From: Takakia lepidozioides
Lineage: Eukaryota; Plantae; Bryophyta
Length of the DNA stretch: 64,000 bases
NCBI GenBank assembly: GCA_030704615.1
Contig: CM060731.1
Span: 7,254,001 to 7,318,000, forward strand
Reading direction: 5' to 3'
Every line of letters starts with the position of its first letter. Within the stretch, counting starts at the first letter, position 1. The notes under the pieces are model-generated. The model searched no databases and was not told the origin of the DNA. It saw only the letters and a program-made list of their open reading frames with translations. A program made the position numbers and the translations under genes. Positions 1 to 64,000 of the stretch are shown piece after piece.

Positions 1-307
1 GTTTACTATGTGATGGGAATTAGTGATACCCTGCAGGGGGCCTAAACCCTAAGAATAATCTGAAAAGATGGAATGAGACCTCAATGAAACCAAGTGCCGT
101 CATCTTTACACATGAAACTAAGAATGTCAACATCTCTTTTACCACCATTGGAATAGCCATGAGTCCAGACTCTGGGGAATAGGAGCCTGCAAATACTCAT
201 CGAACCAGAGCCAGCGACAAATAACCCCTTAAGCTCGAGCTTCCCTGGTGACACAACAATTCCTCGCGAAACAGAGAAAAAGGGTAATGGTAACAAGGTC
301 AGCTGCC

Positions 308-3300
308 CTATGCCAGCAAGCTGAAGAAATTGTTTGCATAATGCATCGGCCTCACGTTGGGGTGTGGCTGCAAAGAGATAAACGAAACATCAGGAATTAG
401 AACTTTCAACGACAAATGACTGACGGTATTCGCTGACTGTTGTACATAAACTCCCCAAATTACTACTCAGAGCAACCCCTCTCCCTGTTCTTTAGTCAGG
501 GTGGTGAATTGCTACACCACCTCTATCAGGTAATATCCACAATGACCCTCGGAACTTGAGCAAAATGGAGATGGGCCTCCACATATATAATGGAATTTAT
601 CTAGGAATAAGCTATTTTCTAGTCACCTCCCTTTGAGAACATCAGTGATTTTCTCACTGTTTGCCATGCTCTCCTTATGTACCCTACAAACTATAGATCC
701 CTCCAGCCCTTGACACAGAAGAACATTACATTTTGATTGAGCACATCATAGCCAACACATAAATATTTCCCTTTGTCTACTCTTCTGACCAGTACTAATT
801 CACAAAGACATACAGACATACCACAGCGCTGAATTTTGTGACCTCAGGCTTCAATTGGGGTGCCTCAAACCGGATAAATGCTCCTTTGTTGCCCATCTGT
901 AAAGCCCCGTCACAAGAAGGGATGTTACCAAAAGAGGTATCTAGGGACAACAAGGCCCGTTAACGGCTGAAAGTACTTGCTTTCCACATGAGCTCCACTA
1001 TAATATTGATAGAAGGAAATTCTGAGTGTGACACCAAGTCTCTTGAGGCTGTCAAAAGAGGAAAAGTGGCAGCTCCACAATCTTTTTGCTTGCAAACTAA
1101 ACTACTTTCACCGAACATATACATAAGACTAGTTGACACTCATGGATAGCCTTATATACCTGGTCACAGTAGTTTGGAGCGGAGAAAACAGTAATAAGCT
1201 TTCCATCATGGTCTTCTTCATATCCTTCATCCTTCACCTCATGTGACCGGACCACCAGTTCTGATCCATCAAGGGCCCCCAAAGTTAATTCTTCTTGTAT
1301 GCAAAATGATTGTCACCTCCACATTTCCTGGACAAATTGAACTTGTGCAGATTTTATACTACATCTGAACCAGGATAGAAGACATCCACCATGGTAAAAG
1401 CCTCAATGTGACAACAGCCAAGGAGGATTTGCAGCAATATCTTCAAGACTTCCTGCATTAGTCTGAACATCGAAATGGCCCCATGCCACCATTGATTGCG
1501 GCTCACACAGTGAGACTCATGACCTGGGGTGTGGGTAGTATCCAACAAGGCATCCTATCTACAGGAAAAATTGTAACCTGGTGACTTAAATGGACAACTC
1601 ACAGAACTGGAGATGATAGAGACTGACAAGGGAAAGGATTTTACCAAGATTATTCTCTTGCAAAAAGCGGTGGGTCACATCGGATCCGAAGGCAACACCT
1701 ACTCCACGTTTGCTGGGAGCCCGGCCAAGGCCTGGGTGTGGATCACTCCATAGCAGCTCACACATTAAGCCTGCAGCACATCCACACAACCACAAAAGTT
1801 CATTGGCAAGAATGTCACCGATTGCACAAAAAAATAACTCCTTTAGCTGTACACACAATCTTCCACATCCATGTACATTGCTGGAGTAGGCACAGAGTGG
1901 CTGGTTCAACACCCAATAGGCAAATAACCCTTTCATAAACATAGAAGGAACATGCCTTCGCCAGAGGAAGTAGGATACCGGACGCCAAACATAAGAAAAC
2001 AAAGGTGCGGAGAAAACAATCTTGGAATACCTTCATCTGGAGGTTCCCGGAAGCGGTCAATGGCACGAATGTCAGAGAGCTTGACCCCATCACTGCTGAA
2101 GAGGCCACCATGAACCACAAAAATCTTCTCATTCAGTACATTGACCAGTGGCAGACAACAAAAGACCTCTGCAAAAAGCTCTGCCATCGTCTCATTGAGC
2201 TTGCTCTTGACTTCCCCATGAAATCCGTATATCTTGTTCATGCTTTTGCTCTCATGGTTTCCCCTAGACAAATAAAGCCCTGCACCCACACGATACAGCA
2301 AAGGAAAATTAGGATCACCAGACAATCTTGGACTAATTCAACCAAGTATTATGTAAAAGCAAAAGACAATCCTATATTGTATATGTGCCACCATGCAGAG
2401 TCATAAAAAAAAGGAGAGATAATAGTTCCTCTGCTGTATGTCTGCCAAGAAAATAATGCACTTTCTTACCCCCAGTATTTGAATTGTTCTCTCCCTAATA
2501 CCCTACTTTCGTTGTACTATACCTGTTACCCTTAAGGAATACAACTACAGATTTCCAAAGCTCAGACCACCTTGACAATTCATTGATTTGTCAGCAGCTA
2601 TGTTTGGCCCCAATCCTTTCTCATGAACAAGATAGACAAATGCTACATAGGAGCCTGTGTAAAATAGATTTCCTTCACTCACGAGCACTAGCTGGATGCT
2701 GGCTTTATAATGACTAGGTAGAAAAGACTTTGACTTTTGAAGAAGTTGATGGTGGAGATTGTCTCTGAACAGTGGATCAGTGAGATATAGGAAGACTTTG
2801 GTACTTGTATGACAGTGATGGACTCAAGGAGGGAGAAAGGTTCTGAACTGTGAATCAGTGAAGTATCTGACCTGTTGGATAGAGGCACTTGAAGGCAAAA
2901 AGGGTGAAGATGACCTCCACAGAGAAGGAGCCTCGGTCAACAAAGTCCCCATTGAACAGGTAGGGATTCTCATCTGATGGAAGGCCATTCAGCTCAAAAA
3001 TGTGGAGCAAGTCGAAATACTGCAATGACTCCATCACAAACCCCATATGATTCCAACCAATCAGCCACTGACTTCTTAAAAACAACAAAGTACCAGAGCA
3101 TCAGCCAGAACAAACCAGACAAGCCTGCTTTGAACAACATAACAAAGCCAGAGAATCAGCCAGCATAATCAAAGATGAGCTAGCACCTGGCCATGGATAT
3201 CACCACAAACAGTGAAGTGGGCTTTGTCTGGAATGGTGATGTCAACCAGCGTGGGAGATGCTAGTAATAACTCCCGTGTTTGCAACAGTATTTGGAACGC

Positions 3301-5923
3301 ATATCTGATAGCCATCCCTGCCTTACTTCAGTCTTAACTTACTGCTAACAAAGTCACCAAACACGTGACGGCCACCACAACCCGCCAAGATAAACAGCTA
3401 TAATAGGGTCACAAATCCCGTTAGTGAGAAATGGACTTGCAACTGTGAGAGTTGGGTCACTGACTAGATGTGGGAGTCTGAGAGAGAGAAAGTAGATCAC
3501 AAAGGCTTCCAGAGCACAAGACAGTAGAATCATACTCTGCCTATAGATATGTACTCAATGAAGATTTGCACAAATCTACATTTGCCACAATAAAAACACC
3601 TTCTATGTATATTGCGCTGATTTTTAAAGTCATCCATCATCTTCTTGACGAACTCCAGGGTGATGTTATCCCCTTCTAGCCTAGCATCCTGGTACGAATC
3701 CTCGACCTCTGTGGAACAACCATTGTCACCAGTAAATGGGTTAGATTAGAACAGAGTGGTATACCATGACTCCCACATACAAAGCACTTGGAGTGATAGT
3801 AAGGTACAGTAGAGATCAAGAAGAAATTTTACTCGGCCTTATAAACTCTGAAGAAACTGTTGGTTGCTCCAAGGTTGAGCTCCCTGTCAGAAGGAACAAG
3901 TACTTGGGCGGAAGAAGCTTCAAGAGTGGGTACACCAACATCGCCAAGAGCAGAAATATAACAGGCATAAAGTGCCAACCCCTTGTCTGCCAGGCAGTGG
4001 ACACAGCTGACCTGGCAGCATCCATGCTGGCGCCTGCCAGCAGGGCACCACGGTCACTTTTGTGGTCAAGGCTCGACCAAGGCTACAGTCCCTGGACATG
4101 AGGCCTGCTCCTACAAACCTATCAGCCTCTCTCATCCCCTTCTCACCATCCTCCTCCGTGACAATTTAACTTCCTTCTGATGTGCCATGCTGGAAGGCAT
4201 CCAGGGAATATAAGGTTCACACTGCTCCCCGATTTCAGGAGTAATGTCCGTCAGACATTAACAAAAACAATCAAACTTCATCCACTTGAACTTGCCGAGT
4301 GCATACAGTGCAGCCGATCACTACAAGGAGATGAATGAAGAGACTGCAAATGCATGCAAGTTCAATCTTCTTGAGGGTACCTATGGCGCGGTAGTCAATT
4401 GTGTCAGCTATCAAGGGCCGCTCATCATCTGCCATGGCAATGGCCTCCTCAAATCTGATTTTCGCAACTGCTTTCTCACATTCCCTAAGCTTCTTGGTTG
4501 CATCAGGGTCCTTCGGCACAATCCTTTGGACCTGCAGTCCACCAAAATCTTCCAAATTCCCCTTCATGAAGATTTTGTGAAGACCTAGCAGTTTCATACA
4601 TGATGTCTGAATTTTTTATTCACTAATTACTAGTTCCTAGTTGCAACTTCACTAGTTACGAACACCCTCCAGACCATAGAGCACATAAGTTGGAATATTC
4701 CCCAGTTGCCCAATGCAAATACCCTTACTACGCCATCACTGAACCATATATATTCCAGTGCAGAGAGATGCAAGGCTCCTGTACCTGCCCATTTTAGACT
4801 GTAGTGTCATTTGTTCTCTAACAGCTTTCCTCTGACAGTATGAAGCAGACAAGGTGGAAGTACCTGCCGAAAGTCTTTAAGAGCTTCCTTGAACTTGCCT
4901 ATTGCCAAGTATGCTGCTCCTCGTCTGTAGTAACCCTGCACCCATAGAATACTTTGAAAGATGAGAACAACAATCACAAGCATGCACAGGGTTGTCATAT
5001 GGGATTGCATCATGCAACACCCAACAACTCCTAACTTGTCAAGTCAGCATTCCTACATCCTCCAAACCCATCAGCATTCATATATCCAACTAGTAAGTGT
5101 ATATCAACACATGCATCAGATGTACACAGTATGCACTGAGGTTGTCATTAGCTTCTGAAATACCTTGACATACTTCGGACTAATTTCGATGGCCTTTGTG
5201 GCATCCTCAATAGCACTGCCATACGCCTCCATTTTCGTTTGGGCAAACGCTCGGTTCGCCCAGTACACCGCATTGTGATTATTCAAATCTATTGCTTGAC
5301 TGTAGAGTTCTATAGCTGCAGTGAATCTGTGGGCTGCCGTAGCAGAGACAAACATCCTTGTCAGAGGTCTGTGTATGGGTTCCTCACATTGTCAAGCCTG
5401 CTACCTCACTAGCAGGATGAAAAGGCATCCTCAGAAATACTCTCAAAACAACTTTACAGCCCATTTTAAATCATGAGTAGAGCTACTTGAGTTGATGACG
5501 TCCTTTGATGGGGAGCTAGCAGACAGAATTTTTAAAAGTGACAATAAAGTACATTGTCCAGTTACAACAACGATGGTTGCAAGAGGGATGGAATAGCACA
5601 GGGAGAGAGACAAAATGACCAAATTGGATACAGACTAGACAGAGCTAGAAAGCACTAGAATCACATATACGACTGGGAAATACACTAGAACTCTTTGCTA
5701 TTGAGAGGCAGAAACCCTCTATTTCTTTCCTACCACCTCCCCTTCTGGCTTGGGTAGAAGGAAAGGCAGCAGCAGCAACATCAACCGCTCACAAGGTTCG
5801 GTACTGGAACTGGGGTGAAGAGAAGTCAAACTGACCTTGAAAAGCCGCATTGGCAGCCGCCTTCAGTTCCTCAGCTTTTTCAGTGTCTGGAGCAGAATTA
5901 CCATTCATGGCTATGGTCGCCAT
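308..5923 (-). CDS. PP5: Serine/threonine protein phosphatase 5 (TPR + PPP domain), 12 exons, 488 aa
   Basis: Exons joined at GT-AG sites: 5923-5836, 5333-5164, 4935-4864, 4531-4381, 3708-3600, 3304-3187, 3019-2872, 2279-2031, 1770-1645, 1260-1160, 896-822, 367-308 = 1467 nt in frame. TPR motifs ([34 protein letters not shown]), PPP motifs GDIHGQ, GDFVDRG, RGNHE, HGG, SAPNYCD, C-terminus [12 protein letters not shown]. Confidence 0.96.
3833..4033 (-). CDS. Candidate alternative cassette exon of PP5 encoding a hydrophobic, putative transmembrane segment
   Basis: 201 nt, stop-free, phase-1/phase-1; AG at 4035-4034, GT at 3832-3831; encodes [22 protein letters not shown]; lies between the TPR and catalytic domains like the angiosperm PP5 membrane exon. 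Confidence 0.5.
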
Positions 5924-6013
5924 AAGTGATTTGTCCTCCCTGATATGTGTCCCTTTCCCTAAGTAAGGATTAAGATTTCCCTGGCCTGGGCAGAATAATT
6001 CACTCTTCGAAAC

Positions 6014-6043
6014 CCCCCCCCCCCCCCCCCCCCCACCCCCCAC
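6014..6043. repeat. Poly-C tract (poly-G on the PP5 sense strand)
   Basis: Long C runs interrupted by single A bases, about 90 bp upstream of the PP5 ATG. Confidence 0.85.
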
Positions 6044-6984
6044 CTTTTTCACCACGGGAGAATCCCTGGTGCTCCAGATTCTCCTTAACTCTTCCACTCG
6101 AATTTTTACAACCCAACCAAACCCACTGCTTCGACACCTAATGGTATATCTCGAACAATTGTTTCTCGATTTGCTCTGCTCTTTTGCTTGTTGCCCTGTA
6201 AGGATTCACCTCATATCAGGCTACCATCTTCCCCTTACATATGAATGGCAGTACATAAGCATCCTTGCATATTGCATATATTTTCAAACAAACCCGGAGA
6301 TGAACGAAAACAAGGCTGACAAGCGGGTACCTGAAAAACCGGGACAGCATGTGCGGTATCAAAGCCGCTTCCCCGAAACACTTCCAAAGCTTGGCAATAA
6401 GGGATTGTATTTAGGAAAGCAAGGACTGACCACGTACAGAAGAGATAGAAGCCAACTAGTCACCTATACCCAAATCCCCGAACTAGCCGGCGAACAAACC
6501 CGGCCTTGCAACTCAAACAGCCAAACGGCTACACACACTAGTCACAACAGAAACAGAGGGAGGCTTGTCATCAACGAAATGCCATAAATGTGACATTCGG
6601 GGAGACATCAAACGAATGCCTCGCAACACAAGCAAGATCAAACCAAATCATAAATGCACTAGTCGTGACAACAGGCACAAGGAGACTCAAAGGGTTCAAC
6701 AACCATCGGTACGATTCCTTGCAAACCCCACCAAAAACACGAAAGAACAAGCAAGACGCACAAACAGAGTGCAGACACCCGACCAGACTGATGATTCCAA
6801 CACACGCAAAGTTCCGAGTGAAATCTCAGTAGCCTACATGCCTTGCAAGCGAAACTGAGCAATGCAAGAGATCTAAGACACAAAAACGCCCGGCACCGGC
6901 ACAAGCTCGGTGATTCCAAGCAGCAAATTTGTAACTGCAACGATCCAGAAGCAGGAGCTTTGAAAATCCAGTGCCCCAACCGGC

Positions 6985-7050
6985 CACAAACCCTAAGTAG
7001 CGCATCAACAGCGAAGAGGGAAAAACAAGGATCCGCTGACGTGGCGCTGA
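6985..7050. promoter_or_regulatory. Putative PP5 promoter elements (telo-box AAACCCTA, G-box/ABRE-like TGACGTGGC)
   Basis: Motif matches about 1.1 kb upstream of the PP5 ATG; position only, no functional data. Confidence 0.3.
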
Positions 7051-7400
7051 TGCGTCCGGTATGTAGTAGCCGTAACGGCAAAACCCTACCTGGATGGATG
7101 ATGGATGACGAATGACGAACAACTTTCTTTCAGAATTGTATGGGGCGGTTTTACTGGTATAAATCAGGTCAGACAAAGTTATTTAGTAGGCTGATCGGAT
7201 TATTTCTATTATACTGTTATTATTATTTCGATTAAAAATCTAAAACAAAACACAACTTAAAAGAAACAAATGCATGGAATTCATGCAAGCCTCGCCTTGT
7301 TGTATGAATGTGGTGGGTGCAGATGTCGGATCCATGTATCTATACACACGCAACTGACATGGATGAAACAACAGATTCAAACTTTAGATGGAGTCACTTA

Positions 7401-8545
7401 GGGAATTCCAAAAAGGCCTTGATGTGAAATGCATCGCAAATCACTTGATCACCCCCTAAAAGTGCGCAATTCAATTGAATTGCAAGGGCAATTCAATTGA
7501 ACTAACCCTAATTTGAAATTCAATTGAATTGTCAACTCGTAATTCAATTGAATTGCTGATTGCAATTCAATTGAATTGTACTCTATAATATTTAACTTAT
7601 TTTTGTATATAATATATAATATATATGTACATGTATATATTCAAATTATATTAATACACATATAAGAGTATAAGCTAAAAATACATGTTGCCCGTCTATT
7701 CTTGCTGGCCCTTTCTTGTGCCCTTGAGGAAATTGTGGAGTTGTGAAGCCACCCTTAGCCTCAGCGAGAAAGGGAGAGCCAAAGACAGAGACAGATCAGC
7801 AGCTTCCTGTGATTCACTGGCAAATGGCTGGCTCCAAAAAAAACAAACAAAATCAAACCTGACAATTGATGAAAGGCTTCCCCTGCATCACCATGTAGTC
7901 CCCTAACACTAGTATCTGGCCCAGGACAAAGAAAACAAAAAATATGTTCATCTTGAGAATTATCAAAAATTTCGATACCCTTACAAAGGTATCATGTTGA
8001 AGTTGGGATGTGTGTTCTATATAAGTTTAATATATCAAACTCTTACACGTTGATACTCTTACATTGGTATCATGTTTGATATATGTACATAGCCATATAT
8101 TGGCACCAACATTCACAAAGAGAGACAATCCCGCTTTTACAAGCGCTTCGTGACTTCTTCTCTCTCTCTCTCCCTCTCTCGCTCTCCCTTAGGCATATCT
8201 TGGGCTCAAGCCTTACCACGGGCAAAGGATTGACAGACGGACAGCAAGAATAGACGGGCAACATGTATTTTTAGCTTATACCTGTATATGTATATATGTA
8301 TAATTTAAATATATACATATATATATTTTATACAGAAATAAGTTAAAAATTATATATTACAATTCAATTGAATTGTAGTCAGTAATTCAATTGAATTGCC
8401 AACTAGCGTGCCGACAATTCAATTGAATTGCAAATTAGGGTTAGTTCAATTGAATTGCCCTTGCAATTCAATTGAATTGCGCACTTTTAGGGGGTGATCA
8501 AGTGAATTGCGATGCATTGCACATCAAGGCCTTTTTGGAATTCTC
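7401..8545. mobile_element. Non-autonomous foldback/MITE with ~310-bp terminal inverted repeats and TA flanks
   Basis: GAATTCCAAAAAGGCCTTGATGTG at the left end is mirrored at about 8520-8543; both arms give the same mirror ORF (MLPVYSC); about 5 copies per arm of the palindrome CAATTCAATTGAATTG; TA at 7399-7400 and 8546-8547. Confidence 0.85.
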
Positions 8546-9246
8546 TAGTCGGTCTCATCGAGGGACAATGAGCTATGTTTTGTGTCAATCACGGATCAAT
8601 TGGCCAAGCTGCAAAAGATTAATGGTTGAACCACCAAAGCCATATGCACGACAACATGAGTCGCCTTTTTGCCCACGAATATTTTGAAGATAAGAAAATT
8701 AGTAGTTGTTCTGAAGTACAAATAATAAGATCTCACCTGTGAGAAGTGAAACATGTCAAGGCCCCACACCATTGCATCACTACTTGCACTCACCAAAGAC
8801 TGCACTACACCTCAAATCACTTATTGGTGGTGCCATGTAGGTAGCAATCCCAGAATGTGGACATCATAACCAAAAATCGTCAGCGAGCAAATGTGTATCC
8901 AAACCCCTAGCCAAAAGTAAGACATATGCGAATATATACCCTTTTATTTGAAAATTAAAATCGACCAACGTGGAGGGAAAGTTGATGGCTGAATACAAGT
9001 GGCGTCTACATGTATACGACGATGGCATGTCATACAAAAGTGGAAAATGCATATGGGGTGTGACGGCTTGTTTTTTGCTGGGATGAGATTCGCCCGTCCT
9101 CACAAGGGCACGTTAAACTAGGGGTGTATGAGCTCGGAAAAAGCGGGCTTTATAGCACAAGAAGAAAGATTAACATATAAAGGATCTCATGCACAACGTC
9201 TACAGAACGAACATACACATGTCCAGACACACAGAGTCTCTTCCAG

Positions 9247-10465
9247 CACTATAGGAAAATGGGGGGCTTTTTGACGTCGGGGCCACGCCGCACCCACGCC
9301 GTGGCGTCGTAAAACAGCCCTTTTCGGGCAGGGGGGAAAACCAAATTTGCGACGTCCGGGTCGCAAGTCCGTCGCAAGGGCGTCGCCAAAAAAACGTCGC
9401 AAATTTGCGATCAATGGGGGTCGCAAAAAGGCGAAACCGCGATTTGCAACGCCCGGGCGTCAAAAAAATTATTTAATATTTATTTTAAATTTATAATAAT
9501 AATAATTTATTTATTTATTAAAATTAATTAATTAATTAATTAATTAATTTAAAAAAAAACCTCTCTCTACATTGCAGAATTAGCACCGTCCGGGGTCGCA
9601 AAGTGCGACGTCCGGACGTCGCAAATTAAGGGGATACATTTGAATTTAGGCGGGAAAAATTGAATTTCAAGAACTTATTGACCATTGACTCCGGTTCTGT
9701 CTAATAACGATATATTCATTGTTCTACATATATCATGCAATGCTTACTTCAACCTAAGACCTCCACGTTATAAAATGTCCAAGACACTACAGACTAACAA
9801 ACACACCTATGCTACATTTATGTATCACAAAAGCAATCTAATATATATATATATATATATATATACATATGAAGATTTCCTTCAAGTTCCTTCTAAGGGG
9901 GTCCCTCTTGTGGCGCCTGGGAGTTGCAACCTCCACAACCTTAGTGCCCGGCCCTGGCCCCAGCCCCAGCCCCAACGTCGTCGCTGTTGTTGCAACCCCC
10001 CACCGTCAAGCGCCCCAAGCGACGTCCTTGTGATGACCTAAACTACTACAACACCATTGCGATCCCTTGGGTCGCAGCGTTGGTTGCCCCAGCGCGGGGC
10101 CACCCAGCGACACTTTTTGTGAAGTTGAGGGCCGCAAAGCCAAAAAAAAAAAAAAACAAACAAACAAACTCTCATTGTGGTAATGTTGTTTGTAGAGGCG
10201 TTGGGGCGCCCTCATTGACGTTTTTGCGACGCCGAGGCGTCACAACGTCCAAAAAAAATAAAAATAAAATTGGATTTGTTACGGCGGGGCGTCGCAAGAA
10301 AAAAAATCCGTCGGAGCGAGGGCCCTCTTTCCCCCTTCATGCCATTTTGTGACGGCTGGGCGACGCCCCGGCGTCGCAATCTCCCGTTGCAGCGTCGCGG
10401 GCTCGGCGCCGAGCGGGGCGTGGGGGTGCGGCTGGCGTCGCAAAACCCCCCCATTTGCTGTAGTG
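9247..10465. mobile_element. Non-autonomous CACTA (En/Spm) element
   Basis: Ends CACTATAGGAAAATGGGGGG and CCCCCCATTTGCTGTAGTG; 3-bp TSD CAG (9244-9246, 10466-10468); many GCGACG/CGTCGC subterminal repeats; no transposase. Confidence 0.92.
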
Positions 10466-10900
10466 CAGACACCTTCGTACACCGGGTTGTACATACGAAA
10501 AGAGGCCCTTGATTCAAGGTCAGGAAGAAGCTTATACCCCCACGTGGCGGCCTGCCACGAGTGCCCTAGTTATAAAAGATCCCAAGCGTTAATGTAGCAA
10601 GGGCCCAGATCTTGAGTTGGAATCAGCTTGCAAATACATCCTCTAATTCTGCCTGCTCTAGGTTATCCCAAGGCTGGGTATGGGTCAGAAGTATAACGGC
10701 CATGTGCCGCCGTATAGTAATAGCACTAGGATGAATGTCTGATATGCATGGATGGAAAGGGGCATTGCAGGGCTAGGAAAACATGCTCCATCACAGGGAT
10801 CACTACTTGGCTGTATAGTTTGGGAGTTTCTAGAATCGTGGAAGCGGCAGGGAGTTGGCACTAGTTTGACGACACTCGAACATATATATATATATATATA

Positions 10901-11040
10901 TATAACACCTCCCAAATGAATTATAAATTATGGTGTCTCTTGACCCGCCTTTCGCTGAAAAGGTGGACATCTTTATGATACTAATGAGTGGAATCAACCC
11001 ATAACCATTTCTGACATGATATGTACCCATTACCACTAAG
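10901..11040 (-). mobile_element. Degenerate tRNA-derived SINE copy next to a (TA)n tract
   Basis: Reverse complement aligns with 22455-22574 and with the GTGGTAATGGG head of the 20964 SINE. Confidence 0.55.
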
Positions 11041-13389
11041 TTATACCTTGGTTGAACGTGCATATAAGTTGAGAGAGACACACATAGATACTGGCAAGTA
11101 TGGTAGTAACGATGTCGCGGCCCGTTGCCTTGAGGGCAGGGGGTCGGGACACAAGAGGGGTTGCCCCTGTAGTGGGGGCAGTGGCAACAATAGGTACGGG
11201 GGCTGAAGCACCCTTGAGTGCCCAAGGCACTCAAGGAGGCGGAGGCGCTTACTAGGTGGAGCCCCGCACACCGGGTTGCGGTGGGGGTGGTTTCACGAGG
11301 GATGGTGGTAGCTTAGTAGGACTTAATGGGGGTGGCATAGGACTCACCATGGGGCCGAGACCTTGTGGTGGGAGTTGTGGGGAGTCTTGGGACTCATCAC
11401 GATCCAATGGGGCTGTGGTGGGTGGGCCAAGACTCACTGGGAGTCGAGGGTCTTCGTGGTGGTTCGCCATAAAATGGCAGGGTTGTTTGTGAAACCCCCA
11501 CAGACAGTCACAGAAGTATATATAAGGAGTAGTAACCCTGAGAACGGTGCAAGTCCGTTGGTGACCAAAAACTAGTGAGTGAGCGAGCGAGCCGGAAAGC
11601 GACCAAGGAGTGGGAAGCTATTCCAGACTGCCATCTACCAAAGGGAATTTTCCACTAGGCCCAAATCGGTGGAGGGTCTTTTGGAGGAGCAAAGGGGGAC
11701 CGTTATGTCCCGGTGAGCAGCCGAAGCTCCGAGTTGGCCCGGCGGCCAGTTTGGGAGTTAGGCGCGCGCATCAAAGCGAGTTCCTATGACTTGAAGGGGA
11801 GCTTACCGAAGTGAGGTGCGCGACAAACGAATACGGGGGTGGCAAAGCGTAGAGGTCGTCCAAAGAAGGCGTTTGATATAGACAAAAAATACCAAATTGT
11901 CTTTTTAGCTCTTTTGCACAGTTGGGGTGGGTAGACACAATATTGACGTCACTTTATTTCAAGGTTTGCATAAGTTTATCCAAGAGAAATGTATGGTTGA
12001 CGTTTTTGTGATCGAAAATGGACCCTATCTCATTTGCAATTTCAAATGGTAATAAGATTGTTGGCTACCAATGTTATACAGACGAACAAAATGATCAAAT
12101 GTTATTGGGTTTGGATAAAGGTCCAGCACCTGGCCATGCAATTATGTACAAAAAACTAAGACAAGACCGCTTGCGTATGTAGAAAAGAGTGCTAGGATAT
12201 TGTTTGAAGGGCAACCTCATTTTCAGTTCCTTGGTAAAAATATGACTGCAAAAGAGATGGAAGAAGGAATGAGCTGTATGTTTTATGGCAGTCTCGAGCT
12301 TAAAAACCACGTTTGTCTTACTTTTACAAATGTTTCTGAAATAACATCTATATATCATATACATGCACGGCTTCGAAAGTGTCTCACAAACGTTTTCGTC
12401 GATTGTTCATTATTCATGTTATAATCTCACATCGAGTTTTACACATCTAGGGCATACTTGTGCATTAGCCGATCTTTTTTTGAAATTTGGATTGTTGCAA
12501 GCATGGTAGAGTAGTCCACCGCAAGATAATGGTGGTCTCAGCTTTGACCTTAATCTTCAGTAAATTGTTGAGTTCATTGATGTTGTTGAACCAAGATAAA
12601 TATATCTCAATTCAGTTTGGATGTGTCAATATTGATGTATCTAGTATCTACTCTGTGACTCTGACTTTTTATAACGAAAAGAATATATATGCTTCATTTC
12701 GACTCAATATTTGTCTCTACCAAGATGTTATTTCTAGTCCCCAATATTATTTTGCCAACACTCTTCTAATCATCATTGCGTCAGTTCAAGAAATCAAAGA
12801 CATAATAACATTTTTCAACATCTCGACATTGATAGACAACATTATTTTTCATCTGTTTAGCACCTATAGCCTGACAACATTGAAAAAATGACATTTCATA
12901 TGAATAGTTGCATATAGCTCCTCCTCGTGAATAGTGGTATCTACTTTCATCCATAATAAACTTGAAAAAATATCCATTTATTTCTCATAAGTTGTTCAAT
13001 AATAGGTATGTTACCCCTAGAGGAGGTGTTACATGGAGAAGGCAACTATCAAAGTTGTTTTCAGCAAAGGAAAAGAGGTAACATTGGGAATGCACAACAA
13101 CGATTTTTGACGTAGTCTCTTCTTTATTCTTAAAAGGAGCTAATAATATACGTCACATTAGCTATTTATTCTTAAATTGGTTCTAGTGTAGAGCAGGTAT
13201 AGGGTGCCCTAGTGCCATGTCATGGTCGCCATGTTTCGTATGTACTTTTGTCAAACATTTTGATTTGTACATCAATAAACCAATTGCTCGAATCATATTT
13301 TGTAAAGTAACTTTGAAGCATCTCAACCCTCCATTTTTGAATCATTTGCCCCTCCCACTATCCCCGATGTGTTAGCTTTATGGCTTGGG

Positions 13390-13442
13390 GACAACCAAGT
13401 TGTAGCCCAGTGGTAATGGGCACATACTAGTGTTGGGTGGTT
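13390..13442 (+). mobile_element. SINE head fragment with Pol III A-box
   Basis: GACAACCAAGTTGTAGCCCAGTGGTAATGGGCACATAC is nearly identical to the head at 20964. Confidence 0.65.
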
Positions 13443-14905
13443 ATTTATGTAAACAAAAAATAGTCGGTTCCGGTTCTGATTGAATGAGGCATTTGAAAGA
13501 TCCTGCGGAGGCGGTTCTTTACCATTATGGATTTTTTCAGAGAACCTACGGTTACGGGTCTTTGGCAGTATGGCACATGAGGTTATGAGGCGGAGGTGGT
13601 TATCTCAACATCTTATTAGAAAGGTTATAAAGCCCGGTTTTCTCAAAAATACTCCATTGTCGGCCAGGTCAGGAGGTCAACTGCCTAATAACAAACATCA
13701 TCAATCATAATAAGGGGAAGACACTGATGTGGTGAATGAAAGGGTTTTAAAATGTTGACAACAATGCAGTGTTCAATGTCTCGTGTTGCCTTACAGCCAT
13801 CAATGAGGAAAAAACGGGCCATCTTGCACCAATACCTACAGCCTCCACAGCCGGTTATGTCTCTTTGATTCTACACTTACATTTCATATTTACCAAAATT
13901 GATATTCATAACACAATCAGGTTTACGAGACTAACAAAAATTGGAACAACCAACTTAGAGCAACCACCTTCATGCTCTTCCTATCAATTGCTGAAAATCA
14001 CCACAAAATTAAGTCGATATTGATATCAAAGAAGCCGCAGTAAAAGATGCATTTTGAGCAGCAAAGCACATGCTTTTGACTTATGACAAAGGTCCTGCAA
14101 AAAACATACACATTATATATGAGCTCAAACTTGACCGGTGCTGATTTCAAAATCCTACTCTGAGTTCATGCTTGTCATAGAAATAATTAACTTCCTATTC
14201 ATATTTATAAAATGGTTACTAGAAATTACCGATGAGCAATGTCAACTAAAAGAAGTTTGTCAAGAACATCAGGATACTCTTCACGTTCAACTTCGTTCTT
14301 GAATTCATCGTCAAGCTCCTCGGTCAAATTTGCTTCAGCCTCGCACATACTTGCAATGTCACTTTGGCTTCTCATATCTAGAACGAGGGTCACTTGGCTA
14401 GTTCTTGCCAAATAAAGATCATTTGGTCCAAGTGATCTGTTAAATGTTTGTAGTCGACATCTGCGAAGGGCAGTCAACACATCTGCAATGGAAAATATTC
14501 TTTCTGTTTCGATTTGATTCCCAGCTGGAATGCCAAGAATTTATCTAGCTTACATACCAATTGTTGGAAATTTGTGCTCATTGCTCCGCCACCAAGACAA
14601 AGCACATTTACAGTTTTCAACAGGGTAATGACGAAATCCCGATAGCTCTCTAGAAGCATATCTTTCAGCGTGTCTGTACTTGATTCCGTGGTCTGGAATA
14701 AGTCGTGAATATTCTCCATATAGCTTGAAGGCTGTACTTCAAGCTCAATCAACACTATATAGTCAGTACGACCTCACTGGCGCACTAAACTAAGCAAATA
14801 AACATCTGAACGTCCCGCCTGGACTAACTCCTGCACTAGACGACTCTTCCTCAAATGTTGGCACCTTCTCGCTCTCCTATCGATATTAGGTTGTTTTCAA
14901 TGCAG

Positions 14906-15106
14906 GAATTACAGGTGATGAGAACCAGTATGATGTTGCAAACATTCAAAGCGCATTGCAAAGTGTCACTGGCCAATCTCCCGGCATCGAATGCAACACA
15001 GACCAAAATGGAAATGCCCAATTGTACCAAATCTACGTCTGCATCTCCTCGGATGGCTCGTCCGTCATTTGCTTGTCCAGTTCTCCTTAACAATGAGTGC
15101 TCCGGA
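14906..15106 (+). pseudogene. Captured RNase T2 (RNS1/RNS3-like) 3' exon fragment inside the hAT relic
   Basis: After the acceptor ttttcaatgcAG (14904-14905) it reads GITGDENQYDVANIQSALQSVTGQSPGIECNTDQNGNAQLYQIYVCISSDGSSVI, then after a frameshift ACPVLLNNEC, the conserved C-terminus of plant class I T2 RNases. Confidence 0.8.
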
Positions 15107-16023
15107 CGTGGGCACCAATATGTTGTAACATTGCATTAGTAAGAGCAATAAGAGCTTTTGGTTATACTTCGGTAACCAAGATGGAGGCATTTTCACGACC
15201 TACGAATGTGGTGATCGTTCCGGCCAATCCCTTGAATCTAGGGTCCAGCATCAAAGCTAGCATGTTGTGGCCTTTTTTCTTCTCAAAATTATTCAGGAAA
15301 GAGATGAATGATAAGAGGGTTTGAACAATTTGTTGTTTCACGTTCACAATGAACTCCGCCAATTCGTCATCAAAAAGTGATGATCGTGGATTTGGAATAG
15401 CCCTGGCTGAAAGCTCTTCTTGACATTCATGGCATGTTGATATCACAAATTGTAAAGCATCCCCCAACAACCAATGTTCTCGGCTCTGATTTAATACACA
15501 ATTGGTTACTATGGTGACAAGACTTTCACCACAGCTTCACAGACAGCTCATGTTCGTGGAGGAGGAATACGATTCTGTAATGCCAAAGACTGGTGCGAGT
15601 AACAAAGAGCTATGGATGTTTGGTACAAAAGAGCATCCTGAAACAATAATACTCGACCTGCAAACCTGAAATTAAAAAAACTATATCAGTTCGAGCTGTG
15701 GCAAGAAACCTAAAACATGACAAAGAAGACTCATAAAAATGAAAGAAGACACATATAAGCTTGAAAGGAATTTAAATCAGACCTGGTTTTTCACAGGTGT
15801 ATTCAATTTTCGTGGCCTCATCCCAGATTTAATACAATGTCACTCTCTCCGTCCAATCCCTGATTTTTTTGGCCATGCGATACACTTCTGAATGTTGGCT
15901 TGTGCATAGTGAAAGCCTTCAGCAATCTTGTCATCAGTAGTTGCATACTGACATCGATAGGGCATGTCCAAAGCAAGCCCCGGAGAATGGCTCGGAGATG
16001 CCCAAATAATCACAGGAAACCAC

Positions 16024-16725
16024 GGGGGGTCACTATATGTATTTTTTCCATATCACGTGCATACAAAGGTATATTTATACTAGGCTATATTTTGCATTTT
16101 TTTCCACCCTCTCTTTAGGTGATATTTTAAAACCCTTTGTTTTCTAACACCCTATTTTTCTTTATAATTTTCTTTTGCAGCAATTAATTAATTAGACCAT
16201 ATTTTAAATTATCTTTGTAAACAATTGTAAAATTTCAAAGCATGTACACAAACAAGTACATTCCATATAACATAAGTCAAATGCCGGACCCAAGAAAAAG
16301 TTTAATTTTCATTAGCCACAAACTCATTCAAAGTCGCAACATCATTTGGATCTAAAGAGATGGTTCAAATGCCATAGTCACTGTTGAGATTATGGTATCA
16401 ACATCAATCCACTGAATCACTGGAATCATATTTGAACTTTAGGTGACCATCTACCTGATTTCATCTTGATGGATTAGAGCTGGATGAAATATGATAAACT
16501 TCACAAGGATGGATACATTATACTGTGGATAAAACCCTTTATTACATGAACCTTTTAAGTAAAACTATGGATTTTTGGTGACCATTCTTTTAAAAAAATT
16601 GGGTGAAAGGATATTGATCTACCATATTTTCTAAGTAAAACTTTTCTAAAATTTATCTCAAAAAAATAAATCACACCCTATATTTGCTCTCACATGGTTT
16701 TGAAAATACGGGGGAGTGACCCCTC
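16024..16725. mobile_element. AT-rich MITE-like insertion in the hAT relic
   Basis: Short inverted ends GGGGTCACT/AGTGACCCC interrupt the hAT frame; the same end motif recurs near 38807-38820; no clean TSD. Confidence 0.45.
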
Positions 16726-18454
16726 AAAGCAGGAAACAATTGTACTCATTGCTGCAACACATGTTTCCAGATTGGCACCCTCGTCTTTTACGTAATATAT
16801 GATATTTTTTTTAAGCTTAAATTTGTCAAGCGACTCTTGTAATTTTGCAGCCATGGCTGCCCAGTGGTCTCTCAGGCTTCAAAGAGACCTATTGTAACAT
16901 GTTTCATTTCACACTCACTTGAAAGAAAATTCACAACAACTGCAAATATGCTCCTTTGGACATCCAAAGGTCAAAAGTGCAAGTTGCTGACAAGCATGAA
17001 TTGAGAGCATGTTCTAAATATTCCTGAAGAGTTTTCTTCACTAATGAGGGCAACACTTCCTCTGTAAACACTTTCCTAGACGGGAAAACAACTCTAGGAC
17101 ATAGTCTATAAGCCATTCGTTGAAGCCAAATCGACTCAACAGTCCGGAGTGGGAAAAAACCTTTGACAATAAACAACATGACATCTTCCAGAAAACCCTT
17201 CTGTGTTGCATGGTCTTTCTTGAAAGGATCAACAGAGGAGAAAAACCCTGAAATGGCACTGGGCGTGATACTTGTTTCTTTGCTGGCTCACGCTCTAATG
17301 GACCTCTACGGTCATACCAATATCTAAAAAAAATTTATACATCCACCATTATATAAACCCGACTGGTATGAAAGTTTTGTGATACGTCTGGTACGAGGAC
17401 CAGACTTGTATGTAAAAAACTTAATACTAGTCCAACCTTGGTATTTATCCTATCCCGATGATATATCTATATCAAAATTAAGAAAACAATCTGACCCAGA
17501 GGGTATATATTTTTTAATTCTACAACGTGTTACCCGACCCGGAGGATATGGCTAAAACTATATACCCGCACAATGGTGGTTCAAGCCATATTAGGTACCA
17601 AAATTGCAAGATAAGTTGATGGATGTCAAAATTCATCTTTAAATGTATGTGCCAAATACGATAGAACTTACATTGATGTTTATTTTCAACATTGATTTGG
17701 AATCGTCGTCCATCATTTGTTAGTAATCTCAGAGAAATTAATGAAACAAATGCAAATTCAATATAGGACCAATCGATCAACTGTAATATAGTCTATAAGT
17801 GTTTCCTCCATAAGTGGTAGCCCTGGGGCCTCTATATAACTTGTTATAATTTTCATACTCTATTTTACAAAGGCTAAATGTTATTAGTTATATGTTATGC
17901 AATGAGGATGTTGTCCCCTTTATTAAGTGGCCCTCAATAAGTGTGTTCATCAATTCATGGTTAAATATTTATTTAATGGCAAATAAGGATGTTGAGATTG
18001 ATGTTTATCAAGGAGTGAAAATGCACAAAAAAAAAAAAAAAAATGCTTGAAAGAGCTTGGTGTGTGTGGATGAAACCCTTTCAACAATTACCAAGTGTTG
18101 GAAGCACACATGTCTACTCTAGTTGGCACTTCTGATGTCTTTGAACAAAATTCTAAACTATTAATGTTTCAAGCCATGAATTGCAAGGTTGTTTAATGTA
18201 TTTGACCGACCAGTTAGGTTCTCACTTGATAGTGCAAGTGTCATTCCAAACATGAGTGCTCACATGAATATATGCAAGTGCTACAAGGCAAAATTTCACC
18301 TGAATGATATTTTTCATGAGTCTCAGTGGATCAAGTGTGGGATATGGCTTTTCCCAATGTTAATGCATGAATGGAAGAAATCATAGAAGCTGAGGCCTTG
18401 TGCGTCTTATACTCACGTCCAGGATGCATGTCCAACTTCAAGTGTCCCTAGAAC

Positions 18455-18457
<3 letters not shown>

Positions 18458-18486
<29 letters not shown>
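18458..18486. repeat. (GA)n microsatellite
   Basis: Direct reading. Confidence 0.9.
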
Positions 18487-18488
<2 letters not shown>

Positions 18489-20963
18489 AGATAAAATGTC
18501 TTGTCGAGACATGGACAAGACCAAACAAGGTCTTTGTCAATTTGTATGACAAATCAGCCTCATAACGAGGCACTATCAATCACTCTTCATTCATAAACCA
18601 GTCTGATGACATATAACAGATCTCACAGTTGATGAAATCTCTGGGAGGGGGGGTGGGATCATATAAACATCCGTTTCAGACAAACAGGGACCCAATCAAG
18701 GGTATGCTTCATACGGAATATTAGAAACATTTCATAGCAGGAAAATTATGTTTAACTTGCTAAGTTTACCACCCATGTTCCCATTAATAAACTGGAGAAG
18801 AAGTTCCAGTTTTCATATAGCCATAATGGTCAGATTAGAGCAATAAACAGCTTCTAAACTATAACACATGAAGGGAAAGTCCACACATCTTGTTTTTTGT
18901 CCCAAGACCTAGTTTCAATCTGGGGCCAGTGTATAAATGGATTCAAAAGGTTTTGAGCAGTAAGTGATTACTGATAGTCACAGACTATAAAGAAATCTAG
19001 AAAAACATGTCATGGTATATGCCTTAGTAGTAAAGACAGTCTATCCAGAGCCCGTTTTAGGTCTTGGGGCAATCTGTATCTACTCCAGCAAGGTACTTGC
19101 AAGGTCACAAACAAGTAGAGAAGGACAGGAACCCATATGGTCTGCATCAGGCAGCATACATGGCCTAAAAACAAAGGATTGTGGTTCCTTATGTCCTCTT
19201 ACTTAGCTGCTTGATATCATTCAAGCCACAGCATCATACCAGTCCCATAGACCAAAATAAAAAGCTCATGTTGTGTTGTAAGACAACAAATCCAGCATCA
19301 TCACGTAGTGTAGCAGAAATCAAAGGCAAGAGTCTTTAATAGAAAGTATGTGTTCTAATAAAGCTCATCTAATGTATTAATGCTCAACATGAAGAGTTGG
19401 AAGCATAGCCAGAAAGATCAAGAAATGGGGGCAGATTCGAATCAGCTCCCTGAAGAAACAGCTTGAGTCGACTTCACTTCAGCTTGCTAGTTTTCAATCA
19501 ATTGCAAGCTTCATGAATCATATTAAGTGAGGGCCCTCACCTGGTCCCATCACATGCAGTCAAAAAACAATGAAGTTAGTGAAGATGTAGAACCCCAGGT
19601 GAATATCAGGCCTCACGTTTGTTATCGCTGTACAACATGCGTTCAAAAAGCAAGAAGAGATCAAAAGCAGAGCAAAGATATCCACAACCTTAAGTGTTTG
19701 TGGAAGAGGATTCGACATAGCTCCAAGAACTCGATAATCGACAGCACAAACAAGCAATGGTTTGCTGAAATCTACGAGCATTTTATCAGGTGAAGGGACT
19801 TCCTGATGGTTTAAGAGCGGCGCTGGATCTTAATGATCATTGAACGGAACGGCAAGCAGTCACAGCTTAAAGTAGGTTGCCCGCCAAGGGAAGAGACAAC
19901 CTCATTGAGGGAATTGAAGCTCAGCCGCCTTTGCACACCCCAAAGGGATTTGAAAAGTACTGGAATCTTGCCAAAGCACTTGCAGGCTGTCATAAAGCTT
20001 CTCCATAGCAATCAAATTCACAAGATTTGTGCTTAAATGATCCCTCTGACACCATCTCTCAGCTCCATCAGAATCAAAACGCACGAGTATCGTGCAGAGT
20101 TTAAGGGCGGAGGAAGAGATAGGGCAAACCTTTGCGATTTCATCCAGAATAGATGAAAAACAGATAATGTAAAGTATTTCCCTGATTCCAGTATGATGTC
20201 ATCCGGTAGTGATGGCATCCAAAAGTAGAGTCTGGCTTTCATTAGGGTTTAGTTTTCATGACCAAACTCATCCAAAGAACCCAGTAATCAGAGAAATTGC
20301 TATAATGGAATTCCTCCATTTTCGTGATTACATCCATTGTGGATTAAAAAAGGTTTAGACAAAATTAGTCCAAGCCGGCCTGGGTTTTGGAAAAAGTACA
20401 AGCAAATTCCTTGTACTGAGGGAGAGGGAGAGAGGGAGAGAGAGGGAGAGAGAGCTCCGGACGAGGCCGGCGTAACTAAGAGCCACTTCACCTTGCGGCT
20501 ACTGCCCCCTTTTGGGGGTGGGCCTTATACAACATATCCACATTGATTGAGTAAAAAGCCTATCTCAATAGAGAAGGATGTAGCTATTGAACTACACATT
20601 AAAGAGAGTAGTTATAAATAAAACCATAGACTCTTATTTTTAATGATAAAATCTCTAGATAACACAACTTATTTCTTATATGGATGTTTTTCTTTCAACA
20701 CTGGTGGAAAACGATTAATAACATATTTTGTAATTTCTAATTGAATCTTTAAAACTGTTAGTAATTAGTACATTTCTACTAAGTGTTTTATTTTTCAATC
20801 TCCCTTTATATATCCGCTATAGTGAACATTCTCATTCTATGCAATCTGCCACATTTTTGCTTAAAACTCCCACATATGTCACTTCAAAAAACAAATTCAC
20901 ATATAATTTTTGACCAGTGGTTTGGCATCTACAGACTACCACCCTCTTAATCTGTGGGTTCAA

Positions 20964-21139
20964 GACAACCAGCATGTAGCCCAGTGGTAATGGGCATATA
21001 CCACGTTGGGTGTGGTTGTGGGTTCAAACCACGGTCCAGTGTTCATGAAGGTGCCCACCTTTCAGCTAGAAGGCAGTAGCCCTTGTGGTGAAGTGACACC
21101 ATAAGTTACGCCCCCTTCGGGAGGTGTCATACGTTTTTT
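20964..21139 (+). mobile_element. Full-length tRNA-derived SINE (tRNA-His-like head)
   Basis: A-box TAGCCCAGTGG (20977-20987), B-box GGTTCAAACC (21021-21030), oligo-T tail, 11-bp TSD TGTGGGTTCAA (20953-20963, 21140-21150). Confidence 0.8.
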
Positions 21140-22358
21140 TGTGGGTTCAATCCTTTGCTGGTTCATTGACCTTCAGATCTGGGGTTTGGTCTCTCCGTTA
21201 GCTAACTTTGTTTGATAGGAAACAGTATGTACTTAGCTAGCATGGCTTATATGCCTTGCCCCGCTTCTCCATTGTAAGCACCCTAACATACTCCATGGAT
21301 TATATATAACCAAACATAACCAAGGAGTTCGGCATCTTCAAAAACTTCTTCTGTCACATCCTAAATCCAGATGGTTTAATCTCATCAATGTAGGCACATT
21401 TCAAGGTAGACCATTGGACCACACAATACCTTCATGGCTTCTATCTGCACATGACTCTATATCCCATGTCGTTGTCCAGCAAGGTTAGGCCATGATATTC
21501 TACTTATTCATGGACTACCTCTTTTGTCAACAATAGCAACAAGTCCACACCCTTCATACATAGACTTTACATTTTGTCATGATAGAGACCCTAACCAATC
21601 AATTATTTATAAACATGAATAATATGAACCACTCATTTAGCCCTCCGTCACCATGGATAGAACACTGCCCTTTGACTATCATTACCGCTTGTGTCAGAAG
21701 AAGCACATTGCTACAACACTCAAGAAAACCTCAAACTTTCGACACCACCCCATTCCTACATACCCTACACTTCATAACAATTACGTCACTCATAGCCTTA
21801 ATCCTCAACAAAAGAAAGATTGAAACTGGCCCGCTTGCCACTATGTAACTGGTTCTGGTTTTCATAGAGCCCACCCCCGGAAAGGGATGATACCTGCAAG
21901 GGGAAGTTGCTGCTCTTTAAGATAGCTCCGGCTCACGTCATATATATATATGCCATACAAGCTTATATATATATATATATATATTTTTTAAAGGGGGACG
22001 TAGGCCCTTTTAATCAAATTATTAAATGAAAAAAATATAACCTCAAAGGCCATAAGGCTACAAAGCATAAGGCTACTCTTTTTAATATGACTTAATAATA
22101 GGCCATAGTTATATTAAACTAATCCAAAAGTAATATATCATTCCATGCGGTGCGAGTGTGTAGTATGTTTCATGGTGTGCGGGGTTTGTATTTTTGTTTT
22201 TTTCCTGTAAAACAACTGTACAGTTGGGGATACAACTGTACCTGCATACAATTTTACTTTTTTCTTATAAAGTTTTGAGGGCCTCCGTCCCCTCTTGTGA
22301 ACATAATAATAATAATAATCATTAGAATATATTATGCCTCATGAAGAAAGCGTGCCAA

Positions 22359-22574
22359 ATTATGGTGTCTGTTGACCCCCAAGGGCTCGTGCCCGGCCTT
22401 CCGGCAGGAAGGTGGACACCTTTGTGACAATGTGAATATATATTCAACCAAGTCGGTAATGGGCACACACCACCTCAAAAGTGGTTGTGGGTTCAATCCA
22501 CCAATTGGTGTCACAAAGGTGTCACCTTCCCGCCTTAAGGAGTCAAGAGACACCATCATTTTGGGAGACGTCAT
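22359..22574. mobile_element. Two inverted SINE-family fragments forming a hairpin
   Basis: 22363-22430 is reverse-complementary to 22510-22556; the right half has GGTAATGGGCAC..GGTTCAATCC. Confidence 0.55.
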
Positions 22575-23766
22575 ACTTTTACTTCTCTCTCTATCTATAT
22601 ATACTATTTCAGTCTCTCCGGGTCAATCTGCAGCCAAAACACGACATAGAGGCATACCGTGTAGAATCTAAACTCTTTCTCTGGACAATCAATCCAATCC
22701 ATGCCCAAATTCTTGATAAATGATATGGAGGTATGAAGAGATCTTGAACTGATTGCTACATGTCCTTTACAGAAGAGAAAGACATATGACCCAACTGGGA
22801 GTTGAACCCAGCAAGTGCCCAATGCACTGGGCCTCTCTTCAGGAGCAGGTATGCAACACTGCTCAAGAATTGAGCAGTGTTGCATCTGCTTCTGACTAGA
22901 CCTGATCCAAGCACAAATGCCTTAGCGCCTTACAGACCTTGTGCTTGGATCAGGCAAAGAGTCAAACCGACCAACCCCACCACACCCCAAACACCACCCA
23001 CAGTGCCAACATCACATGAGGAGACAACCTCTGAGAGTCCTTAGTAGCACATACTCATAGCCCTGCACCAGCAAACATGAAGAGAAAAAAATGAAAGGCT
23101 GCCTGTAATACCTACCTAGTGTAGTTAGTGATCAGTAGCATGGTTTTGCATTAGAAACTCTCCAGTGCTCACCCTAAGACAGCTCCTATATGTTTCACAG
23201 AACCCATGTTGCACAAAAATCTGGTCTCCATTAAGCCACTAAGCCACTGTGACATAAGTATGACTAGCAATTGAGCTGTCCTCCAAGCCCTAGATACTCT
23301 TATGTCTGGTTGACAACTTGTAGGTACAAGATTTAGCATGCACCCTCTACACAAAGCCAGTTGTCATACCCCAGCTAGCAGCCCTCTAGAACAACATCAA
23401 CTCTACAAATCCAGTAAGTTGCATCAAGCTGATCTGGTGCATGGTCTGCAGTGTACGATATCCTAATTCTATTACTCACATCTGCGTGTATGGAACATGC
23501 TGAATACCATTCTAAACATCTAATTTTTGTGTAGTATGCTGACAAGTCAAGTACTGTGCACACCACGGCATGCCACATTCACAGAGAGGAGTGTATATGG
23601 CTCGTCAGGAATTAGAGTCTGCAACGAAAAACAAAACCCAACCCAACAATGTGAAATGGGATCGCCAAATTCTCCAACATATCATGCAATGTAATGCAAC
23701 TTGGAAAAGTGGGTTTTGCAAAAAGTTGATTACCTTTCATTTTTGGTTGCATGCTGTGGGACTCAG

Positions 23767-25041
23767 CTACTGATCTTTCCATTTGGCTCCATTAGACACC
23801 AGCTTGAGTGCTGTGAGAGCTTCCAGCAGTTGGCTCCATCGCTGTTCAAGAGATCCAGTGAACCCAACTGACATGCGCACTAGACCTGGTGAGATCCCAG
23901 CTACAGCCTGCTCCTCCTTGCTTAGTGCACTGCTGGTGCTGGATCCAGAGCAAGACATAAGAGTATCGTGGTGTCCCAGGCTCACAGCCATAAACCCAAA
24001 CTGTGTCACGTTTTGCAAATGCCGCATCAGCTCCTGTGCACGCTCTTTGGTCCCCAAATCTAAACACAGAATGCCTCCATATCCAAATTCTTCATTAAGA
24101 AGGCTGGTCATTAGTTTATGTTGGGGATGCTCTTCCAGTCCCGGATAGATGACTCTTAGTCCCAGCGACTTCAGCCTGCGTGCATAGATAAGAGTTCTTT
24201 GACAAAACTCCTTCATTCGGATAGCAAGGTGTGGCATCCTCAACGAGATTTGAAATGCAACATGAGGATCCATCGTTGGTCCCAGCAGCATGAGGGCGCC
24301 CTGATGCAGGTCCATCATGGCGCTGATCAGCTCGGCTGGCCCACACACAGCCCCTGCAATGATGTCGCCAGCACCACTGATGTATTTGGACAGACTATGA
24401 ACCACCACATCAGCCCCTAGGCGAGCTGGTGACAGCAGCATCGGCGCAAAAGTGTTGTCCACCACCACTTTTATGCCCTTCTTATGTGCCACAGCTGATA
24501 ATGCTGGAATGTTGGCCACTGTCAACTGCGGATTGGACATGGATTCTAAGTACATAACCTTGGTGGCTGGAGTTATCGCCGCATTCACCATCTCTAGATC
24601 CTCAATGTCTACAAAGGTTGTGCTGATATTACAAGTGCGCGGGAGAAAGTGCGCGAGGAGGGCATGCGTGCCTCCATAGAGCCGATTGGAGGCGACCACG
24701 TTGTTACCACTGCTGCACAGCTGTAACAAAACAGCGGATATGGCAGACATCCCACTGGCTGTGCAGTACGCTGCCTCTGTGCCCTCCAAGGCCGCCATTT
24801 TCCGGCCTAAGTTCAGTACAGTGGGATTGAAGTGGCGGCTGTAGATGTACAAACCATGGTCTGGGCCTAACTCGCCTGCAAATAACTTGTTCATTGTCTC
24901 AGGCTCCACCACTGCAAAGGTGGAGGAGGCCTCAATTGACGCGTTGACACCCCCATGCTCACCAAAAGCATGCCTCAGGCTGGCCAGCCGCTGCACGGGA
25001 TCTACCATTTTCCTCACATGCCCAGTATGGTCGTCGTCCAT
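23767..25041 (-). CDS. MGL: Methionine gamma-lyase (PLP-dependent), intronless, 424 aa
   Basis: Plant MGL signatures FGEHGGVNASIEASSTF, YIYSRHFNPTV, SGMSAI, DNTF, PLP-lysine motif HSLSKYISG, GFMAVSLG, GLVRMSVG; uninterrupted ORF with an in-frame stop 8 codons upstream of the ATG. Confidence 0.95.
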   Translation of the reverse strand: MDDDHTGHVRKMVDPVQRLASLRHAFGEHGGVNASIEASSTFAVVEPETMNKLFAGELGPDHGLYIYSRHFNPTVLNLGRKMAALEGTEAAYCTASGMSAISAVLLQLCSSGNNVVASNRLYGGTHALLAHFLPRTCNISTTFVDIEDLEMVNAAITPATKVMYLESMSNPQLTVANIPALSAVAHKKGIKVVVDNTFAPMLLSPARLGADVVVHSLSKYISGAGDIIAGAVCGPAELISAMMDLHQGALMLLGPTMDPHVAFQISLRMPHLAIRMKEFCQRTLIYARRLKSLGLRVIYPGLEEHPQHKLMTSLLNEEFGYGGILCLDLGTKERAQELMRHLQNVTQFGFMAVSLGHHDTLMSCSGSSTSSALSKEEQAVAGISPGLVRMSVGFTGSLEQRWSQLLEALTALKLVSNGAKWKDQ

Positions 25042-28000
25042 CTCTTCTGTCTGATCTACAAGCTAGAGCCTTGATGACGCTGCACCTTCCCCCCCACTCC
25101 CTTCCAGAACTAATCGCCTCTCCCTCTCCTGTTTACACGAACTTCATGAATTTGCTTCACTCAGTCACTTTAGTTTCGCCAATGGCATGCTATCTAACCA
25201 GCCTACACCAAGAGATAAAGAGATAGAGCTGTGACTGATTTCAACTACCTACTGCCCTCGGACAATCAAAATGAGTCCACACTGTTGGTCCTCAAAGACT
25301 TTAAAGGTTACATCAAAACCCACTGGGCCTGCCAGCATCAAAGGTCCACTAACGGAGAGAGAACCAGTACCACACTAGTTTGCCAGACTGGAGCGTTGGG
25401 CCTCATTTCAATGCTTCACGTCCTATAAGCAAGGGACCCACCATGGCCGAAGTCCTCAGTACTAAACTCTAATATAAACGGACAAAACTAGTGACCCCAA
25501 AACCTTGTCATCGTCCTGGTTTGGTTACCGCCGAGGGGACGAGCTTCGGGTATTTCTGGTCTCAAATCCACAGCTGCATGCCTCATAACCATCCCATTCT
25601 GCTCAGAATCTTTGACTGTTCTTGACCCATGGTGGGCCCCTTGGCACAATCCCCAATTGTCGACTCGCCGTTGTCCTCCGAGGTCACAAACGACTCTCCT
25701 GTCCGGCTGTGGCGCTGCGGTCGGCTCCTTACGCTTGAGCTACAAGAAAGAGATCTCCCGAAAGCTTGTGCCACAAGCTTTCACTGCCATGGGCCCCATC
25801 CTTATACCAGAGACACACCACGACGAAGCTCGACCGATACGTATCTGACATATACTCGTACTTTGGTGGCAGCATATGAGCGCTCTGCATTCTTCCTGGG
25901 CCGCCCAAGTTCGTCACTCAAGTGCCTGGAAATACCTGTCCTGCATATACTAAGATAAGCTATGATACCCAGCACCCTTAAGTTGGGTCTTAATAAGACC
26001 CAAGAGGCACTGATCAGTGAGTCTGCCTTCAGGTTTCCGTAAGTGAAGGGGGTTTGATCTATCACACCTAGACCTCAAGAGACGACGAGAACATTGGTTG
26101 ATTCGTTAACATGAGGTCTGATGAAATGAGTAAACAGTTCTTCTCTCCTATTCCTGAAATCCATTCTCATGAATATGATCACCACTGTGAATATTGCTAC
26201 ATGGGCTATTCTTATTATTTTGTGAAGAGGAAACGCCTGGGAGCAACCAGTAGCCCTGCAAGGCACTTCTTGCTACAGCCCCTTAAATTTAATACCCTGT
26301 TTACCTTACACTCTTCACCTCCAAGGCCAAACATAAAGTATGCCTGCAAGGTGGGGCCGCCCAGCTTCAGACCTCAACACTGATGTGTCTCTCAAGCTCT
26401 TCGCTACAACAATTGGAGACCGAACTGTAACGCTCGGAGAGTGATATTTCAACTTATGGAGCAGGTTATAAAACTGCGACCTTGAGTGGATCTGTTTGCA
26501 GGGTTGTTTGATACGTGAAGTGAAGCAAGGCAAGCCTACTTCATCCACCATCGTACAAATACAGCTGGGTCGGAACGATAACGACCTTCTTTCCTGTATT
26601 AGCCTCAAGCTGCTTCACCTAATTTGAAATGTCAGCCTGGAACAAGCCTGTGATGAGGAAACCAAGTGGCCCCTCCACCTCTTGATGTGCATTACTGGAG
26701 GAGACAGGAGGAGATCATCATCCGGATTCCGAAAAAAGCATGACAGCGTCCGAATGACCGGAGACAAAAAGACAAAGATATGTGGATATGTGCAGCTGAG
26801 ACCAACACCTGGTCCCACCTGTCAAGCAATGACGCCACTGGTTGCCTGACATGCCCATACAAACCAACACGCAACGGGTGTACTGTACTCTCTCGTCCTG
26901 ATACTAATCGGGATAGTTCATCTCCCAGAGAGCCAATGGCCAGTCTGCCGAAACTTAGTTGTCATCCACACATACCCGATATCCTGCCAGATCAAACTAT
27001 CTTATCGAATTGAGATCAAAAGGTCAAAAGATGGATTCAGCATTTTCGGACGCACTCGGAGATTGAACCAAGATTTAAGAATCAGAGGAGTCAGAGGATG
27101 TGCGGTTGCCGGTTTCCCAGAAAGTACCATCGAACACCTCACATTACCCAATGCTGCTTGCCGTGAGAAAGACAACAGCAGAGATGACCGCTCCCTAACT
27201 ATTTCGCGGAAGGCAACAAACTCTTGCAATTCAGGAGCCCACAAAGTAAGTACTATTCGATTGAATCCACGGTTAAAATATTGAAGTCTGCAAATTTATT
27301 TTATCGAATCAATGCACATCTGAAATGTTGCAAGGACAGTTCGATTGGATTCACTGTGGAGTTGTGTTCAAAGTTGGGCTCTACAACAGAAGAGTCTACA
27401 TGAACAGAGGGGAGAGACGTGATAGAGTAGACTCTCAGACATGGCTATGGCGGCAGTACCAGCATGCATTTGCAGCAGCACGGCTGCAATCAAGCCAAAA
27501 CAATCAGGGGTGGCCGTTTTCACGGACTAGAACGCCTCACGTGTGACCGATGCATCGCGTGTGAGTTTCCTTGGAATCCTCAAAATCTGCAAAGTGGAGA
27601 TGGGTTGCATTCACCAGTACGAGCTGTAGCTACTGAGACAGCCGTGCAGCCCTCGACCAGCGCTACCGAACAGGTGCTGTCTCTCTTTATCCATCCTTTC
27701 TGCATGCCTGTGTGGAATGAAGAGATTGATATTCGCTCACGGAACGGGTAAATCGGTGAAAAGGACGAGGACGTAGTGGATCTACCGGGGTAATCCAAGA
27801 TCAGAATCTATAATGAAACGAGAATTTGAGTGCCGAGGTGCCTCTGATGTAAGTGTTCGCGTGAGAGTCATACATGGTCCAAGTAAACTTCGCCAAAAGG
27901 AAGGAAACAACTTGGGTCTTGCTGGGTGCTCCTGTTAATTCTATCGACTTGAAAGTTATATATGTAAACTACCGATGGATAGACATATGGAGTTGTTCTT

Positions 28001-28955
28001 CCATCCCAGCTTCGTTCTTCGAGGTATTCTGCCCATGTTGCTTTGTTTGCTCTTCCATCAAAACTGACACGTTTAGAGAAATCGGCAGCATTGCACCTCT
28101 TCAGGACCTCTTCAGGACTAATACTAAGGGTGTCATCTGAAGGACGGCCTGTGTCTTCATCAGTTTCAAGACTTGTCTCCCTTCTGTGATTGCGTCATTG
28201 TGTTTGTGTTTCCACCTCTAGTTCGCAGTCTACGTTTTCTTCACCCTCCTGGTGGCTACATGTACATTGGAGGTCCACGAGACCTGGAAACCCAACATTC
28301 TTGAGTCACATGTTAGGCTCTTGTTTTCCGAGGTTCCTTACTTCTAAATCTTGACACTGGGTCTAATTATCTTGCACCATCACAAAAACGGACATCAAAA
28401 TTGATCTTCCATTGGTCGTTCATTGCACTTCAAAGTGAGCTGACTCTGCTGGAACCCGATCTTCATTTATTTGGCCAGTCAATCACAACTTAGCGGACCT
28501 CCAAGTGCCCTACTGAAATCTCTCTGCGGGTGCGAGTAAAATCTCTGACCAAAAATCATGTCATTGCAACGTAAGGTGATTCTGTCTCACTTGGGACTGG
28601 TTCTTGGCAGGGGAAAATTCTTTATGCAGAGCAAAATATAGAACGGACTTCTGAACCCCACTTTCTGGACAACACATCAACAGGCCAGCGGTTGCGTGTG
28701 CCTCAACTGATCATGTATGCAGTCTCCCAGAACCTTCACCTACTTTGGTACCAATTCATTTTGTTCTGTACTTTTAGTTTGTTTCTCAGTCCCTGCCACT
28801 GATTTTTCTCTTGTATGAAACTTGCATCTGAGGACTCCTTTCTCTGCCTCTCTGTTCTCTGTTCTTACTTATTCCCAGCCCCTTCTCCCCCCTGCTTGGG
28901 TGCAATGTGTGCCATGTATAGTGGAATGATACAATCTGTCTCTCTTTCAAACGTC

Positions 28956-29998
28956 AGCAAATGTGCAGTGGTAGCATTCAACGACAGAGGAGAGGGAGGA
29001 AGTGATCTTAAGTGGCAGTGGGGTAGCCAAGAGATCCCGGTCCTCCCTTCCTACACTTACCTGGGCGTTGAGTTCTCCTCCAATTGTAATTGGGATGCAC
29101 ATATCCGGAAAGTTGTTCAAACTGGCAAGGGCAAAGCTCTGGGGCTCACTAAATTTTTCCACTGCAGAGGGGTCAACTCTGAGGTTAAGAAAACCATGCT
29201 TTGTCGCGTTATTACACCTGCCTTGGAGTACGGATCTGCTATATGGGTTGATAACTCCAACCAGGCTAAGTCTCTAGAATCCATTCAAGTGGGGGTGCTT
29301 AAGGAGTGTATGTCAGCATGCTCCAAAACAGCCAATGTGGCTGTTCGGGGTGAGTTTGGCATTCCGTCCTTAAGTTCCCAACGAGATGAATTCAAGGTCA
29401 GATGGTGGGGTCAGCTGCAACATATGCCCAACACCAGATATCCTAAGTTTATCGACTCTATATCTTGGAAACAGGACCGCCCTGTCAAACAGGCTAAGTC
29501 CTGGCAGAAGAGAGTAGAAGAGATCCTCAAGGACCTTAATCCGCAAGTCTTGACCCTGCTGGATAAATCTGACTTAGAGGCTGTAGTGTCCTCAGCCATG
29601 TCTGTAATTGCCCGTTGTGTGGGCAATCTGAAGACAGTATTCATTTTCTGATACACTGTCCGGGGTTCTCTCACCAAAGAGACGCTCTCTTCAAATCTAT
29701 TAAGGGAATTGTGCCTGTACCCCTGTTTACCAACTTTGAAAGTCTCGAGGCTGAGCCAAAAGCCCAGGCCCTCCTGAGGCCTAGTTTTTGGGCAAATCAC
29801 ACACAGCAGATTGATGCTTGTGTGAAGGGATTTCTAGAGGATATCTGGAAAACCTGGATTAATTCTTTATATGGAGGTAAGTCTGACTACCAACGTCAGC
29901 CCCTGACAGAGGTAGGTTCTGTCCCTTTTGTTCCCGCTCAAACTGGGCGTGGGGTCAATGGCCACAAGGCTACGGCAAACACCGTCTTATGAGTACAA
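28956..29998 (+). mobile_element. 5'-truncated LINE (end of RT plus C-terminal Cys/His domain)
   Basis: SKCAVV..YTYLGVEF..WDAHI..LEYG..W (RT thumb region) and, after a frameshift, CGQSEDSIHFLIHC; 15-bp TSD TCTCTTTCAAACGTC (28941-28955, 29999-30013); no poly-A. Confidence 0.85.
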
Positions 29999-32900
29999 TC
30001 TCTTTCAAACGTCTACTTGACGGCACGGTTGATGAAAACTAGATGGTTAGCAGGCTTGACACTAAGAAGCAAGTCAAACATCTCTCAGCTCTGTACCCAG
30101 GTGGTGTAAAGTAAACATACATGCCACTGCAAAGAGACTGGGCAGCGTTGAAGCAATGGTCAGAGTTGTACCACTGAGCCATCCCTTAGCACATTGAACC
30201 CTGTATGACAAGTGAAAGTTCTGAATTTGTGCTACCAAGTCAACCAGAAAAAGCCAGTATCATAATGCTGAGTTTCCCCAGCATGAATCCTAGTGGCCTT
30301 GTTTATCTCTTAGGGCTGTTGCTGCCTGGCACAAGGTTGTTACTTTGTAATGGTCACGTACACTTTGGTCAGGGCCTTCTCTCCATTTTCTTCCAACTCT
30401 TATTGGACACTACCAGTGTATTCTCGAGTTGTGCAGGTTCATGAAGCTAAAGCGTGATCAAATTCTTAAGGAAGAATTCCAAGCAGACACACTGGCTGGG
30501 GCACTGTCTGGAAATGAAGTTGTGCTTAACTTGGAAAAGCCAAGGATCTGGAACTCCCTACCCCAAATATGAGGGTGAGTGGTGGATCCCCTTCTTGCCA
30601 ACCAAGGAGGCCTAGATAGCGCTTATGTAAATATCAGAAGGTTTGAAATAATTGTGTACCTCAGGGCATTTTGTTAGTCCAAAATGTGTCCATGCAAATT
30701 GGCTCCTCAGCAACAGAACAAGGTGGCACCAACAACAGAGTGTCTGATAGGTGTCTCGATTCGAAGAGGTCCTGTGCTTTGAGAGACAGAGATACATGGA
30801 TAGAGTGAGTAGCAACAATACTCGAATATGAAGCCTGTACTCCCGACACGCATTGAAGTTCAGCTCTTATGAGGGAGTCCAGAACAGGAGACATGGCGCG
30901 GTTTCTTTTGGGGGGGCAACAGATGGTGCTACTTAACAGTGATAACAGTGATAATCTGCATGATCGTCAGACCAAAAAAGCAAAACTTTCACTAGGTCAT
31001 TGACCTACTCCAGTTTCAGCATAGGCAAATGTCTTCAGAGCGAAGGAGGTTCTTCCCATACACATAGCTTGTCCTCGAAGATTGGAGTTAGTCAGTAAAT
31101 GTCCTTAAGTTAGTGTGATTCTGTGCACCTCATGGCAGGAAAGAGTGCAAATGATGCTTGTTAATTGTACACATGTCATGATTCCAGTTTTGCTTGATCC
31201 ATGAACGATCACCGTCTTCACCCATTTGAAGGTTGTGGTGTGATGTGTGAAGCACATGAGCAGTCTTTGTGAGCACCCAATCTCCAGCCTCTGTAATTCA
31301 TAAGCTTCATGCTTGCGATTACTCATTGGCGAACCCCTCTGCTTGTTCAAGTCAAAGAACTCTGACAACATTGTGGCACCAACATCATGCGAGAAGACTG
31401 CTGCCTGAAAGAGTTCATCACAATGCAAATCCGCCCAAGGCCTCATAGCAACTGTTAATTTCGTAAATCTGAAGGACCGATTTTGGGTCTTGAGATGCTA
31501 AAGTTAGAATTTTGTGTAAATGACAGATTAGGGGTCAGACCTATTACGGAAACCCGTGATTGACGGTCACCATCGTTCACCTAAAAGTCTTCGGTTTGGG
31601 GCAAGAGTGTCACAGAGAGCGGAAGAGAATGTTTCTTCCGAGATTGCAAGTCTTACTGTGTCTGGAATGTGATCGCATATCAATTGGGTGTTTTGTGCTT
31701 ACTCTGTGGGTGCGGTGATGTGTGCATACTGAGAGAGAGAAAGAGTTGAGCTTATGCCATCCGGGAAAACAGTCAGTTGCAAGAATACAGATTGTGGGTT
31801 GTTGCTTTGACGTTGTCAGATCCTCATCTACAATCGTTTTTCCCTCTAGTAAAGAGGGAGAGAGAGACGGAGCTCGTCGATTCGAACGTCTCGAAAGGGA
31901 CGAGGGGAGGTTATGAAAGTATACGAGCAGCGTCTGGTGGAGTGAGCTTCCTCAGAGAGAGAGGAGAAGAGCGAGGTACTCGACAATGGACCATGGCTGA
32001 GGAGAAAGCCAACAGCAGGGAAGTAAGAAGCACAGGTCTCAGAGTGGAAGAAGACGCGTTCTTGAGGTCTCAAGAGACGAGCATCTGCTGTCAAAAACTT
32101 CCTTTGAGATTTCACAGCGCAGATTCTACAGGTTTGATGAGAGCAAGTCGGTGGTCAGATCCCACACTCGAGATCCCTCAGCACAGATTTTATCCGCTTC
32201 GATAGGGAGGAAGATAGTGGTGAAGTCCCCAGTTAGCTTGAAGTGCCTGGACTGGTGCACTATTGATGTGGTGAGTGTTCTCTCATGCGACATGATATGT
32301 CAGATGTGTTCTACTTCTCTCCCACCTGGATTCCTCTCGGCCATAATATTCGTCATGCCTTCTTCAACGATATTGACCCTTCTCTTTAGTATCACTATGG
32401 AGGTCTTAGATGATCTTGCCCTTAGTTGGAAGTTGAGTTAGCGTACTGAATAAATGCTGTTCGGAATGTGGATATGGAGGAGCAACTTCAATGCCATCCC
32501 CACCAATGTAATCTTACAACCTATGTGGACCCAGAAAGTTGGTGGAGTAATTGGTAACAAAGTTCCTGTCTACATTCTTTATCCCTCCCAACCCCTCCCC
32601 CACCCCCTCCAACAACCTTCCGTTGTCCAAGAATCCAGCTCGCATGAGGGATGTGTCCTGCAGTAAAATTTTGTGGCAGAGCCAAGCCCTAAAGTTATAT
32701 GATCATCCTTATATTGCATTGTCCACCACTGCATTGATTGCGATCGTTGGAGGCTGTGCTCAAAGAAGTTGTTTTCCCTGAAATCTTTTGTGTTTATTGC
32801 TTATTTATAACCACTCCGCCAACCAGTCGGCATAAAAATTGCAGTATTAGTTGCTGAACATGTACTTACCCTAACAAGGTTTGTACTTTCACAACCTCTG

Positions 32901-33424
32901 GGATCTGCTAGTGAGGTTTTATTTGAATCGTCCGGCGTGGCACCATATCTCAGTACCTGTAACACTAGATCTCAATCCCATGCACTCAAACCTCCACCCC
33001 TTTTGCATAGTTGTTGAACTTTTTTCAGTATGAAGGACTTTGAAACATCCATTGGCCATCTCCCAGGAAAGCGTAAACTTCACAGGTACTTGCAATAATC
33101 AGCTGTGAGAGGGCTACATTTGTGACGCTATCATTTGTGGTTCCAAGTAAAACCAAGAGCTGATAGCCTATCCACAGGGCATCAAAATGCCATCTGGACT
33201 GTTATGCCCATTCTTTCTATAGAACTGTCTTTTGCTGATTTGATCCTATCATCTTTTGCATGTCATTTCGCATTGCTCGTAAAGCAATACAGTCCTGCCT
33301 TTCTCTGCCTGCAGTGGGCTTGTGGGCATGAACATGTCTTCTTGAACAGAGCTAGAAGACAGAACAGGAAAAGGAGTATGATAGACTCAGATATGCAAAG
33401 AATTGGGGGCACTGATTTACCAGA

Positions 33425-36400
33425 ATGCCACCTGCCATACCAGGACCAGGGTGCAAAAGTGGAGGACAGAGAAAGGTGGAGGAAAACGACGCAATGAACA
33501 TGGATGGAGGGTTCCAAGTCGATCTGATGGACCCACCTGCACCATCTCAAGACCCCTTTGTTCCGGAGGCTCATGTAGTACTTCCTCATCCCCTCCCCAC
33601 TCCTTCCCGCAGTAGAGGGGGTGCCTCAACCTCTGACCAACGATTTCTTCTTGTCTTCATCCTTGGAACCTACTTTGGACCCGACTTGCGACATGAAATT
33701 CCACGCAAGAGTGCATTGCAACGGATTGCTGTGCAGGAACCACCATACTCCCCTGATTTGCTGGGGGGGTCAGTTTTTAAACTCTCAGAGATTGAGAGCA
33801 TTTATTACTTTATCCTCAGGTATATGTTTCTGTTTCAATGTTTTTGTTTGTCACTTTGGTCATTCACTTTCCTGTTTGGGAAGGTCAGCCTTCTATTACC
33901 ACCTGGTGTGAGCCTTGTATACTTAGCAATCTTATGGTTGCTTTGAATTGTTGTAGTGCCAGACATGCTCTTTCCCTCCTTTTTAAGATGAAGATTTTCG
34001 CTATCCTTGAGGATAAGTTCTTTAAAAGTGAACAAGCTGAAGCCTGGACTCAGCTTGTATGGAGATTTTATGAACTGAGTAGGACTTAGTACCTCTCATT
34101 TGAGTGGAATTTGAAACCTTGAGTAGGCTCCATACCTCTCGACAGTAGAATCCCCTTATAGAGAACACATGTTATTCTGGGGGCATGCTGGTTTACGCAG
34201 TCCATTTTTCTTATGTGTTCAGTGGGCATTCTTCCAAGCGAGATTGCCCTTTTTGCAAGCATCAAGATAGTATCACTGCACCTTCTTGCTTGGTTATTGA
34301 TTGTCAAGACCATGCCTCTGTGACCCTCCTTGGGTCTGATCTGGGGCATTTTTTGGCATCAAATTGGTGCTGTGGTAAGGACATTCCTGGAGCATATCTA
34401 GAAAACCGGAACCAACTTTGTTCACTGAATGAGTTCCTTTAATATGGCTATCCTGTTCCTTCTCCCAACTTCTTGTCCTTTTGCTCCATGTAATCCAGCT
34501 GCAGAGTGTGTGGCCACAAGGCTCCAGTTGAATGAGTAGCTCTTCTCTCCTTCCCCCATATATCCAAGGCCATAAGGCTACGGCAAGCAAAGTCTTAAGA
34601 GTCCATTCTCTCTTCCCCAATTTATCCAATGCGCTGTAATTGTTTGAAGAAGATTACTATACTGACTACGTAATTTTGTGTCTTAGAAACTCGAATCCTT
34701 GTGCACGTGTGAAACTCCAATCTTTGTACAAGTTTTTGCATGGCCACCTCACCCCCCCTGTGCGGGAGCCACTCGATGACCAGCGACAGTTCCCTGACTT
34801 TTTCCCGCCTCAATTACACCGGCAGTCACGGTATAAGGGCACATACAAAGTTGTGGAGAGCCTCGTTTTCATCGATAGCCCCGATTCTTCCTACATCAAT
34901 GCGGATGACCTTAAGAGGTGTCTCTCTCTCTCTCTCTCTCCCATTTCCTTAGATGATGTTTCTTAGCTACACACCTATTGGCTTTGAATACCTCTTGTTT
35001 TGGTCGTTTACACTTCTCTTGTTTGTGGTAGCATGGGCTGCTTGAGCCTCAATGGTCTTCAAACACTAACTTTGTGGCCTGCATTCATGTGCTGAGACAC
35101 AACAATGCTGCAAAATGGCATTTTTAGCAAACATCATAAGACATTGACACATCTAAACCAGCTGCTTGAACGATACACTGACAAGTTAATGCTTACCCAT
35201 GAGCAGTAACAGGACTAATATGGTAAGAAATGATGGAGACTGGATCCAGCACACAAGATGACTCAGAAGGGCTCACCTCTTGACTGCAAATGAAGAATAT
35301 CGGCCCTTTCCTCAGAACTGTTCTCCTACTGACTAAGCTTTTGGCTTCACTCAGGTCATTCTCTGCACTTCACAAATTCTCTGCCCATACTAGCTGGCAA
35401 TATCTTAGAATTCTCGCGTTGGTGCTTGTGTCTGTAGGTTCAAGCAACTGAGCGGGCTGTCAGACCTGGCAGTTGATAGAGAGGAGGCCCGAACTTTTCA
35501 GCACGGACAGCGAACTGACCGTGACGAGGAGAGACAAGCCCGTTTTAATGCTGCAGCTGACGCACATGGCCACATTCTCCAGAGCCCGAGGTAAACTGTT
35601 TATTTTTCAGACATATGGCATACTTGTTGTGTCCCTTGGACATTGCATCCCATATTTAAGTTGTAGCAAGTGTTGAACTATTAGTCTGCAGCCATGTGAA
35701 ACCTTTTTGTTAACTTTACAACCAGCTCAAACCCTAGGATACAACAAAGATGCTCCAGTCATTACAGCAGTTTTCCATTGCCCAAAGCCTACCTATTCTT
35801 TCTCAGGTCAACCACATTGTCTTTTGCCAACAGGGGTCTGGGGGTAGTGGAGCATGCTCATGACCCTCGAAAGAAGAAGAAGAAGAAGGGGCAGATGGAG
35901 TTTTTGCCTGCACCGCCCATTGTACCGCCAAAAGTTGAGAGTTCCCAATGGAACCCCACCGAGGAAGTTGGGCCAGCGATGCTACTCCTGCCTGGGCTGC
36001 CCACTATAGAGCAATGGACGAATATGATCAATGCTGTGAAGCCTGCCATTATTTTCACTGGCACAGCAGCTGCTCGCCATGCAGGCCCTTTGATTGGATT
36101 GGTCGACATTGGGGTATGTGAGGATGCCTATCTCTTTCGAACTGCCCTTCCGGGTGTGAAGAAAGATGAAGGTATGACGTGGATGTGCACATGCATACAC
36201 TCTCTGTCACCCCCTTCAGTCTCTTCTGTTTGTGTGTCTGTCGCATTTTCTCTCCTTCCAATGGGTGTTCATCTCTCACTGTCTCTCAACATTGGTTTCC
36301 TAGATGATAGCTATATCGGCTCGCCCGCACTCAGTTCTGCATAACGGGATTGTCAGTGCTAGCGGAAATTCGGGACGAGTGTTGGCTGAAACCCCACAAC

Positions 36401-37169
36401 CCGCTCTGGGTGGATTAGCATCCTGCAGTGACTATGCCCTGAAGGGTATCATAGCATCAATTTCATTCACAAAGGTAGCTAGAAATCGAATATGCAAATC
36501 CAATATTATTTGCAAAGGTAGTCCTACTCCTAGATTGACCTTCTACTCATGGTAATGCCCTACATTCTACTCCTTTTTGTCCCCCACCTCCCTTCACTCC
36601 AAACTGCACCATGGCTGCAAGCACAATCTTCTCAGACATGCTTTCTCCCTTCTTCATTTGCTTGTGTATCGAGTGTAACGTTGGTCCCCACATGTTGTAC
36701 AACTTCTTCGAATTGCTAGGAATACAATGAGGATGAGCTCCCTTCACCTCTGAAGGAGTTGTAGAGACCACAATCAGAATGGTTCTATAAATTACAAATT
36801 CTTTGTCTTCGGCCAGATGATATCAGCTAACTTGCTGTCTCCATCATTTGCAAGACAGGAACCTTCACTAACTTGCATCAGTTCACTGATACAGGCGACT
36901 TCAACTGTGAAGTGGAATTTGATGGAAAAGTGACGATCAAGGGCACAACCACAACTGGCGAGCCCTGTGTGCTGAAAGGAACGCGGTTGTTCAAGATGCA
37001 GACGCAGCTCCTGTGCCCCCCAGGATCGTTCAGTGTTTCCTTCCATCTCCCCGGACCAGTAGAACCAAGCCAGTTCACTGGCACCTTTGGTTCAGATGGA
37101 ATTCTAGAAGGGGTTGTGATGAAACAAAGGGCACGCAGTGGGGCTGCTGCCCTTACTTTTGAGTCATGA
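33425..37169 (+). CDS. IDM2/IDM3-like (increased DNA methylation) alpha-crystallin-domain protein, 5 exons, about 463 aa
   Basis: Exons 33425-33819, 34687-34917, 35438-35590, 35834-36171, 36895-37169 = 1392 nt, all GT-AG. N-domain [18 protein letters not shown]; basic RKKKKKK run; [47 protein letters not shown]. The start could instead be 33494. Confidence 0.9.
34568..34605 (+). mobile_element. 38-bp LINE 3'-end insertion in intron 1 of the IDM-like gene
   Basis: Matches the 3' end of the 28956-29998 LINE (GGCCAYAAGGCTACGGCAA..GTCTTA.GAGT.CA); flanked by an imperfect ~24-bp duplication (34543-34567, 34606-34629). Confidence 0.7.
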
Positions 37170-39115
37170 AGAATGACAAGGTGTTATTGCTTGCCAATCA
37201 AGTCTGGATGGGCTAATGGCCTGCGTCATTTTCAGTAATGGTAGCGGCCCTTTCTCTCCCCAATTTGTGTGCGTTCTAAGGTTCATGGCCACAATATGAT
37301 AGCATGCACTGTTCACTGAAAGCAGAAACGGGAAACCCCTGAAGGTCGATTCACAAAGCCCCAAAATCTGCTCGATTTGATGTATTTAAGGGCTGACATG
37401 TTCATCCAGACACGTCCTGTTCTGCGTGATCATGGAGTGACCTCTGGAGACAAGTTTGGCATCCTGATGACTGGATATCAATAGGCCTCAGAAATCTGCA
37501 ACATGATGAAAGGTCAGTCAGGACTAGCCTACAAAGTGACACATTTGGAGGAATTTAATTGTTGTTATCTTGATAATTTGTCGCCCGTTCCACACTCTTA
37601 GTTTCCTTGTCTGGTGCAATGATTGCATTGCAGCCGTCATTCTGCCTTGTCCATCAATAAGTATGCGGAGTTGGTGTTTTGCATCCAAAACATTTGAAGC
37701 CATGACTTCAAATCTTTGTATGGAGTATGACAGTGTGGCTGACAACATATGGGGTGCCAGCAAGGGCAGGAGGTGCTTCATACCTCAGAGCCAGTCATTT
37801 CATTGCTGCTCTCACTCCAAGGTCTCTCGGCCTCACCACCATGCACTTTTGTTCTCTTTCCAAGCTCTGAAGCCCCTTGCAATCTGGTTTGGAACGCCGT
37901 TTCACTTCTTCAGGCTCCACCGCAAGTGTGTTCTCAGATCTCTCAATGTTTAGATTTTTGTCTTCCTGCTTCAGAGATCTGAAGGGACAGGTGTGAAGAA
38001 GACAACAGGCCGCTCTTGGACAGAATTCGTCTGCTCTACGACCATCCAAATCTCATTCGTTCAAATACAGGTAGAACTGGCAGCCCTATTTAGGAGCTCA
38101 GATCTCCGTATTGTCTGCCGTCAGATTTGAGGGGGCCCAATCCGTTGGATTCCATACCATAAGTACAAACGGTATGGGATATATGGAGCCCATAAATAGA
38201 TGACGTACAGTAAGGTCCTGCGGCTATTAAGTACGACACTTTACTTTAACCCCTAATTTCCCCAACCCTGGGCCATCAATATATGAAACAAGGTAGATTG
38301 TTTGTTTATTTTGTAGCATTGAGATCTCCCAAACCACGGGTCCAGCCCCGGTGCTTGGAAAGCCCTCCGTGAGGACGGGTGCACCCCCCTTGGTCTCATG
38401 ATTTTTAGACCTGCGGTGCGGGAGCTATGGAGTTTTTCTCCTTATTTCTGGACTAAACTTTAGTCCAAATTTACTTAAAATTGTGTTATAGCTTAGAAGT
38501 ACGTTCTTTGCGCCATTGGTAGCTGGAAATTTGTGAAAAATAGCAAAGTGGGCTTTTACCAAATTCCAATCTCTGAATCACATTACATTGTTGCTCATTT
38601 TTGTTCATGTTTACAATATTCTTTAACCCCTAAAAGACGAGAGCTTTTTTGCGATTTTTATAAAAACTTGAGATGGCCTGACTCGAGTGGATGTATATTG
38701 CTGCCAAAGTTCATCGATGAATTGTACAATGTTATCAGTAACTACATCATACATGTGATCAAAAAATTTCAAATCATTCCACCGTTGGAATGAGCAGATT
38801 ATAAGGGGGGAGTGACCCCCAATTTGTAGGCTCATACAAAATCTCATGGAAAAACTTGGTTTGACCACCAATTTTCTCCATGTTCCAGCTCTGGGTTTAC
38901 CTCTAATTTTTGACCAATTGCTGCCTACCAAGTGGAGGACATTGTGCCCAAAATTGAGCATGTAATGACATGTTTTCATTAATGTCCCTTTGTATGTAAC
39001 TGCTTAGGGGTACCTGTGGGCAAAAAGAACACAGTTTTTCCTTAGATATAGCAAGCAGCGAAAATTTTGCATGAAATTGAAAATTTCAACCGTGAGTAGA
39101 TGTCAAGTAGGATTA

Positions 39116-39549
39116 CCGTAGTCGGCAGGCTGATTCGGCAGTAAATAATTAGAAATGAACATGCCTAATAAATTTAGAAAAATTTGTCAAAATTTCAGAA
39201 ATTTATGAAAACAAATGCCTAAAATCTCAAACAATCTACTCAAAGATGTTTCAAGACACAAAATATTTTCCTAGAGCTTGTGGTGCTTTAGCTCTAAGAA
39301 ATCCTAGAATAATTGGCTGAACAATCACTGCATTGACCAGATGCTCTCATGGCTCTTAACAACCCACATAATTTTTTTACCACATCTGGTACAGTAGATA
39401 GAGCAAGTTCATGCTGGGAGTCACTGCCGAATTACTTAAATATACTCGTGGCATTACCATAAAAATCTCCTGAAGTTATGCCGGAGTGTTTTGTTGTAAC
39501 GAAAATGAATATTCGGCACTTCACTGCCGGATCAGCCTGCCGACTACGG
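39116..39549. mobile_element. Tc1/mariner (pogo-like) MITE
   Basis: 27-bp TIR CCGTAGTCGGCAGGCTGATYCGGCAGT with one mismatch; TA TSD at 39114-39115 and 39550-39551. Confidence 0.88.
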
Positions 39550-41739
39550 TACAAAGAGAATGCACCAATTCACAGTTGGAATTTCCAAGTTGGCTCAGGG
39601 GATGTTGCATACAGTGGATTATCCAGTCACCGGCTTTGGCAGGAAATGTGTCATGGTCCTAGGTGCACATTGGTCCACGTCACGTAGTCAACAGGCTCAA
39701 ACCACACAAAATCTGCATTTTTACGCATGTCAAAAATCCTAGGCGGCGCTGTAGTAATCCAAATGGCATGGGGTTTAGTGCATTCAATAGCTGACAATGT
39801 AAGCTACAACTTTGCTTTGGGGTCACCTCCATTGGATATCATCCTGACCATGTACTAAGTGAAACAAACTATGCAACCCGTTCCGGGTCACATTGTCCTT
39901 TAGGGGTTAAACATTAGTACATTCATGCATGTACCACACATTCTTTGTAACTAAACAAACATCCAACTTCATTTTAGTATATTGATTTCAATTCTTCACA
40001 CATAGGCCTCGACATAAGAGATGCACTTGGATAACACCAAAACCTAAACCTGGCATGTCTCCGAATTCCATCATATGCGCCAACACTTGGTTCAAGCTGC
40101 GATTTCCTCCAGTATTTTTTTTTTGAAACAGGCAATCTGACCGGACATCCTCTAGGGGGTAAAAGACATAGGGGATTGCATTTGGACTTAGACACTTGGG
40201 CCAACGGCACAAGCTACCCTAGTAGTATCTACGAGAAGACTGACATCCATGAAAATGGATTGTATGAAAGGTGAGCTAACTTGGCCCCCTGCCACCTCAA
40301 AACATTGCAAAGAGATTCATCCTAGAGATTGAGATATTATAATGATTTAGTGGAGGCCAAGAAAAGACTTAGCATTTTTTCTTGGGAACTTCCCTAACAA
40401 ATTTTTATTTTAGTTGTTTGGGAGCACATTTAGTTCCTCACTAGCTAGCCCACCTTTCCACAAAATCTTCACAGTTTTCCAAGTTGTTTTTCTTGTATGG
40501 CCTTTGTAGTTCCATTTGGGGGGTCACCGAATGTGAGTAAAGGATGGGCGGCCCAGAAATTCTCTTAAGTTCTTTGTTACAAGGAATACAAGAAACCTAC
40601 AATTTTGCAACAGTGAATATGTGAGGTATTATGATGTGAGGAAATTTCAGAAGTTTTTACACAAAATCTGATGGGTTTGGTCGTTTGGAAGAGTGTTGTG
40701 CTCATTTACCCGGAATTTTCTTTGCATGCAGGTAAATTAGGATCAGGATAAGTGATGCAACCTTTTCACTTACCCCTTCGTATAGGTCATCTTTGGATTT
40801 ATCTTTACCATTATCCATATGAAAGGTAATGTATATACTTGTCAAATATGAACTAGTGGGACTGGCATGATTGGCAAAAATTGTGATTGGCTTCGAATGA
40901 TGAAAATGCACCGAAATTCGGTGCCATTGAAAACATTGGCCACAAATTCCCATTTTTCTTGAGGTACCCACTAGTTTCTCACCACTGCTGATGCATTAGG
41001 TTTAACCACCAACAAAAAAACATTTACAAATTGTAAAATTACTATGAAAAACTAATTTAATTGTCGAGCAATTTTGAAAGTGGTGATCAGATTGTTGCAT
41101 TGCCTTGAACTTGGACTATGACAATCTTAAAGACGTCCGCATTCACTCCAATAGTCGCGTTGCCACCAGCATTGAATATCGGACCCATCTTTATGGTTTG
41201 GGATGTTGAATGCAGAAAATTAACAACATTCAACATTCGTCATTGCGAAAAATCTTTTTACCATTTTTAAGTCCAGCCTAAGATACCTGAGTTGCCCCTT
41301 AAATCAAATTCACACCGAACATCTTTGTTGGCCGCGACAAAGAAATAAATTACTGCAGTTTTTGGAAACGGATCAAAAATGCAATACCTCCGATTCAGCA
41401 AAATCACACAGGAGAGATTATCCCCTTGCCAAATGATTTGACGTATCATTGTCTGGCAAGCTATCGAAACATTGTCGAACCAAAATAATTTGTCGTCATG
41501 CCTTCGTCCCCAGGAGCTCACATGCTCACGCGAGCAAACTAGAATATTCTATAGATTCTCAAAATATCTTGTGAATATGCTACAGTGAAAGGAAAATACG
41601 CTCACGCCACTTAAGGGTAATATTGAAGTATCTTTGTCTGTTGTGGTCTTGATCGGAGTCGCATAAAGTGCAAATGTCGCCTCTTTTTTGGTAGCTCTCA
41701 TGAAGGCTCTAGCTCCAAGAAACAGGGGATGAATCACAG

Positions 41740-43745
41740 GATTCGTTGGGGACTGGATGACATTGAAAACAATCTATGATGCTTGATTTTTAAGCTTCAC
41801 TTCAAGGGGTCGAGTTTCATGGTCAACATTTCCTGATGCTAACGGTCGTCCATCGATAACTTCAATAGGGGCCGATAATTTCTTTCTTACGAGCGTTAAA
41901 TTGTGTTGCTTCGCAAAGTCTTTGTCAATAAAACACGCTGAAGCGCCCGAGTCCAAAAGTGCTTCTACGGAGATATGTCGATTTTGCATCCTGATCTTTA
42001 CTCGAACTGTGAAACAAGATACAGGGTCTGGAGGTAGAAAGAGACATTTTTTTGATGAGGAATTTGGAGTGTCCAGCCGCATGGTCCCTACTGTGACTGG
42101 ACATCTTCGTTTTCCGACCTCCTCGTATCGAACACTTGAGTGGTGCCCCGAGCTTTGAATCTTCTCTTGTTGGGGCAGTTTAATGCCATGAGATCATTTT
42201 CTCCGCAATAAAGGCATAATCCATTCGAGCGCCGTCTTTGTTTTTCATGTGGCGTCAATGGCTTGAATCGGACAACATCAATTTGCACAGGATCATTACC
42301 GGATGTCTGATGGATCGTTGTATTTGGTGTCGTAGTAGCAGCGGCATGGTGCGTCGTCGACCATCCGGATCGTTTTTCTTGACGTCTTTCGAACAAACGA
42401 TTATCGCATGCAATGACTTGGGTGATGAATTCGCTCAGTGTACTCACGTTTGACATTGTCAGCAATAAATCTTTAACATCATCTTTTAGGCCACATCGAG
42501 ATTGACTAATGAGGCTCTTCTCATTCCAGTCAAGGTCGCACGCAAGTTGTCGAAATTCGACAGCACAAACGGAAGTTGGACGTGCTCCTTGTTGAAGATT
42601 TCGCATCTTTGTCTCTGCAACTCTCTCTCTATCATTCTCTCCAAACGTTGCAGTGAACTCGGACATGAACGCTTCAAAATTGTATAGTAAATGCAAATTT
42701 TTCTCTAATAGCGGTGCAAACCAAGACAGGGCAGTGCCTGATAGAAGGGTGCCCACGAATCCCACTTGAATACCTTCATCAGAGTAGTGTTATGGATGTA
42801 GTCGTAGGAACAATCGTACTTGTTGAACAAAACCGTGAAATCTTCATCTCGTCCCATCAAATTTCTCGGGCATGCTGATCTTTGGTTCCCTTGTAATCTG
42901 TTGAAGATTTGGAGGAACCGTTGCAGTAAGATTTGTTGTAGTAGGGACTCGTAAGGTTGAAGATCCATTGTTCGACTCTTTCAACTCTGAAATTTGTTGT
43001 TGCAAATTGTTGAAAGCATTGCCAAGGTCTTGAGACTGATCAGCTTGTAGTTGGGCAGTAGAAGCACGAAGTTCTTGCATCTGGAGCTGAAGGCTCTGCA
43101 ATGGGGTGACCATTTCCGCAAATGTGCCTTCCATCTTAACTAACTAAAGAACAAACTTTAGTCTCGCCAAACTCTCAAGGACGAGAACATGACTGAACAC
43201 AAACAAGAGATAAGACTAGAGGTACAAGGCTAGACAAGAAGTCAAGGTCGGCGTGGCCGAATGCATGATGAGTAAATAGGAATCAAGACGATCTTTATAA
43301 CAATGAACAAGAGTACAAGACATTGGAACACGACTTGAATACTTGAATGCTGGAAACTGGACTGGAGTACCAGATACTGGAAACTGGGCTAGGATACTGG
43401 GAACTGGAAACAAGAGTAGCTTGAACTGGTGTTGGCGAGACTGAAGAGTGTCCAGTCTCGCCTCCTATATATACTGGCTACTAAGAAGCTTCCCTAAGAA
43501 GCTTCCCCTATGGAGGTTACTTGCTGGAGAAGTTTCCAAGATTAAACAAAGGTTTCTTGATGGAGAAGCTTCCTTAAGCAAATGATGTATCTTGATAGAG
43601 AAGTTTTCTCCAAATAAAGCTTCCTGAGTAGTTTCCCAAGTTATTTCCCAAGTTACTCTTGGTAATTTGATAAACTCCCGGTAACTTGGTAAGTAATGGT
43701 AAATCATGATAAATCACGATAAGTCATGGTAACTTTCGGGGGAAC
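41740..43745 (-). mobile_element. Truncated Ty3/Gypsy element (leader/LTR remnant, gag, protease)
   Basis: gag from 43134 with stops (PEKFDGTR, LLSGTALSW, LQQG, knuckle CLYCGEND..NCP); protease ALLDSGA in the -1 frame; RT absent; LTR edges not resolved. Confidence 0.85.
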
Positions 43746-44369
43746 TAAAGGTAGATAAGAGCAGATTGAATCGGCAGATTGTCGATGGAACGGCCGAATG
43801 TATGGCCAGACCGAAAGGAACAAAATCGTTTCCTGATGCGGAGCTCGAGCATGCCATGGCTGTTGAAAATGTGGTGAATTCTGTTCCAGCTTCTTCTGTT
43901 GATGCATATCATGCATGGATTATGCAAAATAGGGTGGCTTTGGGTGAGATTGCAGATGCTATTGAAGTGTCTGCTGTTGTACCTTCTTCGGCTACTTCTA
44001 CTACAGAGGTTCCATCTTCTGCTGCTCCTACTGTTTCTGTCCCTGATCCTTCGGCAAGTTCCAAATGAGAGAGACAAGCGGCGATTGAGCCTGTCTTTAC
44101 CTGTCCCTATTGCAAAGAAAATCAACATTGGAAACCGGGGAAACCGAAGCTCAAGGTTCATCTTGCGAAAGCGAACTCCAGGCTCAATCCTTCTGCTACC
44201 ACATGGCCTTATTCTTCAGTTCCCATTTCCGAAAGTCAATGAGAAGGGGTTTTGGCCGGCATTCCAAGAATTTGTTGCGCGAGGCGAGGGCGCAGTCCAT
44301 GCGACAGCTGCAAAATCAAGTTGGGTTCCCTACCATTTCCCTGTTTTTCAAATTATGGGTTGTTGTCTA

Positions 44370-44645
44370 TCCGTGTAACCCTCTGTGTTACCCCCCCCCC
44401 CCCCCCCCCTCTCCTATGGCGTGTAATCCAGAGTGTAACCCACCTACAGTGTACCCTTTTTAAAATCCCTCTGGTAACCCACCTCTGTCTAACCCTTGTT
44501 TCGATCTGTGTGCCGTATAATCCACCTGCCTTGTACACCCTTATGTAAATCCGTCTGCCGTGTAACCCACCTTCCTTGTAACCTTTTTCTTGTGTAACCC
44601 CTCGCGCTGTAACCCTTATATTTGGTGTAACCCCTCGCGCTGTAT
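44370..44645 (+). repeat. Degenerate TGTAACCC minisatellite, probably intronic
   Basis: More than ten imperfect (G)TGTAACCC units between two coding-looking segments. Confidence 0.7.
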
Positions 44646-45295
44646 TGCGCAAGGAGCCCGACATCATCTTAGAAGCGATGATATTGACAGTGTTGTCGCT
44701 GCCCACAAGGCGTTTACAGCCCAGCCGGGGGATGGTCCGTTAAAGGTAGAGGAATTGAATCGGGTGAAGGAGTATTTGGAGAGCATTGGGCAGCCTGACA
44801 TGCCACAGCAGAAAAAAAAAAAAAAAAAAAAAAGGGTGGGAGACTTACACGAGTCCATCAGGAGAGCCAAGCCTCACATGATGATGACACGATGGACGAA
44901 CCAGCTGTTGCCAATACCGAGCTTGACGATGCCAGAACTTCAAATCCTCTTGTCATCACTATTACTGTAGATGGAATCGACGGTTTGGTTGTTCCAGAGC
45001 CATTGGAATTCACTCGCAGTTTTGCGAAAGGATTGATAGGGCAAATAGAGAATATCACCAAACCGCAAATTTTTTGAGAATTCTGGCCCACAACGATTTA
45101 AGGAAGAGGGGCCGATCAGTTTCCCAAACGCATCCCAGGTTGGGGTTGACAACTGACCACCATGAGGTGGTTGCCACAAACCAAGCCTTCTTTCTCACTT
45201 AGCCTCCCCAAACACGCCACTAAACTCAATGGCAAACAACCAAACCCTGCTGGTTCCCAGCCCTTGTGAGCACTCATTCAAGCACTCCCCTCATT

Positions 45296-45741
45296 GGCCA
45301 TAGCATCTGTCTTAGAGCCTATTCCAGCCCTCTACACCTGTTGCTTCAAGAGTTGCGCTCCCTTCAAGCTTGAAGTTGAAACCCCAACTCACATAGGCCC
45401 TACAAGTGCTGTTCTTTCACTCCAAGTGGAAACCAGCCCTAGACCTTCCGTTCTAGCTCTCTAAGGCTTGAAAACAAGAGCCTCAATGGGCTGAAGGCAT
45501 GCTCCACACATGCCCCACTCTCACCATAAGAGAATCAGCTCCTTTGCTTCATTTCTTGCACCCACAAACCTGATAATACAAGCTTCAGCAGGCTGAAAGC
45601 ATGCTCTACATGCCCTACAGGGAAACCAGCCCCTTCCTTCCTTTCTTGCACTCCCACACCTAAAAGTGCAAGTCTTCACCAGGCTGATAGCATGCTCCAC
45701 ACATACATTGCCCTCACATAAGGGAAGTCAGCCCTTCCTTG
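45296..45741 (-). mobile_element. Inverted fragment of the methyltransferase-Gypsy family leader
   Basis: Near-identical reverse complement of about 59546-60003; continues leftwards (to about 45110) into sequence missing from the right-hand copy. Confidence 0.9.
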
Positions 45742-46199
45742 CGAAACTACTGAAAATTTTGTGCTCACGCGAATCTTTCTTTTTTTTCTTTTTTTTTCCT
45801 GATATTCTCTTTTGAAATTATTTCGTAAACAAAACTGTTTGTGCTCAGGTGAGCACAGATTTTGAATTAGTTGGCGAAATATTTCTACTTATGATTTTAT
45901 AATATTCAACTCAGCGTTTCGCTATTAAATATATGTATTACCAAGGGTTTTAGTCTAAATATACTGATAGACCATGTAACTGACCCTATTAACGTAGCAA
46001 TAATATTCTATGTCCGCGTATGACTTCTATTTCCATTTGAAAACATACCTCCCCTATAACCGTGGATGGTGCTCATGCTTGTTTTTTTTTTCCTGCTCAC
46101 GCCTTTTCTGCTCATGCTGTGCTCACCGGATACCAACCCTCTCCCCCAGACTTAAGACCACCCAGAAGTACAAGGTTTGTGTGACCTTGTGAACATGTT

Positions 46200-46690
46200 A
46201 AGTGCAAACATTATATCCCAATGATACCTAACCACATCATTGTTGGTAGTTTGATGTATGCCATGATTGGCACCATATTACTTGATCTTGCATTTTCTAT
46301 GGTTAAAGAAACTTTATCTTTATCTTTATCACAGTCCTAAGTAGATTCACGACCATTAACCCTGGTGAAGCCTTTGGAGAGCTGCAAATTGAAGAGCTAT
46401 CTGGTACTTAAAAGATATGGAAGACAATGGTTTGACCTATTAGAAGAGTCAAGAAGGACTAATTCAGTTTTGGGCTTTATATATTCTTATCGAGGAGGCG
46501 ATCTAGATACAAAGAGGTCAAGTCATCGAAATGCATATTTACAAGGTAGAGGAGTGATCTTTTGGTGGCACAGCAAAATGCGAAAGACCACAACATTGAC
46601 ATTGATAGAATACGTGGGATTTGCGACATGTGCAACTTGAATAATAGACGTCACTTCCATTGAGAGGTTTGAGGGCTGAACTGAAGACCT
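46200..46690 (+). mobile_element. Ty1/Copia RT-RNase H relic
   Basis: VGSLMYAMIGT..DLAF, GGDLDTKRS, W.SK.RKT (degenerate Copia RT end and RNase H start). Confidence 0.75.
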
Positions 46691-47089
46691 CTGTACTATA
46701 ACATATTCTAGTGATGAGTGCCAGTCAGGAGACTAGTTTTATTTTAGTGTAGAGTAGGAATAGGGTGCCATGGTGCCATGTCATCATCAGCCACGTCATC
46801 AAACATATATTTTTAAGCTGCCCGGATTTCTGGAAGAAAAAAAAAACTGAATTATAAAAGTCATTTTTGTCAAATCTGCTCTAGTATTACTTTATTATTT
46901 TCTTTGGCATCTTCATATATTCAATGTAAATGTTATAGCATTTCTAAATATTATTTTGGTTTTAGAATGAGAATATATCAGTACTACATATAAATATGAT
47001 AGTGGTAATAGCTAACGAAATGTCAAAACTCGTAAATTTTTGTCTCTCGTCAAAGTCATTTTTTTGGGATAATTAAGAATTTAGATCTA

Positions 47090-47380
47090 TTATAGAGACA
47101 CATCAACAAACTCTATGATAGATACTAGATGTATGTACGTTGTGACACTAGGTGAACATGTCTCACATACATTTCTCACAATTCACATAATGTATTTATA
47201 GTGTGATATTTTATTGGGTGTTGATGTGTCTCTATGATAGATACTAGATGTGTGTACGGTGTGACACTAGGTGAACATGTCTCACATTTCACATAATGTA
47301 TTTATAGTGTGATATTTTATTGGTATACAACGACCAATAAAATATCGCACTATAAAAATATTATGTGAATTGTGACATGC
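47090..47380. repeat. ~118-bp tandem duplication with flanking inverted copies
   Basis: 47111-47228 is repeated at 47229-47323; 47332-47378 and 47090-47108 are inverted copies of parts of the unit. Confidence 0.8.
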
Positions 47381-47399
47381 CATGGTGTACTTGACAAAG

Positions 47400-49790
47400 T
47401 GAGAAAGGCCTTGCTCTTGGCAGCTCCCCGATCTCAGCCGACGCAAGTAGGGAAGTGATCAATCTCATCCCACTCCTTATATCTGCTCCCTCTCTCAGCT
47501 GATAAGGCTCTCAGTCCTCTCTCCCGCTTGTTCACCTTGTTTCCTCAGTACTTTCGTGGTTCAGCATCTCTTCATCACCTTGCAAGTCATACTTGTGTTT
47601 TTGCAGAAAGTTCGGGAGGGAGGAAGGTGGTTCTCTGTGCCTGTTTGTTTTCAGGTGTCTGCTGGCATCCTGCTCTTTGCTAGCAACAATGAGTTCTTGG
47701 GGTACAACAAGCAAAAATGGGAGCAAGGGGGGCTCGGCAATGCGCAACAGCTTAGCGCTCACAGCCAAAGGAAGGAAGACTGCTTGGATCATCGAAAACA
47801 ACACCACCTCTAATGGCTCAGGGGATTCAATCTTGGGCAAAGGCCCGTGTCCCTCCGTCAAGGCACATTCTCCTTTCTTGGAGGAGGGGGTGTGGGAAGA
47901 CTCCATCCCACAAGACATCACTGATTAGCCACTGTTGAAGTACTTGGATGCGGAAAAGCTCAAACTGCAGGCGCAGAAACTAACCGAAAGAGGGGATCTT
48001 CTTTACTTCCCGGGGAAGGCTATTGGATGGATTGTAGAGCACTTAGGTGCGGATGGAGGGTTGGCTCAGCATTACTGCCTTTCAATGGGAAGAGGACTTG
48101 GCCTTTTTTTGCTCGCCAGCAGAAGCTGAACCCGCGCTGAGCTTCAACTGTCAATTATCTGCAACAAAGGTGTTCTTATTTCCATGGACACACGACTGGG
48201 GTCACCAACAAGGGGTTTTGTGGAGCCCAAGGGTGATTGTGATCCCTTACCTCCCTGCCACTTACCTAACATCGCTTCCCGAAAATTGGTGCCAGCTTCG
48301 GCACATTTATTGGTTCCCTGAACGTCTTCGAACCAATCCAGCACAACATCAAGAGTGTCGACAACGAAGCGATTCATGTTGATCTCACAAAAGACATTGG
48401 AGTACCAAAGATTGTTGTCCTAATGCCGGAATCTAAATCGATCGGGTCTTCAATCAAGCTCCCTACCTTGGACGATTCCTATATCGTTGTCTCAATCAAG
48501 GAAGAACTCATCTCCACGATCTGTTTCGGGTGCAATGGAGAAGGACACATTCGGGCCAACTGCCTAAAGCTGCACAAGAACAAGCTTTCAGAAGCTTCCA
48601 AGCAACATGCTTTGCCAAATGTCATGACAGACTCTACAATGAAAAGTTCAACGTCAGATGCCATGGTGGGAGACAACCATCAAGCAAACTCATAGCTGTT
48701 ACACAGAGGCCGGACTGCCAAAAAAAAGAAGCGTGAAGGGGTAAAGACGCCATGGATCCATCCCAACCGTCCATATGACCTAGCTCCATTGAGAATCTCG
48801 GAAGCTTGGGCTTCCTTCCCATTCTCCGATGAAGACCTGAATCTCTTGGAGAGCAACAGCCTGGCCACTGAATTTCTGGAGCTGCACTCACGAGTTCTCA
48901 AGGAGGCCTCTAACAAGATGGGCTCCTGGGACTGCCTATGCCAGAGATAGGGCAACAGTATGTGTAACCCCCCTCGTTTATAGATTCTTTGACGGCTACA
49001 CAAACTTTTTTGTCCCTAACAATGGCGTGGGCTTCCGCTCTGCTTGGGTAACTGAAGCCTTGGCCGTAGAAATGATTGCTGGACCAGCAACGGAATTCGC
49101 TCTCCACCTGACCAACCAAGTGCTCAGGGAGTTCCCCCCCCTCTCATATCCAACTCTCAAACTCACATGCAACACATAGGCATTATGGTTGAGAATAATG
49201 CTGCTATGGTGAATCTGGCAGTCATCCACGTGCTACCGATTTTCAAATTTGAAGACCTAGCTGCCTCTGACGACCCTAACTTTGGATTATGGGCGGACAA
49301 GTTTGGCCTTTCTTGTAGAGTTACTGATGGGCTCGCAGCTCTCTCATCATGGAAGAAGGGCTAAAAATGGTGATGGAACTCTCGAGCCTGTAGGAGCATA
49401 AAGCAAAGGCAAGTGTGAACCCTATCATCACTATGGAGCAAGAGCAGGTGGCAACGAGATGGTGCTCTATAATCAAGACCATGTGCTTCTCTCTTCCAAT
49501 GAGGCCCACAAAATCACAGAGATGGTCCAGCCAGAGGAGACTGTGGACTCACCACCACCGGTAAGCATGTCTTTTCATGCTTACTATCCCCTCTTTTTCT
49601 TGGTTCTTGATGCTTCCAACATCTCTCGTGGTTGGTCATTAGTTCTTGACCTCCACTCTTGGGAGCACAGAATCCTGGCTGGCTGGCTGGAAAGCTCATT
49701 TTCCATTTTCTCTAAGAAGGCTGCTTGTTTTCTGTCATCTGCCCTTGCTTGGGAACTTCCTCTGGAGGGCCTGTCTATGCTGACTGATAG
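47400..49790 (+). mobile_element. Degenerate L1-type LINE 5' region (ORF1)
   Basis: DUF4283-like segment (SMGRG..FL, FLFPW) then zinc knuckle CFGCNGEGHIRANC (48522-48563); frameshifts and stops; boundaries approximate. Confidence 0.65.
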
Positions 49791-51109
49791 CAAAAATTAA
49801 TTATTAGAACTAGACTTTTCGAATAAAAGAAAAGTCTAGGCAGATTTTTGCTTGGAAGTTACCTTCGATCCTCCCTCCGCCTGTTGGTTTTAAGTGGATT
49901 CACTCGCAACGACGCAATGGCGCGAGCGTACGCTCACGCCAGCTGACGTGGCGTGAGCCTGATCCCACGCTGACGTGGCGTGAGCGTCATGTCAGCATGC
50001 TGATGTGGCAGCAAATGATGACGTGGCACTGTCCGTCATCTGCCACGTCAGCATTAACATGCGCCGCCTATAACCGAGCTATATCATTGCACCGCCGACG
50101 AATTGATGTGAATTACACATTTCAAATCATGGTCGTCCACATACCACATTGCATAGTTGATGCTACCCATGTGTTGTATCCCGCTGCAATAGAGTATCGA
50201 CCTCGTTGAAACTCATAGTGGCTTGGTGAATGAAGTTGTCACGTTTGGGATCGCAAACCATCCTCTTCAAAAATATGAAATACAAATGTTTGCAGGGTAT
50301 GAATTTACCTCTCTTGCCCAAACTGGTTGATAGCATATTCACAAAATCAGGACATGTGCAATTGGGGTAATTGGAAACCGTGATGTCGTAGGTCCTGTCA
50401 TGAACAGCAGATGTGGAAGTGATGATTGTGAATACCCGACCATATCCTGGATTGGGTACTTCCGTGGTGCTTCCAACACGAGCTTGGAGCATTCTTGTGG
50501 ACTCCACTTTGCCAAAGTGTTCAGCGGTTGGAGGGAAACGCCGAACGAGCTTTCCATCTCGTTTGGTTGGCCACAAGTCAGGATTTGTCGGGCGGACCCG
50601 GGAGGACGCAAAAGTAGTAGCACATGCATGGAGTTGGAGTTGTCTCGCAAGGGAAAACACTACAACAGATTGCGGCTTTTATGACTCCCATGGGTGCGCA
50701 GTCATGACAGATTTGTGGCAGAAATGCCATTTGCAGTCGTAAAATGCTTTTGAAGTCATAATGCAGGTCTGGAGAAGGCGTATATGCGACTGCATGGCTT
50801 CGGACTCTGTGCAACACAGGTCAAACATGTTTGACCACGAATATTGGCATGGCAGATATGACTACCAGTCACGGTCATGGCTACACTAGAATGACGTGTG
50901 CATATTGCAAGACAGACATATGACTTCATGACTCTCACTCTAATGCATTATGCCAGATCATCACATAGATGAATCACTACATGACTACACGTGTCGACAC
51001 ATGCTTTTCTGGTTATATATATAATATATGAGTATTTATATCTTAAAAAAACGGAGACTCTTACCACTAGAATGAATTAAAAAAACCCAAAAAAACAAAG
51101 ATTTAAAAA

Positions 51110-51320
51110 AAATCACATCAGCTGGTAAGTGCACAGTGTGTCGCCCTTGTGGTTTGGGGTTCAAACCCGCTGCCCTTATCCCGTGTGTGGGATTGTTCGA
51201 GACGGTATGTCTTGACGTTGATCGTCCTGTAGGTCTTATGGCCCATAAATGAAGGCGGGTGAATTTTCCCCCTCCTCAAGGGCTTGTGGTTTCCTTTAAG
51301 AAAAAAAAAAAAAAAAAAAA
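51110..51320 (+). mobile_element. Poly-A-tailed SINE inside the Pack-CACTA
   Basis: A-box-like TCAGCTGGTAA, B-box GGTTCAAACCC (about 51159), A20 tail at 51301-51320. Confidence 0.6.
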
Positions 51321-52990
51321 TGAAAAAGGGGCTTTTAGGGTTTACAAAAAGGTTAAAAAACTTAAAAAGTTGCCCATCACAGTAGCGTGAACAGACTTAG
51401 AGCGAGCGGGAGGGAGAGAGAGAGAGGGTTGGCACTTAGAGCGAGCGAGCGGGAGAGAGGGCAAACATGCATGGGAAGCCCGCAGTTGGATCAACCTTCG
51501 CATCTGGAGCAAGCAACCCTAGAAACGCTAGGGTATGTGTGCGAGGAGGTTTCGGCTGGGAGCCCGCCGTTCTTGGGAGAGTCAGCTTCGTCTTAGCAGG
51601 CCGTGTTTCAATCTCTACCCGCTCGGCCCTGATTTTACAGCACGAAGCAGAGCTGGCATGAGTTTCTAAAAGAACCTTCACGATGGTGGGACAACCGCAA
51701 TCGCAAGGTGTGGTTTTTTCTTAATGTACGATGTGAAGAAGTTTGTCCATCCTGCAAATGTGGGTTGGCTCTCCTGTTAGTACCATGATTTGGTATTCTT
51801 CCTGATGTTTACAAGGTTCTTGGGAGAGTTAGCTTGGTCTTAGTAGGCCATGTTTCAATCTCTGCCCACTCAGCTGCACCGTGGTGGTTCTCACTGACCA
51901 ATCCGACATTACCTAACTACAGACACAAGCAGCACACACGAGAGGTCATCTTGGGTTCATGTTCAGTCAAATCCTCCATGGGTCATGACACAAGGTCGAG
52001 GACAATGTGGTGAGGGCACCTTCTTCTTCGACCTATTTCAGCCTATTTTGCCCTCTCATCAGACTCGGCCCTGAATTTGAATCATGGAGCAGAGCTGGCA
52101 TGAGTTTTTTTAAGATCCTTCACGAGGGTGCGACCGCAATCGCAAGGTGTGGTTTTTTTTTAATGTACGATGTGCAGAATTTTGTCCATCCTGCAAATGT
52201 GGGTTGTTGGCTCCTGTTAGTACCATGATTTGATATTCTTCCTGATGTTTACAAGGTTCTTGGGAGAGTCAGCTTGGTCTTAGCAGACCGTGTTTCAGAT
52301 GCTAGTAGGAAGGCAAGGATGTATGCATAGATAGCTGAAGGATTTTGTGCAGAGGCATAGATAGCTGAAGGAGCAGGGATAGAGTGTGGGCCCAAATTCG
52401 TCCAAGAGGGCCGGATTTCAAGCTCCATTATTTCAGTGTCATCCATTCAGCCAGGGATTTCCTGGTGACATTGCCAAGGCTTTACTCGCAACACGATGCT
52501 TGTAAAGCTTCCTTAGCTTGAATGCTGATTATGCTTGAATTATTAGGTTTGTAAAGCCAGTTTTGAAATTTTCATGGTAATCAGCTCTCTTGAAAATCTG
52601 TAGGTTGCAAGCCATTTACAGCGGGCCGTGGGTGGACTGGAAGACAGCCATTGAAAGTCCTGGTGCAAGTTAATACCAGTGGAGAGCAGAATAAGCTTCA
52701 TATGCCCTTTTGGTGCTAGTTATCTTCATGTATGGTACTGTTGAACACCAACAATCTTTTGGTGAGATTCTGTCTTGGTGCACATGTCTGATAAAGAAAG
52801 ACGGTAATGTTTGTTCTGAAACCTGAAGGCGTGAAATGATTCAACACAACAAGAGCATTACGCGTGTCACAGTACAAGCTGTAAGAAAGCAAGAGATACA
52901 TAGTTATACAGTCAAACAGACAACTATCAGTTTCTGTGGAATCTCTTGCCAATGGCAGGATGGGTTGGGAATAGCCAAGTCAGGAGGTGA

Positions 52991-53481
52991 ATGCCTGTCA
53001 AATTACCACATGTCCTTTTGAACACTGCCCCTGCCCTGGTGGACATGTACGCCAATTGTGGGTGCATTGAGGATGCAAAGGGAGTGTTCAACACTGTGGC
53101 TGAACGAGATGTGGTGTTGTGGAGTGCGATGCTTGCTGGGTATGCACAGCTGGGGTGCGGGATGGAGGCTCCAACCTTTGAGAAAATGAGGGGGAAGGGG
53201 TGAAGGCCGCCGACATAACGTTTGTGTGCGTTTGCAGTGCGTCTGCAGCCCTGGAAAAGGGCAAAGAGATCCCTGGTGACATCATCAAATCTGCAATTGT
53301 ACCAGATGTCATCCTGAACATGGCTCTGGTGGCCATGTATGCTAAATGTGGGAGCATTGAGGATGCCAAGGGAGTGTTCAACACTATGGCTGAACTAGAT
53401 GTGGTGTCGTGGAATGCGATGCTTGAAGGGTGTGCAGAGCAGGAGCGCGGGATGGGGCTTTGGACACCTGAAAGCAAATGA
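52991..53481 (+). pseudogene. Captured PLS-class PPR gene fragment
   Basis: ALVDMYANCGCIEDAKGVFN, DVVLWSAMLAGYAQ, ITFVCV, ALVAMYAKCGSIEDA, DVVSWNAML; frameshifted, no E/DYW end. Confidence 0.88.
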
Positions 53482-56400
53482 TGGAGAAAAGGATGAAGGT
53501 ACCTTCTTCAACATATTTCATCCTGTTTTCCCTGCTAGTGTTTGCTTTGACAATTCTAGGCTGTCATTGTCAGCTGCTAGCAGCAAGGCGAGGATGTATG
53601 CATGATTTGTGCAGAGGCATGGATAGCTGAAGGAGCAGGGATTTTGTGTGGGTCCAGATTCATCCAAGAAGGCCAGATTTCAAGCACAAGATTACCTGTG
53701 ATTCCCTGTGGATCAATAGCTACAAGAAACCTGCATGGGTAGATGGTCAACTGGGAGCAGCGGCACAAGTGATAAAATCAGGCACTGCTAATGAAGGCAT
53801 CTTCTTCAACACATTTCACCCTGTTTTTCCCTCTTATCAGAATCGGCCCTAAATTTACATGTTCAATTCTGCAAGTTAGCTGGTTGAGTGAATCTAGTTT
53901 GGAGTGACTTTGACATGATACTGCCAATGTGACAACAGGAAAGTGTCAAAAAATAGGTAACAGAGATGAGGAGAAGCTGTGGAATGAATACTTATCTGAG
54001 CCCAGTCACTGATGGGTCAACCGGGGCAGAAAGGTGAATGCCTGCTACATTTCAGAGAGTAGCAGACGCAATTCAGCATAGGAACTAGTGTGCTACGCTG
54101 AGTTGGGTGTTTCCTAGAACAAATGTAGGCTGTCATTGTCAGCTGCTAGCAGCAAGGCAAGGATGAATGCTTGATTTGTGCAGAGGCATGGATAGCTGAA
54201 GGAATAGAGATAGAGTGTGGGTGACGCAGGGTGCTGGGCAATGGGCAAGATGTCTTTGTATAAACGTGAGTGACCTTCCTATCATCCTGGGTTTCATTTT
54301 TAGTGCATGTTTCTTTGTGAAGTATCTGACGACTTCGCCAATACACACCAACCTTTTTGCTTTGGTTTGTTTAGGACATGGGATAGAAGTTACCATAAAC
54401 AACACTGGCATTGGTTTTTCATATATGGTATTAGATAATTCTCTTAATTGTTTCCGCCTTGGCAGGTTGCTCAGTGACCTTCCCTGGACGCTTTGGAGTA
54501 TAGCGAGTGAGTGTCTCACAATGCAATATTGGTTGGTGCATCTTATGCAAGAACTTGGAAAACAAACAAATGTCCTTGCTGTAGTAATTCTTAAAGCCAT
54601 GCAAGCCGTTTTTGATGGGTTGCAGATTGATGGAATACATGAGTAGTTAGAAGATTTTGGGTGAACACTTTTCAAAGTGTTATAGTTAGACAAAATAATT
54701 CACATGAGAACATGCGACTATTTAATGTATTTTTAGATCGCAACAAAAATGATAATGATAAATAGATTGGTAAATAGAGATGGTATGCAATCTCTTGGTT
54801 TTGCTCAGCTTGTTGCAGTTATGTCTTGCTGCCTTGTTCTCTTTGTATTATATATTATATTTCATTGTTGTAATAGACATGTACATGACTGCTATCATAG
54901 TCATAATAATGACTACATCTATTTTCACTCTCCAATAGTACTACACCACGTGGCAGAAATACAAATATGTAAAAAAATAGCAATACACCCCAAAAAAACA
55001 CCCATCATGACACATGTCAATCTGCTGATGGACCACGTGTAAAAACTGCAACGCGCCACGTGTTGCAACCGGATTAGCACACCTGTACTCATAGTTCGCA
55101 GTCATGGAGAGCTAAACACTCTGCCACGTGTCATTTCCTGCATCGAGCACGTGCCACTCTTGCACAGCCGCTGACATGGACTACACTGTCCGTTCAGTCA
55201 TTCAGTAAAGCCAGCGTGTATGACTACCCCCACAGCTGCTCTGGCGCCACGTGACAGCCAGCCTAGAGAGTCATATCTGCCATGTCACAACTGACTAGGT
55301 CTTTACGTCTGCAGAGTCAGAAAGTCGTAAATGGCTTCCATGACTGCATTTGCAGTCATAACACAGAGACGTAAAAGCCGCAATTTGTTGTAGTGAAAGC
55401 CTGCCTCCTCCAGTATTTCAATCTCCTGAAATCTGAGATGTGTTCCCACCTTCACGGGCCAAACGGTTGGAGGAGATGGCTTCATCACTACGGAAGGATG
55501 GACAGTTCCATGCACACATCTGGCACAATCATCCGCGCAGAACCAGAACTTGTGGTTCTTGGCTTCTGGTTGACCGTATGGACACATCAAACCCGTGAAA
55601 GTCGAAGCAGGAGTTCGGGCACCACCTCTGGATATAGATGAAGTGCACTTCTCGAAATTAGTTGCCCTGATCGCTGTACATTTCACACGAGACCCTACAC
55701 TTGTACGTTCTATGTGCCAAACGTGGTCGGGGCATGCAGACTCAAGCACATCAAGGGGGTTGTTTCTCTCCTGCACCATTTCAGTGGCACTGTTTGATGC
55801 TGGAGCTTGCCGTCGTGTTGGAGGTTCCTCCACAATGGAGGTTCCGGACATGGAGCTGTCATGCAGGGGAACACAAGGCTTCGAGAAGTTATCACGGTCA
55901 GCCTTGTGCGAATCGGAATCCGAACCAGGTGGAGTGTTCAATTTCCTCTTACAGGAGCCGAATCTCTCATCCCCTTCAAGATGTGGAACTCTAGAAACAA
56001 GTGGCGTTCCCTGGGCATACATGCTCACCGCCCGTGCTATCTTGATTGGATCCCCAAATCTGTTTGCAGCACGCAACATCAACTCCCATTTGTCCGGACC
56101 CTTGCCACCAACCCCACCTCGCAAGAAATCACGGTATCGGGTTTGTTGTTGCAAGGCACATATCAAATCATCTGTTGTTGCCACATACAAATCCCGACCT
56201 CGTTTCCCAGACTGCTGCAACTATGCGTTGTGCACAGTTTCTGCCAAATTGTAAGATGGCATGTCCGCCATTTCCTCAATGGACATGTTCTGCAAAGTGG
56301 AGAACCACACTTCAAAACAGTGAACAGAAAACAACATAAAGAAAGCGATGACACAATAAAATGGAAAGTAAATGTATGAATAAAGCAAGAAATATAAGCC

Positions 56401-59400
56401 TCGTACCACTGGCATGGCTGCCCCCCACTGTCTATACCAGAAGTGCCAAAACGCCAGCCAATCTTCCAATGCTCTCATACTCTCAAGTGATGCAGCTCCA
56501 GAAGAGAACCACCAGGCACGAATTGTCTGGAACAAAGTGTCCGCCTCCTTCATTGTTCTAGCATCTTTGTACTTTTTGCACAATTTACGGTGCTGAGTCT
56601 AGATCTCTGGTTTGTATGTTTTTCCAGAGATTGTGTCCAATGGAATAGACATGTACGCTCTCTTCCTCGCATTGGCACTTTTGGGTCGCCCGATCCGAAG
56701 ACAATACGAACAGCATTGAAATTTGCTTGAGCACTATCCGCCATGAAACCTGCGAAATTTGGAGATGGCAGCCCATGGCAGCCCATGACACGTATCAGGG
56801 AATTCCACATGAGCTTCTGGGATTCCGTATCCTCGGATTGCATGTCAAAAACTGCAATTGTCATAACTCGTTGGTACACTGGATCGTAGACATGACAAGC
56901 CATTGTCGTCCAATCCTTCACTCGTTTCACATGATCAAACATAAGAAAACAGTTATGCAAGTCCCCAATCTTCTGCATCCGCTTCACGAGGCTAACCCCA
57001 CTGCCCTCCCCAACAGTCGACATTTTGAAAAGAAAAACTTTGATGGCACCTTGACCTGCGAATACATTGTCCTGGATGTAATCGTACTTGCTCACTCGTT
57101 TCAACTCCAAAATGTTGTCTATGTAGCCTCTGATACCAGAGCCCATTCTTAATGCATTGATCTGATGCCGAATGTTAGGTGAACTCAAAGTGGAGAAATG
57201 ATCCATGACCAGGTCCAATGCTGCACCGTCAAGTTTAGTCCCCACAGAATCCCCTTCACTCAAAATATGGCTTTCCAAGAAGGACTTGCTTGTGCCAAGA
57301 GCAATTGCAGATGTTGTTGCGGATAGGTTTCTCCCGAACTCCTGTTTAATCAACCTCGATATTGTCTCAACACTCTCCCTGTAATCCCCCTTCGAGACAG
57401 GATGGTTATGGAATCCGAAATGCACACAAGCTCTTGTCATTGTTTTCAAACGGTGGACAACATAGTACATTCTTGCTCCGCAGAGCGCCAAGCAGGATGG
57501 CACAAGTTTGCAGAATTTGCAGACGAAAGTGTTTGCCGGTGGTGGGGCAGTCCCAGGCTGAAATGGATTTTCCGCCTAACCCTCCCATTCGCTTTGATTC
57601 TGAACCCCAGACTGAAGAAAGTGTCTGCAATTCAAATTATCACACCTAAGGTGTCCATTGCAAACTGTTCTCCTGAAAACAAGCTTGTCATCATTTTGAA
57701 TATTGGATGTTTTTGTTCTGCACCACGGGTGCCCGTCGTGTTTCTTGTCCATTCCATGCATCATGATTGTTACACCTCCAACTCGCGGAGGAGGAGGCAG
57801 CTCGAATAGGATATCGCCATCAAAAGTCTCTGGCAAGAACTTCACAGGCACATGCTTCAAAGATTCCCAATCAATTCCTCGCAACTCACTTTTGAATCCA
57901 GCCATTCCTCCCATCGCCCGTAATTTTGGAATGACACTATAAATCTCTTCTTCATCAGCTTCTCCAACCACAGTAGGAAGGACTGGATTTGGAATTTCAC
58001 TTATGTCATCATCGGACGAATCCGAAAGCTCAACGATTGGAGTGGAGGACGTCTGTTCTTTTTTCACCACCACCTCCCTCTTGTCTTCAACGACCGAAGC
58101 AGCAGTCCCGGGCGTCACATATGACCCAAGGGACTTTCGCCGAGGCTCTCCAAGTACTCTGTATCGACCAAGGCGCACTCTCCATTGGCTGACATGAGCC
58201 GTCTCATCACGGTTTTGGAAAGAGTATTTCAACAACTTCCCTTTCAAATCGTACACCTCTTTCTCCAAAAAGATGGAGCCATTCTGAAGCTGAAAACGGG
58301 TAGCCAAGACATGTTCCAGAACAATTGCAAATCCATTGTCAAGGACTTCCTGGGAGAACGGCAGTGGTTTGTCATCAGAGAAGAACTCCGTCTCAGAGGA
58401 AGCCATCTTCCTTCCTCGCGTATGTCAAGTTATTTTACCACTAGTGTGAAACTAGCTAGGAAATAGCTAGCTTTTACATATTGACATTTGGGATTGGCCC
58501 AAGTGTCAATCCAGGGGTCAAGGCAGATTTAGGCCCTGGAGTGGTTATCTTCACGGCAAGCGCGGGAGGCTCATCTTTCTCGAGTTGAGCCTCACCGCGC
58601 CTAACTATGGCGCCGTAGTGTGGATTCCCCATGGCGTGGGGTGCACTTAGCTTGACTTGTATTTGAGTGATGAGGTTATATATGCATGAGTTTATGCTTC
58701 AGATTTGTGAGCTCGTGCTTGTATTCTTCCTCGTTATCACTCGAGAAAGATCAGCTCGAGTCTTTGAGTGCCAGGTTCGAGTTGTTTTGTAGCACTTGTG
58801 TTTTCATGAGAAGCGGTTCAGCCTAGAGTGCAGGGATCCGTGCATGAGCCTATCCAAAGTGGATAGAGTGCAAAGGCGACCAGGTTGCAGGTTTGCAATG
58901 GATAGAGAGGCGGGTAGCCTATGTTGAAGAGCGGCGTTGCATAGCTCAACGCTATGGCAACCAAGTTTGGGCTTCTAGTGTGAAGCGGGGGAGATGCTGG
59001 TCTCGAGTGGGTGAACTGGTGGTCGTCTTCTTCAGCTGCAAGCCAAGTTAAGGAGCTGCAGCAATGTGGAGCTGCGAGGGTGTTAGATGTAAGTCACAGT
59101 TATCGGGAGCTCCAACCTCAAGCTCATAAGGAGGTATGAGTGAAGAGAGATGGCTGATTTCTCTTGTATGCAAGCCAATGCATTTGTGGCTATATTGAGT
59201 TGGGGGTTTCAATCTGAAACTCCAGCGGTATGAGGGCTCTTGTCATGGCAAGAGCAGGGCTGGAATAGGAGCTAAGAGGTGCGGCAAGGCCATGGAATGT
59301 GCACCTAGGGTTTCAGAGCTTGGAAGAAAAGTTCTTGCACCACAAGAGGAGTGTCTTGTGGCTGGAAATGTAAGCCTTAGGGTTTCAGGAGCTTGGCAAG

Positions 59401-59462
59401 GGTTGTGGAGTGCTTAGTCTTGTCTTAGAGAGCATCAAGGAGCCAAGGAGCCAAGATAGGGG

Positions 59463-59830
59463 GCTGATATCTCTTGTGTGAAGAGGTTGCATGTGTGGAG
59501 CATGTATTCAGCTCATTGAAGCTTCCATCTTCAAGCTTGGAGGGCAAGCAAGGAAGAGGGAAGGGCTGACTTCCCTTATGTGAGGGCAATGCATGTGTGG
59601 AGCATGCTATCAGCCTGGTGAAGGCTTGCACTTTCAGGTGTGGGAGTGCAAGAAAGGAAGGAAGGGGCTGGTTTCCCTGTAGGGCATGTGGAGCATGTTT
59701 TCAGCCTGCTGAAGCTTGTATTTTCAGGTTTGTGGGTGCAAGAAATGAAGCAAAGGAGCTGATTCTCTTATGGTGAGAGTGGGACATGTGTGGAGCATGC
59801 CTTCAGCCCATTGAGGCTCTTGTTTTCAAG
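59463..59830 (+). repeat. Four degenerate ~100-bp tandem repeats in the Gypsy leader
   Basis: Units start GCTG at about 59463, 59566, 59667, 59758 and share CATG(TG)TGGAGCATG..TCAGC..TGA.G. Confidence 0.75.
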
Positions 59831-61030
59831 CTTTAGAGAGCTAGAACGGAAGGTCTAGGGCTAGTTTCCACTTGGAGTGAAAGAAAAGCACTTGTAGGGC
59901 CTATGTGAGTTGGGGTTTCAACTTCAAGCTTGAAGGGAGCGCAACTCTTGAAGCAGCAGGTGTAGGGGGCTGGAATAGGCTCTAAGACAGATGTTATGGC
60001 CAAGGAGAGTGCGACGCCGGGGGTAAGACCAGCTGAGGTGTTCAGGCTGGCAGCTACACTCTGTGAGAGTGGGGAGGTTACTTCATCTTCTGCGGAGATA
60101 GTGGGAGGTGTAGTGCCGGAGGGATCCTCGGATTTGAGGGTCAAGACTGCCACGGCGGCGCCAAGGCAAGCTGCAGCTGCCAGGTTGATGGAGCTGCCAG
60201 CTAGGCCAGCCATTGAGCGCGCCATGGTGACACCTGGAGTCGTCATGTTAGACAACCAGGATGACATTTTCTGTTTGAGTGGACCGGCATGCAAGAGGTA
60301 CCAGCCACTACGGGTCTTGTTGGACTCGGAAGCTCAGCCATTGATGCTGGGCAGAGTTGCTATTGCAGGCTTGGGCCTCAGGGAGGCGGATATGGAGCCT
60401 TGTCCTTTCCAGATACAGACGTCTCTGGGAGGATCGGAGCAGGCTCGGGGCATGACACAGCGTGAGTTGGCTATCAAACTACGGCCGGATCACCCTACAG
60501 ATGGCTCAGTGATGTGAGCCAAGGCCATTGTGACAGACGCGGTCTCATATGATGTCCTGGTTGGTGGGGCAGTGTTGTACCCCATGGGCTTCACCCTGGA
60601 TTTTTGGGAGGAGTCAGCCTCTTATAGGCCTGCATGGCAGTCAGGGGAGGGCCGGCGTGTGCAGCTCCCTATGACTTTCATAGGAGGAGTTGCGGTTGCC
60701 CATCGAGGCAAGATGCCGACACTAGCAGCATTCACAGCGGCAGTGAGTTGGCCTAGAGAGTTGCTTGAGGGCAACGCTCATTCAGAGGATGTGCCACCTC
60801 CGGGAGAGCAGGATGACATGTATGGTATGGCGGAGTTGCCTACCATGGTTGCTCAGACTCCATTGTGGGGCACGAGCAAGGATTTGCAGCGGGATGCTGA
60901 TCAACGGGTGCAACAAGCCTGGGTGGAGGCTTTTGTACCGTCAGGAGAGGAGGAGAGTGCGGGGATTGCACCAGGACCACCTCAGTTGTCTCCATTGGAC
61001 ACCACACCTATTGTGTGGCAGTATCCGGAT

Positions 61031-61990
61031 GAAGGCATTTGTCTTCTCGACTTGTTTGGCGGGATCAGCACTGGATTGGCTGCTGTGTTACAGGCAGGTG
61101 TACGAGTTCGGCGTTACCTGTATGTGGAGAGGGATGAGACTGCACGACATGTTTCACTTCGCCATGTTGCTCAGTTGGTGCAGCGGTACCCTGAGTTGTT
61201 GTCGGTGTCTGCAATTCGTGGATATCAGCAGGCCTTGCCAGCAGACATTTTGTTGCTGGGGGCGCAGGATTTGGAGCGGGTTGGCTTCATTGATCTGATA
61301 GTGGCAGGTTGGCCCTGCCAAGGGCATTCATCAGCCGGGCATGGCAATGGATTGCGAGACTCGAGGTCGGGTCTGTTTTGGGAGATGGTGCGGGTTTTGC
61401 GCCACTTACAGCTTCATCAAGCTGTATCTCCAGCATACATCTTGGAGAATGTGCCACTGATGGGCGATTCTCAGGCCAGGGTGATGGCCAGTGTGCATCA
61501 AGTCCAGTCGTGGCTTGGATCAGCAGTATTGCTAGATGCAGCTACAGTGGGGTCACGGGATCATCGTCCACGGCTATGGTGGACTAACTTGATGCCACCC
61601 GCACTGCTCAAGCGTGCATTTGATGGGGTGCAGCGGCCAGCACATCTCAGAGTGGATAGCATTCTGGACACAGGGAGGCAGTCTCAGCGTGTGAGACACG
61701 ATGACCGTTCGCCTTTGGCAGTGATCAACAAGGTGGGTGAACCACGAGCAGCATTACCTACACTGCTCAGCTTCCCAGGATCGCATGCTTTCCGGGATAG
61801 TGGACCTGGCCTCCTGTGGGATGCTCGGTTGCAGTAGTTAGTGGAGCCTAATGTTGACAAGCGTGAGCGGGCAATGGGTTTTACCACTGGTACCATGGCG
61901 GTGTCGTTTCTTTATGAGGCATCACGTCGTTAAGTGTTGGGGCAAGCAATGGATCTCAATTGCTTGACCTGGATTATCAGCTTGGCTCTA
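61031..61990 (+). pseudogene. DNMT3-like C5-cytosine DNA methyltransferase domain within Gypsy pol
   Basis: Motif I LDLFGGIS (from 61046), II VERD, IV GWPCQ (Cys at 61316), VI LENV (Glu at 61445), VIII HRPRLWW (from 61562), IX RERAMGF, X LGQAMD (from 61937); two in-frame stops (61835, 61931). Confidence 0.93.
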
Positions 61991-64000
61991 GCTGAGCAAC
62001 GCAGAGTGCGGAGTATACTTCCCTCGATGGTCTCTCTGCCTACCGAGACGGTACAGGCAGTGAGTGGGGGCGAGCATGTGAGGACCACGGGGTGCATGCA
62101 TCCATGGCACACGTGGGAGGTGCTCGAGGTTCAGAGGGAGTTGGCAGCCAAGGCGGCTGTGATGGATGAGGTTGGGGATTCTTCCCGGGTTGAGGAGGTC
62201 CTCAAGGATGAGATGATGGGGCAGGATGAGGCCTTGTCATTGACTGAGCAGGCAGGGAGTACTGCTCAAGAGGTTGCAACATAGCAACCACTGGACGCGT
62301 CCTCTACCTCTAAGCCCACTGGACTTAAGGTTGCAGTTACGGAGGACAATTAGGAGCCTGACATTGGATCCATTGTCACCGGAGGAGAGAGACGACGTAT
62401 ACGGCGGTTCCTGAGGGCTTACAGGAATTGCTTTGCCTTCAGTTTGAAGGACTTGGGAGCACTGAAGGGTCAAGAGATCCATATTGAGTTGGCCACTGAC
62501 ACGCCAATCTTTCAGAGACCCTATAGATACAGTGACATGGAGAGGTCTTTGATTCAGATGAGGACTCAAGATCTCTGGGAGGCAGGTTTGGTGGAGCTCT
62601 CTGGTGGAGAGTATGCTTCAGCCACAATGATGCCAACCAAGAAGGATGTCTATGGCAATTGGACGGAGAGACGTATGTGCGGTGATTACCGGCCTGTAAA
62701 TCGTCAGACCAAGTCCGATAAGTATGCCATGCCAACACCAGAGGAGATCTTTGATGCCATCGGGCATGCTAAGGCCTTTAGCACTTTGGATTTGCGATCC
62801 GGATATCACCAGTTGCCAATCAAGGAGGCGGACAAGCAGAAGACGACATTCTGGGGGATCAATGAGCACGACAAGGATTGCCTATATCAGTGGCGGTTCT
62901 TACCATTTGGGCTTAAGAATGCTCCTGCAGAGTTTTCAGAGAGTCATGGATAGGATTCTAGCAGGGGTGGACTTTGCTCGGTGCTACATAGATGACATCA
63001 TCATCTTTAGTGTTACGATGGAGGAGCATGAAAGACACCTTCAGGTGGTATTGGAGCGCTTGAGAGCGCACGGATTGAAGTTGCATCCGGGGAAGTGCAA
63101 GTTTTTCCACAACCAGATTGAGTATCTGGGTCACATGATATATCCTGGAGGATTGGGGGTACAGCAGACTAAGGTAGAGGCCATTGCACAAATTCCACGC
63201 CCCACGGATGTGAGCCGAGTTCGAGCTTTCATGGGGTTGGCAAACTATTATAGACGGTTTGTCAAGGGATTTAGCACCATTGCAAAGGCTCTAACCAAGC
63301 TGACCAAGGTGGACCAGGAGTGGCTGTGGGAAGATGAGCAGGAACGAGCTTTTCAAGAGCTCAAGGTGAGGTTGACCTCGGCGCCTATCCTGAGACGACC
63401 TATCAGGGGACGTCCCATTTCAGCTGCATACGGATTGGTGCATGCTAGGGCTTGGAGCGGTGCTCACACAGGTGGATGATGAGGGAAGAGAGTTCGTAGT
63501 GGCTTATGCTAGCCACTCGAACAACACTGCAGAGGCTAAGTACAGCTCATATGAGGGAGAGTGCTTAGCTGCAGTGTGGGCCGTGGCACACTTCAGGTGC
63601 AATCTATACGGCAATCTTTTCACCCTTGTCACGGATCACCAACCACTCAAGTGGTTGATGGATCAGACAAGCTTACGGGGAAGCTTACACGGTGGGCACT
63701 CATACTCCAGAAGTATGACTTTCAGGTTGTGCATTTACCGGGTTTGGTCAATCGGGATGCGGATGGATTGAGTCGCAATCCATGCACGAGCCAACAGGAT
63801 GACACTGGAGCTCGGTGGCATGGTGAGACGGACGAGGAGATGGTGCCGGGATGGCACGCATCTGCATTTTTGTGTATCTTGGCATCGGGAGGTTAGGTTG
63901 GACCTACTACAGGGATGACTGTAGACGGAGTGTCTGAGGACCCTGAGGCTAGTGATGAGCCAGGTGGTGCCAGAGATATACATGAGGATTCGGCTGTGTT

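Follow-up and report, generated by a model that had tools for sequence, protein, structure and literature searches.

A bryophyte Ty3/gypsy family with a DNMT3-type methyltransferase at the end of ORF1, ahead of a conserved and probably leaky stop

Main finding

Bryophytes harbor a family of Ty3/gypsy retrotransposons in which a C5 cytosine methyltransferase (MTase) closes the first open reading frame, ahead of a conserved in-frame stop codon. In intact relatives, the stop is likely leaky, and the MTase would be made at Gag dose. Judged from sequence, we consider it rather probable that the enzyme would methylate the cDNA of the element itself. The copy under study lies in a 64,000-nucleotide stretch of Takakia lepidozioides DNA (GCA_030704615.1, contig CM060731.1, positions 7,254,001 to 7,318,000), here called the window. 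The new elements of this finding are the land-plant hosts and the placement of the MTase in ORF1 before a conserved stop; a DNMT3-bearing gypsy element is already known from Klebsormidium. A literature search found no description of a DNMT-bearing Ty3/gypsy element in land plants.

The window copy

The window copy is a dead, decayed, and gag-deleted member of the Ty3/gypsy family (Table 1). Protease, MTase, and reverse transcriptase (RT) share one frame on the forward strand (59966-62953), interrupted by exactly five stops at 60515, 61835, 61931, 62282, and 62351. The original prediction described a single frame broken by five point stops. All five were confirmed in frame, but the one at 62282 is family-conserved and does not represent decay. 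The predicted order of protease, MTase, RT, and, after frameshifts, RNase H (RH) also stands, with Pfam matches to RT at 62354-62950 and 62700-63476 and to RNase H at 63394-63768. Stops 60515 (protease), 61835, and 61931 (both MTase) are absent from intact relatives, and stop 62351 and a frameshift near 62933, both in RT, are absent from other copies. Integrase is known only from relatives, in which the part that would lie beyond the window edge holds integrase and a PHD finger, then the polypurine tract and the 3' repeats.

Table 1. Features of the element in the window
Feature	Position	Strand	Basis
5' terminal repeat and 5' untranslated region, candidate	58504..60009	+	weak
Gag-side region, end	60010..60262	+	loose read ends, tblastn, length estimate
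Aspartic protease	60263..60640	+	catalytic Asp 60323; homology to relatives' sequences
DNMT3-type C5 cytosine methyltransferase, unrearranged	61022..61990	+	Pfam, PDB profile search, motifs
Variable C-terminal linker of ORF1	61991..62281	+	in frame; dN/dS 0.32-0.76 in ten pairs
Conserved in-frame stop with CARYYA context (TAG CAA CCA), predicted ORF1/ORF2 readthrough site	62282..62290	+	relatives
RT and connection	62291..63416	+	Pfam; comparison with other copies
RNase H	63418..63780	+	PF17917 E 1e-27; frameshifts near 63417 and 63662
RNase H-integrase linker	63781..64000	+	from relatives
Isolated additional fragment of the upstream region	45290..45738	-	97% identical to 59559-60007

The ATG at 59996, previously taken as the start of the element, does not mark it: other copies have gag-frame sequence upstream, and the ORF1 of relatives extends further 5'. 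Sequencing runs X1, X2, and X5 contain loose ends just before 60010, where other copies have different, gag-frame sequence, and the ORF1 proteins of full-length relatives match the window in tblastn only from residues 531-575 on. From these two observations and a length estimate, some 1.6 kb of gag has been deleted directly upstream of 60010, and the zinc knuckle with it. The protease retains a degraded D-S-G motif at 60323. Its segment alone gives no Pfam match in the window but is 41-58% identical to the corresponding region of related loci. Among relatives, this region matches Asp_protease_2 above the cut-off in P0119 (E 7e-6) and below it in L020 (E 2e-4).

The DNA at 58504..60009 likely comprises the element's 5' terminal repeat and 5' untranslated region, although this is a weak inference. 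It begins with TGTCA, as do the 5' ends of relatives. A read-depth peak lies at 58416-58816, and a tandem array of four copies of about 100 nt occupies 59461-59834; the 5' untranslated region of L003 likewise has four occurrences of the array's 9-nt motif. An unrelated repeat upstream of 60010 was considered and dropped in favor of the element's own 5' region, for which alignment to the Sphagnum-type repeat A gives only z 1.9-3.4, no higher than the best of 300 shuffles.

Base composition was also surveyed. CpG and CHG observed/expected ratios reveal no element-specific signature (CpG 0.54 in the element versus 0.52 as window average), and this CpG depletion, no different from that of the window, was counted against the proposed mechanism.

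The methyltransferase domain

Profile ranking, fold match, and motif positions all agree with the DNMT3-like MTase with ordered motifs that had been proposed. A PF00145 search, suggested earlier as a check, returned a match on segment 60518-61834 (E 4.3e-13; score 49.8 bits, cut-off 22). The motifs follow in canonical order at 61052, 61124, 61307, 61445, 61562, 61865, and 61937, which we take to be motifs I, II, IV, VI, VIII, IX, and X; the catalytic PC lies at 61313-61318 and ENV at 61445. In a PDB profile search, the nearest solved structures were DNMT3A/B (DNMT3A, E 4.7e-18), ahead of DRM-type enzymes (5e-9 to 3e-5), HaeIII (6e-7), and a tRNA MTase (1.5e-4). The predicted fold of the MTase in relative L020 matches DNMT3A at E 7.7e-15 (TM 0.60/0.71), with the target-recognition region poorly modelled (pLDDT below 50 at 206-264). 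By similarity ranking, as distinct from a tree, the domain resembles DNMT3 most, ahead of DRM, DNMT1, and bacterial enzymes.

In 47/47 MTase domains, the hand-picked set of element sequences that also forms the MTase tree, the catalytic Cys is unchanged, as are E and N of ENV. In between-family comparisons, the MTase is under purifying selection. Its dN/dS is 0.07-0.14 in between-family pairs, which lies within the Ka/Ks <0.2 range used for the KnitGypsy-Dnmt3 lineage. In three pairs among L020, L021, and L022, the value is 0.10-0.12, compared with 0.10-0.12 for protease and 0.05 for RT. Two recent, decayed Sphagnum-type pairs reach 0.42-0.65, as expected from post-insertion decay, and these values give no evidence of selection. 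Comparisons involving the window copy are near saturation.

A conserved stop between MTase and RT

The stop at 62282 is a conserved feature of the family and not a decay mutation. An in-frame TAG/TAA followed by CAR-YY occupies the homologous position in 21/21 related loci, which represent 16 distinct sequences from five subfamilies (under 80% identity). Exact CARYYA occurs in the window and in 5/21 loci, the remaining 16/21 reading CAR-YY-C; by subfamily, it appears in five of six, window included, despite differing flanking protein. In the largest subfamily (Sphagnum type, 16/21 loci), the context is CAA CCC, a single-base departure from the consensus, and an ATG lies three codons past the stop. 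Across subfamilies, about 100 to 143 codons separate MTase and RT.

Twenty of the 21 loci are metagenome loci. Of 33 such loci fetched, 13 without an RT start were excluded. All of the remaining 20, which span the MTase end and the RT start, carry TAG/TAA followed by CAR-YY, against a background of 77/6873 TAR triplets (1.1%). The full CARYYA is present in 4/20, against a background of 0.4%, and also in L034, the twenty-first locus. Eight of the 13 excluded loci were inspected: L001, L025, L028-30 (one insertion counted thrice), and L032 have the same stop context, and L007 and L009 are rearranged. Marchantia and Calypogeia ORF1 gene models terminate at the homologous spot.

Type I (TMV-type) readthrough sites consist of an in-frame UAG/UAA followed by CAR-YYA, a context that by itself drives readthrough in plants, with TMV values of about 10% in vivo and 32% in a reporter (PMC2754532, PMC2194720). 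The stop at 62282 is therefore predicted to be leaky and likely read through in a programmed manner. Folding of the 90 nt past the stop, computed without a shuffle control, gave no structure common to five copies.

Relatives and architecture

Intact relatives encode Gag-PR-MTase, the stop, and then RT-RH-integrase-PHD finger. This layout refines the earlier view of an MTase inside pol: the domain is indeed part of the element frame, but as the last domain of ORF1, separated from RT-RH-INT by the conserved stop. It occupies the same position in relatives of six subfamilies, which bears out that it is integral to the Ty3/gypsy element and not a nested insertion. The PR-RT-RH-INT order with a DDE (rve) integrase is found in L020, L022, L003, and P0119, and the window displays it as far as RH.

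The relatives have TG...CA ends and a G-rich (polypurine) tract (PPT) before the 3' repeat. Two identical LTRs are not present; instead, repeat A stands at the 5' end and repeat B at the 3' end. L019 reads A...PPT-B-A-B, such split direct repeats are found in L019 and partly in L014 and L015, and the B-A junction occurs in L019, L020, L022, and L034. All three relatives with both ends have 4-bp target duplications (CACA in L014, AAGG in L019, ATGT in L007). The nearest solved relatives of the PHD finger are those of CHD4, PHF12, PHF21A, KAT6A, KDM5, and UHRF1. Such fingers are readers of the unmodified H3 tail, a role played in DNMT3 by the ADD domain.

Occurrence in land plants, as originally claimed, is documented by named proteins of Marchantia, Calypogeia, and Sphagnum in chromosome-scale records. 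At least 15 Marchantia polymorpha proteins of the family are annotated as 'hypothetical'. Separate MTase and RT trees, the comparison called for at the outset, recover the same bryophyte grouping, with the window copy among bryophyte elements (UFBoot 100). A flanking gene assigns the host to Streptophyta. RT trees used only matches covering 330 residues or more (125 rows in one, 40 chosen rows in another).

The wider lineage is very diverse: at an E value of 1e-30 or better, 518 clusters (50% identity) match the MTase profile. MTase and RT share one continuous ORF in many algal or unnamed relatives (e.g., Closterium P0149). Among the best 150 representatives, 78 have the MTase ahead of integrase, following RNase H where RNase H is present. 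Gag-level dose is thus not required in the wider lineage. In a sister Ty3 lineage, this same slot between PR and RT is filled by an adenine MTase (P0214). Two scans of viral contigs came back empty, and a scan of prokaryote genomes gave one locus out of 56 pattern matches. This locus is a circular contig of 9.3 kb from a cyanobacterial bin, 73% alike to L020 over 7.5 kb; it was read as mis-binned plant or algal DNA and not as a bacterial gene.

Comparison with known systems

Among described elements, KnitGypsy-Dnmt3 of Klebsormidium nitens (de Mendoza et al. 2018, PMC5890265) comes closest. As described there, it shares the gypsy domain set and an intronless, unrearranged DNMT3-type domain under purifying selection, and, going by the legend of Fig. 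4c, it may also share a DIRS-like arrangement of terminal repeats. It differs in its algal host and in an MTase placed in the Pol ORF, whereas the bryophyte MTase ends ORF1 before the stop in land-plant hosts. The main text of that paper contains neither the word 'PHD' nor 'readthrough'. It calls the MTase an acquisition in the K. nitens lineage; our sequence trees point to a wider lineage spanning Closterium, Coleochaete, liverworts, and mosses. The broad clade of C5-bearing RTs takes in two K. nitens RTs as well (UFBoot 85; backbone support 27-58), but neither protein itself holds an MTase.

SymbioDIRS-Dnmt3 of dinoflagellates is likewise a retroelement-borne DNMT3, which, by the account in PMC5890265, methylates CG de novo in yeast and was proposed to act on cDNA. 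However, it belongs to a tyrosine-recombinase element and, according to that paper, was acquired independently, whereas the bryophyte family has a DDE integrase and 4-bp target duplications. DAM-LTRs and EpiLTRs also combine an LTR element with a DNA methyltransferase and a chromatin reader, but use an adenine MTase and/or an enzyme sister to DNMT4, together with chromodomains (bioRxiv 10.64898/2026.05.21.726589). They are stated there to be distinct from 'streptophytes (Gypsy-DNMT3)', and the words moss, Marchantia, and bryophyte are absent from that preprint.

TMV, SIRE1, and MuLV share the UAG/UAA plus CAR-YYA signal upstream of a polymerase frame (PMC2754532, PMC2194720). In SIRE1 and MuLV, the stop lies at gag/pol or pol/env, whereas in the bryophyte family it follows PR and MTase, which would give two enzymes Gag-level abundance. 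Plant Ty3/gypsy elements also include Phygy and the chromoviruses (Neumann et al. 2019, PMC6317226), the latter with a histone reader at the integrase C-terminus. That reader is a chromodomain, in contrast to the PHD finger of the bryophyte family, which lacks paired LTRs; the passages of PMC6317226 consulted mention no methyltransferase. The family was set apart from Phygy solely on its target duplications, 0/3 of which follow the NCGN preference described in that source. No Physcomitrium name occurs among the 120 RT matches listed.

Proposed mechanism and alternatives

The position of the MTase upstream of a readthrough-type stop changes its expected dose to Gag level. In intact relatives, most ribosomes would stop after the MTase, and a minority would read on to produce RT and integrase. 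ORF1 would be packaged as capsid precursor, and the protease would free the MTase within the particle. The enzyme could then methylate cytosines in new cDNA, presumably in CG context as DNMT3A and SymbioDIRS-Dnmt3 do, prior to insertion by the PHD-bearing integrase. Each insertion would carry its marks from the outset, and these would either camouflage it as host DNA or silence it in advance.

With the same layout, the MTase might instead act in the nucleus on integrated copies or the target site, for self-silencing or insertion marking guided by the PHD-integrase. Kinship of the PHD finger with H3-tail readers, whose role matches that of the ADD domain, and an MTase directly before integrase in many relatives, fit this reading. 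We nevertheless hold it unlikely: the stop places MTase and integrase-PHD on separate chains in the bryophyte clade, and a Gag-level dose would better suit a particle role. Another scenario retains the MTase as an ORF1 product but has ORF2 arise, as in Ogre or Tca2, by splicing, by re-initiation, or from a transcript of its own. Three gene models (P0005, P0007, P0025) splice across the stop, the Sphagnum-type subfamily has its ATG at +3 codons, and the Tca2 in-frame stop need not be read through, according to passages in PMC2754532/PMC2194720. Against this, the three models differ in their borders, and frame and CAR-YY are kept across six subfamilies, while the first in-frame Met is not conserved in position (codon 3, 14, 48, 85, or 117 in five copies, sometimes within RT). 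This scenario appears less likely still.

A domain kept for RNA methylation, nucleic-acid binding, or particle structure also has some precedent, as PMC5890265 reports a negative yeast assay for the Klebsormidium enzyme and proposes RNA methylation for a Symbiodinium LINE enzyme. Its authors call the Klebsormidium result inconclusive, and human DNMT3B failed the same assay. With all catalytic motifs invariant, DNA enzymes as nearest structures, and a far weaker tRNA MTase match, such a role is improbable. Finally, no contig spans the whole 12 kb, but the chance that the copy reflects one-off capture, contig chimerism, or contaminating algal DNA is negligible. For the family, these readings are refuted: other copies carry the domain, with the same order in dozens of loci and in the chromosome-scale Marchantia, Calypogeia, and Sphagnum records; MTase and RT have matching summed depth in run X1, each at 0.9-1.1 million; and the window copy groups with bryophyte elements.

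Around cDNA methylation within the particle, a broader history can be drawn, which we regard as possible but somewhat short of an even chance. An old, diverse, and unclassified green-plant Ty3 lineage with a DNMT3 writer and a PHD reader would have moved the writer between two polyprotein slots. Its land-plant branch would have put the writer before a TMV-type leaky stop, yielding capsid-dose MTase per particle, pre-methylated cDNA, and split-repeat, junction-cutting integration.

Implications

Why a transposon carries an enzyme that normally silences transposons has been an open question since 2018. The known DNMT carriers come from algae that do not lend themselves to manipulation, whereas the present family also occurs in Marchantia polymorpha, where methylomes, RNA-seq, and methylation mutants exist and the proposed reading can be tested. 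The conserved stop provides a concrete prediction on the dose and place of action of the MTase. For genome annotation, DNA methyltransferase gene counts in bryophytes include transposon copies, and gene models that bridge the conserved stop carry probably false introns. If the proposed mechanism is true, the many annotated copies of Marchantia would represent an overlooked source of de novo methylation.

Reading frame and decay of the window copy

The Ty3/gypsy element carrying a DNMT3-type C5 methyltransferase (MTase) is real, family-wide and present in land plants. In the window, translation yields a single frame over 59966-62956 with five stops (60515, 61835, 61931, 62282 and 62351). Pfam matches DNA_methylase in the second frame segment (E 4.3e-13), RT in the two segments after it and RNase H past a frameshift. 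The MTase motifs stand in canonical order. Frame, domain order, motif order and profile match thus agree with the original prediction. Its five point stops are all present, although 62282 is conserved family-wide, at the homologous place in relatives; its aspartic protease lies in the frame, but with a degraded D-S-G motif.

The window copy is dead and incomplete. Full-length ORF1 proteins (Gag-PR-MTase) match it only from residue 531-575 onward, therefore ~1.6 kb of gag is missing, and its integrase lies past the window edge. The frameshifts near 62933, 63417 and 63662 are absent from contigs of related sequencing runs, whose letters before 60010 differ from the window. Tentatively, we assign ~58504-60009 to the 5' end of the element itself.

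Other window features, and terminal features of related elements
Feature	Position	Details
Methionine gamma-lyase, host gene	23767-25041 (-)	intronless
Phosphoesterase, host gene	1933-6205 (-)	with introns; PP5-like by eye
Host exons resembling plant alpha-crystallin-domain IDM-type proteins	33416-36344 (+)	by eye; no Pfam match
Foldback or MITE-like element	7399-8547	nested inverted repeats 135 nt (97%), 78 nt, 88 nt; 528-nt core
Unrelated Ty3/gypsy fragment	41774-42900 (-)	Retrotrans_gag and protease; CpG o/e 1.07, far higher than the window's 0.52; possibly young or unmethylated
Dispersed 80-440-nt repeats	51569-54254	very high read depth, also in run X13 (presumed RNA)
High-copy decayed reading frames, DNA-transposon-like	55303-58424 (-); 50163-50678 (-)	Cys/His-rich motifs, presumably SWIM/CxC-like (by eye); no Pfam match; retroelement's likely 5' end ~90 nt upstream of first Met of 55303-58424 frame
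Repeat A	5' end of relatives	~335 nt
Repeat B	3' end of relatives, behind polypurine tract	~112 nt
ACA-NN-TGT junction of right and left ends	L019:10346-10360; L020:8655; L022:8234; L034:7050

Family distribution and host

The order gag-PR-MTase-RT-RH-INT holds in 33 metagenome loci, wherever the parts are present. The domain recurs across these loci and in named Marchantia, Calypogeia and Sphagnum proteins, which disposes of the one-off insertion that the original prediction had weighed against itself. Word-based searches returned 26 longer homologues (Marchantia polymorpha 15, Sphagnum fallax 1; organism given for these 16) and 68 of similar length (Marchantia 7, Calypogeia fissa 5, Sphagnum 3, bacterial bin 1; organism given for these only). 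No vascular-plant or Physcomitrium name occurs among the 26 and 68, a kind of search that cannot establish absence. Summed depth in run X1 is equal for MTase (0.92-1.09 million) and RT (0.95-1.06 million). Although no measure of copy number, this suggests that most copies retain the MTase domain.

Separate RT and MTase trees recover the same bryophyte group. The RT tree joins the window copy to L003, Calypogeia, Marchantia and Sphagnum-type copies (UFBoot 100), and the MTase tree supports the group at 100. A Coleochaete scutata transcriptome protein adjoins it in the RT tree (UFBoot 97), and a wider C5-bearing clade (UFBoot 85) takes in RTs of Closterium, Klebsormidium and Haematococcus; backbone support is low (27-58). 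Judged from the element only, the host of the window copy would be a bryophyte; the flanking methionine gamma-lyase points to Streptophyta. Family elements L034, P0054 and P0253 occur within genome bins assigned to bacteria (Synechococcales, Obscuribacterales), annotated as bacterial proteins, and are likely mis-binned.

Methyltransferase type and selection

When a profile built from 21 family members is compared with solved structures, human DNMT3A comes first (E 4.7e-18), followed by DNMT3B/C and a DRM-type enzyme (5e-9; DRM2 3e-5); the bacterial HaeIII and HhaI reach 6e-7 and 5e-6. The structure predicted for L020, an intact relative, agrees with the DNMT3A fold at E 7.7e-15 (mean pLDDT 72.7, with residues 206-264 unresolved). 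All 47 MTase domains compared share the catalytic Cys as well as the E and N of ENV.

The MTase domain is maintained by selection in the family. Pairwise dN/dS among L020, L021 and L022 is 0.10-0.12 for the MTase, 0.10-0.12 for the protease, 0.05 for RT and 0.37-0.60 for the linker. Between families, MTase values are 0.07-0.14, from near-saturated pairs, one of them saturated; two pairs of recently decayed copies give 0.42-0.65.

A conserved stop between the open reading frames

The stop at 62282 is part of the element's design. Twenty loci contain the end of the MTase together with the start of RT. In every one of them, the first in-frame stop ahead of RT occupies the homologous position and reads TAG/TAA followed by CAR-YY, against a background of 77/6873 for TAR then CAR-YY. 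L034, from a prokaryote-genome scan, shows the same stop and context, and together these loci represent 16 distinct sequences in five subfamilies. Exact CARYYA occurs in the window (TAG CAA CCA), L003, L020/L021, L022 and L034; in the 16 loci of the Sphagnum-type subfamily the stop is followed by CAA CCC. The stop splits the frame, therefore intact L020 consists of an ORF of 1369 codons and a second, in the same frame, of 1047 codons.

According to the available text of PMC2754532 and PMC2194720, CAR-YYA is by itself sufficient for readthrough in plant viruses such as TMV, at ~10% in vivo. The varying place of the first Met after the stop in five copies (codon 3, 14, 48, 85 or 117) speaks against re-initiation. 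Liverwort gene models terminate at the same spot. Splicing across the stop is a possible alternative: three gene models skip it, and their borders differ from one another.

Ends and integration

In relatives, the last domain of ORF2 (RT-RNase H-integrase) is a PHD finger (E 2.6e-10; six loci). Its nearest solved structures are the CHD4, PHF12, PHF21A, KAT6A, KDM5 and UHRF1 fingers, which are known as readers of unmodified H3 tails. The ends are not paired LTRs: L019 is arranged A...B-A-B, and L007 and L011 stop after a single B. A 4-bp target duplication flanks 3/3 loci with both ends. The B/A junction is near-palindromic in four loci, inside the 3' repeats; the assembly of L034 is circular, 9158 bp long, and contains a single junction of this kind. 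Integrase cutting of the B-A junction or B-B recombination could each produce the A...B form. N-T-G-N appears in 4/9 distinct 4-nt target-site flanks (L002, L007, L011, L023/L024), too few for a preference.

Related methyltransferase-bearing elements

Of 518 representative clusters (E 1e-30 or better), the best 150 divide as follows: the MTase precedes integrase in 78, with RNase H ahead of it in 60; in 14 it follows protease or precedes RT; and in 58 the MTase is the sole domain seen. MTases placed after RNase H form one clade (support 99, smaller MTase tree). A large Ty3 polyprotein group is ordered RT-RNase H-C5 MTase-integrase-PHD (P0198, P0219, P0221, P0226, P0234, many of P0355-P0498). 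Its RTs cluster with Haematococcus RTs, so its hosts may be chlorophytes; the available literature on such elements yielded no description of it. A sister Ty3 lineage bears an adenine methyltransferase, Dam (P0214, P0216, P0233, P0237). P0214 has Dam between protease and RT, its RNase H and integrase are separated by a PHD finger, and its lineage is probably related to the DAM-LTRs of a 2026 preprint.

The available text of de Mendoza 2018 (PMC5890265) describes KnitGypsy-Dnmt3 of Klebsormidium nitens, which probably shares a lineage with the bryophyte family and would work alike. The passages of that paper and the three supplements covered do not mention Marchantia. Sarre 2025 (PMC12344493) and the 2026 preprint (10.64898/2026.05.21.726589) refer to 'streptophytes' and, in their available parts, name no bryophyte element. 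Such elements go unmentioned in the accessible portions of PMC10952607, PMC6453930, PMC11982613, PMC6317226, PMC12885004, PMC9516144, 10.1101/2021.02.12.428880 and 10.1101/827881. In keeping with the original prediction, no land-plant description was found in the accessible open literature, although supplements to it may list such elements. The readthrough-type stop after the MTase and the PHD integrase are likewise undescribed in the literature examined, as far as its available text extends.

Proposed replication cycle

Beside the observed layout, conserved stop, catalytic residues and selection, we infer a scheme of dose, packaging, release and cDNA methylation. ORF1 would be translated at full dose and ORF2 through occasional readthrough of the stop. 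Gag-PR-MTase would assemble into a particle, where the protease would release the MTase beside nascent cDNA. This cDNA would then be methylated before the PHD-integrase inserts the copy. Three points count against the cDNA-methylation proposal: the stop is dispensable in the wider lineage, CpG observed/expected reveals no special CpG loss in the element, and the enzyme from Klebsormidium showed no activity in yeast, as the available text of PMC5890265 states. Should methylation of the cDNA occur, the benefit to the element may be disguise or self-silencing.
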